Shown here: positions 1 through 64,000 of the stretch, piece after piece
How the letters are laid out: each line of letters starts with the position of its first letter
Position numbering within the stretch: position 1 is the first letter of the stretch
NCBI GenBank assembly: GCA_048938005.1
Contig: JBHLMQ010000010.1
Coordinates: 40,482-104,481 of the forward strand
DNA from: Promethearchaeota archaeon
GTDB lineage: Archaea; Asgardarchaeota; Lokiarchaeia; Sigyniarchaeales; SOKP01
Reading direction: 5' to 3'
DNA: 64,000 nucleotides
Position numbers and translations under genes: made by a program
The notes under the pieces: model-generated
Told to the model about the DNA's origin: nothing
What the model saw: the letters and a program-made list of their open reading frames with translations, nothing else
Databases searched by the model: none

Positions 1-144
1 TCTTTACGAGAAGTAATAATTTTTAGATATATTTAAATATATTATTATCATAACCTTTAATTAAATTTATTATATAAATTTAAATTTTGACAAAAAAATA
101 AGTAAGAAATTCAATCAAAAAAATATGTAAAGTGAATTATAAAA

Positions 145-2433
145 ATGAGAAATTGTTCAAAAAGATTAATATTTTCTCTATTATTTATTTCTATATTATT
201 CCCAATTCTACCTGGAGTAGTAAAAGCTCAAGAAACGATACCTGTTTTTACTGTGGGAGCTTGTGGACCACGTTCCATATATCACTGGGATCCAACTGCT
301 TATGTGGCGAGTACTGGTGACTATTACTTGTATAATGCTCTTGAAAACTTATATGTTTGGCCATACAGTGCGGAAAATGGAAGCCTTGATAATTTAGTAG
401 GAATACTTGCAACCAACTGGTCAATACATGAGAGACTAGATGAAATGAATGATGCGGGTTTTATGAATTATGACGGAATTGATTATATGGATATTACCCT
501 TCGTGAAAATGTTACATTCCACGATGGATCAGATTGGAACGCAACAGTATGTAAATGGAATATTGATAGACTCATGGTTATCCTAGGAAATATCAATTTC
601 TGCCTTGGTTCTACATATGATTCAAATGTGCGTAATACGAGGCCGATTTATTGGATGAGTATAGCTGATTGGGCTCCTTATGCAACATCATCTTGGAATG
701 TAACAAAATTACGTGGGCCTCTAGCTCCTGATATTCCCTATGTTGGTAATTTTTCCAAATACGGATATCTTAGTACTTACCCCGGATTCGGAGATTCATA
801 CTTCCCTGATATCCCATTGGGCTATAATCGCTTTCCTCGATTTACAAATGTAACTATTCTTGATGATAAGCAATCAGGAGGAACACTTAGAGTATATTTT
901 AATGATTGGGGTACTGGTCCACAATATCTCGCTAATATCGAGTTTATCTCCATGGCATCTTATGAAAATTATTTTTATGTTCCAATCTTAGGGTATGGAG
1001 ATAATCCACTCTTTCCACAGGACGATCCGGCAACTTTCCCTGGACATTTAATCGGTACGGGTCCTTATATCTTTGAAAGCCATGTAGGTGATGCCGGAAC
1101 AATGAGAAGATTCGATAATTGGTGGAATTCTTCAGCTCAACAAGCTGAAGGTTGGCATACCGTTCCGAATATTGCTTTAACTACTTTTGCTCATTCCGCT
1201 ACAGGATATACAACAAGGACTCTTGCCATGGTGACTGGAGATATTGACTGGGCTTTCGATCGTTCCTGGGAACCTCTTGGTTATAGTGACATAGTTGCAA
1301 CTCCTGGCTTAAGGTACGTGGATATGGGTACGGAGGATTACGGAGAAATTATCGTTTTAAATTGTCTCGAAGAAACATATTTACGATACTGGTCTGATAC
1401 TGAATTTAACTTAACTGATGTTGGAATTCTAACTGTTTCTGCTTTTAAGAATCCAGATGGAACTATAACAGCACATGGAGTAAACCGTACCCTTAGGAAA
1501 GCGATTTCTTATGCTTTTGATTACAATAAATACTTAAGTTTATTTGGAGGGCGTGTAGAGCGTTCTGGAGGATTTCTTGCACCAACCCATGAATATTATG
1601 ATGGGTCCATACCCCTCGCCTATACAAATCTCACCATAGCGCGACAAGCCCTTCTAGATGATCCATTCTATGAAGCAAAGTGTACTGCTCGAGGCCTAGA
1701 TATTTACAATACGACGGATGAATGGATCGATGTAGCAAATAGTGATCCGATCTACACCTTTGAATATCACTATGATGATGCCCATTTAGAATCTTATTCT
1801 GTGCTAACAACATCACTAGCAGATATTGGATGTGCTATAGATGCTACCCAAGATTGGCCCGATACATATTCAGTAATAACTGATTATGACTTTCCTTTAT
1901 TCACGAATGATGGATTTGCAATTAAACCTTATCATGCCCGTTTTAACGATCTCGGATACATTGAAGCTTATTATGAAAGTACTGGCGTTATTGAGCAAGA
2001 TCCCGGTGGTTATCGCGTGATATCAGATTACAATTCATATCCTTATATGTATCCCTATAAAGGATATAGCAACATGGGCTTTAATTACAATGCAACGTGC
2101 GATAGTTGGATAACAAAATTGTGGTTCCAAAATTCTACTGGAGACCAGATGTATTACAGTGCACTGAGTGATTGGACTCAAAACTTTCAATATCCGATCA
2201 TCTATTTAGGAAATGATAGGATCGGGCACGCTGTTAGTGATGATTGGGATTATGCCTGGTGGTGGAATTTCATGTTGCATTTTAATTTAGTGAAATATAC
2301 ACCTTATGTAGCTATTCCAGTATTAGATCCTTTTATCCTTGGACTTATTAGTGGACTTATAATCGGAGTAGGTGGTTCTGCAATAGTAATAGTAGCCAAT
2401 TCGCTAATTAGAAAAAGGGGGAAAAAAACATAA
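145..2433 (+). CDS. ABC-type substrate-binding protein, family 5 (OppA/DppA-like), C-terminally membrane anchored
   Basis: N-terminal signal peptide; LRENVTFHDGSDWNA motif, IGTGPY, LRKAISYAFDY; C-terminal TM helix plus basic tail. Confidence 0.85.
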   Translation: MRNCSKRLIFSLLFISILFPILPGVVKAQETIPVFTVGACGPRSIYHWDPTAYVASTGDYYLYNALENLYVWPYSAENGSLDNLVGILATNWSIHERLDEMNDAGFMNYDGIDYMDITLRENVTFHDGSDWNATVCKWNIDRLMVILGNINFCLGSTYDSNVRNTRPIYWMSIADWAPYATSSWNVTKLRGPLAPDIPYVGNFSKYGYLSTYPGFGDSYFPDIPLGYNRFPRFTNVTILDDKQSGGTLRVYFNDWGTGPQYLANIEFISMASYENYFYVPILGYGDNPLFPQDDPATFPGHLIGTGPYIFESHVGDAGTMRRFDNWWNSSAQQAEGWHTVPNIALTTFAHSATGYTTRTLAMVTGDIDWAFDRSWEPLGYSDIVATPGLRYVDMGTEDYGEIIVLNCLEETYLRYWSDTEFNLTDVGILTVSAFKNPDGTITAHGVNRTLRKAISYAFDYNKYLSLFGGRVERSGGFLAPTHEYYDGSIPLAYTNLTIARQALLDDPFYEAKCTARGLDIYNTTDEWIDVANSDPIYTFEYHYDDAHLESYSVLTTSLADIGCAIDATQDWPDTYSVITDYDFPLFTNDGFAIKPYHARFNDLGYIEAYYESTGVIEQDPGGYRVISDYNSYPYMYPYKGYSNMGFNYNATCDSWITKLWFQNSTGDQMYYSALSDWTQNFQYPIIYLGNDRIGHAVSDDWDYAWWWNFMLHFNLVKYTPYVAIPVLDPFILGLISGLIIGVGGSAIVIVANSLIRKRGKKT

Positions 2434-2613
2434 AAGAAAAAAACATTTAAAATTAATTTTAAAAATAATTTTTTCTTTTTTTTTTAGTATTTTTTTTAAT
2501 ATGTTATTATAAGTTTAATGCCAGTTAACCAGAATAATATTAAAGTACTTCTTAAGTAAAAATGCAAGAATACTAGCGGAGTTATATATTAATAATGCAT
2601 TCTAATATGCTTT

Positions 2614-2678
2614 ATGAAAGCGATTTTATGCACTAAATATGGACCACTAGAAGTTCTCCAGCTTAAAGAATAGAAAAA
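2614..2678 (+). pseudogene. 5' remnant of an MDR-family (NAD(P)-dependent alcohol dehydrogenase/quinone reductase) gene
   Basis: Translates MKAILCTKYGPLEVLQLKE*, matching the typical MDR N-terminus MKAIxxxxYGPPEVLQLKEVEKP; adding one base at the stop restores ...KEVEK; no further gene follows. Confidence 0.7.
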
Positions 2679-2747
2679 GAAAAATAAATTAGGAGATTCC
2701 CTATGACTAATTGATTTCTTATTAAAAACAGAAAAAGTAAGAAATAA

Positions 2748-4745
2748 TTATTGAAGCTTATCCTTCATTTCCATATAGAAGTCAAGGGATTCCGGATTTC
2801 TTAGAGCACCCCGATTTGCTACTCCCATTCCATGGATAATTTTAGTTACAGCGATTTCAACTTTTTTGTTGCTAAATGTATATGGAATGCCATCTTTAGG
2901 AGCTTGGAATATGAGCTTAGGAACATGCCTTGGTGAGGTCTTTTCACGTAAAGTCTGTCGGATTTTTGCTTGTAACTCGTCGGTTAATTCATATCCTTCA
3001 TTAATTAATACGAACATAATAATTCGGATATCTCCAGCGAACTTTTGCCCAATGACTAAGGAATCTGCAATTTCAGGAAGTTGTTCTACTACGTTATAGA
3101 TTTCAGCAGTGCCAATCCTAACACCCGAAGGTTTTAAAACTGCATCAGATCGACCCCAGAAAGTAATTCCACCAGTATCGCTATGAATAACGATATAATC
3201 ACCGTGTCTCCAAACATTTTTACCGGTATCTTTAAAATGATCAAAATAGGCAGCTTTATATTTTGTCATATTATCATCATCACCCCAGAAATATACTGGC
3301 ATGGAAGGTGCAGGTGCTTCACAAACGAGCTCAGCTTGTTCATCTTCTACTGGTTCTGCGTTATCATTATAAGATTCAACTTTCATTGCGAGCGCTCTCC
3401 CTTGTAATTCACCAGAAAATACAGGTAAGATTGGAATGGCACTTGCAAAACAACCATTAATATCAGTACCACCACTTATTGAGTTAAAGTATAAATCCTT
3501 TTTGATTTCCTGGTATACATATTCAAATCCTTCTGGAGATAAAGTAGATGCCGTTTGTGAGATTTCTCTTAGGGTATTTAAATTGTATTTTTCGGCAGGC
3601 TTAAGTTCAAGACCCATAAGATAATGAATATAAGCTGCACTTGTACCAAAAATCGAAATTTTATGTTTTTCTATTAATTCAAAAAATCTTAAAGGATCAG
3701 GATAAAGAGGATTACCATCATAAATAAAGATGGTTGCACCAACTGCTAAGGCACTAATCAACCAATTCCACATCATCCAACTTGGAGCGGTGATGTAATT
3801 AATTACATCACTCCTTTTACAATCAGTAGAAAGTATTAGCTCCTTTAAATGATTAATAAGAACGCCACCACCACTTTGTACCATACACTTTGGTTTTCCT
3901 GTCGTTCCAGAAGAGAACATAACGTATACAGGATGGTCAAAAGGTAATTGCTCAAATTCAAATCCAGGATCTTCTTCCTTGGAAATGAAATCTTCCCAAT
4001 TTACTGCCTTAGGAATACCATTGACATCTGCTTTACCGTCAGAAATATATGAAACAACGATAACTTTTTCAATTGAAGGAATGGCATTAACTACAGATTT
4101 AACATTCTCCCTGATGTCGAATTCTTTACCTCTGTAATAATACCCATCGACAGTAAAGAGTATTTTAGGTTCAATTTGACTAAATCTATCAATGACTGCA
4201 CTAGATTGAAGTTCGGCCCCGCAAGATGCCCAAATTGCTCCAATAGCGGTTGCTGCGAGCATTGCGGTTGGGGTTTCAATCAGATTTGGAATATAAGATA
4301 CAACTCTATCACCAACCTTTATTCCAATTTCTTTTAGAGATTTTGCTAAGCGAGCTACAGTTTTATTTAACTCGGCATATGTAATTTGTTTTGATATCTT
4401 AGTTTCGCCCTGAAATATAAAAGCTAATTGGTCGTCTTTATACTTCAGAAGGTTTTCTGCAAAATTGAGAAGACTTCCTTCAAACCATATTGCGCCTGGA
4501 AAATGATTGAGATCATCAATTACTCTGTCATATTTCTTGGAATAGATTATACCCGTAAATTCCCACATTGCTTCCCAGAAATTTGGGATCTCTTCAACCG
4601 ACCAATTATATAACTCTTTCCCGCCTTGGATATTTTTCCCATATTTTTCATTAACAAATTTAATAAACCGTGTACTTTCCGCATTCTTTATCCACTCTTC
4701 TGAGGGTTCCCAGAGTTTTTTTCTTACATCACTCATTATTTTCAC
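2748..4745 (-). CDS. acetoacetate--CoA ligase (AMP-forming)
   Basis: LWEPS N-terminus, WFEGSLLNFAENLL, AMP-binding FSSGTTGKPKCMV, WMMWNW, SISGGTDI, GRSDAVLKPSGVRIGTAEIY. Confidence 0.92.
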   Translation of the reverse strand: MKIMSDVRKKLWEPSEEWIKNAESTRFIKFVNEKYGKNIQGGKELYNWSVEEIPNFWEAMWEFTGIIYSKKYDRVIDDLNHFPGAIWFEGSLLNFAENLLKYKDDQLAFIFQGETKISKQITYAELNKTVARLAKSLKEIGIKVGDRVVSYIPNLIETPTAMLAATAIGAIWASCGAELQSSAVIDRFSQIEPKILFTVDGYYYRGKEFDIRENVKSVVNAIPSIEKVIVVSYISDGKADVNGIPKAVNWEDFISKEEDPGFEFEQLPFDHPVYVMFSSGTTGKPKCMVQSGGGVLINHLKELILSTDCKRSDVINYITAPSWMMWNWLISALAVGATIFIYDGNPLYPDPLRFFELIEKHKISIFGTSAAYIHYLMGLELKPAEKYNLNTLREISQTASTLSPEGFEYVYQEIKKDLYFNSISGGTDINGCFASAIPILPVFSGELQGRALAMKVESYNDNAEPVEDEQAELVCEAPAPSMPVYFWGDDDNMTKYKAAYFDHFKDTGKNVWRHGDYIVIHSDTGGITFWGRSDAVLKPSGVRIGTAEIYNVVEQLPEIADSLVIGQKFAGDIRIIMFVLINEGYELTDELQAKIRQTLREKTSPRHVPKLIFQAPKDGIPYTFSNKKVEIAVTKIIHGMGVANRGALRNPESLDFYMEMKDKLQ

Positions 4746-4898
4746 AAATTATACTTATTAAATCATTCTCGAAAACTGAATTAAAAAATATTTGAATATA
4801 GTATATATTAATAGTATCACATAATAGTCGATATAATAAGAATTAAACGTTTAGAATAAAAATAATATTTTGACCTTTTCCAATCTATAACCTTTAAT

Positions 4899-6380
4899 TC
4901 AAGAAACCTTTTTTCTATATTCTACATATTCACATATTTTTGCTAGAGCATTTACAGGTCTATCCCATAATTTGAACAGCAAAGCTCTATTTTTTCTTAG
5001 TCGTTTTGACCAAGGACTGTTAAAATTCATGGGATTTACATATAATATTGGTATTGAAAATTTTTGAGAGTTGTTCATTGTTGGTTGGAGTAATTTCTGA
5101 GCTAATCTATCTATAATTTCATCAGGCTGATGTTGGAATTCAGCATGTTTTGCTATTTGATCGTATTTAAGATATTCATCCAAAACTTCTTGGAAGCCCA
5201 CTACTCCATATTGAATAATTGCGTCAATTTCTCCTGATTTCATCAATATTTCAGGCAATGTAATATAAAAGTAAGGTAAATTCATATCAAATGTACAATC
5301 TATAGGATTTTCGAAAGTCGCAGTTGGAGGCAAAACGCTTTTTAATTCTTTTTGGAGAGATCCTGAGAATTCTGGAACAATTAGACCATGATTTTCAGCA
5401 TTATTGGCCACCATTGCTCCTGGACCCCCCGAATTTGTTATAATTCCAAGTCGATTTCCTTTAGGTATTATCCCTTTTGAAAAAATAAGAGCAATATCTA
5501 AAAATTCTTGAACGTAATCCGTTTTAATAATACCAGTCTCTTTAAAAAGACCTTCATATATCTTAGAATGTCCTGCTATAGATCCTGTATGACTTTGTAA
5601 TGCACGATTACCTGCCTTTGAACCGCCTACATAAATTGCGATTATTGGTTTTTTCGGAGTAATACTTTTCACTAATTCTAAGAATTTTTTCCCCCTTTTT
5701 ATTTCCTCAATATATAATCCGATTATTTCAGTATATTCATCGTTCTTATAATACTCTAAACAATCTACAATATCAACATTTGCCTCATTTCCAACAGATA
5801 AAGATCTACTCAGCCCTAAATCTAAATTCTCAGGATCATACCATATATGACATGAAAGCGTACCAGATTGAGATGCTATTGAGAATTTACTCCTTTTAAG
5901 ATTTTCCCAGATATAGATATTAAAGGATTTATTTTCTTCTTCTGGTCCAAACCAATTATTATAAATTCCCAAACAATTAGGACCAATAAATCTAATCCCA
6001 TATTCTTCAGCAATATTATTGATTTCTTCAGTTAGGGTATTTTTACGGTCTCCAATTAATTCACGAAAGCCTCCAGAAATTAAAACTATCCTTTTAACTC
6101 CTTTTTTTCCACACTCCTTAAAAATTTGGGGTACAATATTAGCAGGGAGGACAATAACTACAAGATCGGGAACCTCGGGTACATCTGCGATATATTTATA
6201 AGCCTGGAATCCCATTACTGCTTCTAATTTTAAATGTATTGGATATACATTCCCATCATATCCAGATTTAATTAAATTCATAATCTGAAGACCTGCTAAT
6301 GAATTACCCTTGTTATTAGCTCCATAAATAGCGACGCTTTTCGGATGTAAAAATCCATGTAAGAAGTGAGATTCATTCAT
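4899..6380 (-). CDS. ADP-forming acyl-CoA synthetase, alpha-subunit-like (CoA-binding)
   Basis: PKSVAIYGA, GPNCLG, SQSG, GNEA, SHTGSIAG phospho-His motif, TNSGGPG, NPID. Confidence 0.88.
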   Translation of the reverse strand: MNESHFLHGFLHPKSVAIYGANNKGNSLAGLQIMNLIKSGYDGNVYPIHLKLEAVMGFQAYKYIADVPEVPDLVVIVLPANIVPQIFKECGKKGVKRIVLISGGFRELIGDRKNTLTEEINNIAEEYGIRFIGPNCLGIYNNWFGPEEENKSFNIYIWENLKRSKFSIASQSGTLSCHIWYDPENLDLGLSRSLSVGNEANVDIVDCLEYYKNDEYTEIIGLYIEEIKRGKKFLELVKSITPKKPIIAIYVGGSKAGNRALQSHTGSIAGHSKIYEGLFKETGIIKTDYVQEFLDIALIFSKGIIPKGNRLGIITNSGGPGAMVANNAENHGLIVPEFSGSLQKELKSVLPPTATFENPIDCTFDMNLPYFYITLPEILMKSGEIDAIIQYGVVGFQEVLDEYLKYDQIAKHAEFQHQPDEIIDRLAQKLLQPTMNNSQKFSIPILYVNPMNFNSPWSKRLRKNRALLFKLWDRPVNALAKICEYVEYRKKVS

Positions 6381-6501
6381 AAATATTCCCTTATATCAAA
6401 AAATATTGCATGATTTTAAAACCTAAATTTTTAAATAAATAAAAAGAAATATAAAAATCTAAGATTTTCAAAAAAAGTCATATTAATGAATCCTAAATGA
6501 A

Positions 6502-7851
6502 CTACTTAACTTTTCCCTTAAAACATAAGATCAATAACTCCTTCATCTTTCTTTTTATAAGAGAAAATAAATGAATTATATTACGCAAAAATATACCTGT
6601 TTCTCCCAAAGCTAATAAAGAATAAAAAAACGCTCCTGAAAATAAATATTTTACAGTATCTAAAAATGATTTTTGCTTTTTATAATTCTTCTTTGTATAA
6701 ACCTTCTCAAATTGAGCTACTATATTATCAATATGTGTATAATCTTTTATTTCACTTGAGATATTCTTAAAATCATTCTTTTTTAATAATAATTCAATTT
6801 GTGAAGCATATCCTTTTGGATTACTACTATTGACAATTATTCCATTTAATCCATGCTTAACAAAATCAGTAGCGCCTGATTTCTTGTCAATTATTACAGG
6901 AGTATCGTGGCTTAATGCTTCTGCAACACAATTATTAAAAGTATCATATATTGCAGGACTAACGAATATATCAGCTTTATGATAATACTTAGTTAGTTTC
7001 TCTTTACTAACTATTCCTGTAAATTTAATTTTATTAGAAACTCCTTCTTTTATTGCTAGTTCTTGAAGAAGACTTCTGTTGGATCCATCACTTGTGATAA
7101 TGCATTTAAAATCAGTTTTAACACATTTTAAAGCTTTGATTAAAACATCAACTCTTTTTTCAGGGCTTAATCTGCCAACATGTAATATTAAAGGAATTTC
7201 ATTCTTCTTCTTAGTCTTTTTATATATACCTAAGTCTATAGGATTAGGAACTACAAAAATTTTTTCTCGATGAATACCATTATTAATTAAAATCTTTTTG
7301 GAAAAATTACTAGGAGTAGTTATCCAAGTACCAATATTATGATATGAAAGCCACCACCAGACTAACTTTTTACTAATTTTGCTTAATAAATCTAGAAATT
7401 TGGATTTATGAGCTAATCTCAAAGCTCTTGATTTTTCATAATATGTTGACTTCAACTGATCTGTATGTATTTCTAAATATTGAGGGAGTAATGTATGAAA
7501 TGTAGAGATTAATGGAATTTTCTTTAATCTGCTTAATATTAATGCACTTAATCCCATTGATAAATGTGAATTTGAGTGTATTACATCAAAATCTACTTTC
7601 TTAGCAATCTTAAATACTCTTCTAATAGGTACTGTATATCTCATCATATAATCTTCATAAAACCTAAAAATTCGCCCTTGGAATTTATGAATTATAACAC
7701 CCTCAATTATTTCATCAGAGTTTTTATCTGATAATGCAAAAATATGAACAGTATTGCCTGCTTTTTTAAGTCCCTTTGATATTCTCCATACAGCATCTAC
7801 AATACCATTTGTACAGGGCATAAATGTGTCTGTGAATATTGCAACTTTCAT
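6502..7851 (-). CDS. glycosyltransferase family 4 (GT-B)
   Basis: MKVAIFTDTFMP..NG, TFHT, VPNPID, VGRLSPEKRVD, DTFNNCVAEAL; hydrophobic C-terminal extension. Confidence 0.88.
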   Translation of the reverse strand: MKVAIFTDTFMPCTNGIVDAVWRISKGLKKAGNTVHIFALSDKNSDEIIEGVIIHKFQGRIFRFYEDYMMRYTVPIRRVFKIAKKVDFDVIHSNSHLSMGLSALILSRLKKIPLISTFHTLLPQYLEIHTDQLKSTYYEKSRALRLAHKSKFLDLLSKISKKLVWWWLSYHNIGTWITTPSNFSKKILINNGIHREKIFVVPNPIDLGIYKKTKKKNEIPLILHVGRLSPEKRVDVLIKALKCVKTDFKCIITSDGSNRSLLQELAIKEGVSNKIKFTGIVSKEKLTKYYHKADIFVSPAIYDTFNNCVAEALSHDTPVIIDKKSGATDFVKHGLNGIIVNSSNPKGYASQIELLLKKNDFKNISSEIKDYTHIDNIVAQFEKVYTKKNYKKQKSFLDTVKYLFSGAFFYSLLALGETGIFLRNIIHLFSLIKRKMKELLILCFKGKVK

Positions 7852-7934
7852 TATAATCTTATATTATAAGTTTTTTATAAAGATATCTTTTGTGTAGAAT
7901 GTATATATTTATATAATCTAATTTTTAATTTAGT

Positions 7935-9122
7935 ATGGTAAAAATATTTGAAGGATTAAGAATCCTTGATTGTTCACAATTTATCTCTGGCCCTTGGACT
8001 AGTACCTTTTTCGCAGATCAAGGCGCAGAAGTAATAAAAGTTGAACCTCCGCCTTTTGGTGAGGCATTCCGTTTATTTAATCTTTATGATAAAACAATAT
8101 TTCCCTTATTTTGCATTTTAAATCGAGGAAAAAAATCTATATCACTCGATTTAAGAAGGGAGGAAGCAAAAGAGATTTTCAAGAAATTAATAGAAAAATC
8201 AGATGTTCTTGTAGAAAACTTTGTAAAAGGTACAATGGAAAAATGGGGATTAGGGTATGAAATATTAAAGGAAATTAACCCGAAGTTAATATACGCAAAG
8301 ATCTCTGGTTTCGGTAATGAGGGATTAGACAAATATACTAAAAAAACGGCTTTCGATATAATTATCCAAGCGCAAGCAGGAATTCTTGATGCATTAAACA
8401 TAAAGGAGGGACCCCCTAGATTACCTATAGCAGATTACACAGCAGGTCATATATGTGCCATTGGAATAAGTCAGGCATTATACCATAGAGAAAGAACGGG
8501 TAACGGTCAATTTATTGATATATCTATGCATGATGTCATGTTTTCTATAAACATTAGGGCTCAAGTCAAGGAGTTTATGCCACTTGCTAAAATGGAAATA
8601 GGTTCTAAATTTTTGCCTGTATATAACCAGTACCATTGTAAAGATGGATTAATTGCCATGACCACTCTTACAGAAAATCAATGGAAGAGATTATGTGAAA
8701 ATGTTTTAAGAAAACCAGAACTAATAAAGGATCCTCGTTTTGATAACCCAATTAAACGCTTTGATTATGTAGAATTACTTGATAAAATAATAGAAGAATG
8801 GAGTAATCCATTAAGTCGAGCAGAAGCTATAGAGCAATTAGAAGCGGTAAGAATACCTTGTGGGGAAACTTATACTATGGAGGAAGTACATTCACATCCA
8901 AATCTTAAAGAAAGAAGTATGCTGTGTGATCAATTTGATTTCTCTAAATGGGGAGTTAAAAAAGCTACGATCCCTAATCGCTTGATAAATTTTTCAGATA
9001 CGATAGGTTCCGTTGAGGCTTCAGGGCCTGAATTTGGAGCTCATAATGAAGAAATTTATTGTGATCTACTTGGGTATCATAAAGAAGAACTTAAACGTTG
9101 GAGACAAAAAAAGTTAATATAA
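7935..9122 (+). CDS. class III CoA-transferase (CaiB/BaiF family)
   Basis: GLRILD..QFISGP, GAEVIKVEPP, NRGKKSISLDL, DVLVENF, ISGFG, catalytic IAD, GQFIDISM. Confidence 0.92.
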   Translation: MVKIFEGLRILDCSQFISGPWTSTFFADQGAEVIKVEPPPFGEAFRLFNLYDKTIFPLFCILNRGKKSISLDLRREEAKEIFKKLIEKSDVLVENFVKGTMEKWGLGYEILKEINPKLIYAKISGFGNEGLDKYTKKTAFDIIIQAQAGILDALNIKEGPPRLPIADYTAGHICAIGISQALYHRERTGNGQFIDISMHDVMFSINIRAQVKEFMPLAKMEIGSKFLPVYNQYHCKDGLIAMTTLTENQWKRLCENVLRKPELIKDPRFDNPIKRFDYVELLDKIIEEWSNPLSRAEAIEQLEAVRIPCGETYTMEEVHSHPNLKERSMLCDQFDFSKWGVKKATIPNRLINFSDTIGSVEASGPEFGAHNEEIYCDLLGYHKEELKRWRQKKLI

Positions 9123-9185
9123 TATAGTATATGGATTTTAATATTTAAAAGAATTATTTTACTAAAAAAAAAAAGGTAAATAAAA

Positions 9186-9482
9186 ATGAGTGATGAAGGA
9201 GAAGAAAAAGAAAATTTCATAGAAAAACTGAATAAATCTTTTACTGACTTCTTTGGAAATATTTTCGGTGAAAGTGGAAAAGATTTTTTTGAAGAAACTT
9301 CCGAAAAAATCAAAGATTTCTCTTCTGAGGCTATAAAGAAAATAATGGAATTTAGCGATGATGCTCTTGAAAAACTTAATTTAAATGAAAATGAACAAGT
9401 AATAAAAGCTCGTGACAGCATAGAAGATATGTTAAAACAAGCAGGTCTCTTGAAAGAAGACGAAGAAGAAGAGGAATTTTAA
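9186..9482 (+). CDS. hypothetical small acidic helical protein
   Basis: 98 aa ORF with AGGT upstream, coding-like composition, acidic tail. Confidence 0.7.
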   Translation: MSDEGEEKENFIEKLNKSFTDFFGNIFGESGKDFFEETSEKIKDFSSEAIKKIMEFSDDALEKLNLNENEQVIKARDSIEDMLKQAGLLKEDEEEEEF

Positions 9483-9565
9483 TTAGAAATTTAACATTTA
9501 GAATTCAAATTTTATTCTATACTCTATTTATTTTAATTTTAAGAATTTATTCTTAGAAAAGGAAG

Positions 9566-9808
9566 TTATAGGACATCCGCATTTTTTAAAAAAGATTTAA
9601 TTTCTTCTTGAGTTGCATTGAAAAGTTCTGATAAAACCATTAAAGATGTTTGTTCATCCATTCCGGCGCCCGTATAATCTTGATATAATTGAATCCACGT
9701 TTCTTTCTGGATATATTTATCTAGATGTTCTTTTTGAATATGTTGCCAATAAGGATGTTGCAACTCAACACCGCAGTATGGGCAAAAACGAGATTCTTCT
9801 TCACTCAT
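9566..9808 (-). CDS. small C2H2-type zinc-finger protein
   Basis: CPYC...HIQKEH ligands followed by a helical domain. Confidence 0.7.
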   Translation of the reverse strand: MSEEESRFCPYCGVELQHPYWQHIQKEHLDKYIQKETWIQLYQDYTGAGMDEQTSLMVLSELFNATQEEIKSFLKNADVL

Positions 9809-9940
9809 ATAATTATTCCCTTACCTTTTTTATCACTTAATTTTTTTTCTGAATAATTTTAATAAACCAATATTAGTATAAAAAATTTTTAATTTCAAAA
9901 AGTTAAAAAATGAGTATTTAGAGATTTTTTTTAGAATATT

Positions 9941-10468
9941 TTATGCCCATTTTTTTTTCAATTCGGAAGCTGTCAGTTTTCTTATTTGATCTATAGCAAA
10001 AATTACATATTTATAGCATTGTCTTTCCCAAACCTTATTACTAAGATACTCATTCACTGAATTTAAATCATTAAAATCTGTACCGCATAATTCTTGACAT
10101 GATACAGACCCGAATTCTTTTTCAAAATAATGAGTAAAAATTGCTGCTTTTTGATAGGTTTTCAAATGGTCCTTAGGTTTAAGTCTTTTATGACCACCTA
10201 ATATCACCCCTATTGCTGCACACCCTCCACATACAGCACCACACGGCCCTTTCCAATTTTTTATTGATTTAAATCCTCCAAATCCTCCAGCAAGAGGAAT
10301 TGCAAGATTGTTGAAGTAAAAACTATTTAAATCCGAAATTCCAAGTATATCTATAATATTTGTAAGCGTAAGAGCAGCACAATTTCTTCCTCCTTCTAAC
10401 TTTGGTAATGTTTCTTCAAGTTTTTTAATTTTCTCTTCAAACTTGGAATCCAAATCTTTTTTTGCCAT
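9941..10468 (-). CDS. C_GCAxxG_C_C family redox-active protein
   Basis: NCA, LAGGFGG, GPCGAVCGG, FGSVSCQEL, terminal C; start moved to MAKK (ORF track starts at 10537). Confidence 0.85.
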   Translation of the reverse strand: MAKKDLDSKFEEKIKKLEETLPKLEGGRNCAALTLTNIIDILGISDLNSFYFNNLAIPLAGGFGGFKSIKNWKGPCGAVCGGCAAIGVILGGHKRLKPKDHLKTYQKAAIFTHYFEKEFGSVSCQELCGTDFNDLNSVNEYLSNKVWERQCYKYVIFAIDQIRKLTASELKKKWA

Positions 10469-10725
10469 TTTTATATTCAACTTTTTACTAATCTTGATTG
10501 AATAAAAAATGATATTAAATAAAAATTTAGAGATCAACTATTTTTTTGAGCAAGAGATCTTTACCAATTCAATTTTTTTTGCAATAAGGGGATTTTAATC
10601 CTACTTCTCTTACTTATTTTTAGTGTAAATTACACTTTGTTTAAAATTAAATATGAAAACCTTTTTTATTTTCTTAATAGAATTTTCTTACATAATAAAA
10701 ATTTAAATTCAATTCTGACCTTAAA

Positions 10726-11172
10726 TTGAAAGAACTTTACGAGATTGGTTTTGTATTTCGTGGATTTGTCCTTGTGAACCATATCTTCAAACAATTACCA
10801 GTTCAAAAAGAACAAGGAATAAATAAGGATCTTAGAGGTGCATTTATTTCTGCTATTAACACATTTGCCGATACGGCCTTCAATAAAAGTTCTTTAGAAT
10901 ATTTAGAGTCAGGAAATATTCTATTTATCTTTAAAATATCTGAAATTCAATCAGAAGATAATCGTGATAAAGAACCAATAATTCTATATGGATTAGTTGA
11001 TAAATCAAAAAAAAAATCCGATAAACTTGTTAGAAAATTTTTTGAAAAGGTTACCCCCATATTAGAATTGTTTGTTCAAAGATTCGATCAGGCAAATTTT
11101 ACAGAATTAAATCAATTTGAACCTTTTAAGGATGTAATGCGGGAGTTTTTTATAAAAAAAATTCAAGAATAA
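10726..11172 (+). CDS. stand-alone longin-like domain protein
   Basis: Pattern strand-G-strand, DLRGAFISAINTFA helix, LEYLESGNILFIF hairpin, IILYGLVD, then LELFVQRF...FEPFKDV, typical of Asgard longin-fold proteins (recognised by eye). Confidence 0.65.
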   Translation: MKELYEIGFVFRGFVLVNHIFKQLPVQKEQGINKDLRGAFISAINTFADTAFNKSSLEYLESGNILFIFKISEIQSEDNRDKEPIILYGLVDKSKKKSDKLVRKFFEKVTPILELFVQRFDQANFTELNQFEPFKDVMREFFIKKIQE

Positions 11173-12843
11173 TTATTCAACTAAACTCCAACCCTTTGGT
11201 TTTGCACGAGAATATTGGATTTTACCTTGTTCCTTTAATGAATTGATTTCTTTTTCAATCTCACTATTAGAAAAACCTTTTTCTTTGATATGATTAATAA
11301 ATTGATCTTTAGTTGGGACTATTTTCTGTTCCTTTAAATATTCAATTATTACATCAGTTAATGAGCCACCAGCGCTAACTTTTTCTTTTGAAACAATCTT
11401 TTTAGGCTTCTTCTCAAGAGCGGCTACCAATTTCTCTTTTACAGGTTCGACTGGTTTTTCAATAACTAATGGTTGTACTTTAGGTTTTGGTTGTTCCTCT
11501 ACAATAACTTCGGCTTTAACTTCTTTAGGCATTTCTTTCTGTATTTCTTCTTCTGGTAAGCTCCAAACGGGGTAACTAATCTTTTCATAAATAACTGATT
11601 TTTGCGTCTTTAAAAGTGTGAATTCTTCTAAGATTTCATCTTCAGAATACCCTAAGTCACTCAAATCTTTCATTAAATCTTTTAGATGCCCCTTTTCTTG
11701 TAAAATATTGAAAATGTGTTCTCTAATGTTTGTTGGAACATCTTTCACTTTCGCTAATTCTTTAATTAAATCCTCTTTTTTGGTAATCTTTGTTTCAGGG
11801 ATTTTCATTTTTTGAGGAATGTCAAGGGTTTGTTTTTGACCCCATTCAAAGTCAGTGATGTTATGGATTTTACGGTCATAGCCACCAAATACAATGTGTT
11901 TTATATTTTGCTCTTTCCCGAATATATAACACACATTTTTAATTGAAGTAGATACTTTAGTCTTCCATTTTAATTCAAATTCTTTAGAATCAAGGGATGG
12001 ATTGTGAAAGACTTTTAAAGAACCATCAGCACAGCCAGCAACAATTTCATTAGCATTATCTCCATCTATATCTTCAATTAGCAACGAAAGTGGTCGTCCT
12101 TCTTCAGTATTAATCTCTTTTATAAGATCCCCTTCACTATTAAGGATCTTAATCGTTGAATCATCAGTACTCAGTAGAATTTCATGAAATCCATTATTAA
12201 TTACATCTCCAATTTTTATATCATTAATCTGAAATTTAAAATCTCTCTGCCAAATAATATCTGGCATTTTATCCTCAAATTGAACTAATTGAACTACACC
12301 ATTTTTAGTACCAACTAATAACCCATAAATTGGTTCATCATTATCTGGTAATTGTAAGAAACCTAATGTGCAGGCTGTGACCCAAGAATCGTAATAAAGA
12401 ACATAACTTGGCTTATTAGCCTTAATATCATCGAAAATTTTTAGAGTTTTATCATCACTCCCAAAAATAAGTTCAATATTTCCATCTCGAGTAAAATCTC
12501 CAGCAATACAACAATTTATTCTTTTAGAGGATTTATATCGCATTAATCCTACAAGTTTTTTCTTTTCAACATTTAATTTTAAAACCATGAAATTACCATC
12601 ACCAGCTCCAACTAGTACTTCATCGCAGCCATCTCCATCAATATCAATTGGATAACTACAACGACACCATCCATCAAAAGATCTATCATCAATAATGTCC
12701 TTCTTTTCATCCATTAGATAAAGAGTCTTATCGTGTCCACCAAAAACTAGAAAAATCTTATCTTTACATTTCAATATGGAACACGTTAGCACCGCATCTG
12801 GACATTCAAACATCCAATTTAGTTGATAACGTTTTCTTATCAT
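11173..12843 (-). CDS. cytoplasmic FG-GAP/WD40-like beta-propeller protein with C-terminal winged-helix-like domain
   Basis: Repeats DIDGDGCDEVLVG, GDFTRDGNIELIFGSDD, GDVINNGFHEILLS, DIDGDNANEIVAG; no signal peptide; P/E/K linker; C-terminal helix-helix-helix-hairpin. Confidence 0.75.
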   Translation of the reverse strand: MIRKRYQLNWMFECPDAVLTCSILKCKDKIFLVFGGHDKTLYLMDEKKDIIDDRSFDGWCRCSYPIDIDGDGCDEVLVGAGDGNFMVLKLNVEKKKLVGLMRYKSSKRINCCIAGDFTRDGNIELIFGSDDKTLKIFDDIKANKPSYVLYYDSWVTACTLGFLQLPDNDEPIYGLLVGTKNGVVQLVQFEDKMPDIIWQRDFKFQINDIKIGDVINNGFHEILLSTDDSTIKILNSEGDLIKEINTEEGRPLSLLIEDIDGDNANEIVAGCADGSLKVFHNPSLDSKEFELKWKTKVSTSIKNVCYIFGKEQNIKHIVFGGYDRKIHNITDFEWGQKQTLDIPQKMKIPETKITKKEDLIKELAKVKDVPTNIREHIFNILQEKGHLKDLMKDLSDLGYSEDEILEEFTLLKTQKSVIYEKISYPVWSLPEEEIQKEMPKEVKAEVIVEEQPKPKVQPLVIEKPVEPVKEKLVAALEKKPKKIVSKEKVSAGGSLTDVIIEYLKEQKIVPTKDQFINHIKEKGFSNSEIEKEINSLKEQGKIQYSRAKPKGWSLVE

Positions 12844-12997
12844 GGTTTTCGTAAAAATGTTATTTAAAGTATAAAAATTAATGAAAATAATTAAGTAAAA
12901 TTTCTTTGTTTATTCTATTAATACTTATCACTGCATTTATTAAACTGTTACTGTAAATATAAAAAATAAAAAAAAAATAAAAAATACTTTTTAGATT

Positions 12998-15166
12998 TTA
13001 AAGCGCTAATTGGGCATCAGATGGACTGTATTTTCCTGTACCCTTTATTTCATATGTAATTTCTAATTTATCCCCAATTTCTAGAACATCTACATCCCAT
13101 TTTAGTGTGTCTTGACCTACTTCATCGGTTATTTCTGGAGTCATAGAATAATCACCATATTCGAATTTATCAGGTACCTTATCGAGAAGAACTAAATTGT
13201 GTAATTTAGATTCGCCAATGTTTTCAAGCGTTAATATAATTCTGTAATTTCCGAGATCTCCAATAGGTACAACTTCCTTTCCAATTCTGAATTTTCTTCT
13301 GATATGCATTGCCTCAATTACGGGAACTTCTGGTTTGAACTCTAACTCTTGACTTACGGGATATGTGTTTGCGAGATAGATAATTTCAGATTCGAAGGTG
13401 GATTCACGTGCTGGATTTGTACAATGAATAGGATATTCAAACTCTAAAGTTGAATCTGGTTTAAACATACCAGTACTACTGTCTTTTAAATCTGTAAGAT
13501 CGATTTTAAATGCATTTTCCTTGAAACTTACAGCAGCAGCTGATACTTCAACTTCTTCTCCATCCCACACTAGTTTTATTTCCTCTGCCTTTGGGGGTTG
13601 ATATTCATCCGAGAAGTATTGTTGTACAACAGTCACCTCATTAAGTGGTGCTGAACCATTATTAACCATTTTAAGTGAAGCAATAACATCTTTAGTTCGA
13701 TAAGTTGGAACTTCTGTTAAGTTATATGACATTACTCCAGTAATACTACCAATCTCTAATATGACGTCTGAAAGAGAAGCTGACCCTTTTACGATTGTTT
13801 GAAAATCAGGCATCACTCTAAATTCTAATTTCTTCCTAAAAGTAGGATATTCTTCGCTTTCATACTCCCATTTCGTCGAGTGCCATTGAGCACCACTTGG
13901 TAATAATGGTACATCATTTGGATCAATATCTACAAATTTTTTTGATTTATCTTCTGGAGAATAAACATCTGCATTGAAAAGTTGAATGATAAACTCTGAA
14001 GAATTATCAAATACTAATTTACAATCAAAGATCCCAGGTTCTTCATCCCGTTCAACAGTATCAACATAGAACTTATTTCTTGTATAAGCATCAAATTTGT
14101 CTATATCTAAACCTTCGGCAAATGAAGATGCTCCTTGATATGTGACTTCTACAGTCCCTGTTCTTCTTTTAGTAATATCTGTGACCATAATATTACATGT
14201 AAATTTCATCATAACTGTATATTCAGGGGCCAATTTATCAATTGTCCAAATGATTTGGTTTCCTGAAATCTCAGCTCTTCCTTCGGTTGTGTCTCGGATT
14301 ACAGGATTAGTAAAATCATCAGGGATATTTTTTACAACTTTTATATTAGAAACTGGTTTATCAAACATGCTTCTAAGAGCTATTGCGAAATAAACAACGT
14401 TGTCCCTATCAATTGAGATTCCAAACGATTCTAAGCCGGTTTCAACAAGATCTCCACCATCTCCCCAAGTTTCTCCTTCGTCTTCTTCTTCCTCTTCTTC
14501 TTCCTCCTCTTCCTCCTCTTCTACTTCTGGTTCTTTTGGAGGGGCTTTTGGTTTGGCAGAGACCTCACTTTTTGTATCCTTTAATTTTAATAACTCTTTT
14601 TCAATATCATTTATATTTAAAACATCATCAGCATTTGGTAGAGTGCAAATGAATTCTTTCACAAGTAATAAATTTTTTATATCTTTCGTTATTTTAAAGT
14701 CTCTTGAGTCAACGTTATCAGGTTCTTCAGTCCCTAATTCTTGTATCGAAATATCTTTTGATTTTAAATTTGTACTTCCTATGTTTTTAAGTGAAACATC
14801 AATATCCCATAATCTATCAACGGAACTTGGATTTTCAATATTTAATTTTCCAGTATGAGTAAATGAATCAACAACAGCATCATGATCTTGTACTACATCC
14901 ACTTCTTCAATTATTTTTACTAAAGCTAGTAATCCCTCTCTATTCCTATCTTTCAGAACGATGCTACCCTCTAGTTTTCCCGTATCCTCATCATAAGTCT
15001 CAATAACCGGTGTTGCGGTATCTCTATCGAGCAATTCAACTCTCCCTGTATCCATATCCTTTCTTTTTAATGCATCAGCTATAATTTCTTCTTCAGCTTC
15101 TGCTTTATCCCAGCCCATTCGCGCTGTTGGTCTTGTTTCTCTCTTTTTCTTATCTTTTCGAGCCAT
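12998..15166 (-). CDS. large acidic cytoplasmic protein with multiple beta-sandwich (DUF11/adaptin-like) domains and a poly-Glu linker
   Basis: Repeated segments such as NIKVVKNIP..F...IIWTIDKLAP and LENIG...LLDKVP...LKWDVDVLE.G; no signal peptide or TM. Confidence 0.6.
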   Translation of the reverse strand: MARKDKKKRETRPTARMGWDKAEAEEEIIADALKRKDMDTGRVELLDRDTATPVIETYDEDTGKLEGSIVLKDRNREGLLALVKIIEEVDVVQDHDAVVDSFTHTGKLNIENPSSVDRLWDIDVSLKNIGSTNLKSKDISIQELGTEEPDNVDSRDFKITKDIKNLLLVKEFICTLPNADDVLNINDIEKELLKLKDTKSEVSAKPKAPPKEPEVEEEEEEEEEEEEEDEGETWGDGGDLVETGLESFGISIDRDNVVYFAIALRSMFDKPVSNIKVVKNIPDDFTNPVIRDTTEGRAEISGNQIIWTIDKLAPEYTVMMKFTCNIMVTDITKRRTGTVEVTYQGASSFAEGLDIDKFDAYTRNKFYVDTVERDEEPGIFDCKLVFDNSSEFIIQLFNADVYSPEDKSKKFVDIDPNDVPLLPSGAQWHSTKWEYESEEYPTFRKKLEFRVMPDFQTIVKGSASLSDVILEIGSITGVMSYNLTEVPTYRTKDVIASLKMVNNGSAPLNEVTVVQQYFSDEYQPPKAEEIKLVWDGEEVEVSAAAVSFKENAFKIDLTDLKDSSTGMFKPDSTLEFEYPIHCTNPARESTFESEIIYLANTYPVSQELEFKPEVPVIEAMHIRRKFRIGKEVVPIGDLGNYRIILTLENIGESKLHNLVLLDKVPDKFEYGDYSMTPEITDEVGQDTLKWDVDVLEIGDKLEITYEIKGTGKYSPSDAQLAL

Positions 15167-15321
15167 TATTTTTTACCAAGAATATATTTTTTATTAAATT
15201 GAAAATTATTTACCAATTAATAAAAATTAATCGATAATCTAAATTCATCGACAAACTTTAAAAAATTTATCAATATAAAGTAAGAGAGTTGTGTGTAAAG
15301 GAAATAAAGTTGTATTCAATT

Positions 15322-15483
15322 TTATAAGCATTTATTATCAAACTCTCTTGGAATAAAGGAAAAAAATTTAGGATCCTTAAATTCATGACCACACATTGGA
15401 CAAACTATCTTAGCTTTTTCTGGTTTAATGTCAGAATATCTGAAACTAAAACCGCAAGCAGGACAAATTATTATTTCACTCAT
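15322..15483 (-). CDS. 53-aa zinc-ribbon protein (absent from ORF track)
   Basis: Hand translation MSEIIICPACGFSFRYSDIKPEKAKIVCPMCGHEFKDPKFFSFIPREFDNKCL*; two CPxCG knuckles. Confidence 0.75.
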   Translation of the reverse strand: MSEIIICPACGFSFRYSDIKPEKAKIVCPMCGHEFKDPKFFSFIPREFDNKCL

Positions 15484-15519
15484 CTTCTATATTTCTATTT
15501 TAAAGTTTATTAATTTAAA

Positions 15520-16941
15520 TTAACTTGAAACCAGAATCAAGATTAAATCATTAACATTGCATCCTGTAGGACCAGTAATAATCTCGGTTCTAATTTTTCT
15601 AAAAAAACTATTAGAGTCATTGTTATCCAAAAATCGTTTAATATCAATATCTTCTTCCTTAATATTGTCTACGACTGCATTATCAACTAGAGCTCCACAT
15701 GCTGTGCTATTCCCCTCAATTCCATCTAAGTTCGCTCCAATTATTAAAAAATTATATTCAAATTCTTTATCCTTTATAAAATCTAAAAAGCTTAACAACA
15801 TCTCTTGGTTCCTTCCTCCTATACCATCACCTCTAATTGTTACAGTTAATTCACCAGTTCCAATTAAAGCTATTTTTTCACCGTTATTTTGACTTCGACT
15901 ATCTTCTACTTGTTGTGAAATTGTTCTAAAGAGTGATTTTCCAAACTCCTTAGCTTCACCAATTACGTTATTAGAAAAATATTTAACTTTAAATCCTTTA
16001 TTCTTTAAGAAAGATTTAATTTCATGGACAGCAGAAGTCACACTTCCAATTAGATAATTATAAACATTAGTAAAACACGGATCATTGGATTTTGGGTTTT
16101 CTAATTTTTGATTTGAGGATCCTTTTTCTAGGTGATCTTTTACGGAGCTAGGAATAATGTCTAAAAGATGATATTTCTTTACAATTTCAAGAGCATCCTT
16201 AAATGTAGTTTTATCAGGAACAGTTGGTCCAGAAGCGATTGAATCTAAATTATCTCCAACAACATCTGAAATAATTAAAGAAATTAATGTGGCACCGCTC
16301 TTATTGTATAATTTCTTTGCTAGATTACCTCCTTTAAATTCTGATAAATGTTTACGAATAGTATTAATTTCATGAATTGATGCCCCGGATGATAAAAGTA
16401 AGGAGTTGACACTCTTTAAATCTTGAAGGGTTATACCCTGTTTTGGGAATGGAAGTAAAGAGGAACCTCCTCCAGAAATCAAACAGAGAAATAGATCATT
16501 TTTATTTGATTTTTCGATGATTCTCATCATGGATTTAGTTCCTTTAAGGCCATCTTCATTAGGAATGGGATGAGAAGCAAAATTGATAGAAATTTTACTT
16601 TTTTCAAAGAACTTCTGGGTTTTTTCATCTTTTGGTATGTTAATATTCCCTTCGTATTCAATATCTTTCAATTCTATTAAAAATCTTTCAAGCGAGAATG
16701 CCATTTCAGCAGTTGCCTTACCACCACCAATTATATAAATCTTTTTGAACTTATTCAAATCATACTCATCGTTTTCAATAAATAATTTCTTTTTATGGAT
16801 TTTTACTGCTTTTTCCATTAAATTTTCAGGTTTTACAGCAGATATTGAAATTTCAAGAGCATTTATTCCAATTTCTCTTAAAACGAGTTGATTGTTATCT
16901 AAGTCTTTCAAGAGTAATTGTGAAGTATTTTTAATGTACAA
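15520..16941 (-). CDS. glycerate 2-kinase (MOFRL/TtuD family)
   Basis: GGGKA, ASHPIP, LISGGGSSL, INTIRKHLS..KGG, SDVVGD...IASGPT, GGRNQE, DGIEG, TGPTGCNVND; likely TTG start after GGGG. Confidence 0.9.
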   Translation of the reverse strand: MYIKNTSQLLLKDLDNNQLVLREIGINALEISISAVKPENLMEKAVKIHKKKLFIENDEYDLNKFKKIYIIGGGKATAEMAFSLERFLIELKDIEYEGNINIPKDEKTQKFFEKSKISINFASHPIPNEDGLKGTKSMMRIIEKSNKNDLFLCLISGGGSSLLPFPKQGITLQDLKSVNSLLLSSGASIHEINTIRKHLSEFKGGNLAKKLYNKSGATLISLIISDVVGDNLDSIASGPTVPDKTTFKDALEIVKKYHLLDIIPSSVKDHLEKGSSNQKLENPKSNDPCFTNVYNYLIGSVTSAVHEIKSFLKNKGFKVKYFSNNVIGEAKEFGKSLFRTISQQVEDSRSQNNGEKIALIGTGELTVTIRGDGIGGRNQEMLLSFLDFIKDKEFEYNFLIIGANLDGIEGNSTACGALVDNAVVDNIKEEDIDIKRFLDNNDSNSFFRKIRTEIITGPTGCNVNDLILILVSS

Positions 16942-17106
16942 ATATACCCCTTCAATAAGAAAATAATTATAAGTGTTAAATTTCTGATATATAATCCTTT
17001 TCAATTTAATAAATTATTTGTATAAAATTTATTACTTATTGATCTATTAACAATTTTAACACCAAATTATATTTAAATTCAATAAAATCACTTTTTTGAA
17101 GTTCTT

Positions 17107-18588
17107 ATGTCAGATATTCTTTATGATATTGCAATTATAGGTGCTGGACCTGGGGGATACCATGCTGCAATAAGAGCGGCTCAATATGGCGCCAAAATCG
17201 CATTGATTGAGAAAAATAAATTAGGAGGGACTTGCTTAAATCTTGGATGCATACCTACTAAAGCTTTATACGCTTCAGCGCAATTAATTGAAAAAATCCA
17301 GAATTTTGATGAATTTGGATTAGAGATTAAAGATTATAAACTTAATTTTAAAAAAGCAGTAGAACGGAAAAACAGAGTTGTTCAAGCGTTGGTTGAAGGA
17401 ATTGGTGCGTTAGAGAAGGCTTGGAAAAATGATTTATTTTATGGACATGGAAAAATTTTGGGAGGTAATATTTCTTCTGGGTTTGAAATCTCGATAGAAG
17501 GCGAAGATGATAAAATAATTAAAGCAAAAAGAGTAATAATAGCTACAGGATCTTCACCTGCTTTAATTCCTGCGTTTAATATTGACCATGAAAAAATATT
17601 GACGAGTGATGATATTCTTGATCCTAAATTTACAACTGTTCCAAAGAGATTACTAATAATTGGCGCGGGTATAGTCGGATGTGAGTTTGCAAATATATTT
17701 GCAGCTTTTGGAAGCAAAGTAACAATGCTAGAGTACCTATCTTCGCCTATAGCGACAGAAGAACCTATGATTGTAAAAGAGCTATTAAAAAAATTTGAAA
17801 ACTTAGGAATTGAAGTAAAAACGTCCCAGAACGTATTGTCTGTTGAAAATATAGGAACTGGTGTGAAAGTTATGACTTGTTCTGCCTCTATTCCAAGAGA
17901 TCAAATTGAGGCTACTGAAAAATTTATATTTGAAGCCGATTTATGTTTAGTCTCAATTGGTAGAGTAAAAGAATCACAAAATTTAGGATTAGAGGATTTA
18001 GATATTAAAACTCATAGGGGCACAATTAAGTGTGACACTGAAACTTTAGAAACGTCTGTTAAAGGGATTTATGCAATTGGAGATGTTACTGGAGGATTGA
18101 TGTTAGCTCATGTTGCATATTATGAAGCAGATGTAGCTGTAGCGAATGCTTTAGCTAGTATAGGAGGCTTCCCAGTCAATAAAATGAAAACAGATTATAA
18201 GGTTGTTCCTGCAACAATATTTACAACTCCTAATATTAGTTCTGTAGGATTTAGAAGAAAAGCAGCTAAAGATCGTGGAATTAATGTTATTATGGGTCAA
18301 TTTCCATATCAATCGCTTGGAAAAGCAAAATGTATGGGAGAAGAGAAGGGTTTTATTATGACATTAGCTGATAAAGAAGATCTACGAATAATAGGGGCTT
18401 CATGTATCGGCATCGAGTCTTCTGAACTTATCGCAGAACTTGCTTTAGCAATAAAACATAACCTTAAAGTGCGTGATATCGCAGAAACTATTCATTGCCA
18501 TCCTACAATATCTGAAATGGTACTTGAAGGAACCGAAGCTATTATTGGAAAGGCAATACATAAAAAAGGACGACCTTTATACCAATAG
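17107..18588 (+). CDS. lpdA: dihydrolipoamide dehydrogenase
   Basis: GAGPGGY, GGTCLNLGCIPTK redox disulfide, GAGIVGCEFA, AIGDV...LAH, HCHPTISE. Confidence 0.9.
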   Translation: MSDILYDIAIIGAGPGGYHAAIRAAQYGAKIALIEKNKLGGTCLNLGCIPTKALYASAQLIEKIQNFDEFGLEIKDYKLNFKKAVERKNRVVQALVEGIGALEKAWKNDLFYGHGKILGGNISSGFEISIEGEDDKIIKAKRVIIATGSSPALIPAFNIDHEKILTSDDILDPKFTTVPKRLLIIGAGIVGCEFANIFAAFGSKVTMLEYLSSPIATEEPMIVKELLKKFENLGIEVKTSQNVLSVENIGTGVKVMTCSASIPRDQIEATEKFIFEADLCLVSIGRVKESQNLGLEDLDIKTHRGTIKCDTETLETSVKGIYAIGDVTGGLMLAHVAYYEADVAVANALASIGGFPVNKMKTDYKVVPATIFTTPNISSVGFRRKAAKDRGINVIMGQFPYQSLGKAKCMGEEKGFIMTLADKEDLRIIGASCIGIESSELIAELALAIKHNLKVRDIAETIHCHPTISEMVLEGTEAIIGKAIHKKGRPLYQ

Positions 18589-18598
18589 ATAAATTTAT

Positions 18599-20650
18599 TT
18601 ATCTATTAATATCCTTAATCTTAAAAGAAATTAACTTTCCATCTTTAATGATTATTTCTCTATATGATCCAGCAGTTTTAGGGTTCTTATAGCTACCTAA
18701 TCCTAGAGCCGGAGTTTGAACGACAAAAGGTCCATTATCTCGTATTACTTTTGCATTAGTATATATCTCAGAATAATTATCATAAAATATTGCTGCTGGA
18801 TTTTCAATTTTTTTCAATCTGAATGGAGGGGCATCATAAACACTTGATTTTTTCTCAGTATCTTCCAATCTAAATTCTTGATTACTATGTGTGTGACCAC
18901 ATAAAGTGAGTTTTGCATAATTTTTGCAAAATTCAATAAGTCTTTCCCAATTTGATGATATACATCCGAATTTTACGTTAAATACACCATCAATACGTGC
19001 TGAAGATATAGGTTTTCCTAATTTTTTGATAAATGATTCTTTGAACTCACTTATCTTCTTTCTAATAATACGATGCCCTTTTTTTTCAAATATATTAATA
19101 GTTAACTTTTTTGATTCTGAGTTTAATGGAGGTCCATGCAAAAAAAGAAATGTATTTGTACTTTTATTTATTTGACTATTGATTAGATTTTCTAAATATT
19201 GTATTTGTTTATGTGAAATTCCTGTAACAGATGGATGTCCGGTAATTAAATCTCTGATATTTCTATATGAGTCTGACCCAGTGTTCAAAATAATAAATAG
19301 ATTATTCCCAAGTATTAAAGAAAAATCAATTGATGAGCTTATTTCTGATAAATACCCTTTTAAAGCTAACGAGGTCTTAGTTAAAGCTGTTATAGGTGAA
19401 GCGGAAAACATTTCATTCAATGCAATTGCTTCAGAAGCATTTAGTCCAATTTTTTTATACATCTCTGCCCATGTTAAATCATAATGGAAAGGGCGATAAT
19501 CATGATTCCCTATAGTGGTGAATATTGGACAATTTAATTCTTCACCCCTTATTACTCCTTTATGTTTTTCTTTTAGTGGAAGATTCAGGATTATATTTTT
19601 AAAAATCTGCCAATTGCTATCTTTATACTTAAACTCATTTAATTTACGCAATTTTTTTGAAAATCTACTCAAAATTGTATAATCAACAAGATCTCCTGTC
19701 AATACAATGAAGTCAAGCTCATTTCTTAATACTTTCTTATTCATCAATTTTATAAATTTCCTAAATTGATTATTTGGATTAATCAAACGCTTCCTCAATG
19801 GGATTTTAATGTCAGATAATAATCGTTCTGATGTCTTTTTCTTCTTTTTGATTTTCAATTTTTTTTTTACTGTCCTAAAAAAATCTTCAACACTCTCTCT
19901 GATGGAAGATTCAGTCCATTTTTTTATGATTTCATACAACCTATCGTTACGTTCTGCTAAGTGCAAATCCGTTGCATGAACAAATGTGAAATCTTTCCAT
20001 TTCTGTTTGGAAACTACAAGTGAATGATAATTTATACGGCTATTTGGGGAATGGATATCGAACATAACAAAATTTCGTTCCTTCAAAAATTTAAGGACTT
20101 CCTTACTTAAAGTAAATTCAACATATACTTTATAAAATCTATTTAATTCACCAAACACTTTATTCTTTATTAATAATTCTTGAGGACTAAAATCTTTTAT
20201 ATAAGAGATATCATGAATAGGTGTTATAGAAGAATTTTCAACATTTATTACTTTAGTAAAAATAGGTTCCCCTCTATGGAGTCGAGATTTTAATTTTTTT
20301 AGCTGTTCTAAATTTAGATCTGTTTCTGATATAATTTTTGCTTTGTCTTTTATTAATTTCTTTTTTTTTTTTTTAGCTCTTCTCTCTCTCCATTTTGAAA
20401 ACAAACCTTTAGGTTTTTTAGTAAAAATTAATTTATATGACAATTTATAATCGAATAAAGGAATTAAAGATATTTCTTTTTGAAGAGATCTACTAAAACT
20501 CTCTACATCTGAATCATTACTAATAAAAAATAAATGAGTTCGAAAATTTTTATTTTTCAATTTACGATCTATTTTTAAAATTAACGGACGCCCCAAATTT
20601 GGACTAACAAGGACTGATTTTTCTGTTTTTCCTATTTCTGTCATATTCAA
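18599..20650 (-). CDS. calcineurin-like metallophosphoesterase with long basic N-terminal extension
   Basis: TDLH, TGDLVD, GNHD, FLH, GHTH motifs; Lys-rich tracts. Confidence 0.8.
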   Translation of the reverse strand: MNMTEIGKTEKSVLVSPNLGRPLILKIDRKLKNKNFRTHLFFISNDSDVESFSRSLQKEISLIPLFDYKLSYKLIFTKKPKGLFSKWRERRAKKKKKKLIKDKAKIISETDLNLEQLKKLKSRLHRGEPIFTKVINVENSSITPIHDISYIKDFSPQELLIKNKVFGELNRFYKVYVEFTLSKEVLKFLKERNFVMFDIHSPNSRINYHSLVVSKQKWKDFTFVHATDLHLAERNDRLYEIIKKWTESSIRESVEDFFRTVKKKLKIKKKKKTSERLLSDIKIPLRKRLINPNNQFRKFIKLMNKKVLRNELDFIVLTGDLVDYTILSRFSKKLRKLNEFKYKDSNWQIFKNIILNLPLKEKHKGVIRGEELNCPIFTTIGNHDYRPFHYDLTWAEMYKKIGLNASEAIALNEMFSASPITALTKTSLALKGYLSEISSSIDFSLILGNNLFIILNTGSDSYRNIRDLITGHPSVTGISHKQIQYLENLINSQINKSTNTFLFLHGPPLNSESKKLTINIFEKKGHRIIRKKISEFKESFIKKLGKPISSARIDGVFNVKFGCISSNWERLIEFCKNYAKLTLCGHTHSNQEFRLEDTEKKSSVYDAPPFRLKKIENPAAIFYDNYSEIYTNAKVIRDNGPFVVQTPALGLGSYKNPKTAGSYREIIIKDGKLISFKIKDINR

Positions 20651-20823
20651 TTATTAAGGGGGTATTCTATTAATGAAGCTAATTATTAGATATATTTCAA
20701 AATTTTATACTTTTTCTTATAAAATAATTGCGATTTAAAAATATAATTAAGTCTCTATTTTATAACTTCAATTATAAGCATATTATTTTAACTAAATATC
20801 GTAAAATATACTTATATTCTACT

Positions 20824-21105
20824 TTAAACACCTTCTAAATGAGCTAAATTGACAAATATTACGTTATCACCACGAACAACAATAGAACCTAAATTCTCAT
20901 GCTCCTCCCGAATATTACCCTCATCATCTTGGTATTCAAAAATCTGACTGGTCTCTTCAAGATATAAATTTAAATGCTCATCAAATCCACCAAGTCGCCC
21001 TCTAAACAAACGATTGCGTTTAACTTTAATAAGGATTATTTTATTAACAGATGATTTTAAATAATCTATAGGGCGATTTGACCTCGTATAACTTTCACGT
21101 GACAT
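20824..21105 (-). CDS. Sm/Lsm-like RNA-binding protein (SmAP)
   Basis: RPIDYL, Sm1 GRLGGFDEHLNLYL, Sm2 IVVRGDNVIFV. Confidence 0.92.
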   Translation of the reverse strand: MSRESYTRSNRPIDYLKSSVNKIILIKVKRNRLFRGRLGGFDEHLNLYLEETSQIFEYQDDEGNIREEHENLGSIVVRGDNVIFVNLAHLEGV

Positions 21106-21232
21106 TATTAATAAGACTCAAAAAAAACAATTATTCATAAAAAAATATTTATAATTACAATTAAATACACTATAAATTAAAACCTTTTGATTATTTTTAT
21201 AGTTAAATACATAAAAACTCACATAAAAATCA

Positions 21233-21397
21233 ATGATAAAATTGTCTAAAGAAGAACAAGAGGATAAACGAACAGTAACATGTTGCGTTATGAATTGTCA
21301 GATAGAAGTGCCTATTGATAAGGCAATAGTTATCGAGGGTAAATACTTTTGTCCTATTTGTGGTGTGGCTTATTATCGAAGTTTTCTCAATTTATAA
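21233..21397 (+). CDS. 54-aa zinc-finger protein (treble-clef-like; absent from ORF track)
   Basis: Hand translation MIKLSKEEQEDKRTVTCCVMNCQIEVPIDKAIVIEGKYFCPICGVAYYRSFLNL*. Confidence 0.7.
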   Translation: MIKLSKEEQEDKRTVTCCVMNCQIEVPIDKAIVIEGKYFCPICGVAYYRSFLNL

Positions 21398-21479
21398 TTT
21401 AATAATATGTTTGGTTATAATCGTTTAAATTTTTATTATAAAATGTTTTTATATGATTATAAAAGAGCTGATTAATATT

Positions 21480-21572
21480 AGGCCCGTGGCGAAGCATGGA
21501 TATCGCGGCAGCCTCCTAACTTAAAGGAAAGGAGTAAGCTGACGATCGGGGGTTCAAATCCCCCCGGGCCTG
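21480..21572 (+). tRNA. tRNA-Arg(CCT) with 18-nt intron at position 37/38 (21519-21536)
   Basis: Acceptor AGGCCCG/CGGGCCT, D stem GCGA/TCGC, anticodon loop CT-CCT-A|A, T arm GGGGG-TTCAAAT-CCCCC; intron AGGAG pairs with CTCCT giving a bulge-helix-bulge; no encoded CCA. Confidence 0.95.
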
Positions 21573-21623
21573 CTATTTTTCATCTTTGAAACTTTTTATA
21601 TTATAGTTTTTTTTTCAAGTATA

Positions 21624-23570
21624 ATGAAAAAAAAATATGTTACTACATTATCCTATTTAAAAGTAGTAGTTAGACCCAGATTTCCAAAATTCGTTAGAAT
21701 TTTTAATTCATATATAATGAAACATGGGGCTGTGCCTATTGTTAAGATTTTAGCTAAATTTTTGGGTCTTAATTTTCCTAAAAATGGAGTTAAAAAATAT
21801 CCTGAATATATGGTAAATTTAGAGGATGGTACTAAATTAGCGACCGATGTATATGTTCCTAAAAAGATTTTCGAGAATCATGGTAAATGTGCTACTATAT
21901 TAGTAAGATTACCATATTGGAAAGACAATTTAAGTATTATAGGTTATACATACGCCGCCTATGGATTTGTAGCAGTAATTCAAGATATTAGAGGAACAGG
22001 TCATTCAAGTGGCTTCAATTATTATCTATTTACAGAGAGAGAAGATGGGTTAGAAACTTTAGAATGGATATCTAAACAATATTGGTATAACGGAAAAATA
22101 GGAATGGCAGGAGCAAGCTATTTTGGCATCACTCAACTCACACTTTCATGGGATAATGAATATTTGACTTGTATTTCCCCGGCTATCACATCAACATTGA
22201 ATTTATGGAAAAATAATGGAGGACTTGAGATTCATGCCTTAACTACTTCTATTTATAGGATAATGCTGAATATCGCCTCACATCAAGAGGCACCCAATGT
22301 TGATACATTAACAGAATTAATGCAAGAACGATATTTGAATCCAAATTATGCTATATTTAATGATCCTATTAAAAAGAAAAGTGGAATTAGGTTATCTCAG
22401 TTAAAAGGTAAATCTATTAAAGAAGTTCAAGATCTTTTGGTAGCTTTTTATAATATTAAAAATTTTGATCCCTCTAAGCGTAGTCTCAAAATTTATTTTG
22501 AATTTTTAAATGATTTCTTAATTACAAGAGGTTTGGATAAGGACTCATACAAAATGTCTGGATTCTTGGAAATGGATGCGGAAAAAATTTCTCAACCTGT
22601 TTTTATGCTAGCTGGTTGGCAGGATATGTTTTTAGAGAAACAATTAGCAGATTTTATTGAAATCAAGGAGAAGGCAGTCGGAGATCCAAGAAAATATTCG
22701 AAATTGTTAATAGGTTCATGGGCACATGGAGCGAGTGGACACCCTGAAAGCAAGATTCGAAATGCTGGAATGCTACGATTTTTCAAAGAATTCCTAAGTC
22801 TCGATTGGAACCGTTATTGGTTAATGGATGAAAAAAATGCATTTCCCGATATAAACAAACCTTCGATTAAATATTGGGTTATGGGAAGAAATATTTGGAG
22901 ATATGCAGAGGATTGGCCACCAAGAAATATTGACTATAAAAAATTGTACATTCATTCTGGTGGAAATGCAAATAGTATTAAAGGAGATGGCATACTAAAT
23001 ACTGAACAACCGACCAATGAAGCAGAAGATAAGTATATTTTTGATCCTATGAATCCAATTATAACTAAAGGTGGTAGAAATTTAGGTATTTTAAAGGGGG
23101 CTCAAGATCAAAAAGATGCTGAAAAAAGAACAGATGTGCTGATATACACTACTAAATCATTAGAGAAAGGAATAGAGATAACTGGTCCAGTGAAGATGAT
23201 CCTATATGCCTCATCATCAGCAATAGATACAGATTTTATGGTCAAATTAGTTGATGTATTTCCTAGGGGGAAAGCGATTAATATTCTTGATGCTGGAATT
23301 CGTGCCCGGTTCAGAAATGATGATGCTAATCCCTCGCTTATCGAGCCGGGAAAAGTGTATAAATATGAGATAGAATTAGGAAATACTTCAAATTACTTTA
23401 GGAAAGGACATCAAATACGAATTGAAATAACATCAAGTAATTTTCCAAGATTCGATATCAACTCAAACTTAGGAGGAGAAGGGAAACCAGGAAACTATTT
23501 TATTGCAGAACAAAAAGTTTATCACACACAGGAATTCCCTAGTCATCTTATAATTCCTGTTCTAAAATAA
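21624..23570 (+). CDS. CocE/NonD family serine hydrolase (peptidase S15-like)
   Basis: DGTKLATDVY, QDIRGTGHSSG, GASYFG nucleophile, GWQD, GSWAH, C-terminal ITSSNFPRFD. Confidence 0.9.
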   Translation: MKKKYVTTLSYLKVVVRPRFPKFVRIFNSYIMKHGAVPIVKILAKFLGLNFPKNGVKKYPEYMVNLEDGTKLATDVYVPKKIFENHGKCATILVRLPYWKDNLSIIGYTYAAYGFVAVIQDIRGTGHSSGFNYYLFTEREDGLETLEWISKQYWYNGKIGMAGASYFGITQLTLSWDNEYLTCISPAITSTLNLWKNNGGLEIHALTTSIYRIMLNIASHQEAPNVDTLTELMQERYLNPNYAIFNDPIKKKSGIRLSQLKGKSIKEVQDLLVAFYNIKNFDPSKRSLKIYFEFLNDFLITRGLDKDSYKMSGFLEMDAEKISQPVFMLAGWQDMFLEKQLADFIEIKEKAVGDPRKYSKLLIGSWAHGASGHPESKIRNAGMLRFFKEFLSLDWNRYWLMDEKNAFPDINKPSIKYWVMGRNIWRYAEDWPPRNIDYKKLYIHSGGNANSIKGDGILNTEQPTNEAEDKYIFDPMNPIITKGGRNLGILKGAQDQKDAEKRTDVLIYTTKSLEKGIEITGPVKMILYASSSAIDTDFMVKLVDVFPRGKAINILDAGIRARFRNDDANPSLIEPGKVYKYEIELGNTSNYFRKGHQIRIEITSSNFPRFDINSNLGGEGKPGNYFIAEQKVYHTQEFPSHLIIPVLK

Positions 23571-23590
23571 AAAATTATTTTACCTTGTTA

Positions 23591-23869
23591 TTAAAATATT
23601 TTTTCATAATATAATTTTAACATTGATCCAAACTTTTTTATAATATCTTGTAAAGATAAGCCTAAATCAGAATTTGCTACCATCATTCCCTTTTTATTGC
23701 TAAGGTAAACATCATTTTGTTTTAATCTTAATTTTTTTAAGAGTTTATGATAAATTTCTTTAAATTGGCTTTTTAGATTTTTATCTGTTAAAGGTATTAC
23801 AATGTTTTCGCCACTTTGTACAATTCTAAAAAGAAAAACATTTTTTTCTTGATGTTGAGCATTATTCAT
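23591..23869 (-). CDS. hypothetical protein, possible beta-grasp (ubiquitin-like) fold
   Basis: 92 aa; strand-strand-helix-strand-G-strand pattern; no C-terminal GG. Confidence 0.5.
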   Translation of the reverse strand: MNNAQHQEKNVFLFRIVQSGENIVIPLTDKNLKSQFKEIYHKLLKKLRLKQNDVYLSNKKGMMVANSDLGLSLQDIIKKFGSMLKLYYEKIF

Positions 23870-24057
23870 TTCTATTTAATTAGAATTTTCCTATAACAAA
23901 AAGATTTTCTTTTATTCCTTAGATTTATAATTTAAAAATAGAGTTTATCTTAACGATTGGATTCTCTGTACATATCGAACTTAAGTACAATAGGGATAAG
24001 CTATAAATAAGAAGCTAACACTTTCATATAATGCCAATAAAATTAGAGGTGAAAAAT

Positions 24058-25788
24058 TTGCCAAAAAGAATGTTAAGAGTCAATATGACTAATCTTGAGG
24101 CTAAATTCGAAGATTTACCACAAGAATTTGCTGAATTAGGTGGACGTGGTATGACATCAACCATCGTAGCTAAAGAAGTCCCCCCAACATGTAATCCACT
24201 AGGATCTCATAATAAAATAGTGTTTGCCCCTGGGATTGTTACAGGTACGGCTGCTCCTACATCAGGTCGTATTTCCGTCGGTGGAAAATCTCCATTAACA
24301 GGAGGAATAAAAGAAGCAAATGCGGGAACAAATTTTGCCCAAAAACTTGGTAGAATGCGTATTGGAGCTATAATTGTTGAAGGTAAACATGAAGGAGATG
24401 ATTATTATCTCTTAAAAATTACTAATGATGGTGCAGAATTCATGAACGCAAACAAGTGGTCAGGTAAAGGATTATATGGTGTTTATAAGGATCTCTATAA
24501 AGAATTTGGAAAAAATGTTGGGATTTGTGGCGTAGGAATAGTTGCTGAAATGCTTGGAGCAATGTCAGGGGTATGTTTTAATGATCCTGAAGGTTTACCT
24601 AGTAGATATGCTGGACGAGGAGGACTTGGTGCTGTTATGGCATCTAAAGGTTTGAAATTTATTGTTGCGGATGAAACTGGTGCACCTGGTGTAGAAATTG
24701 TAAATGAAGAACTCTTCAAACAAGGCACCAAAAAACTTAGAGATGCACTTTTAGAACATGATGTAACTAAAGTGGAGGGTGCACTTAATTCTTATGGTAC
24801 AAGTGTTTTAGTCAATATTATAAATGAAGCTGGTGGATTACCACAGAGAAATTTCTCTGCGGGACAAGATGATAGATCTGAGAAAGTATCTGGAGAAGCT
24901 AAAGCAGAGGAAATTAAAAAACGTGGAGGCGTTCGTCCTCACTTCTGTAGTCCTGGATGTGTTATTCAATGTTCTGAAGTTTGGTGTAAGCCTGGTGGAA
25001 AAGATCCAGTTGGAGTTCTCGAATATGAAAGTGTTTGGGCGCTTGGACCCAATTGTTCAATATATAATTTAGATGACATTGGTGAGTTAAACAGAGCTTG
25101 CAATGATTTAGGATTAGATACAATTGAAGCAGGAGATACACTCGCTGTAGCAATGGAAGGAGGATTAATTAAATTTGGAGATGGAAAAGGAGCATTAAAA
25201 CTTATGGATGAAATTCGAAAGAAGACTCTAACAGGGAAAATACTTGCTAATGGAACAGAAATTACAGGCAAAGTTTTAGGAGTAACAAGAATTCCGACGG
25301 TAAAAGGTCAATCATTACCTGCTTATGATCCTCGTGCAATAAAAGGAATTGGGGTGACCTATGCAACCACACCCATGGGAGCAGATCATACCGCAGGGTA
25401 TGCGATTGCTCCAGAGATATTAGGTGTTGGAGGAGAATTAGATCCGTTGAGTCCTGAAAAAGCAGAAGTCTCTCGTAATTTACAAGTAGCTACTGCGTTC
25501 TTAGATTATTCAGGACATTGCTTATTCGTAGCCTTTGCAATTCTCGATATTGCTTCAGGATTAGAAGGTATAGTAGAATCCCTTAATGGAGTTATGGGTA
25601 CAAATTATACAACTGACGATGTTGGAAGGATTGGAAGGGAAATAATCGATAAAGAATTAGAGTTTAATAAAAAAGCGGGTTTCACTCCTGTACATGATAG
25701 ACTTCCAGAATTTTTTATGGAAGAGAAGCTTCCACCCCATAATACAGTTTTCGATGTATCAAATGATGATTTGGACAGTGTTTTTTAA
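24058..25788 (+). CDS. tungsten/molybdopterin aldehyde:ferredoxin oxidoreductase family
   Basis: MLRVNMT, LGGRG, KSPLTGGIKEANAG, AGRGGLGAVMASKGLK, C-x3-C-x3-C, EYES, GLDTIE, YDPR, DRLP; TTG start after GAGGTGA. Confidence 0.92.
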   Translation: MPKRMLRVNMTNLEAKFEDLPQEFAELGGRGMTSTIVAKEVPPTCNPLGSHNKIVFAPGIVTGTAAPTSGRISVGGKSPLTGGIKEANAGTNFAQKLGRMRIGAIIVEGKHEGDDYYLLKITNDGAEFMNANKWSGKGLYGVYKDLYKEFGKNVGICGVGIVAEMLGAMSGVCFNDPEGLPSRYAGRGGLGAVMASKGLKFIVADETGAPGVEIVNEELFKQGTKKLRDALLEHDVTKVEGALNSYGTSVLVNIINEAGGLPQRNFSAGQDDRSEKVSGEAKAEEIKKRGGVRPHFCSPGCVIQCSEVWCKPGGKDPVGVLEYESVWALGPNCSIYNLDDIGELNRACNDLGLDTIEAGDTLAVAMEGGLIKFGDGKGALKLMDEIRKKTLTGKILANGTEITGKVLGVTRIPTVKGQSLPAYDPRAIKGIGVTYATTPMGADHTAGYAIAPEILGVGGELDPLSPEKAEVSRNLQVATAFLDYSGHCLFVAFAILDIASGLEGIVESLNGVMGTNYTTDDVGRIGREIIDKELEFNKKAGFTPVHDRLPEFFMEEKLPPHNTVFDVSNDDLDSVF

Positions 25789-25812
25789 CATATAAATGTT
25801 TATTAAATTAAA

Positions 25813-26097
25813 ATGCCAATAAAAGTAAAACTATTTGGAGACTTAAGGAAAAAATTAGAGCCCCAGATTTCAGGAACAATGCCATTAAGGTTAGATTTTG
25901 ATGATTCGGGGATTAACAGGGTATCTGATATTATTACAAAGTTTAGGATTGAGGAAAATGAGGTTAGCCATATTTTCGTAAATGGACGATTTTCAGGATT
26001 TAGAAAAAAAGTGGAAAGTGGAGATATTGTAGCATTATTCCCTAGAAATATGGGTTTATTATACAAATGGTATTTTAAACGAGAAGATGATGAATAA
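25813..26097 (+). CDS. MoaD/ThiS-like beta-grasp protein lacking C-terminal GG
   Basis: IKVKLFGDLR, IFVNG, GDIVALFP, then a non-canonical tail NMGLLYKWYFKREDDE. Confidence 0.8.
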   Translation: MPIKVKLFGDLRKKLEPQISGTMPLRLDFDDSGINRVSDIITKFRIEENEVSHIFVNGRFSGFRKKVESGDIVALFPRNMGLLYKWYFKREDDE

Positions 26098-26335
26098 CAA
26101 TAAAATTACAGTGACAGTCAAATTTTTTGCTACATTGAGGGAATACGGTCCAGATAAAGAAGTCTTAACAATTGACAAAACAAGTAAGGTTAAATTATTA
26201 TTCGATAAATATAATATCCCAAAGGATGAAAGAAGAGCAATAATTTTAGTTAATGGTCGTCCTCATAAAGATCTCAATACTGTTCTGAAAGATGGAGATT
26301 TAATTTCAATTTTCCCTCCAATAGGTGGCGGTTAA
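26087..26335 (+). CDS. MoaD/ThiS/SAMP family sulfur carrier
   Basis: VTVKFFATLR, ILVNG, LKDGDLISIFPPIGGG terminal GG. Confidence 0.9.
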   Translation: MMNNNKITVTVKFFATLREYGPDKEVLTIDKTSKVKLLFDKYNIPKDERRAIILVNGRPHKDLNTVLKDGDLISIFPPIGGG

Positions 26336-26402
26336 GTCATCCTAAAAATATAAATTTCTTTTTTTTCTTTTTTTGTAAAACATAAATATTTCTCAATTGA
26401 AT

Positions 26403-26960
26403 TTATTCATTTCTTTTCATCCAATCTTCTTTTAATAAGCTATATATCTTAACATCGAGATAGTTTCCATCAACGTAGAACTCATCTTTCTGGATTCCTT
26501 CGAGTATAAATCCTATTTTCTCAGCAACAGTCCAGGAGCCAATATTTTCAACACAAACTCTGCCAATTAATTTATTTAGATTCAACTCATTGAAAGCATA
26601 CTCAAGAAGTAATTCCGTCGCTTCTGTAGCGATATTTTGTCCCCAATAATCCAGTTCTCCAATTTTAATGAAGGCATATGCCCATCTATTAATCCAATCA
26701 ATACCACCTAATCCTATTAGACCTATCGGTTTTTTATTTAATTTATCCCATATTTCAAAAGCTATTAATCTCCGCACTCCTTTCTCATGGGGTTCAAACC
26801 ATTTTTTAAGATCTTCAACTATGCTAGGTAGAATTTCTCGAGCATATTTGCGAACTTTTGGATCGTTCTCCCATTTCACATACAAATTGATATGTTCTGA
26901 ATTTTGAGGTAAAAAGCAAACATTTTTCCCTTCAATGAAGACAGGAATTTTTTCCTCCAT
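26403..26960 (-). CDS. GNAT acetyltransferase, RimJ/RimL family
   Basis: IG..DYWGQNIATEA, AFNELNLNKL, N.GS..VAEKIGF..EG; start after GGAGTGA. Confidence 0.88.
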   Translation of the reverse strand: MEEKIPVFIEGKNVCFLPQNSEHINLYVKWENDPKVRKYAREILPSIVEDLKKWFEPHEKGVRRLIAFEIWDKLNKKPIGLIGLGGIDWINRWAYAFIKIGELDYWGQNIATEATELLLEYAFNELNLNKLIGRVCVENIGSWTVAEKIGFILEGIQKDEFYVDGNYLDVKIYSLLKEDWMKRNE

Positions 26961-27010
26961 ATAATATGTCACTCCCCAATTCTTTTTAATTATTAATCCA
27001 TTATATTATT

Positions 27011-27580
27011 CTATTTTTCCGGTTTTAACCATTCATCCTTAAAAATAACAAAGTTAAGGAGATCTACGTATTCTCCATCAATATAGGCTTCCTTTTTAAG
27101 TGTAATTTCATGTTTAAAACCAATTTTTTCAGCTACTCGTGAAGCGGCTTTATTTGGGAAAAAGGTTCGAGCAGTGATTTTATGTAAATTCAATTCATTA
27201 AAACCATAATTAACAACTAATTTTCCTGCTTCTGTTGCAATGTCTTGACCCCAATAATCAGTGTCTCCAATAAGATAAAATATATGTGCATTACGAGTAA
27301 ACCAGTTAATTCTAATAAATCCCACCAATCCGATTGGTTTATTATCCTTTTTATGCCAAATTTCAAAGAAAATATCTCCTTTTACTTCTCCTTTTTTTGG
27401 TTCAAACAATTTTTTTACTTCTTCAACAGTTTGAGGAATGTTGTATCTCATATATTTACGAACGTGTGGATTATTCATCCATTTGTTATATAGGTTAATA
27501 TGATCAACGTTTGAAGGGCAGAGATTAACGTTTTCTCCTTCTATAAAAGAAATAGCAATAGATTCTTTGCTTTCACTCAT
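27011..27580 (-). CDS. GNAT acetyltransferase, RimJ/RimL family (tandem paralog)
   Basis: DYWGQDIATEA, GFNELNLHKI, NKAASRVAEKIGF. Confidence 0.88.
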   Translation of the reverse strand: MSESKESIAISFIEGENVNLCPSNVDHINLYNKWMNNPHVRKYMRYNIPQTVEEVKKLFEPKKGEVKGDIFFEIWHKKDNKPIGLVGFIRINWFTRNAHIFYLIGDTDYWGQDIATEAGKLVVNYGFNELNLHKITARTFFPNKAASRVAEKIGFKHEITLKKEAYIDGEYVDLLNFVIFKDEWLKPEK

Positions 27581-27746
27581 TTCAATTGAAAATATTATTA
27601 TATTTTATAAGTAACAGTAAAAATGAGCCATACAATATTAATTCTGATATAGGTTGAGAAATTTTTTTGTTATTATAGTTTTAATAATTAATGTTATTAA
27701 AAAATGAAAAAAAAAATAGATTTGAAAATTAATTTATTGAATTTTT

Positions 27747-27959
27747 CTATACAATTTTCATTGCCAAGTTCATGTCCTCAAGTGTGAGTTTCTTTCTCCC
27801 AGCGTGGCGGGTCATCTCAAGAGCTTTATTTGTCATACCTTTTGCTAATTTTTCTAAATAATCAATTAAAGCATCTACTGCATCTCGAGCTACCATTTCA
27901 GCGCCATTATCTTTCATTAACTTTCGAACAGGTGACCAGGCAAATACTTTCTTAGCCAT
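27747..27959 (-). CDS. archaeal histone (histone fold)
   Basis: PVRKLMKDNGAEMVARDA...HAGRKKLTLEDM; GGAGG upstream of MAKK. Confidence 0.92.
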   Translation of the reverse strand: MAKKVFAWSPVRKLMKDNGAEMVARDAVDALIDYLEKLAKGMTNKALEMTRHAGRKKLTLEDMNLAMKIV

Positions 27960-28265
27960 TTTTTTACATTCCTCCACTTTTTAATTTTTTTTAATAAGTT
28001 CGTAAAGTCCATATTTTTTAACATGAACTTTATTAATTAATAATATTTTATTCAAATATTTAAAACTTGCGTAAAATTATCGATAGAGTATGTTTCGGTT
28101 AATAATTTCATCCTATCGACAAAATTGCGATGTCTGAAAAGAAAAGCGGCAGATATGGTTCTGAGCTTTTAGATCTGAGATTTTTTTTAATTTTAAATAT
28201 GTTAACTAAAGAAAATCAAATTGTTGATCTATTTAACTCATTTTATAAATTGAACAAATTTCTCT

Positions 28266-28832
28266 TTATGTTTTTAGTTTTTTTCGCATTACATAATAAT
28301 CTTTAAATTCTTTATAAATAATAAAACCTTCGGAGGTATACAATGAAATTGGTCCTCGGTAACTATGGGCATCTGATAAACTTTCTCCCGTTCGTGGGTA
28401 TGCTTCAATTAGATTAAAACCTTTATCTTTAGAACTAGAACAAGCATATCTTAAAAGTTGTCTCGCTATTCCTTGTTTTCTATATGAAGGGGCAATAATA
28501 AAACAAATAATTGAAGCAATTTTATCATTTGTTCTTTCTTCATATGGGATTTTGGCAAAATTTTCTTTTGAATTAATATTACACCATCCAACTGGTTCTT
28601 CATCTAAATATGCAATTAGTCCATTCATCTTGCCAGCAAGAATTAAATCTTTTGACTGGTCTCTATTTTCTTCTGCACTTCTTTTAAAAAATTGCTTATT
28701 TGTTCCAGCAAAATGATAAAATTGGCAATAACAAGTAGCCCAATCAGGATTATCTGAAAAAGCAATATTATCGAAATAGTAGAGAAAATCATCAATAAGA
28801 TCTGGTGATAAAGGCTTTATAACTATATCCAT
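28266..28832 (-). CDS. GNAT acetyltransferase
   Basis: W.TCYC, VGWC, ICFIIAPSYRKQGIA, IEAYP, YRGP. Confidence 0.85.
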   Translation of the reverse strand: MDIVIKPLSPDLIDDFLYYFDNIAFSDNPDWATCYCQFYHFAGTNKQFFKRSAEENRDQSKDLILAGKMNGLIAYLDEEPVGWCNINSKENFAKIPYEERTNDKIASIICFIIAPSYRKQGIARQLLRYACSSSKDKGFNLIEAYPRTGESLSDAHSYRGPISLYTSEGFIIYKEFKDYYVMRKKLKT

Positions 28833-28907
28833 TTTTTTCCCTTTTGTAGCTTATTTTAAAAATTTTTGAAAATCATTACTAAATGAGTAATAAAAATTAA
28901 TATCCCT

Positions 28908-29834
28908 TTATTTAAAAGTAGATCTAATTAAGTTTGCGAATTCTCTCAAACTAGTTAGATTTGGAAAATCTAAGAATCCAGTAACAATATGTTTTACTCC
29001 AACTTTTTTATATTGCTGAATTCTTTCTTTAATGAAAGAAGAATTTCCTATCATACAATTTAACTTATCAATCGGTATGTTCCGATAGCGAGAGATTTTT
29101 TTCAACTCTTTTTTTGCTAATTTTTCATCATCGGTTACAAGGGTATATGCTGCCCCTCCAAATGCAACTTGTAGCTGATTGAAATCTCGATTAATTTTTT
29201 CCATTTTTTTTTTTATTTCTTCGAGATCTTTTGCAAATTGCTTTGGTGATGGTAAAACAGGAATCCAACCATTCCCTTCTTCTGCCACTAATTGTTTGAT
29301 TTCGGGAGATTTGCCACCAATCCAAATAGGTGGATAAGGTTTTTGTATTGGTTTTGGTTCAAGAGTAGCATTTTTAATCCTATAATATTCTCCATTAAAA
29401 GATACATTATCTTCTGTCCACAATTTTTTCATAAGTAAAATAGATTCTTTAAGATGACTTACTCTAATAGGAAGCTTATCCCAATTAAGTCCAAAAGAAA
29501 TATGTTCAGCCTTATACCAGCCAGCGCCAATACCTAGATTTATACGACCTTTAGAAATGTGATCTATTGTAGAAATCATTTTTGCCAGAAGTGAAGGATG
29601 TCGAAATTGGTTGCAAAGTACGTATGTACCTAAACGAATTTTTTCTGTTGCTGTTGCCAATGCTGAAAGAATAGTCAATGCTTCTAGACCATGTGATCGT
29701 CCTTTTGGAGAGATTAAATGATCAGTTATCCAGAGAGAATCATAGCCTACCCGTTCGGCTTCTTTCGCAATTTTTAAAAATATCTCCCAATCAGCATAAG
29801 GGGCTGTTGAATGAAGAATTACTCCAAATTGAAT
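28908..29834 (-). CDS. LLM-class (luciferase-like, probably F420-dependent) oxidoreductase
   Basis: Frame is open 5' of the ORF-track start (29678) and encodes QFGVIL...AERVGYDSLWITDH; also LGTYVLCNQFRHP, GRINLGIGAGW, PPIWIGG; start appears to be ATT/ATA. Confidence 0.88.
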   Translation of the reverse strand: MQFGVILHSTAPYADWEIFLKIAKEAERVGYDSLWITDHLISPKGRSHGLEALTILSALATATEKIRLGTYVLCNQFRHPSLLAKMISTIDHISKGRINLGIGAGWYKAEHISFGLNWDKLPIRVSHLKESILLMKKLWTEDNVSFNGEYYRIKNATLEPKPIQKPYPPIWIGGKSPEIKQLVAEEGNGWIPVLPSPKQFAKDLEEIKKKMEKINRDFNQLQVAFGGAAYTLVTDDEKLAKKELKKISRYRNIPIDKLNCMIGNSSFIKERIQQYKKVGVKHIVTGFLDFPNLTSLREFANLIRSTFK

Positions 29835-29957
29835 TATTAATCATCTTTAGAGTTTGAATTATTAGTTCTAGTGTTTATTAATTTAAAAATTATTAAAATT
29901 TATTCTAAATTTAGTACTTTAATAATTATAGAGAGATTTATATTAGTTTATAGAAAA

Positions 29958-31517
29958 CTAATATTTATGATCAATAGCAGAGAGCAATACTTTCAATTGA
30001 TCGAATATATCTGGACGATAATCAAGCCCAATTCTGAAAAATAAGAGATCTACTAATTTATTATCGATATGTTCATCAACATTTAATTTTTCAATTATGT
30101 CTGACCAATCAATGGTCTCAGAGGCTCTTACTCCGATTAAAATCACTCCATTTTCTTTTGTATTTTCTACAATTTTAATAATTATCTCTCTCCAGGCAGG
30201 AGTAATGTGTTCTAAATTTCGAGCGTCAAAAATACAAAATATCCCGTCAGAACTGGAAATATCATCAACAGCCGAATATTGATGTTGTTTTAATATCAAA
30301 CCATTTGTAAATTGATAAACTTTTTCATCATCATAATCTCTTATCAATGATTTCTCTCCTAATTTTGTGATATTAGTTATGATTTGCAATCCAGGATTCC
30401 AATGTAAACTCTCAGTAATAAGAGATAAAGTGAAAACAATTTTTTTTGCCAGAATAGAATTGATTATATCTAATAGAATTTCACCGCGTCTTTCTTCTTC
30501 AATTTCTTTGCTTTTCATTACATAATGATATGAAATTAAGTTAAACGCATCCTCAACATTGCTTCCTGTTAACGCACTAGTTTCAATATAAGACAATTTA
30601 ATTTTTTCTCTTTGAGATAAATTATTTGCTAATTTTGCCCCTTCCTGATAAAAGACTTTTCTATTTTCAACTAAATCAGATTTATTTCCAACTATTACGA
30701 TTGGTATATCTTCTTCCGGCGTAAAAAGCTTTAATTCCTCAAACCAACTTAATACATTATCAAAAGTTTTACGATCAGTTAAATCAAAAACTAGAAATGC
30801 CGCTTGAGCGCCTGAATAATAGACTTTTCGGAATCTTTTAAAGAATTTTTGCGCTCCCAAGTCATACAAGGTAACTCCAATCTCATTTCCAAAAAATTCA
30901 AATGTGTGAGATAAAACATTCAATCCAATAGTTGCTCTATAATCTTCTGTATATTTATTTTCGACAAATCTTCTTATTATCGATGTTTTACCTACTTCAT
31001 GATCACCTATAATAACGAATTTAAACCGATATTCACCATGAGTACCAATATCCATCTGATATAATTGATTTTTTAACCTTTGTACGTTTCCTGCTTCATA
31101 TTCAAAATTAGGGACCGAAATTTGAATCATGTCATCTTCATCAGCAGTAAGAATTTGAGCTGTCTTCTCTGCTAAAAAAAGACCATATGGCGAAAGATTT
31201 TCAATTGAAGCCATACTTTCTAAGACCAAGCTCAGAATTCTTTCTTCATCAACAGAGATGAATAAAAGACGATGATCCTCAGTATCAAAATTAGCAGTAC
31301 CAAATTTCTGAAAATCAAATTCACTACGCATCCGTTCTAATACAGGATTTATTATTGATGTTAAAACAGAAACTAATTCTATGTCAATATCTTTCCTTTT
31401 TTCACCAGCAATAATTAATCCTTCAGAATCAGAAATTATTACAGCTTCTACTTCCTTATTTATCTCTAAAAATTTATCAAATAATTCTCTGAAGAGTTTA
31501 TTTTTCTGAATTGGCAA
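29958..31517 (-). CDS. roadblock/LC7 + Rab-like small GTPase + degenerate GTPase-fold domain
   Basis: N-terminal EVEAVIISDSEGLIIA roadblock; GDHEVGKTS, ATIG, YDLGAQ, GNKSD, ETSAL; C-terminal SDGIFCIFDAR...VILIGVR. Confidence 0.88.
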   Translation of the reverse strand: MPIQKNKLFRELFDKFLEINKEVEAVIISDSEGLIIAGEKRKDIDIELVSVLTSIINPVLERMRSEFDFQKFGTANFDTEDHRLLFISVDEERILSLVLESMASIENLSPYGLFLAEKTAQILTADEDDMIQISVPNFEYEAGNVQRLKNQLYQMDIGTHGEYRFKFVIIGDHEVGKTSIIRRFVENKYTEDYRATIGLNVLSHTFEFFGNEIGVTLYDLGAQKFFKRFRKVYYSGAQAAFLVFDLTDRKTFDNVLSWFEELKLFTPEEDIPIVIVGNKSDLVENRKVFYQEGAKLANNLSQREKIKLSYIETSALTGSNVEDAFNLISYHYVMKSKEIEEERRGEILLDIINSILAKKIVFTLSLITESLHWNPGLQIITNITKLGEKSLIRDYDDEKVYQFTNGLILKQHQYSAVDDISSSDGIFCIFDARNLEHITPAWREIIIKIVENTKENGVILIGVRASETIDWSDIIEKLNVDEHIDNKLVDLLFFRIGLDYRPDIFDQLKVLLSAIDHKY

Positions 31518-31629
31518 GACTTTTTCTACCTATGAAAAAAATTATGAATTGATCTTTTTCTTATCAATATTATATTTATTATAGAGATTTTTATTATTAT
31601 TGATTATTAATCTTTGTGTAAAGTCAAAA

Positions 31630-33216
31630 TTAAAGGTACTTAATTGTATTTAACATTACTTTAAGTTGATCATAAATTTCTAATCGATATTCAAGTCCTA
31701 ATTTAAAGAACAATAGGGACACCATTTTTTGCTCTAACAATTCATTTACATTGAATTCTTCCATGATTGTCGACCAGTCGCTCTTATCTGAAACTCGTAT
31801 GCCAATTAACACGACTTTGTTCTCTTCAATATCATTGATGATCTTAACGACAACATCTTTCCACATTGATTCAATATGATCTTTATCTCTAGCATCAAAA
31901 ATGCAAAATACTCCATCAGAGCCACTAACTTCAAAATTATGGTAAAGATAATTTTTTAATGTTGTACCATTTGAAAATTTATATAATTTTTCTTCTCTAT
32001 CATCTTTAATCTTTTCGCACTCATTTAAGTCATTAATCTCCGACAAGATTTGCAATCCAGGGCTCCAAAATTCATTTTCAGAAATGATTGTTAATGTTAA
32101 TAAAGAATCCAAACTCTCTCCAATTACTTTTCTTTCTTTTAAAATAGAATTGAGTTCCTCCATTAAATCTTGTTTGACCCGCTCCTCTTCTTCCTCTTTA
32201 CTCTTTGCTATGTAATGATATGCTATCAAAGTAAACGCGTCTTCAACGTTTTCACCGGTTAATGCGCTGGTCTCTAAAAAAGATATCTTTATATTTGGTT
32301 TATTGGATAATTCATTAACTAATTGTACGCCATCATCATATTCTACAGTTCTTTGATCTTTTAAATCAGTCTTATTTCCAATTATAATAATGGGGATTTC
32401 TCTTCCTCCAATAAAATCTTCTAATTCTTTATACCATTCTTTAACACTTTCAAAAGATTTTCTATTGGTAAGATCAAAAACTATAAATGCTGCCTGTGTG
32501 CCTAAATAGTAGGTTTGGCGAAATCGTTTGAAGTACATTTGAGCACCCACGTCCCAGAGCGAATAGATAATATTATTTCCAAAGAATTCAATGGAATGCG
32601 ATAAAATATTCAATCCAATTGTCGCTCGATAATCATGTGAAAATTTATTTTCTACAAATCGTCTGACAAGACTCGTTTTTCCTACCTCGTGATCTCCAAT
32701 TATAACAAATTTAAACCGGTACATTCCTCCTTGATCTAATCTCATTTGATAAATCTGATTTTTTACTCTTTCTATATAAGAAGTTTCATCTGTTTCATAT
32801 TCGAAATTAGGAATTGTTAACTGTATATTGTCACCTTCTTCCAAATTAAGAATTTGGACAGATTTTTCGGCAAGAAGATAGGCATATGGAGAGGCTTTGT
32901 CTACAGACGCTAAATTGTTTAATACAACACTAAGAGTTCTGTTTTCATCTAAAGAAATAAACAATAGTCTATAAAATTCTGTATCGAAACTTGCAGTACC
33001 AAATTTTTTAAACATAAATTCATCACGAATTCTTTCGACAATCGGATGAATAATTGAGGTTAAAACGCTAACTATTTCCATATCCACATCACTCCTTTTT
33101 TCACCAGCGATAACTAAACCTTGTTGATCGCTTACGATTACTGCTTCTACTTCTTTATTTATTTCCAAGAATTGATTGAATAATTCCGTAAAGAGTTGTT
33201 TTCTATTTATTGACAT
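31630..33216 (-). CDS. roadblock/LC7 + Rab-like small GTPase + degenerate GTPase-fold domain (paralog)
   Basis: EVEAVIVSDQQGLVIA; GDHEVGKTS, ATIG, WDVGAQ, GNKTD, ETSAL; C-terminal SDGVFCIFDAR...VVLIGIR. Confidence 0.88.
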   Translation of the reverse strand: MSINRKQLFTELFNQFLEINKEVEAVIVSDQQGLVIAGEKRSDVDMEIVSVLTSIIHPIVERIRDEFMFKKFGTASFDTEFYRLLFISLDENRTLSVVLNNLASVDKASPYAYLLAEKSVQILNLEEGDNIQLTIPNFEYETDETSYIERVKNQIYQMRLDQGGMYRFKFVIIGDHEVGKTSLVRRFVENKFSHDYRATIGLNILSHSIEFFGNNIIYSLWDVGAQMYFKRFRQTYYLGTQAAFIVFDLTNRKSFESVKEWYKELEDFIGGREIPIIIIGNKTDLKDQRTVEYDDGVQLVNELSNKPNIKISFLETSALTGENVEDAFTLIAYHYIAKSKEEEEERVKQDLMEELNSILKERKVIGESLDSLLTLTIISENEFWSPGLQILSEINDLNECEKIKDDREEKLYKFSNGTTLKNYLYHNFEVSGSDGVFCIFDARDKDHIESMWKDVVVKIINDIEENKVVLIGIRVSDKSDWSTIMEEFNVNELLEQKMVSLLFFKLGLEYRLEIYDQLKVMLNTIKYL

Positions 33217-33371
33217 GAGTTTTTCTACCCTTATTGAGTTTTAATAGCATTAAAAGTGTTCTTATCCTTATAATAAAATTAGTATTTTTAATATTTATTA
33301 ATTCGATGTATTAAAAAACATATTCTTAAATTAGTTTAATCTCATTAATTTATTATATTACATGATGAGTA

Positions 33372-33989
33372 ATGGAAATTGTCAAAAAAACAAGATATAA
33401 CATAATGCCCTCTTGTATAGTTTGCCATTTGAATATAGATAAAAGCACTGATTCAATTTATAAATGTGAAAATGGACATCCTGTTCATAAATATTGTCTA
33501 GCAGAATGGTTAATGCATTCACAAAACTGTCCATTATGCAATAACCCATATTCTCAAAGTTTAATTGATCAGTTTCAAGATTATATCGAGAAAAAGGAAA
33601 AAGAGAAACAATCAGCCTTAGAAAAGGAATTACAAAAAGAATCAATAAAGAAGATGGAGCAGGTCGCAGAAAAAATAGTTTTTCTCAAGCTTGTTGAATC
33701 TATTGAAGAATTGATTGACAAAAAAAAATATAATGAAGCAATTGATAAGCTCTTAGCTGAATACAATGAGAGTGCTATAGATGACAAAAATTTAAATGTT
33801 CTCTTTTTACTTGGAAAAGCTAACTATCTAAAAGGGCGATATGATTTAACTATTAACTTTTTATTTAAATTGGTTAAAATAAGATATGATTACCCTGATG
33901 GATTTTTATATTTAGGGAAATCATATGAAAAACTTGGACTTCATGATAAAGCCAAGTGGGCTTTTGAAAGGGTTTCAGAAAGCAAATAA
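33372..33989 (+). CDS. RING-finger (RING-H2-like) + coiled coil + TPR protein, putative E3 ligase
   Basis: CIVC...CENGHPVHKYCLAEW...CPLC; C-terminal TPR helices LLGKANYLKGRY, YLGKSYEKLG. Confidence 0.8.
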   Translation: MEIVKKTRYNIMPSCIVCHLNIDKSTDSIYKCENGHPVHKYCLAEWLMHSQNCPLCNNPYSQSLIDQFQDYIEKKEKEKQSALEKELQKESIKKMEQVAEKIVFLKLVESIEELIDKKKYNEAIDKLLAEYNESAIDDKNLNVLFLLGKANYLKGRYDLTINFLFKLVKIRYDYPDGFLYLGKSYEKLGLHDKAKWAFERVSESK

Positions 33990-34035
33990 TTTTATTGTCC
34001 TTTGACCTACAATTATTATAATCTTAAGAAATATA

Positions 34036-34620
34036 ATGACGCAACTTTCACAAGAAAAACAAAATATCATCAATCAAATTAGGGAAGTATACAGTATAAT
34101 ATCTAAAGATAAAGATTTTACCAGATTAATACCAGAAGTAAGAATGAATATTTCTGGTTCCCTCTCTAATGCAAAAAATAAAAGTGAAATCGCTGGAATT
34201 GAAGGTCGCATTACAATAATCAATGGTTTCCCGAAGGCTTCAGGAGAAATAAAATTTGGAGTATCTGATCATACTGCTAGACTAATTCTTACCGCTAAAA
34301 AATTTGATAATTCAATTAATTTTGTTATTAATTTAAAATATATACCCGAATTAATTGAATCAATTAAAAAAAATTCAAATCTAGAGTTACAGGAAATTAT
34401 TAGAGAAGAACAACCAGAATACGTAAAAAAAAAAGAGTATTCAACAATGCAATGGTTGATAAATGAGAGTATAAAAAAAAAGGGGAAAATACCCGATATA
34501 ATCTGGGATAAAGGCGCAATCGGGAAAGAACCAATGATGCGATTATTCGGTAAAAATTCTAATGATATAATAAGAAAACTCGAACAAATTATTAAATTGA
34601 TTAAGAAGGAAAAAATCTAA
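34036..34620 (+). CDS. thiN: thiamine-phosphate synthase, ThiN type (stand-alone)
   Basis: LIPEVRMNI, AGIEGRI, FGVSDHTAR, PDIIWDKGAIGKEPM. Confidence 0.85.
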   Translation: MTQLSQEKQNIINQIREVYSIISKDKDFTRLIPEVRMNISGSLSNAKNKSEIAGIEGRITIINGFPKASGEIKFGVSDHTARLILTAKKFDNSINFVINLKYIPELIESIKKNSNLELQEIIREEQPEYVKKKEYSTMQWLINESIKKKGKIPDIIWDKGAIGKEPMMRLFGKNSNDIIRKLEQIIKLIKKEKI

Positions 34621-35450
34621 ATTTCTCTTACACTAACCATATCAAGATTCACTTTTACTTTAGTCCCCTGTGAATGATCTGTTGGACCATGACCTTTGCC
34701 TATATGAAGATCATCTGCTCTTTGAATAGCATTTGTTAAATATGCTTTAGCGATATGTACTGCATTTTTTATATCATTTCCCTTAGCTAACTCAGCTGCG
34801 ATAGCTGAGGCAAAGGTACATCCTGTTCCATGGGTATTATTTGTATAAATACGAGGAGAGCGGAATTCTATAAATTTTTTCCCATCATAAAGAATATCTA
34901 TTGATTCATTAATATCTTGTAAATGTCCTCCTTTTACAACCACGTTTTTAGCACCCATCTCAAAGATTTTAATCGCGGATTGTTGAACCTCATTTATATT
35001 ACTTATTTCAATCCCTGTTAAAACATAAGCTTCGTGAAGATTTGGTGTTATTATATGAGCTAGCGGGACGAGTTTTGAGATAAGAGTAGAGTTTGCCTTA
35101 GCCTTTAGTAATGGATCACCACTTTTTGCAACCATTACAGGATCAACTATTAGAAGTTCAACATTATAATAAGATGCTCGATCAGCTACTACTTGTATAA
35201 TCTCTGAATTTGAAAGCATTCCTGTTTTCCAGGCATCGGCACCTATATCGGTCATTACTGAATCGATTTGTTTTGCTACAAATTCTGGATTGATTTCAAA
35301 AATACCTTGAACCCCTACGGTATTCTGAGCTGTCAATGCTGTAATTGCACTCATTCCAAAAACTCCGCGCGCAGAAAAGGTTTTCAAATCCGCCTGAATC
35401 CCCGCACCCCCACCTGAATCTGAACCTGCTATTGTTAAAACTTTTTTCAT
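34617..35450 (-). CDS. thiD: hydroxymethylpyrimidine/phosphomethylpyrimidine kinase
   Basis: LTIAGSDSGGGAGIQADLKTF, TAQNT, DPVMVAKSG, TPN, KGGH, THGTGCTFASA. Confidence 0.95.
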   Translation of the reverse strand: MKKVLTIAGSDSGGGAGIQADLKTFSARGVFGMSAITALTAQNTVGVQGIFEINPEFVAKQIDSVMTDIGADAWKTGMLSNSEIIQVVADRASYYNVELLIVDPVMVAKSGDPLLKAKANSTLISKLVPLAHIITPNLHEAYVLTGIEISNINEVQQSAIKIFEMGAKNVVVKGGHLQDINESIDILYDGKKFIEFRSPRIYTNNTHGTGCTFASAIAAELAKGNDIKNAVHIAKAYLTNAIQRADDLHIGKGHGPTDHSQGTKVKVNLDMVSVREI

Positions 35451-35562
35451 GATTATTACTATTAAAAAATTGAATTTTTAAATTAAAATAGATAAAATTA
35501 ATATTATTAATCTAACATATTGTTTTTTTTTTTCCTTTCTACTACCAATGAATATCAAAATT

Positions 35563-35742
35563 AAAGAATTCTTTATAATGGAATGGTTACTCAAAGAAGC
35601 TTTAGAAAAAAAGAGTAAAATTCCAGATATAATTTGGGATAAAGTAACTATGGGTAAAGAACCCATGGTCAGATTATTTAGGAGAAATTCAAAAGAGATT
35701 ATAGAGAAACTTAAGAAGATTCATGTTTTAATCTACATATAA
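35563..35742 (+). pseudogene. displaced copy of the thiN 3' end
   Basis: MEWLLKEALEKKSKIPDIIWDKVTMGKEPMVRLF aligns with thiN MQWLINESIKKKGKIPDIIWDKGAIGKEPMMRLF; the 5' part is absent. Confidence 0.85.
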
Positions 35743-35818
35743 TTTCTTATTATTAAAACACTACTATTTACATCTTTTTTACTATATATAAGTTGGTTAA
35801 TTTTTTAGCCAATTGAGA

Positions 35819-35839
35819 TAGTTTAAATTCTCTACTTGG
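35819..35839 (+). repeat. 21-nt direct repeat, copy 1 (TAGTTTAAATTCTCTACTTGG)
   Basis: Identical to 37318-37338. Confidence 0.85.
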
Positions 35840-35886
35840 AAATGTGAATGAGTTTTGATATGAAACATATTTGTATGTTATTGAGG

Positions 35887-35920
35887 TGTACAAACTTTTG
35901 AACGGATTGTACGAAAAATA
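35887..35920 (+). promoter_or_regulatory. putative operator upstream of kelch gene
   Basis: TGTACAAACTTTTGAACGGATTGTACGAAAAATA, directly before a TATA-like TTTTAAG; homologous to 38147 and 40454 sites. Confidence 0.7.
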
Positions 35921-36008
35921 GTTTTAAGAAATAGAAAATAAAACTGTTATTTAACAATTTTTTAATAAAAAAAAGCAGTTTTGCAAAATTAAAAAAGGTT
36001 AAAAAAAA

Positions 36009-37205
36009 ATGAAACGAGAAAAAAATAACAAAAAGAACAAGCAAAAACTATATGGCGTCATAGCTGGCACTCTTTTAATCGTGTTAACAATTATTATACC
36101 AGGAGTTGTAGCCGACACACCATCACTTCCAACTCGCGGTAATCCCGGGATGGCATACGACAGCGAATCAGATGTAATTGTCATATTTGGAGGATGGAAC
36201 ACGTCGACAACTCCCGGGGATGGCCCCCGTGACACATGGATATATGATTTCAACGCGGATACATACACTAAAAAAACACCTGCACCTGCACCGCGCCGAA
36301 GAGCAGAATCTTGTATGGTCTATGATTCACTAAGGGATCGAATAGTTCTTTTTGGGGGTTTAGAAAATTGGACTGTCTCAGGGGAGCGTAATGATACCTG
36401 GATTTATGATTACAATTCAGATACTTGGACTGAACTTTTTCCAGTTAGTGCTCCCTCAGAAAGAAGAGCCGCTCAGATGGCATATGATTCAGAGAGTGAT
36501 AGAATAATCCTATTTGGAGGAATGGATGGGTTCCCTTATCCATCGGCAACGTTTTATAATGAAACTTGGGCATATAATCCAGGGAGCAACACATGGCAAA
36601 AAATGAGCCCTGTTTTATCTCCCCGGGCTCGAACTAACCATTTCATGTCTTATGACAGCGAGAGTGACCGGATAATCCTTTTCGGAGGATGTCCAGGTTT
36701 AGCATATGGCTCCCTTTATGAGACTTGGGCTTATGATTATAACAGTGATATTTGGGTAAACCTAACTAGTAATATTCATCCATCAAAACGATCAGAACAT
36801 AAAATGGCGTACGACAGTGAATCAGATAGGATTGTGCTTTTTGGAGGTGGTACAGAGACCGTAACATACGGTGACACCTGGTTATACAATTACAACAATA
36901 ATTCTTGGGAACAGATGAATCCCGCTACTAGTCCAACACCAAGAGTTCGTCACGCAGCAGCATATGACTCGGAGTCAGATAGAGTTATAATCTATGGTGG
37001 GACTTATGATCCATGGCCTGCTGGTACTTCTATGGTTTCAACAGATAAGACGTGGGCATACGACGTAAATACTGACAGTTGGACTGAGGTTGACGTAGGT
37101 GACACGGGAGGAGACAATGGAATTCCAGGATATAACATATTGTTTTTAATTGGCACTCTATCTATTATAGTGATAATGATAACTAAAAAAAATAAGAAAT
37201 CATAA
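36009..37205 (+). CDS. secreted kelch-repeat beta-propeller with Loki-CTERM-like anchor
   Basis: Six YDS..DRxxxFGG-type ...TWxYD repeats; signal peptide; C-terminal IPGY-TM-KKNKKS. Confidence 0.88.
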   Translation: MKREKNNKKNKQKLYGVIAGTLLIVLTIIIPGVVADTPSLPTRGNPGMAYDSESDVIVIFGGWNTSTTPGDGPRDTWIYDFNADTYTKKTPAPAPRRRAESCMVYDSLRDRIVLFGGLENWTVSGERNDTWIYDYNSDTWTELFPVSAPSERRAAQMAYDSESDRIILFGGMDGFPYPSATFYNETWAYNPGSNTWQKMSPVLSPRARTNHFMSYDSESDRIILFGGCPGLAYGSLYETWAYDYNSDIWVNLTSNIHPSKRSEHKMAYDSESDRIVLFGGGTETVTYGDTWLYNYNNNSWEQMNPATSPTPRVRHAAAYDSESDRVIIYGGTYDPWPAGTSMVSTDKTWAYDVNTDSWTEVDVGDTGGDNGIPGYNILFLIGTLSIIVIMITKKNKKS

Positions 37206-37317
37206 ACAATTAATTAAATAGATTTGAGTTATTTCTCAAATAACTACATCTAAACCAATTTATTATCTTTTTTTTCTATTTTTAAGATTTTTATAAAAAA
37301 GATATTTCTAAAAGAAT

Positions 37318-37338
37318 TAGTTTAAATTCTCTACTTGG
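37318..37338 (+). repeat. 21-nt direct repeat, copy 2
   Basis: Identical to 35819-35839. Confidence 0.85.
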
Positions 37339-37508
37339 TAGTATCGAAAAGTTCAAAAATGAAACCCATTAATAACCTTTATTATACTTAAAAACTTAAT
37401 AAAACTTTAAAAAACAGAGAAGCACCAAAAGGATGAAATATCACCATCTTATTACAATCTGCTAAATAGCATTATTCACTGTTAACATTAAGTAGAATAT
37501 GAATTATC

Positions 37509-38081
37509 ATGATACCAGATAAAATAGACAATAAGAAAGAAGGAGAGACAGAGACACAATCAAAACCTTCATATCGAAGTAAAACAATTCATGTAAAATC
37601 AAAACTTGATATAAAAGTAAAGTCTCTTAGGTATAATCAGGAAAAAGTATTACACGGCAAAACCCTTCAAATTTATTGGTATATTCTCACTCACCATAAT
37701 GCAGGAATAAGAAAAATCCAGAAATCATTGAAGATTTCGTCTCCTGGAACCGTGTCTTATCAAATAAATAAATTATTGAAAGCAGGAATAATAGCAAAAA
37801 ACGAGAAAAATGGAAAATATTATGTAAATAAAGAATTAAAAAAGGGAGTATTAGGATTTTATACCCGCATCGGATTTTTGATGATACCCCGATTTTCACT
37901 ATACTTAATAGTCAATATTCTGGGTTTTATAGGATATATTTTTTTTGCAAGTGTTTATGGCGATGCTTTTATTACCAATCCTGGCAGTTTACTTCTATTA
38001 TTTTTTTTGATTTTTGGGACTACAGTATTTATTTTTGAGTCTATTAAAATCTGGAAAAGAAGACCGACGAAATTAAAATAA
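37509..38081 (+). CDS. membrane-anchored winged-helix transcription regulator (wHTH + 2 TM)
   Basis: LHGKTLQIYWYIL..GIRKIQKSL.ISSPGTVSYQINKLLKAG..GKYYV, then two hydrophobic helices. Confidence 0.85.
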   Translation: MIPDKIDNKKEGETETQSKPSYRSKTIHVKSKLDIKVKSLRYNQEKVLHGKTLQIYWYILTHHNAGIRKIQKSLKISSPGTVSYQINKLLKAGIIAKNEKNGKYYVNKELKKGVLGFYTRIGFLMIPRFSLYLIVNILGFIGYIFFASVYGDAFITNPGSLLLLFFLIFGTTVFIFESIKIWKRRPTKLK

Positions 38082-38146
38082 GAATTAATTATGACAATTA
38101 AAATTGTGAATTTTTAAAATAGAACATAATGCTATAAAAATGACAT

Positions 38147-38180
38147 TGTACGAATATTTGAACAGAGTGTACGAAAAATA
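38147..38180 (+). promoter_or_regulatory. putative operator upstream of NosD/PKD gene
   Basis: TGTACGAATATTTGAACAGAGTGTACGAAAAATA, then a TATA-like TTTTAAG. Confidence 0.7.
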
Positions 38181-38248
38181 GTATTTTAAGAGATAAAAAT
38201 AATGAATTATCTAACAATTTTCTAACCTACATTTTTGGTGAAATCAAA

Positions 38249-40369
38249 ATAAAATCACATCTAAAAATAAAAACAAAAATTTTGATAACTTCTGGTATAA
38301 TTTTCGCGATCTCAATTAATATACACAACAGCTTTATGTTTAATACTGACTTTAGCGAAATAAGTACAGAATCTAGCGATTATATTAGTTTAATTGAAAA
38401 AAATTTGAAAATCTCAAAGATATCAGGAATAATTCATATTAAAAATAATTGGTCTGATGCGAAGAATGCGGGATTAGTTACAGGCTCTGGTAATTATTCA
38501 GATCCTTATGTCATTGAGGATTTGGTGATCGATGGTAATTTTTCAGGCTTTTGCATTTGGATTGAAAATTCAAGTTATTTTCTAAGGATTGAGAATTGCA
38601 CTATATATAATTCTGCTTCTATTTCTGACAATTATTGGAAATGGAGGGAGGGAATCGAAAGTTGGTGGTTAGGGGGAGGAGGAATCGTATTATCTAATGT
38701 TAGCAATTCTTTAGTAATTAATAATAATGTTTTAAATAATTACAGAGGGATTCTTTTAGAATCTAGTAATAATAATACGCTTTCAGGTAATTTGGTAAAT
38801 AATAACGATAATTTTGGAATAGATTTAATAGATAGTTATAATAATACCCTTTCAGGAAATATCATGGATAAGCACGGTTTATTAATTTCTGGTCCAGTTG
38901 TACCAATGACTTCAGAACAATGGAATTCACCTAAGATAGATACTACTAATCTAGTAAATGGAAAACCAATATATTATTATACTAATGAAATAAATTTAGA
39001 GGCAAACAATTTTTCGAATGCTGGACAGGTTTTTTTAATTAATTGTAGTAAATCAAATATATCGAACTTGAACATATCTTCCAACTCAATGACAATTACA
39101 TTAGGTTTTTCTAATAATAACACTATCTCAGGAAATGTGTTAAATAACAATACTATTGGGATAATTTTATTCGAAAGTGATAATAACAACATTTCAGGAA
39201 ACATTGTAAATTACAATCTTATAGGGATACATTTAATTCAAAGTGACAATAACACCATTACAGCCAATTCTGTAGATAATAATATATTGCATGGTATTGG
39301 TCTAGAAATGAGTAGTAATAGCTCAATTTCTAGAAATAACGTAAGATATAATCGGGGTCTTGGAATAGCATTATTCTTAATTAATGATAATAATATTATT
39401 TCCAGAAATAATGTGAGCTATAATTCCGATAGTGGGATTCATGTCTTCGATAGTGATAATAACATTATTTCAAGTAACAATATAAGCTCTAATCAGGGAA
39501 ATGGGATTCAGGTTATTTTTAATTGTAATAATAACAATATTTCGGGGAATACTGCGAATAATAATTTAGTTGGAATATACTTTTTTGATAGTTATCTCAA
39601 CTACATTTCGGGAAACACGGCCGACAATAACCTGGAGGGAATTAGATTAGAACTTAGTAATAATAACTCAATTTTTAATAATGCCGTAAGATCTAATGAT
39701 TTTTCCGGGATAAACTTAGAAAATTGTATATATAATAATATCTCAGAAAATATGGTAAAATATAGTGGTATTGCGGGGATTAACATAAATAATAGTGATA
39801 ATAACAGTATTTCGAAGAATACGGCAAATAATAACGTGAAGTTCGGTATTGGCTTAAATATGAGTAATCATAACTTAATTTTTGAAAATATTGCTAATGA
39901 TAATGAGATTGGGATTTACTTAGAACGTTCCTGTTATAACAATGTATTTGGAAACACCTTTATTAATAACACAGTTATAGATTACTATAATGATCCTGGT
40001 ACTAGCTGTGACTTAATCCCAGAGGCATTTTTTACTGCAAATACAACTATGATTACTTTGTCCAATAATGCTGTTCAATTCCAGTTTAGAGGCTATGCAG
40101 GAGATGAACCTACAATTTTTAAATGGAATTTCGGAGATGATTCAGCAAATTCTTCAGCGAGAAATCCAGTTCATCATTATACATTACCCGGAGTTTACAC
40201 CGTGATCTTAACCGTTATAGATATGGATGGAGATTCAGATGTTTTGGTAAGAAGTGACTACATTAGAGTTCAACAAGAATCTGTAATTCCGGGATATAAT
40301 CTCTTCTTTTTACTTGGCTTATTATCTTTTGCAACAATCATTATGAGTAAGAATAAAGGAAAAAAGTGA
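38249..40369 (+). CDS. secreted NosD/CASH right-handed beta-helix + PKD domain protein with Loki-CTERM-like anchor
   Basis: GSG..SDPYVIE, many GIxL..S.NNxISxN repeats, WNFGD...NPVHHY..PGVYTVILTV PKD, IPGY-TM-basic tail; likely ATA start after GGTGA (ORF track starts at 38282). Confidence 0.88.
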   Translation: MKSHLKIKTKILITSGIIFAISINIHNSFMFNTDFSEISTESSDYISLIEKNLKISKISGIIHIKNNWSDAKNAGLVTGSGNYSDPYVIEDLVIDGNFSGFCIWIENSSYFLRIENCTIYNSASISDNYWKWREGIESWWLGGGGIVLSNVSNSLVINNNVLNNYRGILLESSNNNTLSGNLVNNNDNFGIDLIDSYNNTLSGNIMDKHGLLISGPVVPMTSEQWNSPKIDTTNLVNGKPIYYYTNEINLEANNFSNAGQVFLINCSKSNISNLNISSNSMTITLGFSNNNTISGNVLNNNTIGIILFESDNNNISGNIVNYNLIGIHLIQSDNNTITANSVDNNILHGIGLEMSSNSSISRNNVRYNRGLGIALFLINDNNIISRNNVSYNSDSGIHVFDSDNNIISSNNISSNQGNGIQVIFNCNNNNISGNTANNNLVGIYFFDSYLNYISGNTADNNLEGIRLELSNNNSIFNNAVRSNDFSGINLENCIYNNISENMVKYSGIAGININNSDNNSISKNTANNNVKFGIGLNMSNHNLIFENIANDNEIGIYLERSCYNNVFGNTFINNTVIDYYNDPGTSCDLIPEAFFTANTTMITLSNNAVQFQFRGYAGDEPTIFKWNFGDDSANSSARNPVHHYTLPGVYTVILTVIDMDGDSDVLVRSDYIRVQQESVIPGYNLFFLLGLLSFATIIMSKNKGKK

Positions 40370-40453
40370 AAAATGTATTATGCTATTGTGGGTGAAAATC
40401 AAACGAGAATTATGAATTTTTTAAAAACTGATAATTTAATGAAATAATGGCGG

Positions 40454-40487
40454 TGTATAACAATTTGAACAGGGTGTTCAAAACATA
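40454..40487 (+). promoter_or_regulatory. putative operator upstream of SBP-wHTH operon
   Basis: TGTATAACAATTTGAACAGGGTGTTCAAAACATA, containing the inverted repeat TTTGAAC-N5-GTTCAAA; followed by TTATATAAA. Confidence 0.72.
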
Positions 40488-40559
40488 ATTATATAAAATG
40501 GCAAAAGAATCAACTAATTAACAATTAAAAGCAATTTACAAAAAAAAATTAAAAAAAAA

Positions 40560-42665
40560 GTGCATAATAGTATGAAATATCGCCGTCTTCTCGTAATTTG
40601 TTTTATTATGTTGTTTTCTATTCAAAAAGTGCCAATAAATCAAGCGACACAAAATTTTTTTGAAAGAGATTCTGAACAAGTTATTTCTCAGGAGATAAGA
40701 TCTTCAGCTAATCTCGTCCCACCTAAAGTATTGAAGTATATTTCACCATATCCATCAATTGAATATGATATGATTGGACATTATTCATATATCGCTACAC
40801 TAATTTTCGATCCTTTGGTTGAATATTCATTTGATACTGGAGAACTTGTTCCAGCTTTAGCTAGACAGTGGGTTGTGACAAACGATAGCAAGCACTGGAT
40901 TTTTACACTCAGAGACGATGTAAAATTCCATGATGGAACAACATTTAATGCATCAGCGGTTAAGTTCACTTACGATCGATTTATCGATCCAGCTCATCCT
41001 GCTTATGTAACTAATCCAATTTCCGAGCTAGGTGAAATGCCATTAGAGTCTGTTGAAATTCTAGATGAATATAGAGTATCTATTAATTTTAACCAATCAT
41101 ATGCACCTTTTATATATCAGGAAGCCGCTTATTGTGGGATCTATTCGCCTAACAGTTTTGAAGGAGGTCCGAATGTTATTAATCCAATTGGAACAGGTCC
41201 TTATTATTTAGATAAGATTGCGAGTAATTCAACCTTTCAAAAATTTATCCGAAATGATCAACATTTTCGAGGAGTTCCACCTTTTGAAGAAATCCAATTT
41301 TTCACTTATAGTTCTTGGGGGGATTTTCAAGCGGCAGTGGAAGCACATAACGGAGATTTCACCACTAGAGGTGTGAATTCGTTACTGGAAAACGATACTT
41401 ACTGGCAAGAGTCCTTGGGTCCTGATGGGATACAATATGGATATTTCAATCATCTTCATCCCATTGTAGATGACCCAAATGTAAGAATAGCCATTAATTA
41501 TGCTATTAATAATCAATTATATGTCGATCAAAATTTATCACGTGTTAATAAGGGGATTAAACCGCTTCGTAGCGTTATTTATTCCGGAGATCCAAATCAT
41601 AATGAATTAATTCAAGGTTATCCATATAATGTTAATTTAGCAAATAGCATATTAGACAGTGCAGGATATTCCCCACTTGTCGATGGGTATCGATTTGATA
41701 TTGAACTCGTAGGATTGAACTCTGAATTATTAGAAGCAATTAAAACAGATCTTGATCAGATTGGTATTCGTTGTAATATTGTTTCTGGTTGGCTTCCTGA
41801 GCTTTATGCGGGAAATTTTGATATTTTTATTTTTGAATGGGCTGTAATAATGGATCCTAGCCTAACCAGAAAGTTACTTCATACGTCCGGTGATATTAAT
41901 TATGGAGGTTATTCAAACTCTGAAATGGATCTTTATACAACTTTGGGTCAACAAACACCTGTTCGACAAGAGCGTGAATATTATTATTTTCAGGTGCAGC
42001 AAGTTGCTCAAGAAGAAGCTCCTCTTCTTTTAATCCAGGAAACAAAAAAGATTTATTTAAGATCAAATCATGTAATCTCTTTTATTCAAATGAGTAAGGA
42101 TGGACGAATTATTTTTAATTATTCGACTCAAAAGCAAGACACAGATATCTATAAAATGGAAGAAATCGAAGTATCTTCTGATTCAGTTTACTTTCCCTTT
42201 ACGGATGGTGTTGTCACTTTAAAAAACAACCAGATTGAAGGTAACATGACAATGACACATAAATTAACGAATCTTATTCCTGATCAACAAGAAACAGGTA
42301 AATTTTATGAGTTGCAAGTTAATAACTCTGATTTGGATTATAAAGTACGGTGTTATTATGATTTAGATGAAATTTTCTATACGGATCCTCTTAAAGAACA
42401 AGAAGTCTTTGAATGGAATTATACTACCCAGTCCTGGAACAGATTGGAAATTATCACTTCAAATACTAATCTTCGTTTTTCCGAAATTCAATTAAAAGGA
42501 AGTGCAATTCTTCGTCTCGGTTATATAGACTTAATTTTACTGACCTATAAATATCTTCCAATTATTCTAATCATTATCGGGCCAATTATCGCTTTAACAA
42601 GTATAATTATAGTTAAAAATCGGAAATTAATGAAGAAAATCAAAGAAGAGTATGATTTATTATGA
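40560..42665 (+). CDS. family-5 substrate-binding protein with extra C-terminal beta domain and TM anchor
   Basis: LVPALA..W, FTLRDDVKFHDGTTFNASAVKFT, PIGTGPY, VRIAINYAIN, NYGGYSN; C-terminal TM plus short cytoplasmic tail. Confidence 0.85.
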   Translation: MHNSMKYRRLLVICFIMLFSIQKVPINQATQNFFERDSEQVISQEIRSSANLVPPKVLKYISPYPSIEYDMIGHYSYIATLIFDPLVEYSFDTGELVPALARQWVVTNDSKHWIFTLRDDVKFHDGTTFNASAVKFTYDRFIDPAHPAYVTNPISELGEMPLESVEILDEYRVSINFNQSYAPFIYQEAAYCGIYSPNSFEGGPNVINPIGTGPYYLDKIASNSTFQKFIRNDQHFRGVPPFEEIQFFTYSSWGDFQAAVEAHNGDFTTRGVNSLLENDTYWQESLGPDGIQYGYFNHLHPIVDDPNVRIAINYAINNQLYVDQNLSRVNKGIKPLRSVIYSGDPNHNELIQGYPYNVNLANSILDSAGYSPLVDGYRFDIELVGLNSELLEAIKTDLDQIGIRCNIVSGWLPELYAGNFDIFIFEWAVIMDPSLTRKLLHTSGDINYGGYSNSEMDLYTTLGQQTPVRQEREYYYFQVQQVAQEEAPLLLIQETKKIYLRSNHVISFIQMSKDGRIIFNYSTQKQDTDIYKMEEIEVSSDSVYFPFTDGVVTLKNNQIEGNMTMTHKLTNLIPDQQETGKFYELQVNNSDLDYKVRCYYDLDEIFYTDPLKEQEVFEWNYTTQSWNRLEIITSNTNLRFSEIQLKGSAILRLGYIDLILLTYKYLPIILIIIGPIIALTSIIIVKNRKLMKKIKEEYDLL

Positions 42666-43231
42666 CATCTGAGAAAGTAGAGCAAAAATCTGAAGATTTT
42701 GAGTTAGAATCAGAATCTACATACCAAAATGAAACCAAGCATATACTATTAAAATCTGGGATTAAAATAAAGCCTGTTTATCTTAGCAAGGATAAAGTAT
42801 TACAAGGTAAAGCTCTTCAAATCTATTGGTACATTTTAACCCATAAAAGCGCAGGAGTAAGGGAAATTCAGAAATCATTGGATTTTGCCTCTCCCGGAAC
42901 CGTATCGTATCAATTAAAAAAATTATTGCAAGCAGGAATTATATTAAAAAAGGAGAAAGATGGAAAATATTATCTGAAGAAAGAATCAAAAAAAGGATTG
43001 TTAGGATTTTATATTCGCGTTGGTTATTTTCTAATACCCCGATTTACATTATACTTAATTTTTTATATTCTGGGTTTTATAGTATATATTTTTTTTGCAT
43101 GTATTTATGGTGACACTTTTATTTTAAATCCAGGTGGTTTACTTCTATTATTTTTCTTGATTTTTGGAACGGCTATATTTATGTTTGAATCTATCAAAAT
43201 TTGGAAAACTAGACCAGTAAAATTAAAATAA
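42662..43231 (+). CDS. membrane-anchored winged-helix transcription regulator (wHTH + 2 TM), paralog of 37509-38081
   Basis: LQGKALQIYWYIL..GVREIQKSL..ASPGTVSYQLKKLLQAG..GKYY, two TMs; ATGA overlap with upstream SBP. Confidence 0.85.
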   Translation: MTSEKVEQKSEDFELESESTYQNETKHILLKSGIKIKPVYLSKDKVLQGKALQIYWYILTHKSAGVREIQKSLDFASPGTVSYQLKKLLQAGIILKKEKDGKYYLKKESKKGLLGFYIRVGYFLIPRFTLYLIFYILGFIVYIFFACIYGDTFILNPGGLLLLFFLIFGTAIFMFESIKIWKTRPVKLK

Positions 43232-43312
43232 GAATTAGTTTTATTTCATTCAACAGTTATAGGGTTTATTAAATCTAGAAATGAAATATTTGAATGAATT
43301 AAAACAAAATAT

Positions 43313-44632
43313 TCATTTATTTTTTGTTTTTTTCTTGCTTTCTAATGCATCTTTTAAAAGCTTGATGGCACAAAATTCGCCACACATGCTACAAACTTCA
43401 TTATCGATAGAATTTCCATTTCTATAATGAACCTCCCTTGCTAAATCCGGATCTATGGAATGTTTAATCATTCCCTCCCAATCCAAATTTTTCCGAGCAA
43501 TATCCATCTGATAATCCCATTTTGAAGCTCTTCTGCCATATTTAGCAACATTAACAGCATGAGCAGCAATTTTAGAAGCAATTACTCCTCTTTTTACTTC
43601 TTCCTTTTTAGGAAGACCTAAATGTTCTGAAGGAGTTACATAACATAAATAATCAGCTCCCGCTAAACCCGCAATAGTTCCACCAATAGCACTAACGATA
43701 TCATCGTATCCGGGGGCAATATCTGTAACTAATGGTCCTAGTACATAAAATGGAGCTTCATCACATAAAGATTTTTGAATTTTAACATTTTGTTCGATTT
43801 CATGTGCAGGAATATGACCTGGACCTTCAACCATAACTTGGACATTACTTTTCCATGCTCTTTTAACTAATTTTGAGATTTCAATTAATTCTTGTATTTG
43901 AACATAATCAGTAGAGTCAAAAATACAACCAGGTCTAAATCCATCTCCTAAAGATAAAGTGAAATCAAATTCTTGAGCCATTTCAAGTAAATAATCATAT
44001 CTACGATTAAAAGGATTCTCCATCTCATTTTCTAAAATCCATGAAGCTAAGAAAGTTCCACCCCTTGAAACGACCCCCATTGTACGTGGATGTTTAACCA
44101 AATAATCTACAATTTCTTTTGTGACTCCAACATGGATGGTAAAAAAGTCAACACCTTCATTTGCTTGCTCTTCTACAACATTGAACATGTCATCTTCATC
44201 CATATGAATAATGGCTCCTTTGGTTTCTATAGCTCTCAAAGCAGTCTGATAAATAGGAACAGTACCAATAGGAACTTTAAGCTCATTAAGTATTTGTTTT
44301 CTAATTGTTTGGACATCCGATTCGGTTATACCAGTACTTAAATCCATCACAGTATCAGCGCCATATTTAACTGCGATTTTAGCTTTTTCTAATTCTTCTT
44401 CAATATTACAAACAGTTTTAGAAGAACCTACATTTGCGTTGATTTTTACTAATAATCCTTTACCAATACCAATAGGCGGATCTAATTCTCTTCTATTGGA
44501 TTTAGGGATTATAATTCTTCCTTTTTCAATACCTCGCTTTATGAAATCAACATCAACTTGCTCATTTTTAGCAACTATTTCTATTTCTTTGGTAATGTTT
44601 CCGTTCCTAACAGTTTTTATTAATGTTGACAA
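43313..44632 (-). CDS. thiC: phosphomethylpyrimidine synthase
   Basis: KINANVGSS, GADTVMDLST, GTVPIYQ, VSRGG, LSLGDGFRPG, EGPGH, CYVTPSEHL, CSMCGEFCA. Confidence 0.96.
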   Translation of the reverse strand: MSTLIKTVRNGNITKEIEIVAKNEQVDVDFIKRGIEKGRIIIPKSNRRELDPPIGIGKGLLVKINANVGSSKTVCNIEEELEKAKIAVKYGADTVMDLSTGITESDVQTIRKQILNELKVPIGTVPIYQTALRAIETKGAIIHMDEDDMFNVVEEQANEGVDFFTIHVGVTKEIVDYLVKHPRTMGVVSRGGTFLASWILENEMENPFNRRYDYLLEMAQEFDFTLSLGDGFRPGCIFDSTDYVQIQELIEISKLVKRAWKSNVQVMVEGPGHIPAHEIEQNVKIQKSLCDEAPFYVLGPLVTDIAPGYDDIVSAIGGTIAGLAGADYLCYVTPSEHLGLPKKEEVKRGVIASKIAAHAVNVAKYGRRASKWDYQMDIARKNLDWEGMIKHSIDPDLAREVHYRNGNSIDNEVCSMCGEFCAIKLLKDALESKKKTKNK

Positions 44633-44756
44633 TACTTAGACCTGTCTACTAATAATATTTCATAAATCATTAAAATATATACTCTATGACAAAATAATAA
44701 TGATAAAATTATATTCTTTTGTCTTATTATTTAAAATTTCTAAAGTAATAAAAAAA

Positions 44757-45227
44757 TTAATCATATCCAATCTTTAATTGCTTTAGAAGTTCAATTAAAG
44801 ATTCAGTTAATTTATAATTTTTAAGTTGATTAAAAGGAACAAATCTGGCATCAATTGCGTCATCCGCTGCCTTAGGTGGTTGATTTAGATCTCCTTCTAT
44901 TTGTTCAACAAAATAATTGATTAAAACATAATGATATTCAATTTTTCCAGAATTATCATACATAATTTTATTAATAACACCCGCTAATTTTGAAACCTTT
45001 ACTATAAATCCTGTCTCTTCAAAAGCTTCTCTCTCTGCTGCTGCTTCCACCTTTTCTCCAAGGTCTAAATGGCCTCCAGGAATGCTCCAATACCCAGCAT
45101 CAGGATTATATTTTCTCTTAACTAATAATAAATGATTATCTCGAACTAATAGAACACCCACACCTATATGTGGACGCACTGGGTATTTTCTTGTATCAAA
45201 AGCACTTAGTTCTTCTCTATCAACCAT
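44757..45227 (-). CDS. NUDIX hydrolase
   Basis: Nudix box GGHLDLGEKVEAAAEREAFEETG. Confidence 0.9.
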   Translation of the reverse strand: MVDREELSAFDTRKYPVRPHIGVGVLLVRDNHLLLVKRKYNPDAGYWSIPGGHLDLGEKVEAAAEREAFEETGFIVKVSKLAGVINKIMYDNSGKIEYHYVLINYFVEQIEGDLNQPPKAADDAIDARFVPFNQLKNYKLTESLIELLKQLKIGYD

Positions 45228-45266
45228 AACTTTACATTTTATAACATTTTTTAATTATTAATACGA

Positions 45267-45797
45267 TTGGAAAATTTTAAAGATTCATTATTTGATGACT
45301 TTCTTATGGTGCGCCCATGGTATTGGCCTGAGGGAGGACAGCCTCATCGCACAGAACCTTTTACTTGGATTATTAAGAAAAAGATAGCTGCTTCTTGGTG
45401 GCCGGATATGTCATTAATCAAGAGATATAAAGAAGAAAAAATTAAAGTAGTTATAAATTGCTCTGAATTTGATAATAGAAACGATATCCAAAATGATTTT
45501 AAGTATTATCATATCAATATATCTGATTTTGGGACTCCAACAGATTCTCAACTAGAAAAATTCTTAGATATTACGAGTAAATATGGAGCTAATGGAGATC
45601 CAATAGTAGTCCACTGCGTAGCAGGTTGTGGAAGAACTGGTATAATGATCGTAGCTTGGGCTACCTTTAATGGCTATATTCCAAAAGGGTTGGATCCAGT
45701 AAAATGGATTCGAAAATTTAGACCGTGTTGCTTAGAAACGAAAGAACAAATGGAATTAGCACGAAAAATAGCTAAAAAGTATAGAAAACAACTTTAA
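45267..45797 (+). CDS. dual-specificity/tyrosine protein phosphatase (CX5R)
   Basis: ISDFGTP general-acid loop, VHCVAGCGRTG, IR..RP...ET.EQ. Confidence 0.88.
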   Translation: MENFKDSLFDDFLMVRPWYWPEGGQPHRTEPFTWIIKKKIAASWWPDMSLIKRYKEEKIKVVINCSEFDNRNDIQNDFKYYHINISDFGTPTDSQLEKFLDITSKYGANGDPIVVHCVAGCGRTGIMIVAWATFNGYIPKGLDPVKWIRKFRPCCLETKEQMELARKIAKKYRKQL

Positions 45798-45875
45798 TGT
45801 AAAGTATTTAAGACTGGAATTTATTTTATTATTAAGAATATAATATTTTTAATGCAAAATTATCCTTAATATTGG

Positions 45876-47045
45876 ATGCTTATGCAAAAATCAGACTATA
45901 TTTATATGATAACTGATAATATCATGGTATTTCGAATTAATCTGCCAACAGATCTTCGAGGAAATCAATTGCGCGAGCATCTAAATAAATATGATGAAAA
46001 ATATCTAAAAATTATTGCTGGTTTTGATAAAAATTTTTTAGAACACTTCCTAATAATATCGAAGGGAAGAACTCAAGATGATCTTGCTGAAGTTCTTAAG
46101 AAAATGGAAAAAATTTCTTTTATGATTGGCCCTAAAGGAAATTTAAACTACGTAACGTCCAATCAAATACAACATATTCTTACTAAGTTAAGTTCTTTAA
46201 ATTTAAATGAAATCAAAGAAGCGAAAATTAGTAAAATCGCTGATGAGCAAATAGAAAAAGAGTTTAGTACATCATACAGTACAACATCTGCATTAGAACA
46301 ACAACTTGCTAGTGCTGCATTTTACCTGGAGTCAATTGGATATTCAAATCAAGAAATAAAGGAAAAATTTGATGAAGTAAGACAAGATCCTTCAAAATTA
46401 GATATCTTATTTACGTTACAACCTAAAGAAATTTATAGTATGCCCCAAGAAATCCAACCAAGGCGCACCCCCCCATCAAGACCTCAAAACGCTTCATCCG
46501 CTCAATCTACCTCTATTGAAAGTAGTCAGGAAACTCAAAATGCTATTGAGCAACATGTCAGCTCAATTGAACATGAAATAACAGGGGAAAGAGCAAAGAA
46601 AGTTGAAGAGATTATGGAACTTATAAAAACTCATGTTAAAGATAACATGAATCAGAGTTATGAAAGAGTCTTTAGACAGATCCACCCCGATAGGTTAAAT
46701 CGAGCTTTCAAAATGTTACGGGATACAAAAAGAAAATCTAAAAGAATGACACTTTACTTAGAATGGTTCTTTTGTTCACATCTTTTATCTAATATTGAAG
46801 TGAAGGTGGAACATTGGCAGACTAGTAGTGCAGCAGGTCATGGAAGTACAGGAGTATATACAGCAGGAATTAATTTTGGACGTTATGATCAAATTATAAG
46901 AGAGTTTCCAGATAATAAATTAGCCAAAGTTATTAAAATTGCAAGAAGAATTTTACAAAATCCCACTAAGAAAGCAATTCAAAAGCTTGGACAAGATCTC
47001 ATTGCAGAAACAGGTTTTGATGAGCACCTCTACTTCACAGATTAA
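45876..47045 (+). CDS. hypothetical protein with central Ser/Thr/Pro/Gln-rich linker
   Basis: 389 aa ORF; no family recognised. Confidence 0.7.
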   Translation: MLMQKSDYIYMITDNIMVFRINLPTDLRGNQLREHLNKYDEKYLKIIAGFDKNFLEHFLIISKGRTQDDLAEVLKKMEKISFMIGPKGNLNYVTSNQIQHILTKLSSLNLNEIKEAKISKIADEQIEKEFSTSYSTTSALEQQLASAAFYLESIGYSNQEIKEKFDEVRQDPSKLDILFTLQPKEIYSMPQEIQPRRTPPSRPQNASSAQSTSIESSQETQNAIEQHVSSIEHEITGERAKKVEEIMELIKTHVKDNMNQSYERVFRQIHPDRLNRAFKMLRDTKRKSKRMTLYLEWFFCSHLLSNIEVKVEHWQTSSAAGHGSTGVYTAGINFGRYDQIIREFPDNKLAKVIKIARRILQNPTKKAIQKLGQDLIAETGFDEHLYFTD

Positions 47046-47083
47046 TAAAAATTGAGAAAAAAAAAGATTATATTGTATTATAG

Positions 47084-47629
47084 TTACATATGTTTTGTTT
47101 TTAGAGTTATCTCTTTACCTTTCATTCGAGCATTCTGTTTCAACAGGTTTAAAACTTCTCTTGCTTTCACTGTTTTGTAAAAGCGGAACTTCCATGATTG
47201 AACAATCTTATTGCTTTCCCGATCAATAAATCCCAGTCGAAAGAGTGTATATTCTCTGGAAATAGCTGATGTAGAGGGGAAATCTATAGAAAATTCTCCT
47301 TTTGCACTAATACGTAGGATGTCAAAATCATCCCATCTAATTTTAATTTCTGAATGAGTTTTTTGGAGTCTTATTTCCTCTGCAGAAATAATGAATTTTT
47401 TTCGTAAGTTATTGAAATATCCTTGATATGATAAAAAGGTGAGAGGGCAAAGAATGAGTACACCTATTCCTATAAACATTCCAATCATATCTATTAAAAG
47501 AACACCTAAAGTAATGATAAAGATATAGAAAAAAACAGTTACCGCAAGCAGGGAAATAACACGGAAATAATTTGTTTCAGCTATTTCAATTTCATCTTTT
47601 TCTTGATCATTTCGTTTAATGATTATCAT
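47084..47629 (-). CDS. hypothetical membrane protein (2 TM + possible PH-like domain)
   Basis: Two hydrophobic helices followed by KFIISAEEIRL...IRWDDF. Confidence 0.65.
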   Translation of the reverse strand: MIIIKRNDQEKDEIEIAETNYFRVISLLAVTVFFYIFIITLGVLLIDMIGMFIGIGVLILCPLTFLSYQGYFNNLRKKFIISAEEIRLQKTHSEIKIRWDDFDILRISAKGEFSIDFPSTSAISREYTLFRLGFIDRESNKIVQSWKFRFYKTVKAREVLNLLKQNARMKGKEITLKTKHM

Positions 47630-47675
47630 TTCTTTTAATGATTAAATTTAATCTTATAAATAGTTAACTAATCAT

Positions 47676-49304
47676 TTAATAATAAGATTTATGAAGTCTT
47701 TTATAAACAGTTTTCCCTCTTATTATTGTTTCAAGAACTTGAATATTTCTAATCTCATTAATGCTTATTTCAAGTGGATTTTTATCCAATATTATCAAAT
47801 CTGCAAGTTTTCCGACTTTTATACTCCCCTTAATCTTTTCTTCAAATGCAGCATAAGCAGCATTAATTGTATAGGACTTAAGCGCTTCTTTCATACTTAT
47901 ACACTCCTTAGGAATGAAACCGTTTCTATTAACAAGAGCATGAAGCCCTAAAATAGGATTAGGATCTTCAACGGGACAATCTGATCCTGATGCAAGAACA
48001 ACTCCACCATCAATGATGGATTTCATGGGATAAGTATATTTACAACGCTCTTTACCTAATCTCTTTTCTAACCAAGTGTATTCTGAATTAATAAATGGTG
48101 GTTGACATGAGGCAATTATTCCATTATTTTTCATATCTTTTATAACATCCTTAGTCAACATCGAAGCATGTTCCACTCGGTGTCGATGATTTTCTCTTGG
48201 ATATTCTTTTAAAAGTTTTTTATACAAATCTATGCAAATTCTATTGCCTCTATCTCCAATAGCATGAATAGCGATTTGAAATCCATTATTGTGAGCTACT
48301 TTCATTTTTTCATAAATTTTATCTTCATCAATCACACAAAATCCGCATGAATCGGGAGCATCAGAAAAAGGTTCATACATACATGCAGTTTTTGCTCCAA
48401 ACGTACCATCAAGGAATAACTTTAAGCTACCAATTTTAAATTTACTATCTTCTTTACCACCATCTAGAGGGGGTTTCTTTAATTTCATAAGTTTCTCTGG
48501 TTTGTCAGTAGAAATAAGTGCGTACCAATTTTGCAGTATTTTATCTTGAATTGATTTATAAATTGGTATCTCAATTACTCCTAAATCCCCTCCTTTTCCT
48601 CCTTTACCAAATTGAAGATTTCCATGAATAGATGTAATTCCATTTTTCGCGAACATTTTAAAAGCTTTAATAGCAGTTTCTTGAATTACTTCGGATTTGG
48701 GAATTAAAAATTTATAGATCTTTGGAAGTAATTGGTCTAAAGCATTTTCAGATATTACTCCAGTTAATTTCCCTTCCTTATCTTTTCTGATTTCAGCCCC
48801 TTCAGGAACGATTGTTTCAGAGTTGATGCCTAATAATTCTAATGCTTTCGAGTTAGCAATACCTATATGACCGTCGTATCTTATGATAAATACTGGATTA
48901 TCAGGGCAGGCTTTATCTAATTCCCAACGATTAGGCAATATTGGAACATCAAATTCTTCTTCTTTTAACTTTAATCCAAATATAAATTCTCCCATATCTT
49001 TTTTTTTCGCAGCTTCTCTCAAAATATCTTGAAGTTCTATTAAGCTTTTGACAGAAGAAAGATTAAGATTCAATAATAAGAACATAAATGTAATTGGATG
49101 CATATGGCAATCTATGAAACCAGGAAGAATTGTGTTATCTTTCAAATCTATCAGTTTGAAATCATTACCCATTTCGTTTTTAATATCTTCGAAATTTCCT
49201 ACGGCAATAATTTTTTCACCCTGAATTCCGATAGCTTCAACAAGCGGCTGTTCCTCATCCATAGTGATAATAGGACCATTAAAATAAATTTTTCTTTCAA
49301 CCAT
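47676..49304 (-). CDS. amidohydrolase 3 family (YtcJ-like)
   Basis: NGPIITMD, PGFIDCHMH, KLFLDG, HAIGD, HRVEHA, GSDCPV, YTINAAYA, GKLADL. Confidence 0.9.
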   Translation of the reverse strand: MVERKIYFNGPIITMDEEQPLVEAIGIQGEKIIAVGNFEDIKNEMGNDFKLIDLKDNTILPGFIDCHMHPITFMFLLLNLNLSSVKSLIELQDILREAAKKKDMGEFIFGLKLKEEEFDVPILPNRWELDKACPDNPVFIIRYDGHIGIANSKALELLGINSETIVPEGAEIRKDKEGKLTGVISENALDQLLPKIYKFLIPKSEVIQETAIKAFKMFAKNGITSIHGNLQFGKGGKGGDLGVIEIPIYKSIQDKILQNWYALISTDKPEKLMKLKKPPLDGGKEDSKFKIGSLKLFLDGTFGAKTACMYEPFSDAPDSCGFCVIDEDKIYEKMKVAHNNGFQIAIHAIGDRGNRICIDLYKKLLKEYPRENHRHRVEHASMLTKDVIKDMKNNGIIASCQPPFINSEYTWLEKRLGKERCKYTYPMKSIIDGGVVLASGSDCPVEDPNPILGLHALVNRNGFIPKECISMKEALKSYTINAAYAAFEEKIKGSIKVGKLADLIILDKNPLEISINEIRNIQVLETIIRGKTVYKRLHKSYY

Positions 49305-49309
49305 TTTTG

Positions 49310-49888
49310 CTATTTTCTCCTTAGTTTTAATTGTATTTCTCGTGTATCAGCATACTGATTAAGAAATGTTTTAAGAATCTTTGATTTTGATTTAAAATCT
49401 TTTCGATCAATTCCCTCTTCTTTAATTTGTTCCTTACTTTTAATTAAAGATTCTTCTAAACCCTCAATTGGAAGTAAAGCAGTAGCAATGCAAAAGAAAC
49501 TCTTAGATCTGCCCTCATTAAAGTTTTCTAACATATTCTCAAGAATTTCCATCCTTTCATTTTGCTGAGTTTTAAAATTTTCAATACCTACTTCTTTTAT
49601 TAATCTCAAGTTCAAAAGTGATACTTGATGAGATATAAAGGAGTCATATTTATCCCATTTATCTATTTTAGAACATGGAAATTCTGTGCACTCAGCACAT
49701 GTCTCAAAGCTATGTGTTTTTACGCAACATGTAATTATTGAACATGATGGATGCTTATTATAAAAGTTAGGACCACAACAACCAGGACATCTTGAAGGTC
49801 CTTTAGTATAATAAACTGGACATAACCCACAATCTAATCCACAGCAAGCGATGGTGGGATTCTTCTTTTCTGGATATTCTCGAGTCAT
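49310..49888 (-). CDS. DUF3795-type Cys-rich protein
   Basis: ACCGLDCGLCP, CPGC, CSIITCC, TCAECTEFPC. Confidence 0.8.
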   Translation of the reverse strand: MTREYPEKKNPTIACCGLDCGLCPVYYTKGPSRCPGCCGPNFYNKHPSCSIITCCVKTHSFETCAECTEFPCSKIDKWDKYDSFISHQVSLLNLRLIKEVGIENFKTQQNERMEILENMLENFNEGRSKSFFCIATALLPIEGLEESLIKSKEQIKEEGIDRKDFKSKSKILKTFLNQYADTREIQLKLRRK

Positions 49889-50021
49889 TATTAACTGTTA
49901 TAATTGTAGAATTTGATACTTATTACATAGATTTTAAGAAATAAAAAGGTTATAAGAAAAGTATTAAAAATATGAAATAATTCTTAGGATTAATCAATAG
50001 GGAAAAATGTGAAATTTTAAA

Positions 50022-52364
50022 ATGAAAGCATCGATTTTAAAAAAATTAAATCTAATAATTGAAGAAGCTAACGCTTTTAAAGATAAAAATAATTTTCAAA
50101 AAGCAATTAGAAAGTTTCAAGAAGCATTAGATTTTATTAATTTAAAGGTTAAAGAAGAAGAAGATAAAAATATTGAAATTGAAAACATAAAAAATGCAAT
50201 TAATCAAACTTATTCAGTTCAGGCTGATAACGTAATTCAAGGAGCGATACATTTAACAGCCCAAAAAAAATTTAAGAAAGCTACAGAGCAATTTATGGAA
50301 GCACTTAAGTTAGTTGAAAATATTGATGAGCCTGGTCTCAAACTTGCTGAAAGTGATGAAATTAATAAATTAATTAGCGAGAATGAAATAGAACAATTAA
50401 TAACAAATGCCATTGAGTTGAAGTCTAAAAATCAATTAGATGAAGCTGTAGAAATGTTTAAAACAGGATTACGTATCGCAAAGGAAATTTATGAGTCAGA
50501 ATTTAGAAATGAAGCTTTATTAAGAATTAAAAACGAAATTGATGAAATATATGATTGCCAAATTGATGAAATGGTAGAAAAAGGTAAAAATTATAAAAAA
50601 AATGGACAGGATGATGAAGCTATTAAAACCTTTGAAAAAGCATTGCAATCTATTGAAAAATTCTTTGATCCCGAAGCTAAGAAAACACAAATTAATATTA
50701 TTAAAAACTTAAACAATGAAATCTATTCTAATCAAATCAAACCTTTAGTTGAGAAAGGAAAAGATTTAATCAAACAAAATTTAACAGATCAAGCGATTTC
50801 TGAGCTCAATAATGCAGTAACTTTAATAAATAAGATGTTTGATTCTGAACTCAAAGATCTTGAGATAAGCCTTATTGCTGAAACGTTAAACCCAATTTAT
50901 ATTGAAAGAATTAAACCATTAGTAGTTGAGGGAAAACAGATAACTACCCTAGAAAAATTTGAAGAGTCAATAAATTCAATTAATAAAGCAGTTGATTTCT
51001 TCCAACAAGCTTTGGATATTGCCAATAAAATGGTAAGATCAGAAAGAAAAGAAATACAAATCAAAGAAATTAGTGAATTAATTAATAATTCTTGTATTTC
51101 AGGAATAAATGTGATAAAAGACAAATCAATTCAGAATATAGTCCAAAAAAAATATGATGATGCTGTGAGCGATTTGTATATTGCTTTAAGTTTAGCTAAA
51201 AGAATGGTATATCCAGAAGAAGAAAATCCAGAATTAGAAAATCTCAAAAATCTAGTTAACAAGGTTTATTCTGCTGAAGTTACTGAAGTTATTAATAAGG
51301 GAAATAAATTGGTCGAAGAAAAAGATTATGATAAAGCAATAGAAACTTACAATGAAGCATTAACGATGACAAATAAAATGTACTTAACTGATGAAATGGA
51401 AAAAGAAGTTAACATGATTAAAGGTTTAATTTATGAAACGGAAGTGAAACAATTAGTAGTAAAAGGAGAATTACTTGAACAGCAAAAACTAAAAGAAAAA
51501 GAAATTGAAAAACTCAAAAAAAGATTAGATTATGCTCAATCAATAGATGATCCAGAACGACGAGCTGCTGAAATGGCAAAAATCAAGAAATTAATTGATG
51601 ATGTTCATTCAGATGAGATAAAGTTATTAATTGAACAAGGAAACCAACTTGCTGATTTAAAGAAGTATGATGATGCGTTCAAATTTTATGAAAGAGCTTT
51701 AAAAGTTAATAATATGATGGAAGAACCAGATGTAAAAAATAAAGATTTAATAAAGAGCTCCTATAAGAAAGAACTTATTAATCGGGCAAAACTAGAGATT
51801 GAAAATAAAAATTATGATAATGCCATTGAAAACTGTAGAAGGGCTTTAGATTTAGATGAAATATTTGTTGATGGATATTACCATATTGGGTTAGCATATA
51901 ATTACAAAAAGAAATATGACGCAGCAATAGAAAACTTTCAAAAAGCTGTTAATTTTGACGAAAAACATATTAAATCATGGAATTCTATGGGCTTAGCATA
52001 TGAAGCAAAAGAGGATTATGATAATGCTCTTCGATATTTAAATAAAGCAATAGAGATTGACCCTGAATTTCTCGATAGTTGGTATAATATTGGAAATTTA
52101 TATAAACTAAGAAAAGAATACGATAAAGCGATTGAGAGCTATAAAAAAGCAACTGAAGTAAACCCTGAATTCGCAGTAGCCTGGTTCTTTATGGGAAATG
52201 CATATTTTGATAAAAAAGATTATAATAACGCAGTTCAAAGTATTGAAAAAGCTATTAAAATTGATCCTAATCTAGGCCAAGATGTAAATCCTCTTATAAA
52301 AGATTTCAAAAAATCGATCGAAAAACTCTATGAAACACTTTCAATGCATTTTATTAATAGATAA
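50022..52364 (+). CDS. long tetratricopeptide-repeat protein
   Basis: Helical repeats throughout; canonical TPRs at C-terminus (WNSMGLAY, WYNIGNLY, AIEIDP). Confidence 0.88.
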   Translation: MKASILKKLNLIIEEANAFKDKNNFQKAIRKFQEALDFINLKVKEEEDKNIEIENIKNAINQTYSVQADNVIQGAIHLTAQKKFKKATEQFMEALKLVENIDEPGLKLAESDEINKLISENEIEQLITNAIELKSKNQLDEAVEMFKTGLRIAKEIYESEFRNEALLRIKNEIDEIYDCQIDEMVEKGKNYKKNGQDDEAIKTFEKALQSIEKFFDPEAKKTQINIIKNLNNEIYSNQIKPLVEKGKDLIKQNLTDQAISELNNAVTLINKMFDSELKDLEISLIAETLNPIYIERIKPLVVEGKQITTLEKFEESINSINKAVDFFQQALDIANKMVRSERKEIQIKEISELINNSCISGINVIKDKSIQNIVQKKYDDAVSDLYIALSLAKRMVYPEEENPELENLKNLVNKVYSAEVTEVINKGNKLVEEKDYDKAIETYNEALTMTNKMYLTDEMEKEVNMIKGLIYETEVKQLVVKGELLEQQKLKEKEIEKLKKRLDYAQSIDDPERRAAEMAKIKKLIDDVHSDEIKLLIEQGNQLADLKKYDDAFKFYERALKVNNMMEEPDVKNKDLIKSSYKKELINRAKLEIENKNYDNAIENCRRALDLDEIFVDGYYHIGLAYNYKKKYDAAIENFQKAVNFDEKHIKSWNSMGLAYEAKEDYDNALRYLNKAIEIDPEFLDSWYNIGNLYKLRKEYDKAIESYKKATEVNPEFAVAWFFMGNAYFDKKDYNNAVQSIEKAIKIDPNLGQDVNPLIKDFKKSIEKLYETLSMHFINR

Positions 52365-52423
52365 TCCTTCTCTTACTGTGTTTACAAAAAAAAATTAGTA
52401 AAAATTAGAAAAAGAAAAAAACG

Positions 52424-54037
52424 TTATTCGATTTTATTTAAGTGTTTTAAACCCATAAAGAATAAAGGAAGAGATATCACAAGATGTATGGAGATGAATA
52501 TTAGCGTAGGGCTCAATTCCCAAGCAACTAGGTCAGGAAAAATATCCCCCATCCATACCATCAAGAAGATAAAGCCCATAAACACGCCCATTTGGATACT
52601 CACTAGCTTAAATATATTCATTCCCATATGTTTTCCCTTTTCTTCAAATGCCGGGCTAAATCCTTGTAATCCAATCGCTTCAATCAGTACAATTATTCCA
52701 TATGCTAAATAAGCGATGAAGAACACCACCATATAAACCATATCAAACTCAAATAGGATTGTAAAGAATATGGTCACTCCCAGAGCTAATATTATATTAA
52801 TAATAAACATCGCAAGAATATAGGAATAGACCAAACCATTCACGTTTCTTGGACTCCTTTTATATACCCATAGCAAGTCTTTACTACCTACAAAGATGAA
52901 ACTACCAATCATTATGCCATAAATCATGCCTCCTATGAAAACTACCATTAACCTTGTAAATCCAATCGATAGAAACTCACCTGGAGCTTCACTCATAGAA
53001 AATGAGAAGATTAAGCCATAAACACAAGTCATACCAGCCAAAAAAACTAACTTAGCGAGATTTTGCTTTTTTCGGAAAAACTCTTTGAACTGAGTAATTA
53101 CTAATCCCTCCCATTTTACACCAATAATCCGTCTATTGAATTTATAAAAAGCATTCTCTTTCTCTATAATTGAACTGACCTTTTCAACACCCCCTTCAAG
53201 TGTATAGAAGTTTTCTGCTTTTTTATAAGAAACATATAAGATCAATAAAGGTACAAAAATTACTAGCGCTAAACTCATCCATATATTTAAGATATAGGGG
53301 TTTAATAATGTGGCATCAAAAGTATAGAGTATAACATTAGAGAACCATAGAGGTGGATACCAAATAAGATAATTTTTGAGTTCTGGATTCTCCATTATGA
53401 ATTGGAACCCAAATTGTAAACCATAAATAAGTGCAACCATTCCAATTGAAAGGAATATCAATAATGTTTTAGCAATGTCTCGTGCTTTTTCACTCTTAGC
53501 AATCTTGTGTTCCAACCAACTCATTATTACGGTACCAATTAAGGTTGCCAGAAATACAAGACCAAATACGCATCCATAAATTACTAGGGTTTGTAAAAAC
53601 GTCAAGTTAAAAATTGGATTCAACATATTTACTAAGATCGGGGTGAGAGCAAATACATAAGAAAAAAGTATAGGTATCTTTCCTAAAAATTCTCCCAAAA
53701 AGATATCTGCTGCGGTGATTGGGGATGCTAATAGGATTTCTTTAAATTCTACCTCACTCTGACGATATATGTTGTTTAGAGGATAAAGCATAACCATAAG
53801 AAAAAAGATCATCATCAACTGTTCAATAATCATTGCAATAGCGGGAATTAAAAATGAAGAGATCTCCTCCATACCAGCTAAAGTTGGCATAAATTGATCA
53901 AAAATTAACGGACAAAGAAAAAACGCCCAGAAGAGTAGAAAAGAATATAAAATCAAGAAAAATGCTAACCGATTTTTGCGAAATTTGGAGGTTCTAACCC
54001 TCACTTCATTCTTAGCAATCTTTAACCATAAAGAAAT
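52424..54037 (-). CDS. ABC exporter permease (multi-TM, internally duplicated)
   Basis: Many TM helices, EILLASP...IFLGEF, LWVYKRSP; downstream of ABC ATPase; frame open to ATT at 54037 (ORF track starts at 54004). Confidence 0.8.
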   Translation of the reverse strand: MSLWLKIAKNEVRVRTSKFRKNRLAFFLILYSFLLFWAFFLCPLIFDQFMPTLAGMEEISSFLIPAIAMIIEQLMMIFFLMVMLYPLNNIYRQSEVEFKEILLASPITAADIFLGEFLGKIPILFSYVFALTPILVNMLNPIFNLTFLQTLVIYGCVFGLVFLATLIGTVIMSWLEHKIAKSEKARDIAKTLLIFLSIGMVALIYGLQFGFQFIMENPELKNYLIWYPPLWFSNVILYTFDATLLNPYILNIWMSLALVIFVPLLILYVSYKKAENFYTLEGGVEKVSSIIEKENAFYKFNRRIIGVKWEGLVITQFKEFFRKKQNLAKLVFLAGMTCVYGLIFSFSMSEAPGEFLSIGFTRLMVVFIGGMIYGIMIGSFIFVGSKDLLWVYKRSPRNVNGLVYSYILAMFIINIILALGVTIFFTILFEFDMVYMVVFFIAYLAYGIIVLIEAIGLQGFSPAFEEKGKHMGMNIFKLVSIQMGVFMGFIFLMVWMGDIFPDLVAWELSPTLIFISIHLVISLPLFFMGLKHLNKIE

Positions 54038-54043
54038 GTTACA

Positions 54044-54859
54044 TCACTTCTTTTTCTTTTTTTCTTTCTTATTGAGATTTTCACCATTTGGGCCATTTTC
54101 GCGCCAGGATAATAAGTCCTCTATATGAGTTGCACCCATAATCTTAAGATATGCGTCCTCCAAATCTCTTGCATTTTGAGATTCTATAATTTCTCTAGGG
54201 CTACCTTGTAATTCCAATATTCCTTTATTGATAATTCCTATAATGTCACAGAGTTCTTCAGCCGCATCAAGCAGATGAGTACATATAAAAATTGTCTTAT
54301 CTGCTTTCTTAGCCAAATCAGAAATAAGGTTCTTAACCATTCTTGCTGCTGCAGGATCTAAATTAGACGTAGGCTCATCCAGAAAAATGATCTTGGGATC
54401 CTGAATTAATGCTGCACACAAACATACTTTTTGCTTCATACCACGAGAATATCCTTCAAGTAAGTCGTTTTCCCGCCCCTCAAGATCGAATATATCAAGA
54501 AGCTCATCAATACGACTAGATATGGTTGCTTTCGGTAAATAATACAGCTCGCTAATGAATTCCAAGAACTCTTTCGCAGTTAATTTTGAATATAATCCAG
54601 GAGATTCCGGTAGAAATCCACAGATCATCTTCACATCATTAGTTTGGGTGAGAATATTATACCCCCCTACTAATGCTGTACCATTTGACGGGGAAATAAT
54701 AGCATTTAACATCCTGACGGTTGTAGTTTTACCTGCTCCATTTGGCCCTAATAAACCATAGGTAGTACCATATGCGATCTCAATATTTAAGTCTCGTACG
54801 GCTACAATATCACCAAAAATCTTTGTGAGATCTTTGGTTGCTATTGCCAATTTTTCCAT
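54044..54859 (-). CDS. ABC transporter ATP-binding protein (export type)
   Basis: GPNGAGKTT, YSRGMKQK, FLDEPT, CTH; start at MEKL after GGAAGTGA. Confidence 0.92.
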   Translation of the reverse strand: MEKLAIATKDLTKIFGDIVAVRDLNIEIAYGTTYGLLGPNGAGKTTTVRMLNAIISPSNGTALVGGYNILTQTNDVKMICGFLPESPGLYSKLTAKEFLEFISELYYLPKATISSRIDELLDIFDLEGRENDLLEGYSRGMKQKVCLCAALIQDPKIIFLDEPTSNLDPAAARMVKNLISDLAKKADKTIFICTHLLDAAEELCDIIGIINKGILELQGSPREIIESQNARDLEDAYLKIMGATHIEDLLSWRENGPNGENLNKKEKKKKK

Positions 54860-54911
54860 TCTGTTTTTTTCACTTCCAAATTTTTTATTATGGGTTTTTT
54901 TTTTTAGATTT

Positions 54912-55331
54912 TTAATTTTCAGCTTCTTTCTCAAATAGATCCTCAAACTCCATTCCTAATCCCATTGCAATTTTAACTAATAAACTATCGTTAAAACTTG
55001 AGGTTAGCTCTTTGTCATCTATTTCGCTCAAAGAAGCTAGTTTTTCGAGGTTGATATCAGCCATTTCAGCAACCTCTCTTAAGTCTGCTAATGATTTGCC
55101 CTCTAAGATATCTTTAATTATTGGTTCCTGATAAAAAATCTCATCTATTGGTTTTTTCAAGATTTCCGATATTTTAAAAGATATCGTCAAGGATGGATTA
55201 TATGAACCCCGCTCTAAGTAGTATATTGTCTGGCGAGAAACCCCTACAAGCTTAGCTAATTCTAACTGAGGCAAGTCTAATTCCTCCCTGAATTGCTTTA
55301 TCCTTGAAACAATTTTTTTCTTAAATTTCAA
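54912..55331 (-). CDS. XRE-family HTH regulator with a second degenerate HTH
   Basis: ELAKLVGVSRQTIYYLERGSYNPSL; second unit LREVAEMADIN...KIAMGLGMEFEDLF. Confidence 0.85.
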   Translation of the reverse strand: MKFKKKIVSRIKQFREELDLPQLELAKLVGVSRQTIYYLERGSYNPSLTISFKISEILKKPIDEIFYQEPIIKDILEGKSLADLREVAEMADINLEKLASLSEIDDKELTSSFNDSLLVKIAMGLGMEFEDLFEKEAEN

Positions 55332-55402
55332 CCATTCTCACCATTCTTTTACTCTTTTTGGAGTCGAAATAATCTTAATAATAATAAAAAAAATGTTGAA
55401 TT

Positions 55403-56230
55403 TTATACCAATTTAAATAAATCTTCTATTTTACACTCTAGTACTTCCGCAATTCTATACGCCAACGCTAAACTTGGGTTATATCGGCCTTCTTCTAAAT
55501 AATTTATGGTTTGAATTGGGACTCCCACTTTTTCAGCTAATTTAGCAACGGTCATATTAGCATTTTCTCTTTTCTCTTTTATCGTTGTTTTTAAATATTC
55601 TCCTTCTCGCATTTTCGAAAGGATATAACTAATAAAGTTATCAAAAGCTAATTCTTCGGGTTTGAAAATTTTATCCTCTAAACCACTTGGTATTGCCGAA
55701 TACTTGATTAATCCTTCTTTTATCTTCTCCTCTATAATATTGGGGTCTAATAATCCTGGAATATAACCTTCTGGGCGACCAATACCTCCTTTACCACCTC
55801 CTGCTGCCGCTGTAGAACCTGCAGTCTCAACTTTAACAGTATAAGTTTTAAACATTCTATCAAAGACTCCATTAGTAATATTTATGTTCTGAATTCTGCT
55901 ATGTGGTATTGTAGCTCTGATTCTATTAAAAACACCGTGTTGGATAACAATATCACTCTCTAATACTTCATATGAAAACATATTTACATATCGATAAAAA
56001 TACCAAATTGTGAACAATAAAACAACTATAAATGGGATCACCACAGAATAAAAGAGTATCCATAAAATCCAGTCAAATTGAACTATTCCATCAAAAATGT
56101 ACATCAACCAAAATGTCAAAACCATCCAAATAGCATAAAACAAAATATACCCAATAATAGTTTTTAAAATTTGTTTCTTAGCATAATTACGAGAAATGGT
56201 TCCCTTGTATGATAGATCGTGTTTGCTCAT
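55403..56230 (-). CDS. 2-TM bacterial PH-domain (YdbS-like) protein fused to C-terminal XRE HTH
   Basis: Two TMs, GVFNRIRATIPHSRIQNI...VETAG...IPGL, then LAEKVGVPIQTINYLEEGRYNPSL. Confidence 0.82.
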   Translation of the reverse strand: MSKHDLSYKGTISRNYAKKQILKTIIGYILFYAIWMVLTFWLMYIFDGIVQFDWILWILFYSVVIPFIVVLLFTIWYFYRYVNMFSYEVLESDIVIQHGVFNRIRATIPHSRIQNINITNGVFDRMFKTYTVKVETAGSTAAAGGGKGGIGRPEGYIPGLLDPNIIEEKIKEGLIKYSAIPSGLEDKIFKPEELAFDNFISYILSKMREGEYLKTTIKEKRENANMTVAKLAEKVGVPIQTINYLEEGRYNPSLALAYRIAEVLECKIEDLFKLV

Positions 56231-56267
56231 TTTATTTACCCTCCATTTTTATTTTATTTTTAATTTA

Positions 56268-56359
56268 TGTAAACTTTATTTATACCAAGATTTTGATATA
56301 TTAAATCTTGAGACATAATTTTTTGAAAATTTATATATTTATGTAATAATTATTTACAT
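56268..56359. promoter_or_regulatory. two TGTAAA-N5-TTTACA-like inverted repeats around the TATA-like element of the XRE/ABC operon
   Basis: TGTAAACTTTATTTATA (56268-56284) and ATGTAATAATTATTTACAT (56341-56359). Confidence 0.55.
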
Positions 56360-56540
56360 TCATATTTAAATTTTTCTATAATTTTTTTGAAAATAGGTTA
56401 AGATGAGGTCTTTCCATATTTTGATCAATGTTAAGTAAAGTTTACAGAAGAAATAATTAAATATCAATATATTTTTTTTGGTAAAAATAAAAAAAAGAGA
56501 GATATCTTCTTCAATAATTGATTATTTCTTCAATCGTAAT

Positions 56541-56661
56541 ATTGAAAGAGGAATCAAAATTGAACTGACTCTAGGGCAAGAAGTTAATCCACTTATTAAA
56601 GACTTGAAGAAACTTAGAAAACCTTAAAGAATCTCTTTCGATGTTTTTTATTAATAAATGA
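56541..56661 (+). pseudogene. displaced, frameshifted copy of the TPR gene 3' end
   Basis: IERGIKIELTLGQEVNPLIKDLKK / LKESLSMFFINK* versus TPR IEKAIKIDPNLGQDVNPLIKDFKK...LYETLSMHFINR* (52242-52364). Confidence 0.85.
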
Positions 56662-56680
56662 AAATTTAAAAAAAAAAGGA

Positions 56681-57976
56681 TTAAATTTTATTTGACTTTC
56701 TTTTAAAGTTTATAATAGAAATTATTGAAATGATACTAATTACCATTAAGAAGAAGTATATTTCATATCCAGGAATAACAGTAGGGTTTTCATGCCATAA
56801 TATAATTGATACACTAGCGCTGTTATAATTTGCTGTAGCAATATCATTATATCCATCATTGTTTGCATCTCCTATATAAATACCAAAGGGTTCATCTTCA
56901 ACATAAATAGTTATCTCATTTTCCCAATTTCCAACTACGTCATTCCAGAGAAAAATGGAAACAGTATCTGAATCAAAATTTGCACAAACTATATCATTTA
57001 AGTTATCATTGTTTACATCTTCAACGATTACATCTATTGGTGTTTCGTCTGGGTAAATCGGTGTATCACCTATACTTAATGTAATTCTATCATTCCAATA
57101 ACTAGCTGTATCATTCCAGAGCAATATAGAGAGTGTATCTTGAAATCCATTACAAGCAATGATATCATTTTTACCATCATTATTTACATCTTCAACAACT
57201 ACATCAAATAAATTGTCCCCAGCATTGAGAATAAATTGGGTATCCCAATCTTTTAAATTGTTATTCCATACATCCACAGTAATGTTAAAATCAATCACAT
57301 ATACACTTGTCGAAATTATATCATTAAACCCATCATTATTTGCATCACCTAAATAAATCTCCTCAGGTTCCCCTCCTGTTGGATGTATTATTGGTGTATC
57401 CCAATCTCCAGAGGAATCATTCCAAGCCATTATTGAAAACGCATTAGCAACTGATGTTAGAATATCATTGTATCCATCGGCATTAGCATCTCCTATTGAA
57501 ATGTCATAAGGGAATGCACCACCTGCAGATTTAAATATTGCTCCATCCCAATCACTACTAGTATCATTCCAAAGGAAAATTCTATTATCTGGTATTACAA
57601 TGTCATTAAAGCCATCATTATTAGCATCACCTACGAAAAATCTCTGTATAAAGCCTTCAGCATCTAAATATATCACATCCCAATCACTTGAAGGAGCATT
57701 CCATAAGAGAATTGTTATATTATTATCATTTTCGTTATTTGTTATAATTTCATTTAATCCATCATTATTTACGTCTTCAATAAAAATATCTGTTGGAGCA
57801 CCTATAATTGATTTGTTTATTACCGAACCCCATGTACCAGCACTTAATCTTAAATTTCCTTTGTATATAGGTGAATAATCTTGAGAATTGGTCACTGTCT
57901 CAAAAGAAATAAATGGGACTAATGCAATTATACAAAAGAAAATCAAAAAGAATTTTATTTTACTTATTTTTTTCAT
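56681..57976 (-). CDS. secreted FG-GAP/VCBS repeat protein with Loki-CTERM-like anchor
   Basis: Seven D[AV]N[NA]DxxN[DE]I repeats, signal peptide, IPGY-TM-basic tail. Confidence 0.88.
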   Translation of the reverse strand: MKKISKIKFFLIFFCIIALVPFISFETVTNSQDYSPIYKGNLRLSAGTWGSVINKSIIGAPTDIFIEDVNNDGLNEIITNNENDNNITILLWNAPSSDWDVIYLDAEGFIQRFFVGDANNDGFNDIVIPDNRIFLWNDTSSDWDGAIFKSAGGAFPYDISIGDANADGYNDILTSVANAFSIMAWNDSSGDWDTPIIHPTGGEPEEIYLGDANNDGFNDIISTSVYVIDFNITVDVWNNNLKDWDTQFILNAGDNLFDVVVEDVNNDGKNDIIACNGFQDTLSILLWNDTASYWNDRITLSIGDTPIYPDETPIDVIVEDVNNDNLNDIVCANFDSDTVSIFLWNDVVGNWENEITIYVEDEPFGIYIGDANNDGYNDIATANYNSASVSIILWHENPTVIPGYEIYFFLMVISIISIISIINFKRKSNKI

Positions 57977-58298
57977 TTTAAATTCGCCTAATTAGTTTAT
58001 CTTAACTGAATTCTAAAATAATTCAATTGTTATTATAGATGATGGTCTTCTTTATATAAATTACGCTTTTATCCAAAATTTAATAAAATTATATATTGTG
58101 TATTTTATTAGTAATAGTATTTTACAACTCTGTCAATTGTACAAATGTGTCCAACTACTTCCTCAATAACAAAATTACACATCTTTTTTAGAATTTAAGT
58201 CTCCTTATCAAAAGTTATTAAATTTTATTAATTAAAATTATAGCAAAAGTAAAGTTTCAGAAGAAATAAACCTATTTTATCTATAGGTAATTAATTTT

Positions 58299-59462
58299 TC
58301 AACTTTTTCCGAATCGTGCTTTTTTTCTCAATTCTCTTTCTTTACGTTTGGTTCTCATTGCTAGATTACCTTCATAATACTCCTTCAATGTTTTAGGAGG
58401 TGTGAACTGTTGTTCTTTTTTCAGTAGTTCTATAGCTTCAGAGGGACAAATAGTAATACAATTTCTGCAACCAATACATCTTAGTCTATTAACAGAAGAA
58501 ATATCATCATCAAGAGTAATTGCCTCCATTTGGCAACGTTCTATACATGTACCACATCCAGTGCATAAATCAGGGTCAATTTTAGCATAATAATTCGTAG
58601 ATATAATATCTCCTGGATTAGGAAATGTTTTTATACTTAATATTACCTCACAGCAGCAACCACAACAGCTACAGATAAAATCAGTTTTTTGCGAATTCCC
58701 TATTTGAAACACTAATCCTTCTTCTTCATTTTTTTTCAATGTTTCGATTGCTAATTCCCTACTAATTTCACGAGCCCATCCCATATCGATATACATTTGA
58801 GCTAGGTGACCAAATCCAATACAAACATCTAATCTAGAAGTAGCTTTACAAGTTTTTCCTAAAATATTCATTGATTGACGGCATACGCAATTAGTTAATG
58901 AGAATGGCCCTTCCGCCTTCTCAAGAAGGTTTTTAACATCATCAAAATATGCAACTTCAATATCATGATCAATAGTAACTCCTACTGGAATTGTGCGTAA
59001 TTGAAGTGGAAGGTTTTTTGCCATGTCCAAAATAAGAGCTTCTTGCATATACTGTTTCATATCTTTAGTAAACTCTTTAGTCAATTTGTTTACCTGAAAC
59101 TCAAACATTCCAATTATGAGTATTGCTCCACTATAAAACTTCTTATTCCCCATCTTCCTTAACTTAATCGCTCCTTTTTCTGCCATAGTATCAAGATGAT
59201 TCTCCAATTCTTCTTTTATATATTTTAATCCTAACGTTTTGAAGCGCTCAAAAATGCTATCTAGAGATTCACCATCTCCAAATGATGGGTAAAATCTTAA
59301 ATTTGATGCAATTTGCGCTTCCTCAGGAGTAAAAAGCAATTTTAATAAACGTATTTCTACCCCAGACTCGGTTGAGGGAAACCCAACTGGGAATGTATCA
59401 AGATGTTCCTGCAATTCTCGATAAACATCTTGAGACGTACTATTTGTCTCTTGTTTTGACAT
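58299..59462 (-). CDS. 4Fe-4S dicluster domain protein
   Basis: CVCRQ, ICSCCGCCC, CTGCGTCIERCQ and CIGCRNCITICP ferredoxin motifs. Confidence 0.85.
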   Translation of the reverse strand: MSKQETNSTSQDVYRELQEHLDTFPVGFPSTESGVEIRLLKLLFTPEEAQIASNLRFYPSFGDGESLDSIFERFKTLGLKYIKEELENHLDTMAEKGAIKLRKMGNKKFYSGAILIIGMFEFQVNKLTKEFTKDMKQYMQEALILDMAKNLPLQLRTIPVGVTIDHDIEVAYFDDVKNLLEKAEGPFSLTNCVCRQSMNILGKTCKATSRLDVCIGFGHLAQMYIDMGWAREISRELAIETLKKNEEEGLVFQIGNSQKTDFICSCCGCCCEVILSIKTFPNPGDIISTNYYAKIDPDLCTGCGTCIERCQMEAITLDDDISSVNRLRCIGCRNCITICPSEAIELLKKEQQFTPPKTLKEYYEGNLAMRTKRKERELRKKARFGKS

Positions 59463-59621
59463 TCTTTAATGTCTTCGATAAGTATAAATTAAATTAATAT
59501 TCGTGTTTCTTATTTAATAGTCTATTTCTAAATTTTGTTCATTTCTATTTCAATTCCAATATAAATCTTTTGATTTCATTTCTAACATTTTTCAATATTT
59601 TTTAGAACAATATAATATTTT

Positions 59622-59710
59622 GCCAAGATGTAAATCCTTTTACAAAAGATATCAAAAATTCGAGCAAAAAACTCCATGAAATACTTTCAATGCATTTTAT
59701 AAATAGATAG
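59622..59710 (+). pseudogene. second displaced copy of the TPR gene 3' end
   Basis: Ungapped alignment to 52276-52364, 79/89 identical by hand count, including the stop codon position. Confidence 0.9.
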
Positions 59711-59953
59711 TCAATTTCTAATAATTTATTACAATTTCGGGAGTAATAGGATATTTATAAATTAATGATATCTTAAAGATAAAAATTGAATTATAATTAT
59801 TTTTTAAAATTTTTTTAATGTAGACTCCACCTATAAATAAACTTCAGATTTTATAATTGAGATTCATCCAAAGTTGAATAAATCTTAAATAGACAGTTAT
59901 GTATATTTTTTATTATTACATTTTTGTAATATTAAAATAATAAGGGAAATTCA

Positions 59954-60961
59954 ATGAAAAAAATAAAAAATTTAATATTGTTTTTAATAATATTGATAAT
60001 GGTTCTCAATACCCCTTATGTATTATATTCTAGCAGGAGTCAATCTGAATTTGATTGTAATGAGAATTCACAAGAAAAAAATGTAAAAGGTGCTTACTAT
60101 ACGCCCGTTTCACCAATAACAATAAATGGTAACAGTGGTTGGAACACTGCTGCGCTAACAGAACCTTGGTGTTCTGGTTCAGGAACTTGGAATGATCCAT
60201 ATATTATTGAAGATATTTCAGTTGATGGTTTAAATACTAGCACTTGCATTTCAATTTCAGATTCAACTGTATATTTCATAATCAGAGACTCTTTATGTAC
60301 TAATGCAGGTAGGGAACTACCTTCTGAACGTGGTGGGATAGAATTATATAATGTTAAAAATGGAGCTTTAATCAATAATGATTGTTCAAATGATAATTCC
60401 AGGGGTATTAAAATAATTAACTGCAATAACATTACTATCCTAAATAATCAAGCAAATAATAATAAATGGAGTGGAATTAGTGTTGGAGGAAGCACTAATA
60501 ACAAAGTTTCGGGTAATACTGCGAGGAATAATCATGATGGAATATATCTATCCGGTTCCTCAATTAAAAATCTTGTTGATAATAATGTTGTGAGATCTAA
60601 TAGCTACAGAGGAATAAGACTTACTAATTCTAATAATAACACAATTTTTAAAAATAAAGCATCAGAATCTGATAGTGGAATAGATTTAACCACTTCTCAT
60701 TTTAATAATATATCAGAAAATACATTAAGTTATAACACAATATATGGCGTATCTCTGCTTTATTCTAATAATAACACAATTTTTAAAAACACTTTCAAAT
60801 GTAATAAAAAGGACATTGATGAATTTTCCTCTAGTGGAAACATTATTGAAGAAAATATTTATGAACCATGTGCAATACCTGGCTTCGATTTGTATATCAT
60901 GATTGGCATATTGGGCATTATATCGATTATTATTGGTAAAAAATTAAAAAAATTTAAATGA
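59954..60961 (+). CDS. secreted NosD-type beta-helix protein with Loki-CTERM-like anchor
   Basis: WCSGSGTWNDPYIIE, GIxL..S.NN repeats, IPGF-TM-basic tail. Confidence 0.88.
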   Translation: MKKIKNLILFLIILIMVLNTPYVLYSSRSQSEFDCNENSQEKNVKGAYYTPVSPITINGNSGWNTAALTEPWCSGSGTWNDPYIIEDISVDGLNTSTCISISDSTVYFIIRDSLCTNAGRELPSERGGIELYNVKNGALINNDCSNDNSRGIKIINCNNITILNNQANNNKWSGISVGGSTNNKVSGNTARNNHDGIYLSGSSIKNLVDNNVVRSNSYRGIRLTNSNNNTIFKNKASESDSGIDLTTSHFNNISENTLSYNTIYGVSLLYSNNNTIFKNTFKCNKKDIDEFSSSGNIIEENIYEPCAIPGFDLYIMIGILGIISIIIGKKLKKFK

Positions 60962-61372
60962 AGAGAGTTTTGAAAGAAAATCACGATTTCATAAAAGAGA
61001 AATGGATAAAAAGGGATTAAAGATCTTCGTTAAAAATGGGATTTTATCTTCATCATAAGGTAAAATTCTGAACAATCTTAAAAATTTCTTTTTCTTTTTT
61101 TTAAGTCTTTTGTTTTCGGATAAAAAGTGTTCAGTAATATTAGGAATTCTATAAGATTTGTTCATTTTCTTTAATATTTTTATGATTTTTTATCGCCTTC
61201 TTTTTTGTCGTTTCATAATTTACATAAGTGGGAAAATGAGGGGAAAGTTTAAATAGTTAAAATAAATATTATAATTAATACATAATAAATAATTGATAAT
61301 TCGTTCAGATAATTAAAAATTAATCTGGAGGTTTGTTCAAAAAAAAATTGGAAATTTTTTTGGTGGTAATAA

Positions 61373-61561
61373 ATGCAAAAATTTACTTGCGGAGTCAAAC
61401 ATAATTTCGATTCTGGAGTTATAATTGATAGTGATGATCGAAAGAAATATGAGTGGAATTGTAGTACTTGTGAATTGCAAGGAAAAACAATAACAAAAGA
61501 AGAACTCAAGGTTTTCAAGGCCAGTGGAAGGGTTAATTGTCCACTTTTAACCTACGAATAA
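61373..61561 (+). CDS. small Cys/His-containing hypothetical protein
   Basis: 62 aa, GGTGG upstream, C..H, CxxC, C. Confidence 0.55.
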   Translation: MQKFTCGVKHNFDSGVIIDSDDRKKYEWNCSTCELQGKTITKEELKVFKASGRVNCPLLTYE

Positions 61562-61693
61562 GAAATTCTATTTGTGATTATATTTTTTTTATTTTCTTTT
61601 TTTTAATCATTGAGTAGTTAAATTAAAAAGCCTTTTCTAAATTATTTCACTAAAGATTTTTATAGATATTAGTTAATAATTAAGTGAAATAAT

Positions 61694-62797
61694 TTGTCAA
61701 GTCCTAATGAACGTTATAGAATTGATAATTTTTATGCGAAATCTTTAGAAAATAATCCATTGAATAGTCCTGTGGATAGAGATATTAATATATATTTACC
61801 GCCCGGATATTTCGAAGATAATAGTAAAAAGTTTCCTATTATCTATCTTCTTCATGGTTATTCTTTAAACAATAGAATGTGGACAATTACATGGGAAGAT
61901 GATGAAAATAAATTCTTGAATTTCAATGTTTTACCACCAAATATTATAGAGAAAATAGATCTAGAAAATTTGTTATCTTTTGAAAAATTTGACGATTTAA
62001 TCGAAAGTGGCAATTTAAATCCTTTTATTTTGGTTCAACCGGACGCAAGTCTCCATTTACCTCAAATAAGCGGTCGAAAGGACTTAAGAAATATACCCTT
62101 TAAAAAAGGCAGCTATTACGTTAATTCTACTTTCTCGGGTAATTATATGGATTATATTATTTATGATGTTATTGATTATGTAGATAATCATTATCGAACA
62201 ATACCAGACAAAGCCCATAGAGCTTTAATAGGAGCATCTATGGGAGGGTATGGGGCATTATATCTATGTGTATATCATCCTGAAAAATTTAATTCTGTTG
62301 TAGCATTAAGTCCAGCTAACATAAGAGGTATTAATTCAATTGATTGGAAATTAAGAGTACCCTTGTATAAAGAGATTTTTGGAACTGAGATGAGCAATAA
62401 ACTAGGAGATATGGCATGGGCAGATATTTTAGATACTCATGATTTAGTTCTATCAAAAAATAATCTCTTAATACCATCAATTAAACGAGATAATGATGGA
62501 AGCATAATAGATTATAATAAAGAAGCAGAAAATAACTGGAGAAAGTTTGATATCAATGATTTAATCAGACAAAATTCTGATGCACTTAAAGAGCTCCATA
62601 TTTTATTTAATTGCGAGAAAACTGATGAATTTGGTCTTACGGGGGCGTCAGAACGCCTTCATGAGACATTATCAGAATTGAATATTCAACATGAATATGA
62701 AATTTATACTGAGCCCAAAGCAGCGTTATCTCCTCATATAATGGGGATAGGCTCAAAAATAATGGATGGGATACGGTTTTGTCTCAAATACTTTTAA
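61694..62797 (+). CDS. alpha/beta hydrolase, putative esterase family
   Basis: IYLPPGY, IYLLHG, YVDNHYRTI, GASMGGYGA, terminal His. Confidence 0.85.
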   Translation: MSSPNERYRIDNFYAKSLENNPLNSPVDRDINIYLPPGYFEDNSKKFPIIYLLHGYSLNNRMWTITWEDDENKFLNFNVLPPNIIEKIDLENLLSFEKFDDLIESGNLNPFILVQPDASLHLPQISGRKDLRNIPFKKGSYYVNSTFSGNYMDYIIYDVIDYVDNHYRTIPDKAHRALIGASMGGYGALYLCVYHPEKFNSVVALSPANIRGINSIDWKLRVPLYKEIFGTEMSNKLGDMAWADILDTHDLVLSKNNLLIPSIKRDNDGSIIDYNKEAENNWRKFDINDLIRQNSDALKELHILFNCEKTDEFGLTGASERLHETLSELNIQHEYEIYTEPKAALSPHIMGIGSKIMDGIRFCLKYF

Positions 62798-62809
62798 AAA
62801 GAAAGCAGC

Positions 62810-64000
62810 TTATAAAAGCATTGCTTTAAAAAATTTTGGACTTAATGTTATTTTTGAAAGAGTTGGGAGTTTTGAAAACCATTTTTCTCCAACATATCTG
62901 TCATTACTAGTGTTATGGTTCGCTAGATTATGATTAATATATGCTTCATAAATATATTTTCTCGCTTTTTTATTTTCATTAAGCAATTCTGTATATAGGC
63001 GCCATAATGACTTAACGTAGGAACCCTCATTATAGATTAAATACTCAAGAGCGTTTCCATTTTTAAAATAGGTCATCAAAACTCTTTTAACTTCTTGATC
63101 ATATTTTTGTAATTCTAATCGGTTAAAATTGCTACCTTTTTCTAACAAGGGCTTTAAAATGTTAGTTGCAATGTCGGCACATGCTACCCCTGGCAACAAT
63201 CCTTCATAAAAAAAAGCAGTTACTATTCCAGCTGCTTCCCCAAGAACAAGAACTCGATCCTGTGAGAATTTTTTTATAGGATGTTTCGATATATCTCCTA
63301 CTACAGCAGTTGATAAATCATATTTCAAACCATCAATGAAAGGTTGAATTCTTTGGTAATTCTTTAAAATCCTATCGAGTTTAGCTAGAATTGCATCTTT
63401 AGATTCATTTCGTTCGCCTAGAAATCCAGCAGAAATTCGCTCTTTTCCCTTATTAAAGAAAAATGGACCATTTCTACTGATTTTAGGATTGATATGAAAC
63501 GTATAATTAAACTCCAAATTCTGATTAATTTTATCTTCATCTCCAAATAAATGAAGATAGGTTCCTGTATACGAGTCCGGAATTCCGAAGCCTAAAGAAC
63601 GCTGGAGTTCAAATCCACGAGAACCAGTTGCTAAGGCTAATAATTTCGTTGAATAAGACTCACCCTTAGTATTGATTAATTCTAAATGTTCACTATGACG
63701 ATTAATTTTTGAAATTCTCTCATTAGAATTAAATTTTCCATGTTCTTCAAGCTGATTGATTAAATCTCTTATGATGTTTTCTGTATAACAGATATTTCCT
63801 AAAGGAATTCCGAATTCTGTTGAATCGATAACACCATTAAATTCATCACTCATATAATTAGATTTAGTATGAGGGCACGGAAAGATTGTTTTGTTTTCCC
63901 AATCAATTTCTTCTCTGATAAAAGGTCTATTATGTTCGGGAAATATATTTGTTCTAATTGGTATTTCCTTTCGATAATCTTGAGCTTCAATTAGAAGTGT
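62810..64000 (-). CDS. FAD-dependent oxidoreductase, geranylgeranyl-reductase-like (5' end outside window)
   Basis: ALATGS, VLVLGEAAGIVTAFFYEGL; frame stays open from 63853 to the window edge. Confidence 0.7.
   Translation of the reverse strand, partial: TLLIEAQDYRKEIPIRTNIFPEHNRPFIREEIDWENKTIFPCPHTKSNYMSDEFNGVIDSTEFGIPLGNICYTENIIRDLINQLEEHGKFNSNERISKINRHSEHLELINTKGESYSTKLLALATGSRGFELQRSLGFGIPDSYTGTYLHLFGDEDKINQNLEFNYTFHINPKISRNGPFFFNKGKERISAGFLGERNESKDAILAKLDRILKNYQRIQPFIDGLKYDLSTAVVGDISKHPIKKFSQDRVLVLGEAAGIVTAFFYEGLLPGVACADIATNILKPLLEKGSNFNRLELQKYDQEVKRVLMTYFKNGNALEYLIYNEGSYVKSLWRLYTELLNENKKARKYIYEAYINHNLANHNTSNDRYVGEKWFSKLPTLSKITLSPKFFKAMLL

Follow-up and report, generated by a model that had tools for sequence, protein, structure and literature searches.

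Transcription factors that remain in the membrane have been described in bacteria and archaea. ToxR/ToxS, TcpP/TcpH, and CadC of the Gammaproteobacteria combine, in one chain, an OmpR-type winged helix-turn-helix (wHTH) domain, a single transmembrane (TM) helix, and a periplasmic domain, or have a small partner. The RsgI-SigI systems of Clostridium thermocellum are bacterial anti-sigma/sigma pairs that signal by autoproteolysis and release. In SgrR, a solute-binding fold located in the cytoplasm is fused to an HTH domain. ArnR and ArnR1 of Sulfolobus acidocaldarius activate the archaellum promoter as one-component regulators bound to the membrane; they target TCGAC-N5-GTCGA inverted repeats upstream of the BRE/TATA, at -43 to -84 (PMC6396743). 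In Pyrococcus furiosus, TFB-RF1 has the site TCTG-N5-CAGA and an ABC transporter among its targets (PMC5937170).

Here we describe a block of surface-protein and wHTH genes in a 64,000-nt stretch (the window) of a Lokiarchaeia genome; coordinates refer to the window, and the features of the block are on the + strand. The closest analogue, compared by description, appears to be ArnR. Both systems are archaeal, have an HTH at the N-terminus and two TM helices at the C-terminus, occur as two paralogs (acting on one promoter in the case of ArnR), and are associated with inverted repeats with an N5 spacer and with surface-structure targets. In ArnR, however, a HAMP and a sensor domain separate the HTH from the TM helices, whereas here the wing passes into TM1 without a linker; an ectodomain partner, a fusion, and a shared module that would serve for docking are not described for ArnR in the account consulted (PMC6396743). 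The palindromic sites just upstream of the BRE/TATA recall TFB-RF1 and TrmBL1 of P. furiosus (PMC5937170, PMC4706686), but these are soluble proteins of other families without a membrane anchor.

The original prediction invoked a ToxR/CadC-like logic. The likeness to ToxR/ToxS, TcpP/TcpH, and CadC lies in a membrane-retained transcription factor, an extracytoplasmic sensing part or co-transcribed partner, and envelope-related promoters. In contrast to those proteins, the wHTH proteins here are anchored by a TM hairpin at the C-terminus whose loop has 10-14 residues, and the large, exchangeable ectodomain sits on a separate or N-terminally fused protein. Since no Trans_reg_C/OmpR-type domain was found in the wHTH proteins by Pfam, they are not members of the ToxR/CadC family. 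Paralogous membrane pairs, a constant transmission module, varied extracellular binding modules, and control of surface or extracellular protein genes are shared with RsgI-SigI, in which, however, the membrane protein has no DNA-binding domain. As in SgrR, a family-5 solute-binding fold would be used for sensing and not for transport, and the solute-binding protein (SBP) has a weak NCBIfam match to an SgrR-type model (NF010149); the SBP here is, however, extracellular and membrane-anchored.

The two regulators, wHTH-2TM regulator 1 (190 aa, 37509-38081) and regulator 2 (189 aa, 42662-43231), are paralogs as proposed, being 63% identical to each other, and have no further copy in the genome. 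Each has two hydrophobic helices at the C-terminus. Pfam wHTH matches in both genes are weak, all scores fall under the curated Pfam and NCBIfam cut-offs, and Foldseek returned only generic winged-helix matches with E-values of at least 0.016. The membrane hairpin contains invariant residues and the loop YGDxFITNP, and is conserved in the manner of a functional domain. Regulator 1 has no partner gene in the window; its orthologs in two related genomes (G071 and G132) form the C-terminal part of beta-helix::wHTH fusion proteins, and its promoter, which lacks the operator described below, has a homologous counterpart in front of the fused G071 gene. An exact 20-nt repeat noted earlier beside two promoters is indeed present, with its positions corrected to 35820-35839, about 50 nt upstream of operator 1, and 37319-37338, in the promoter region of wHTH gene 1. 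The start of regulator 2 overlaps the stop codon of the SBP gene (ATGA, 42662-42665).

Three surface-protein genes belong to the block, and Pfam agrees with the folds first assigned to them. The kelch beta-propeller protein (36009-37205) has Kelch repeats; it begins with a signal or anchor at the N-terminus and ends in a Loki-CTERM sorting domain, which scores 23.3 bits with NF033507 (cut-off 19.9). The protein with NosD/parallel beta-helix and PKD domains (38282-40369) ends in a Loki-CTERM-like segment scoring 19.5 bits, slightly below that cut-off. An ATA codon occupies positions 38249-38251 of the latter gene, where an ATG start is expected; with the first canonical start, TTG at 38282, the signal peptide loses its basic start. 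The third gene encodes the family-5 SBP (SBP_bac_5, 40560-42665) and likely starts at ATG 40572. As anticipated, the SBP has an extra region of about 140 residues past the family-5 fold, followed by a TM helix and a basic/acidic tail, and no permease or ATPase gene adjoins it; the flanks of the block are thi genes, with ThiN and ThiD upstream and ThiC downstream. Among the surface proteins of the window only the SBP carries the conserved TM+tail partner module, which makes it a candidate for the signal input, and the kelch and NosD/PKD proteins look like regulated outputs rather than sensors. Of 22 genes examined downstream of operators, every one encodes a hydrophobic segment at the C-terminus, and 20 also encode one at the N-terminus.

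The pattern TGTAY-N5-TTTGAAC-N5-GTWCRAA, reported at three promoters, was recovered by an exact scan at those positions with no mismatches: predicted operator 1 in the kelch promoter (35887-35915; GTAC-N8-GAAC-N5-GTAC, with GTWC-type tetrads at 35888-91, 35900-03, and 35909-12), operator 2 in the NosD/PKD promoter (38147-38175; the same arrangement), and, in that of the SBP-wHTH2 operon, operator 3 (40454-40482; GTAT-N8-GAAC-N5-GTTC), which does hold the perfect inverted repeat TTTGAAC-N5-GTTCAAA. None of 100 shuffles reached three matches, and no further copy occurs in the whole genome (3,720,495 bases). A profile of the approximately 140-nt upstream modules gave significant E-values in the genome only for the same three loci (nhmmer). 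All three copies thus span less than 4.6 kb and adjoin the only two wHTH-2TM genes of the genome. AAATAG and then a TATA-like box (TTTTAAG) follow operator 1 (35916-35929), the box lying 9 nt past the last tetrad, and an TAACAATT box is found where the transcription start is expected (35952-35959; the other copies are at 38212-38219 and 40519-40526); the BRE, TATA, and transcription start we infer from spacing alone. The recognition unit is more aptly written as GTWC-N8-GWAC followed, after 5 nt, by a further tetrad. The spacing from tetrad to TATA-like box of 9 nt is found both in the promoters of the window and in a class of relatives with a 2TM-wHTH-2TM layout. Two variants (L043 and L046) separate the halves by 14 nt instead of 3, that is by 11 nt more, which preserves the helical face.

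Within the window, promoter 1 resembles promoter 2 across about 130 nt, as it would if the similarity were a neutral leftover of recent promoter duplication without operator function; a leader RNA hairpin would be another such explanation. Both are disfavoured, and we regard them as highly improbable. In 23 sites drawn from two genera and several genomes, conservation is concentrated in the motif instead of being uniform: it reaches 1.25 bits per column in the palindrome, 1.1 in AAATAG, and 1.05 in the third half-site (1-1.25 bits in the tetrads), and has decayed to 0.2 bits in the distal upstream flank (-50 to -13) and 0.22 past the TAACAA box. The palindrome is mismatched at position 5 in 10 of the 23 sites and at position 2 in 8, a third half-site in direct orientation fits a hairpin poorly, and there is no Rfam match. 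On these sequence grounds, the operator site is not an RNA stem.

Elsewhere, too, the motif co-occurs with wHTH-2TM loci, across genera and families. In 154 genomes of the order, a regulator homolog was located within 6 kb of 14 of the 44 exact 19-bp sites and of 17 of the 26 perfect 34-nt extended sites; counts such as these overstate independence, because the related genomes are kin. Another six of the 26 lie on short contigs that end before the expected regulator position, and three are unlinked. At up to two mismatches the extended pattern has 56 matches against 20 for a reversed control. Taken over whole genomes, the bare 19-bp pattern shows no enrichment (44 sites vs. 71 for the reversed control), and for this pattern position alone is informative. 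Four genomes (G044, G069, G077, and G117) have perfect sites with no regulator detected; in all of these except G077 the site faces a contig end, which in two cases is reached by the partner gene, and a similar explanation is presumed for G077. One gene pair (L051) has no recognisable operator, and another locus (L035) has variant tetrads only. In other Asgard families, 16 loci were fetched, and all eight gene pairs with readable upstream DNA carry the core. GTWC-N8-GWAC is found upstream of five of five SBP5-wHTH pairs in one family (f16) and of three of three DUF3160-wHTH pairs with an intact upstream region. In the fetched loci the motif occurs 1.25-1.7 times per 10 kb, compared with 0.21 times per 10 kb genome-wide.

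This distribution bears on whether the operator might be the site of a different, unlinked transcription factor, such as a thiamine regulator, in which case the wHTH-2TM proteins would anchor or chaperone the surface protein or act in some other way that does not involve DNA. The weak wHTH matches would agree with such a role, of 23 loci whose regulator is short or fused, nine sit between thiD and thiC, and the same slot also holds two operator-bearing sites without a regulator. However, seven cassettes (L032, L035, L036, L044, L049, L050, and L052) carry operators with no thi genes within about 8 kb, and no other DNA-binding gene was found in the cassette. In 20 of 23 2TM-wHTH-2TM loci, the regulator's own gene is preceded at 54-234 nt by GTTCRRA-NN-TYYGAAC, and the regulator is the only constant neighbour of the palindrome; this placement has the appearance of an autoregulation signature. 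The identical grammar also recurs beside distant homologs in other families. We therefore consider a foreign factor very unlikely.

That the surface protein and the wHTH+2TM protein form a functional pair is supported by comparative data. Beta-helix ectodomain, TM, wHTH, and 2TM are fused in one ORF in G071 (955 aa) and G132 (904 aa), and further fused records are P0129, P0128, and P0019. The partner gene is overlapped by 4 or 1 nt by 19 of the 23 short regulators, and one C-terminal TM+tail module is common to partners with the unrelated SBP_bac_5, NosD/beta-helix, or SBBP ectodomains. A 352-aa form represents the regulator fused to a 185-aa membrane protein, which elsewhere is a separate gene with the operator in front. 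The proposed pairing of surface proteins with regulators does not extend to the kelch and NosD/PKD proteins of the window, which lack the partner module and have Loki-CTERM-type ends.

The same fused forms argue against intramembrane proteolysis, suggested in the original prediction, by which a signal at the surface protein would free the wHTH as a soluble factor. Regulated intramembrane proteolysis has precedent in bacteria and eukaryotes, and MecI chains, from a system that signals by proteolysis, are among the Foldseek matches, a likeness at the level of the fold only. In the fused and 2TM-wHTH-2TM forms, however, the wHTH is membrane-anchored at both ends, so that a single cut would not free it. 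The wing meets TM1 with no linker, the hairpin and loop are conserved like a working domain, no protease gene was found in the neighbourhood (27000 to 52000), and the regulon is nearly all cis-linked, as expected for a factor that does not diffuse. Release by proteolysis is thus quite unlikely.

Membrane-retained regulators could act with either sign. Activation by recruitment of basal factors, plausible from the position of the operator upstream of the TATA, is somewhat favoured over repression. Small wHTH regulators more commonly have negative autoregulation as their design. One repressor model, with the same parts but a membrane-embedded (auto)repressor relieved by the ligand-bound partner, seems to us possible but rather doubtful. 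In it, the proximal tetrad and its CRAAA flank would overlap the BRE, or the true promoter would lie upstream with the operator covering the transcription start. The CGAAA flank fits the Pyrococcus BRE consensus VRAAA (PMC5937170), a resemblance that makes competition with TFB possible, and several promoters have TATA-like runs that precede the first tetrad by 8-20 nt and would make the operator a repressor site. In the 2TM class, moreover, the palindrome lies between the regulator gene and a TATA-like box 9 nt beyond it, so that a transcript towards that gene would start inside the palindrome. However, this box faces a divergent gene whose start is constantly about 82 nt away, a layout that matches the operator-TATA-gene geometry of the window, and in 23 aligned sites the downstream TATA-like box is fixed at 9 nt while the upstream runs vary in position. 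In Pyrococcus, sites upstream of the BRE/TATA are reported to activate with both TrmBL1 (PMC4706686) and TFB-RF1 (PMC5937170); for TrmBL1, upstream sites activated two of three templates and downstream sites repressed nine of nine (PMC4706686).

Taken as a whole, the block is probably a local regulon under membrane-embedded one-component regulators. The anatomy of the sequences, the co-occurrence, the fusions, and the conservation are observed directly, whereas DNA binding by the wHTH, contact between partner and regulator, the promoter elements, the sign of regulation, and the signal are what we infer from sequence comparison. In each regulator, a tail that is disordered at the N-terminus is followed by a winged helix in the cytoplasm and by the conserved two-helix membrane hairpin; with the hairpin directly after the wing, the DNA-binding domain would be held at the inner membrane face. 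The regulators most likely bind the GTWC tetrad array, a 16-18-bp palindrome (TGTWCAAA-NN-TTTGWACA) with a third tetrad 5 nt beyond, as dimers or pairs of dimers, the array ending 9 nt upstream of the TATA-like box in promoters of envelope-protein genes. The predicted targets in the window are the kelch gene, the NosD/PKD gene, and the SBP-wHTH2 operon, which, with operator 3 in its promoter, would be autoregulated. The transporter-less SBP, apparently translationally coupled to regulator 2 and bearing the TM+tail module common to all partners of the family, may dock on the membrane hairpin of regulator 2 and relay an extracellular signal. DNA binding would then take place at the membrane, which fits targets that are nearly all adjacent to a regulator and all encode membrane-inserted proteins.

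The pattern TGTAY-N5-TTTGAAC-N5-GTWCRAA was found without mismatches at three positions in the window (35887, 38147, and 40454), and three matches were reached in none of 100 shuffles. A search of the whole host genome (3.72 Mb, 30% G+C) returned only these copies, and the same three sites alone were recovered when the ~140-nt upstream modules were searched as an nhmmer profile. The GTWC-type 4-mers (tetrads) are laid out as GTAC-N8-GAAC-N5-GTWC, with tetrad centers 12 and 9 bp apart. The genes 3′ of the sites encode a kelch propeller (36009-37205), a NosD/beta-helix protein with PKD (38282-40369), and a family-5 solute-binding protein (SBP; 40560-42665). The kelch protein carries a Loki-CTERM sorting domain (NF033507, 23.3 bits at a cut-off of 19.9), the Loki-CTERM-like end of the NosD/PKD protein scored marginally below that cut-off (19.5 bits), and the SBP gave no match to NF033507. 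The SBP matches SBP_bac_5 over residues 95-432 (188.2 bits). Its gene is surrounded by the NosD/PKD gene, a winged-helix (wHTH) gene with two transmembrane (TM) helices, and ThiC; no permease or ATPase adjoins it, in agreement with the original observation. Two paralogous wHTH-2TM genes are present on the + strand, regulator 1 (37509-38081) and regulator 2 (42662-43231), and the start of the latter sits within the SBP stop codon (ATGA). The motif, gene types, paralogs, and overlap described in the original prediction were thus all confirmed.

The NosD/PKD gene lacks the expected start. Its relatives begin with ATG-AAA-TCA-, and the window has ATA at 38249-38251 (region 38238-38284); in frame, no canonical start occurs before the TTG at 38282, and with that start the basic beginning of the signal peptide is lost. 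This could reflect a sequencing error, decay of the gene, or use of a non-canonical start. The cassette is flanked by the thiamine genes ThiN, ThiD, and ThiC (34036-35450 and 43313-44632). Of the 23 loci where the regulator is short or fused, nine have the cassette in the slot bounded by thiD, with thiN present or absent, and thiC; the loci listed for this slot are L031, L033, L034, L037, L042, L043, L047, L048, L077, and L078. In two more genomes the slot contains nothing but a surface gene with its operator; given its content of one to five genes, the slot behaves as a variable island. A thiamine regulator was considered as the owner of the operator and rejected, since cassettes outside the slot, away from thi genes, retain their operators. 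In each of two tandem paralogs on the − strand (29958-31517 and 31630-33216; 519 and 528 aa), an N-terminal extension of ~165 residues precedes a small GTPase domain of Ras/Roc/Arf type, and a + strand gene at 33372-33989 encodes a 205-aa protein with an N-terminal RING-H2 zinc finger and TPR matches below cut-off.

The two regulators are 63% identical, belong to a 189-190-aa size class, and are the sole copies in the host genome. Their winged-helix matches are weak: TrmB, MarR, HTH_24, HTH_5, HTH_20, and LexA_DNA_bind were detected in Pfam below cut-off (best scores 19.8 vs. 25.6 for TrmB and 19.5 vs. 22 for HTH_5), and NCBIfam HTH_metalloreg scored 23.2 vs. 55. Membership in the ArsR/SmtB, MarR, or TrmB families was rejected because every score was under the curated family cut-off. 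An AlphaFold model built on a 27-sequence alignment has disordered residues 1-45 and a confident winged helix at 50-126 (pLDDT 85-89 over 50-110), consisting of a three-helix bundle (50-61, 66-73, and 78-90) and a beta wing with strands at 94-105 and 117-126. The latter strands pass directly into the first of two C-terminal hydrophobic helices (127-149 and 157-183), which are separated by a short loop. Foldseek searches against the PDB gave a probability of 1.0 to AspA, MecI, YodB, MarR, and IclR chains with E ≥ 0.016; these are generic winged-helix matches. The hairpin and its loop YGDxFITNP are kept in all forms of the regulator, which speaks for the hairpin as a probable working domain rather than a mere anchor.

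It had been proposed that surface sensors and membrane-bound regulators act in pairs. Homologs of the regulators were identified in 53 of 154 genomes of the same order, and 46 surrounding loci were fetched and their ORFs called from the first start codon after a stop. Among the short regulators, 19 of 23 overlap the upstream gene, by 4 nt in 17 cases and 1 nt in two. These upstream partners have SBP_bac_5, NosD/beta-helix, or SBBP beta-propeller ectodomains, and all share a C-terminal module composed of a Y-[LF]-P motif, a TM helix, KNRK, and an acidic tail with a final L. In two genomes (G071 and G132), at loci syntenic with the window, the regulator is fused to an ectodomain in single ORFs of 955 and 904 aa, in the order signal anchor, beta-helix ectodomain, TM, basic linker, wHTH, and two TMs; further fused records are P0129 and the partial P0128 and P0019. 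Another form of 352 aa (L038 and L039) is fused in frame to a multi-TM membrane protein, which is 64% identical over 168 aa to the product of a separate 185-aa gene with its own upstream operator (L035 and L042). In a third architecture (229-271 aa; the 2TM class), two TMs replace the partner TM, so that the overall order is 2TM-wHTH-2TM. A complex prediction for regulator 2 with the 70-residue partner C-terminus, run without controls, scored 0.13 vs. a mark of 0.32 and is given no weight for or against binding. The pairing is linked by fusions, overlaps, and a common module; it does not extend to the kelch and NosD/PKD proteins, as only the SBP carries the partner module in the window. In our reading, the other two are regulon outputs.

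Regulator 1 has shed a formerly fused partner; its promoter lacks an operator and shares homology with that of the fused gene in G071. An exact 20-nt repeat is shared by this promoter (37319-37338) and the region upstream of the kelch operator (35820-35839), and similar elements are present in L041 and L031. The leaders of four beta-helix partner genes (L044, L053, L089, and L092) are conserved over about 60 nt and contain a Shine-Dalgarno-like GGAG and an apparent start-region relic, A[CT]G-AAA-TCA-CAT-CC, followed by a stop before the real start.

At loci with short (about 187 aa) or fused regulators, TYYGWAC-N5-GTWCRRA was found upstream of the gene adjoining the regulator (24 sites in the window and 15 loci), at distances of 18-163 nt from nominal ORF starts, which are in part over-extended. 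This bare 19-bp pattern is not enriched genome-wide (44 sites vs. 71 for a reversed control); for 14 of the 44 sites, however, a regulator gene is present within 6 kb. Extended to 34 nt, the pattern gave 56 matches with up to two mismatches vs. 20 for the control. Co-occurrence of the motif with wHTH-2TM loci elsewhere, as predicted, was observed for 17 of 26 perfect extended sites (≤6 kb), in genomes that are kin, so that the counts are not independent. Six more are on short contigs ending ahead of the expected regulator position. The remaining three are unlinked to a regulator: two (G104:C50 and G071:C7) precede genes for a kelch protein and for a 334-aa protein bearing an N-terminal TM, and the third (G082) is followed by a beta-helix protein still bearing the partner tail.

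Similarity spread evenly over the intergenic DNA, as recent neutral duplication of the promoters would leave it, had been specified beforehand as a refutation of the idea. Information content per column, calculated from 23 aligned sites, was 0.2 bits in the distal upstream flank (−50 to −13), rising to 1.05 in the upstream half-site and 1.25 in the palindrome, with 1.1 in the AAATAG that follows it, then about 0.6 in the TATA-like and TAACAA boxes and 0.22 beyond. Given this peak on the motif, neutral duplication was rejected. An RNA hairpin was likewise rejected, since palindrome position 5 is mismatched in 10 of the 23 sites; Rfam returned nothing at E up to 1 for positions 33000-46000 of the window.

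The predicted operator grammar is broader than the motif first described. In another Asgard family (f16), each of the five close homologs is preceded by an SBP_bac_5 gene whose product has a C-terminal TM, and GTWC-N8-GWAC is upstream of each pair, in one case as the array GTTC-N8-GAAC-N5-GTAC-N8-GTAC. Distant homologs of 150-165 aa follow DUF3160 genes, with GTTC-N8-GAAC in all three pairs that have an intact upstream region. In the 2TM class, GTTCRRA-NN-TYYGAAC is located 54-234 nt upstream of the regulator's own gene in 20 of 23 loci. The regulator is the sole constant neighbor of this palindrome, and such a placement is a classical mark of what would be autoregulation. The density of the motif was 1.25-1.7 per 10 kb in the fetched loci vs. 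0.21 per 10 kb genome-wide. Partner promoters of the short class have the exact N8 palindrome in 14 of 19 testable regions and a version with at most one mismatch in 17. Spacing differs in L043 and L046, where 14 nt rather than the usual 3 separate the halves of the 19-bp palindrome. This amounts to one extra helical turn, which fits two putative protein units on one DNA face. A second dimer unit formed by the proximal tetrad and a degenerate ATAG arm over the BRE was not borne out, because loci of the 2TM class have the mate of the proximal arm upstream. Variation of the recognition helix (GTV[S/T]YQ vs. GTVAYQ) goes along with that of the tetrads (GTAC vs. GTTC); as this follows two clades, it is not independent evidence.

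Genes downstream of operators encode products with a C-terminal hydrophobic segment in all 22 cases examined and an N-terminal one in 20. The palindrome of the 2TM class is in a divergent intergenic region at 16 of the 17 loci having an upstream neighbor, about 82 nt from the start of the divergent gene. Twelve divergent genes were tested: five encode Opp/Dpp-type ABC permeases, two DUF3160 proteins, and five an uncharacterized protein of ~170 aa. This arrangement (L054-L076) connects the wider family with uptake systems of the family-5 type.

A TATA-like box starts 9 nt past the proximal tetrad, on the target-gene side, in the short and 2TM classes alike. The TATA, BRE, and start positions are putative promoter assignments: with the usual archaeal spacing, the operators would span about −38 to −66, and a TAACAAT box would fall at the transcription start. 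The positional profile of TATA-like hexamers, taken over the upstream regions of 271 genes, had no peak, a promoter consensus from tRNA genes was unobtainable as aragorn found just nine tRNAs, and a sigma-70/terminator scan is irrelevant for an archaeon. The TAACAAT box occurs at 35952, 38212, and 40519 and at aligned sites of other loci. It resembles the inverted operator half-site TTTGAACA minus one base, ~44 bp from the proximal tetrad, and is a candidate initiator, leader element, or weak extra site. TrmBL1 of Pyrococcus is reported to activate from sites upstream of BRE/TATA and to repress from downstream ones (PMC4706686), TFB-RF1 of Pyrococcus binds a palindrome right upstream of a weak BRE (PMC5937170), and ArnR boxes are at −43 to −84 (PMC6396743). 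By analogy with these positions, the predicted operator sites probably serve for activation. Repression is a live rival, for the BRE may be none other than the proximal flank CRAAA, which a bound regulator would then cover.

The nearest known system is ArnR/ArnR1 (PMC6396743). Shared features are an N-terminal HTH with two C-terminal TM helices, a paralog pair, and inverted repeats upstream of the BRE. In ArnR/ArnR1 a HAMP and sensor region separates the HTH from the TMs, whereas the window regulators have neither (no HAMP match in Pfam); partner proteins are not described for ArnR/ArnR1 in that source, unlike the regulators here. The comparison with ToxR/CadC failed as a statement of family membership. 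Those proteins combine an OmpR-type domain with a single TM and a periplasmic sensor in the same chain, whereas the 189-190-aa regulators have two TMs, no ectodomain, and no Pfam match to Trans_reg_C (the OmpR/PhoB-type DNA-binding domain).

It had also been suggested that the wHTH is freed by intramembrane proteolysis, which would involve a single tether and a dedicated protease. However, TMs flank the wHTH on both sides in the fused and 2TM-wHTH-2TM forms, and no protease gene was found between 27000 and 52000 of the window. Release is unlikely because the domain is anchored on both sides in two architectures. In the model that we propose, built throughout on comparative evidence, the regulators would remain in the membrane and bind tetrad arrays in the promoters of neighboring envelope genes and in that of the SBP-regulator operon. 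The TM and tail of the partner would modulate the regulator through the membrane hairpin, with the signal supplied by the partner ectodomain. The partner module looks like a Loki-CTERM sorting signal extended by a tail, so the regulator may also sense sorting or processing of its partner.

Asgard archaea are the closest known archaeal relatives of eukaryotes, and to our knowledge very little is known of their environmental sensing and surface control. The regulator family is not rare. Its profile matched 209 of 400 genomes of the phylum, some with six or more copies, and 582 cluster representatives among 1.84 billion proteins; look-alike clusters in the ESM Atlas under Thor-, Bathy-, and Nitrososphaerota-labeled archaea are leads only. 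A description of the system was not found in the full-text literature searched, the reach of which mostly excludes subscription journals. We tentatively suggest that Asgard, and perhaps other, archaea possess a large undescribed signaling family, in which a membrane-built wHTH with docked exchangeable receptors sharing a common TM and tail would read GTWC-N8-GWAC in the membrane and control envelope promoters there. The exchangeable ectodomains would include family-5 binding proteins, beta-helices, beta-propellers, and DUF3160. The cassette offers a concrete, testable circuit, with a defined predicted operator, a small expressible regulator, and partner ectodomains that hint at the signal. If the model holds, ArnR would be joined by a second, far more modular kind of membrane-bound transcription factor in archaea, and a predicted regulon would become available with which to annotate many "hypothetical" Asgard genes.

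What the first reader, a model, noticed from the sequence alone, without database searches (positions are those of the whole stretch)
52242..59710. Gene-capture hotspot: TPR gene 3' end repeated twice, bracketing cargo blocks
Seen: the last ~30-40 codons of the TPR gene recur at 56541-56661 (diverged, frameshifted) and at 59622-59710 (79/89 identical). Between the copies lie self-contained minus-strand blocks: [PH-XRE, XRE, ABC ATPase, permease] and [4Fe-4S protein, FG-GAP surface protein]. Established: single-crossover integration of a circle carrying a gene's 3' end restores the gene and displaces the old end downstream, as in phage integration into E. coli icd. Inference: serial integration of cassettes at this site with no integrase inside the cargo, i.e. 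a possible integrase-free or trans-acting gene-acquisition mechanism.
Basis: partly seen in the sequence, partly recalled or inferred. Interest (0 to 1): 0.75.

Follow-up and report, generated by a model that had tools for sequence, protein, structure and literature searches.

The report
Recombination scars in a gene-swap hotspot
Two leftover copies of a gene's tail mark where extra gene blocks were spliced into a spot that differs between related archaeal genomes, most likely by ordinary recombination and not by a dedicated integration enzyme.

Summary
The last 122 and 89 coding bases of the TPR gene (50022-52364) recur at 56538-56661 (75%, frameshifted) and 59622-59719 (79/89 identical), and nowhere else in the genome.

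The stretch between TPR and a conserved convergent gene (62810-63853) is hypervariable in this genus, which looks like an Asgard archaeon. It spans 17 bp to 10.5 kb, with at least 17 gene arrangements in 43 loci from 42 relatives. No integrase or transposase was found in any of them.

The icd-like reading fails on four counts:
- No relative carries a second TPR end (0 of 43 loci).
- The two copies start 33 nt apart.
- The same locus also holds short 3'-end scraps of other genes: Fer4 (16 nt) and an arginase-family gene (35 nt) here, and Fer4, XRE and orf347 scraps in seven relatives.
- The assembly has one tyrosine recombinase, on another contig.

The window's locus reads as a stack of pieces from about four alleles of the same locus. 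Each piece keeps a stub of its former neighbour.

Best explanation: one-sided homologous recombination plus an illegitimate join (homology-facilitated illegitimate recombination or unequal crossover), filtered by selection. Junctions could not be checked in reads.

About ten other loci in this genome show 36-281-nt direct repeats around inserted genes.

The parts
47676..49888 (-). Conserved left flank: amidohydrolase (47676-49304) and DUF3795 protein (49310-49888)
   Evidence: Pfam; found next to TPR in relatives
50022..52364 (+). TPR protein gene (780 aa), the conserved left border of the variable stretch
   Evidence: Pfam; ortholog in 44 of 53 other genomes of the genus; its sequence is a mosaic of nearest relatives
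52242..52373 (+). Copy A: the functional TPR 3' end, to which B and C are homologous
52424..56230 (-). Block 1: 526-aa polytopic membrane protein, ABC ATPase, XRE regulator, bPH_2+XRE regulator
   Evidence: Pfam; hydrophobic segments; the same four genes follow TPR in at least 13 relatives
56522..56537 (-). 16-nt stub of a Fer4 gene's 3' end (stop plus 4 codons), left over from an arrangement block1|Fer4
   Evidence: it matches the Fer4 ends of G020 and G008; the alignment to G020 is contiguous across the insertion
56538..56661 (+). Copy B: decayed, frameshifted TPR 3' end. It is the left end of the unit that carries FG-GAP
   Evidence: B plus the FG-GAP 3' part is colinear with G018's TPR end plus FG-GAP (75% over 673 nt)
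56681..57976 (-). FG-GAP repeat surface protein with N-terminal signal-like and C-terminal anchor-like segments
   Evidence: Pfam
58235..58269 (+). 35-nt stub of an arginase-family gene's 3' end, left over from an arrangement arginase|Fer4 as seen in G004
   Evidence: 84-86% to G009's arginase-family gene end; Pfam of that gene
58299..59462 (-). 387-aa protein with a C-terminal 2x[4Fe-4S] domain
   Evidence: Pfam; 84% nt identity to G010 over 58324-59620
59609..59620 (+). Left copy of an imperfect 12-nt direct repeat that flanks the C+NosD unit
   Evidence: G010 aligns to both copies with a 10-nt overlap
59622..59719 (+). Copy C: TPR 3' end remnant. It is the left end of the unit that carries NosD
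   Evidence: 8 non-synonymous against 1 synonymous difference from A, counted by hand from the alignment
59954..60961 (+). NosD/beta-helix surface protein
   Evidence: Pfam; the closest ortholog (58% aa, G056) is not next to a TPR gene
61148..61159 (+). Right copy of the imperfect 12-nt direct repeat
61373..61561 (+). Conserved 62-aa Cys-rich ORF, usually next to orf347 in relatives
61694..62797 (+). Esterase gene, a further insertion between the small ORF and orf347 with no repeat at its borders
   Evidence: Pfam
62810..63853 (-). orf347 (no Pfam family), the conserved right border, convergent with TPR
   Evidence: it lies 17 bp from TPR in G013

Best explanation
The stretch between the convergent genes TPR and orf347 is a mobility-gene-free hotspot. 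Related genomes carry different alleles of it, that is, different gene sets. The window's 10.5-kb version is a stack of pieces from about four such alleles. The source contexts are TPR|block1|Fer4, TPR|FG-GAP, arginase|Fer4|small ORF, and TPR|NosD|small ORF. Each join was made when DNA from a relative paired by homology on one side and was joined without homology on the other side. This is homology-facilitated illegitimate recombination, or equivalently an unequal crossover between two alleles. Every incoming piece therefore kept a short stub of its former neighbour, and B and C are two such stubs. The stubs are gene 3' ends because genes at these borders meet tail to tail or tail to head with short spacers. 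They are short because a longer TPR tail would have paired with the resident TPR and given a clean replacement, and because long repeats are lost again by recombination. Shown: the structure, the breakpoints, the variation among relatives, and the absence of integrases. Inferred: the enzymatic route, the order of events and the way DNA entered the cell.
For: (1) Hotspot: the TPR-to-orf347 distance is 17 bp to 10,452 bp in the 23 loci that hold both genes. At least 17 arrangements occur among 43 loci from 42 relatives. (2) Clean insertions relative to kin: G020 is contiguous (its positions 8658/8657) across window 56536-58313. G010 is contiguous, with a 10-nt overlap, across 59621-61149. Each inserted unit begins with a TPR stub. 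(3) Stubs of other genes sit at junctions. In the window: Fer4 16 nt and arginase-family 35 nt. In relatives: G011 Fer4 103 nt, G016 Fer4 83 nt, G047 XRE 56 nt, G042 XRE 84 nt plus 77 nt of its own ORF, G058 orf347 51 nt, G057 and G043 90 nt of another ORF. All the stubs come from genes that occupy this same locus in some genome. (4) Source contexts exist in kin: TPR end+FG-GAP in G018, arginase|Fer4 in G004, block1|Fer4 in G020, G008, G054, G001 and G010. (5) No mobility enzyme: none in 58 of 70 cargo-cluster representatives or in the window ORFs. The whole assembly has 1 tyrosine recombinase (contig C11), 0 serine recombinases, 0 DDE_Tnp_1 and 1 TnpB-like gene. (6) Homologous exchange is frequent here. 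Along TPR and block 1 the nearest relative switches at least six times (G060, G022, G047, G009/G006, G047/G065, G022/G011, G010), with leads of 3-8%. (7) C groups with A (88.8%, next best 76%) and carries most of the derived changes, as a neutral remnant would. B has no clear kin. (8) At another locus of this genome, C74, an insertion junction lies in a 14-nt microhomology. (9) The model has precedent: displaced effector 3' ends in T6SS arrays were ascribed to the same process (PMC5361080, passages read).
Against: Microhomology at the three junctions in the window is only 0-2 nt, so the illegitimate join is inferred from structure alone. Two independent events both broke the donor within the last 122 nt of a 2.3-kb gene. 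That needs the 'short tail' argument, which is untested. No relative shows the context TPR|NosD (0 of 43 loci). Trees of TPR and orf347 from 22 genomes are largely congruent, with one clear conflict (G003), so exchange across the whole locus is not rampant (quick trees). [quoted passage not shown] Two other loci of this genome (C44, C74) have a repeat-cargo-repeat layout that this process does not produce in one step. The contig comes from a metagenome bin (7% contamination), and the junctions could not be checked in reads.
Confidence: 0.58

Rival explanations
1. Campbell-type integration. A fragment cut from another allele (TPR tail plus cargo) closed into a circle. It then entered the resident TPR tail by one homologous crossover made by the host recombinase, with no integrase. 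This duplicates the tail.
For: It gives the same end product as seen. The differing 5' borders of B and C fit random circle ends. Repeat-cargo-repeat loci with 200-281-nt repeats elsewhere in the genome (C44, C74) are what such integration yields. At C44 the two repeat copies have different nearest relatives (G060/G019 against G022).
Against: It needs a crossover within 89-122 nt of diverged homology. It does not explain the 16-nt Fer4 and 35-nt arginase stubs any better than a linear join does.
Confidence: 0.15
2. Site-specific integration as at E. coli icd. Elements carrying a copy of the TPR tail were inserted by a tyrosine integrase that was later lost or that acts in trans.
For: The layout (intact gene, cargo, displaced old tail) is the classic signature (icd, e14 and phage 21 are recalled, no paper was read). 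One tyrosine recombinase exists in the assembly.
Against: No integrase in the window or in 43 related loci. B and C begin 33 nt apart. 0 of 43 relatives' loci hold a displaced TPR tail. Stubs of four other genes occur at junctions. No shared motif was found among 11 repeat pairs of this genome beyond A/T runs. The age order of B and C is the reverse of serial insertion.
Confidence: 0.06
3. Two steps in place. A short tandem duplication spanning gene ends created a neutral landing pad, or a whole cassette was duplicated with short flanks. Later insertion or allelic replacement then filled it.
For: C is the sister of A among 45 TPR ends, as expected for a duplication within this lineage. The repeat-cargo-repeat layout at C44 and C74, where both repeat copies have the empty-site order, fits a duplicated target.
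Against: It needs more events than a single unequal join. B is not close to A (75%), and B+FG-GAP is colinear with another species' arrangement. At C44 the remnant is closer to G022 (88%) than to its own partner (82%), although later gene conversion could mimic this.
Confidence: 0.1
4. Artefact or decay: a mis-assembly of co-occurring strains, or the last traces of full-length tandem TPR paralogs.
For: The genome is a bin of 101 contigs with 7.2% contamination.
Against: A graph assembler needs shared words to join sequences, and the junctions (a Fer4 stub next to TPR position -122, and so on) exist in no simple allele. B and C differ from A by 25% and 11%, so they are not strain copies of A. 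Sequence directly upstream of B and C is homologous to relatives' intergenic DNA right up to the junction, which leaves no room for a decayed TPR body. No relative has tandem TPR genes at this locus. Twelve runs from three studies hold 59-95% of the sampled words of 51800-61700.
Confidence: 0.05

Closest known systems
Mobility-gene-free hotspots and 'minimal mobile elements' (Neisseria), turned over by homologous recombination in the flanking core genes
   Same: Two conserved flanking genes, different whole-gene cassettes in different genomes, no integrase or transposase, and signs of homologous exchange in and near the flanks. Definition read in PMC3082526. General pattern read in PMC5635113 (abstract and passages).
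   Different: Those were described within bacterial species, many of them naturally transformable. This case lies between species of an Asgard-like archaeal genus. Clean double crossovers leave no scars. This locus is additive and keeps stubs of former neighbours.
Homology-facilitated illegitimate recombination and the 'sequential displacement' arrays of T6SS effector-immunity modules, and C-terminal displacement in Rhs
   Same: One homologous anchor plus an illegitimate join. The new module is added and the old 3' end is shifted downstream. Successive events build arrays, and events are rare next to clean replacement (PMC5361080, passages).
   Different: In those systems the displaced ends encode variable toxin domains followed by immunity genes on the same strand. 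Here the TPR C-terminus is conserved and the cargo is unrelated, mostly opposite-strand genes. The experimental papers (de Vries and Wackernagel 2002; Prudhomme 2002; Meier and Wackernagel 2003) were seen only as references, and their content is recalled.
Integration of phage 21 and e14 into E. coli icd (site-specific, restores the gene's 3' end)
   Same: An intact gene followed by cargo and a displaced, decaying copy of the gene's tail.
   Different: There is no integrase, no common crossover point and no recurrence in relatives. Stubs of several different genes are present. The icd case is recalled; no paper was read.
Additive flexible genomic islands, and tycheposon-type islands with arrays of partial tRNA repeats
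   Same: Cassettes accumulate side by side at one spot, separated by partial copies of the target.
   Different: Those rely on tRNA or att targets and tyrosine recombinases. The window has no tRNA and no recombinase. PMC4033161 and bioRxiv 2020.12.28.424599 were seen only as search listings.

Membership tests
icd-type site-specific integrative element | A tyrosine or serine integrase in or beside the element | tested here: not met
   No recombinase family in window ORFs or in 58 cargo representatives from related loci. The only PF00589 hit of the assembly is on contig C11, and there are 0 PF00239 hits.
icd-type site-specific integrative element | A common crossover core, so displaced copies start at the same target position | tested here: not met
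   B starts at TPR position -122 and C at -89.
icd-type site-specific integrative element | The gene's 3' end is restored and the old end is displaced downstream of the cargo | tested here: met
icd-type site-specific integrative element | The same att duplication recurs wherever cargo sits at the site | tested here: not met
   0 of 43 loci from 42 relatives hold a second TPR end at E<0.01. In 9 of those loci the contig ends within 3 kb.
Integron | IntI integrase with attI, and cassettes ending in attC hairpins, all in one orientation and mostly without promoters | tested here: not met
   No integrase. Cargo lies on both strands with upstream regions of 200-490 nt. attC folding was not tested.
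Minimal mobile element / MGE-free hotspot | Two conserved flanking genes with different whole-gene cassettes between them in different genomes | tested here: met
   TPR and orf347 both present in 22 related loci. At least 17 arrangements.
Minimal mobile element / MGE-free hotspot | No mobility genes in the cassettes | tested here: met
Minimal mobile element / MGE-free hotspot | Incorporation by homologous recombination in the flanks | tested here: inconclusive
   The mosaic of nearest relatives along TPR and block 1 supports it. Flank trees are mostly congruent, with one conflict.
Homology-facilitated illegitimate recombination | One end joined by homology, the other at a short microhomology | tested here: inconclusive
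   Geometry fits, but visible microhomology at the three window junctions is 0-2 nt. A 14-nt microhomology is seen only at locus C74.
Homology-facilitated illegitimate recombination | Uptake of linear foreign DNA (transformation or conjugation) | not testable with these tools
   Nothing in the sequence tells how DNA entered.
Polymorphic-toxin orphan arrays (Rhs, CDI, T6SS) | Displaced 3' ends encode variable toxin domains, each followed by an immunity gene | tested here: not met
   The TPR C-terminus is conserved across the 21 aligned ends. Cargo is transporters, regulators and surface proteins.

The most novel reading that the evidence does not exclude
This Asgard-like lineage may have a general, integrase-independent way of adding genes that duplicates 36-281 nt of the target, so that both neighbouring genes stay intact. 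One possible route is joining of ends from different chromosome copies, or an unknown trans-acting activity. On this reading the TPR-end copies are one instance of a genome-wide process. Eighteen genes have intergenic same-strand copies of their 3' ends within 15 kb, against 8 for 5' ends and 4 for mid-gene controls. Two loci have exact empty sites in relatives. One 2.6-kb cargo is present at two loci, each with its own local repeats.
Probability: 0.15. Interest if true: 0.8.

Novelty: new member of a known kind. Interest (0 to 1): 0.45.

Why it matters
How Asgard archaea gain and stack genes bears on how their large, accessory-rich genomes arose. This locus gives a dated, breakpoint-level record of additive gene gain without mobile-element enzymes. 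It suggests that recombination between diverged alleles, with imprecise joins, is enough to build multi-gene islands. The scars (stubs of former neighbours) can also be used as a tracer. They reveal which allele each cassette came from, and they can be searched for genome-wide.

Tried and rejected
- Metagenome contigs with the TPR protein: 7 loci at 56-80% identity, mostly short. None is conspecific and none helped.
- NosD context: the closest ortholog (G056, 58% aa) is not beside TPR, so the donor context of C+NosD was not found.
- Rfam and tRNA scans found nothing in 49000-64000 or in the window. The copies are not known RNAs or tRNA-derived att sites.
- A shared motif among 11 repeat pairs of the genome: nothing beyond A/T runs.
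- Aloposons of Heimdallarchaea are tRNA-site elements with giant genes and are unrelated (PMC8813620, passages).
- Empty-site tests for loci C63 and C23 were uninformative because the host genes are not conserved in the 24 genomes drawn.
- Flank-tree incongruence as proof of recombination gave only one conflict.
- Earlier notes of this scan: nothing relevant.
- Searches of the paper library listed no paper on such scars in Asgard genomes. These were narrow searches and do not prove absence.


Full report
**Observation**

The TPR gene occupies 50022-52364 on the plus strand (Pfam). Its 3' end recurs twice downstream.
- Copy C (59622-59719) matches 52276-52373 at 87% over 98 nt without gaps. That is 79 of 89 coding positions, and homology runs 9 nt beyond the stop codon.
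- Copy B (56538-56661) matches 52242-52364 at about 75% and has a 2-nt deletion that breaks the frame.

A profile built from 21 TPR ends scores B at E=2.5e-21 and C at E=4.3e-14. In the whole 3.72-Mb assembly the 132-nt query finds only itself and C, and all other hits have E>=0.12. A second genome-wide blastn also finds B, at E=8.9e-16.

**The organism**

The window encodes Ras/Roc/Arf-type GTPases, an LSM protein, and RING, Kelch and BBS7-like propeller proteins. Neighbouring genes in relatives include Rad51-family, TFIIB zinc-ribbon and TrmB proteins. G+C is 29.8%. From recalled knowledge, this content points to an Asgard archaeon. The assembly is a bin of 101 contigs, 95% complete with 7% contamination. 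The genus holds 53 other species genomes in the collection.

**The locus in relatives**

I fetched the locus from 44 relatives. In total, 43 loci from 42 genomes include a TPR 3' end.
- The conserved frame is amidohydrolase, DUF3795, TPR (plus strand), then a variable stretch, usually a 62-aa Cys-rich ORF, then orf347 (minus strand).
- In G013, TPR and orf347 are 17 bp apart. The window has the longest stretch, 10,452 bp.
- At least 17 arrangements occur. Examples are nothing, the small ORF only, FG-GAP only (G018), an acyltransferase, an M29 peptidase, arginase+Fer4 (G004), the XRE pair only, block 1 alone, block 1 then Fer4 (G020, G008, G054, G001, G010), and Fer4 then block 1 (G011, G007).

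The site is therefore a real hotspot and the cargo is not invariant.

**No mobility enzymes**

- Pfam scans of the window's ORFs gave no integrase, transposase or resolvase.
- The same holds for 58 of the 70 cargo-cluster representatives. The 12 left out were nine genes of the unlinked G056 contig, one TPR fragment and two window ORFs; of those two, the esterase was scanned and the 89-aa frame 61249-61518, which overlaps the small ORF, was not scanned.
- The whole assembly has one PF00589 gene on contig C11, no PF00239, no PF01609 and one TnpB-like gene. Bins can lose repeated elements, so this is a soft argument.

**Test of the icd-like model**

It predicts displaced TPR ends wherever cargo sits, a common start point for the displaced copies, and increasing age with distance from TPR. 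None of these holds.
- No relative has a second TPR end: 0 of 43 loci at E<0.01. In 9 of these loci the contig ends within 3 kb.
- B starts at TPR position -122 and C at -89.
- C, the farthest copy, is 88.8% identical to A. It is A's closest relative among 45 TPR ends (next best 76%), and the two share the ending SMHFINR, which none of the 20 relatives' ends printed has.
- Eight of the nine coding differences between A and C change the amino acid, mostly on C's side, as expected for a neutral remnant (my count).
- B is only about 75% identical to anything.

**Breakpoints**

- Against G020, the window is contiguous up to 56535 and resumes at 58314, while G020's own coordinates are adjacent.
- Against G010, the window is contiguous up to 59620 and resumes at 61150, with a 10-nt overlap.

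Relative to the widespread arrangement TPR|block 1|Fer4|small ORF, the window thus has two insertions, [B+FG-GAP...] and [C+NosD...]. It also has a clean 1.2-kb esterase insertion with no repeats.

Three further details matter.
- Directly left of B lies a 16-nt stub that matches the stop codon and last four codons of Fer4 in G020 and G008. The Fer4 end is therefore duplicated as well.
- Twenty-nine bases before the stop codon of the real Fer4 lies a 35-nt stub of an arginase-family gene's 3' end. Arginase and Fer4 are convergent neighbours in G004.
- The C+NosD unit is flanked by an imperfect 12-nt repeat (59609-59620 and 61148-61159).

B plus the FG-GAP 3' part is colinear with G018's TPR end plus FG-GAP (75% over 673 nt).

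The locus therefore reads as pieces of about four alleles. Each piece was cut a few to about 120 nt outside its cargo.

**The same kind of scar in relatives**

A search of all intergenic DNA of the loci against all their ORFs found short stubs at cargo junctions in seven relatives.
- G011: Fer4, 103 nt, beside a full Fer4.
- G016: Fer4, 83 nt.
- G047: XRE, 56 nt, between TPR and block 1.
- G042: XRE, 84 nt, plus 77 nt of one of its own ORFs.
- G058: orf347, 51 nt, lying 4.5 kb from the real gene.
- G057 and G043: 90 nt of another ORF.

Every stub comes from a gene that sits at this locus in some genome. The bias towards 3' ends follows from geometry. Borders here are tail-to-tail or tail-to-head with spacers of 17-100 nt, while 5' ends are buffered by 200-500 nt of upstream DNA.

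**Homologous exchange**

Along TPR and block 1 the nearest relative changes at least six times, with leads of 3-8%. This shows frequent homologous exchange between species in tracts of about 0.4-1.5 kb. Quick trees of TPR and orf347 from 22 genomes agree on the main clades, and G003 is misplaced. I therefore do not claim wholesale reshuffling.

**Mechanism**

The most economical reading is that DNA from a relative with a different allele paired with the resident chromosome on one side (Fer4, or the small-ORF region). Its other end was joined without homology close to the edge of the paired region. This is homology-facilitated illegitimate recombination or, put differently, an unequal crossover between two alleles.

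This reading explains four features:
- the additive outcome;
- stubs from whichever gene was the former neighbour;
- the rarity of scars next to clean replacements;
- the short stub length, because a longer TPR tail would pair with the resident TPR and give a clean swap, and long repeats are unstable.

The model was proposed for displaced effector ends in Vibrio T6SS arrays and for Rhs (PMC5361080). Hotspots without mobility genes, maintained by recombination in the flanks, are well described in bacteria (PMC5635113; PMC3082526).

The weak points are these:
- visible microhomology at the three junctions is only 0-2 nt;
- no donor with the context TPR|NosD was found;
- the process has not been shown in archaea;
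- the junctions are not read-verified.

Block 1 next to TPR is the common state of the clade. I therefore favour insertion of the B and C units into a G010-like backbone over serial insertion next to TPR. Both orders give the same structure, and I cannot exclude the second.

**Beyond the window**

A genome-wide scan looked for intergenic, same-strand copies of gene segments within 15 kb. It found them for the 3' ends of 18 genes, the 5' ends of 8 genes and mid-gene controls of 4 genes.

After setting aside tandem paralogs, about ten loci show direct repeats of 36-281 nt at 80-92% identity around 0.5-4 kb of cargo. The cargo is surface proteins and an MFS transporter, with no mobility genes.

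- Locus C44: the 20 relatives I fetched and aligned, and about 25 by coordinates, have an empty site with a single 200-nt target. The alignments to the window's genome end exactly at the repeat borders. The remnant of the left gene is closer to G022 (88%) than to its own partner (82%), and that partner is closest to G060 and G019 (92%).
- Locus C74: relatives are empty. The 2.6-kb cargo is 93% identical to a second copy on contig C60 that abuts another remnant, and one junction lies in a 14-nt microhomology.

In these two loci both repeat copies have the empty-site order. A single one-sided join does not produce that. Campbell-type entry of a circle, joining of ends from different chromosome copies, or a prior tandem duplication would. 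Two further loci were uninformative. This wider pattern is the basis of the more novel reading, to which I give about 15%.

**Verdict**

The repeats are real and they mark additive joining of cassettes at a real hotspot that has no integrases. A dedicated icd-like or trans-acting integration system is unlikely. The structure is best explained by general recombination with imprecise joins. It is a new instance, in an Asgard-like archaeal genus, of a known kind of hotspot and scar.

Noticed in passing
G000 contig C44:33054-35535 (outside the window; locus L109): A 2.1-kb insertion carrying one 437-aa beta-propeller-like secreted protein sits between two convergent genes. It is flanked by a 200-nt direct repeat (83% identical) made of both genes' 3' ends. 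At least 20 relatives have the empty site, and the two repeat copies have different nearest relatives.
   Followed up: partly
G000 contigs C74:6282-9547 and C60:11430-15730 (loci L108 and part of C60): The same 2.6-kb cargo (an 831/833-aa protein with phage-tail-collar and fn3 hits) occurs at two loci at 93% identity. Each copy sits beside local direct repeats (281 nt and 107 nt). The left junction at C74 lies in a 14-nt microhomology.
   Followed up: partly
G000 contigs C12, C23, C24, C28, C4, C60 (47762-47972), C63: Further gene, cargo, 3'-end-remnant layouts with repeats of 36-223 nt at 80-92% identity. Seven loci with duplicated 5' ends were also listed.
   Followed up: partly
Relatives' loci: L025 (G011), L027 (G016), L077 (G047), L076 (G042), L087 (G058), L092 (G057), L094 (G043): Short (51-103 nt) stubs of Fer4, XRE, orf347 and other ORF 3' ends lie at cargo junctions of the same hotspot.
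   Followed up: partly
window 29958-33216: Two tandem ~520-aa proteins with Ras/Roc/Arf GTPase domains. Nearby are LSM (20824-21105), RING (33372-33989), Kelch (36009-37205) and BBS7-like propeller (11173-12843) proteins. This content is typical of Asgard archaea (recalled).
   Followed up: no
window 26403-28832: Three neighbouring GNAT acetyltransferase genes, two of them equal in length (189 aa). They look like a local paralog cluster.
   Followed up: no
window 60627-60654 and 60762-60789: A perfect 28-nt direct repeat, 135 nt apart, inside the NosD/beta-helix gene. It is probably a recent internal duplication of a helix turn.
   Followed up: no
window 61373-61561: A 62-aa Cys-rich ORF with no Pfam family is conserved beside orf347 in most relatives (42-89% aa). 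It is likely a real small zinc-ribbon-like protein.
   Followed up: partly
L082 and L083 (G065 contigs C107 and C113): One relative's bin holds two TPR loci with different cargo (73% and 69% aa identity to the window's TPR). This is either two populations in one bin (9% contamination) or a duplicated locus.
   Followed up: no
L023 (G022:C1, complete genome): The TPR ortholog there lacks its first ~258 codons and has different upstream genes. The amidohydrolase/DUF3795 flank lies elsewhere in that genome, which points to a rearrangement at the left border.
   Followed up: no
window 56681-57976 and 59954-60961: Both surface-protein cargo genes end in a hydrophobic segment followed by basic residues, like archaeal C-terminal membrane anchors.
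   Followed up: no
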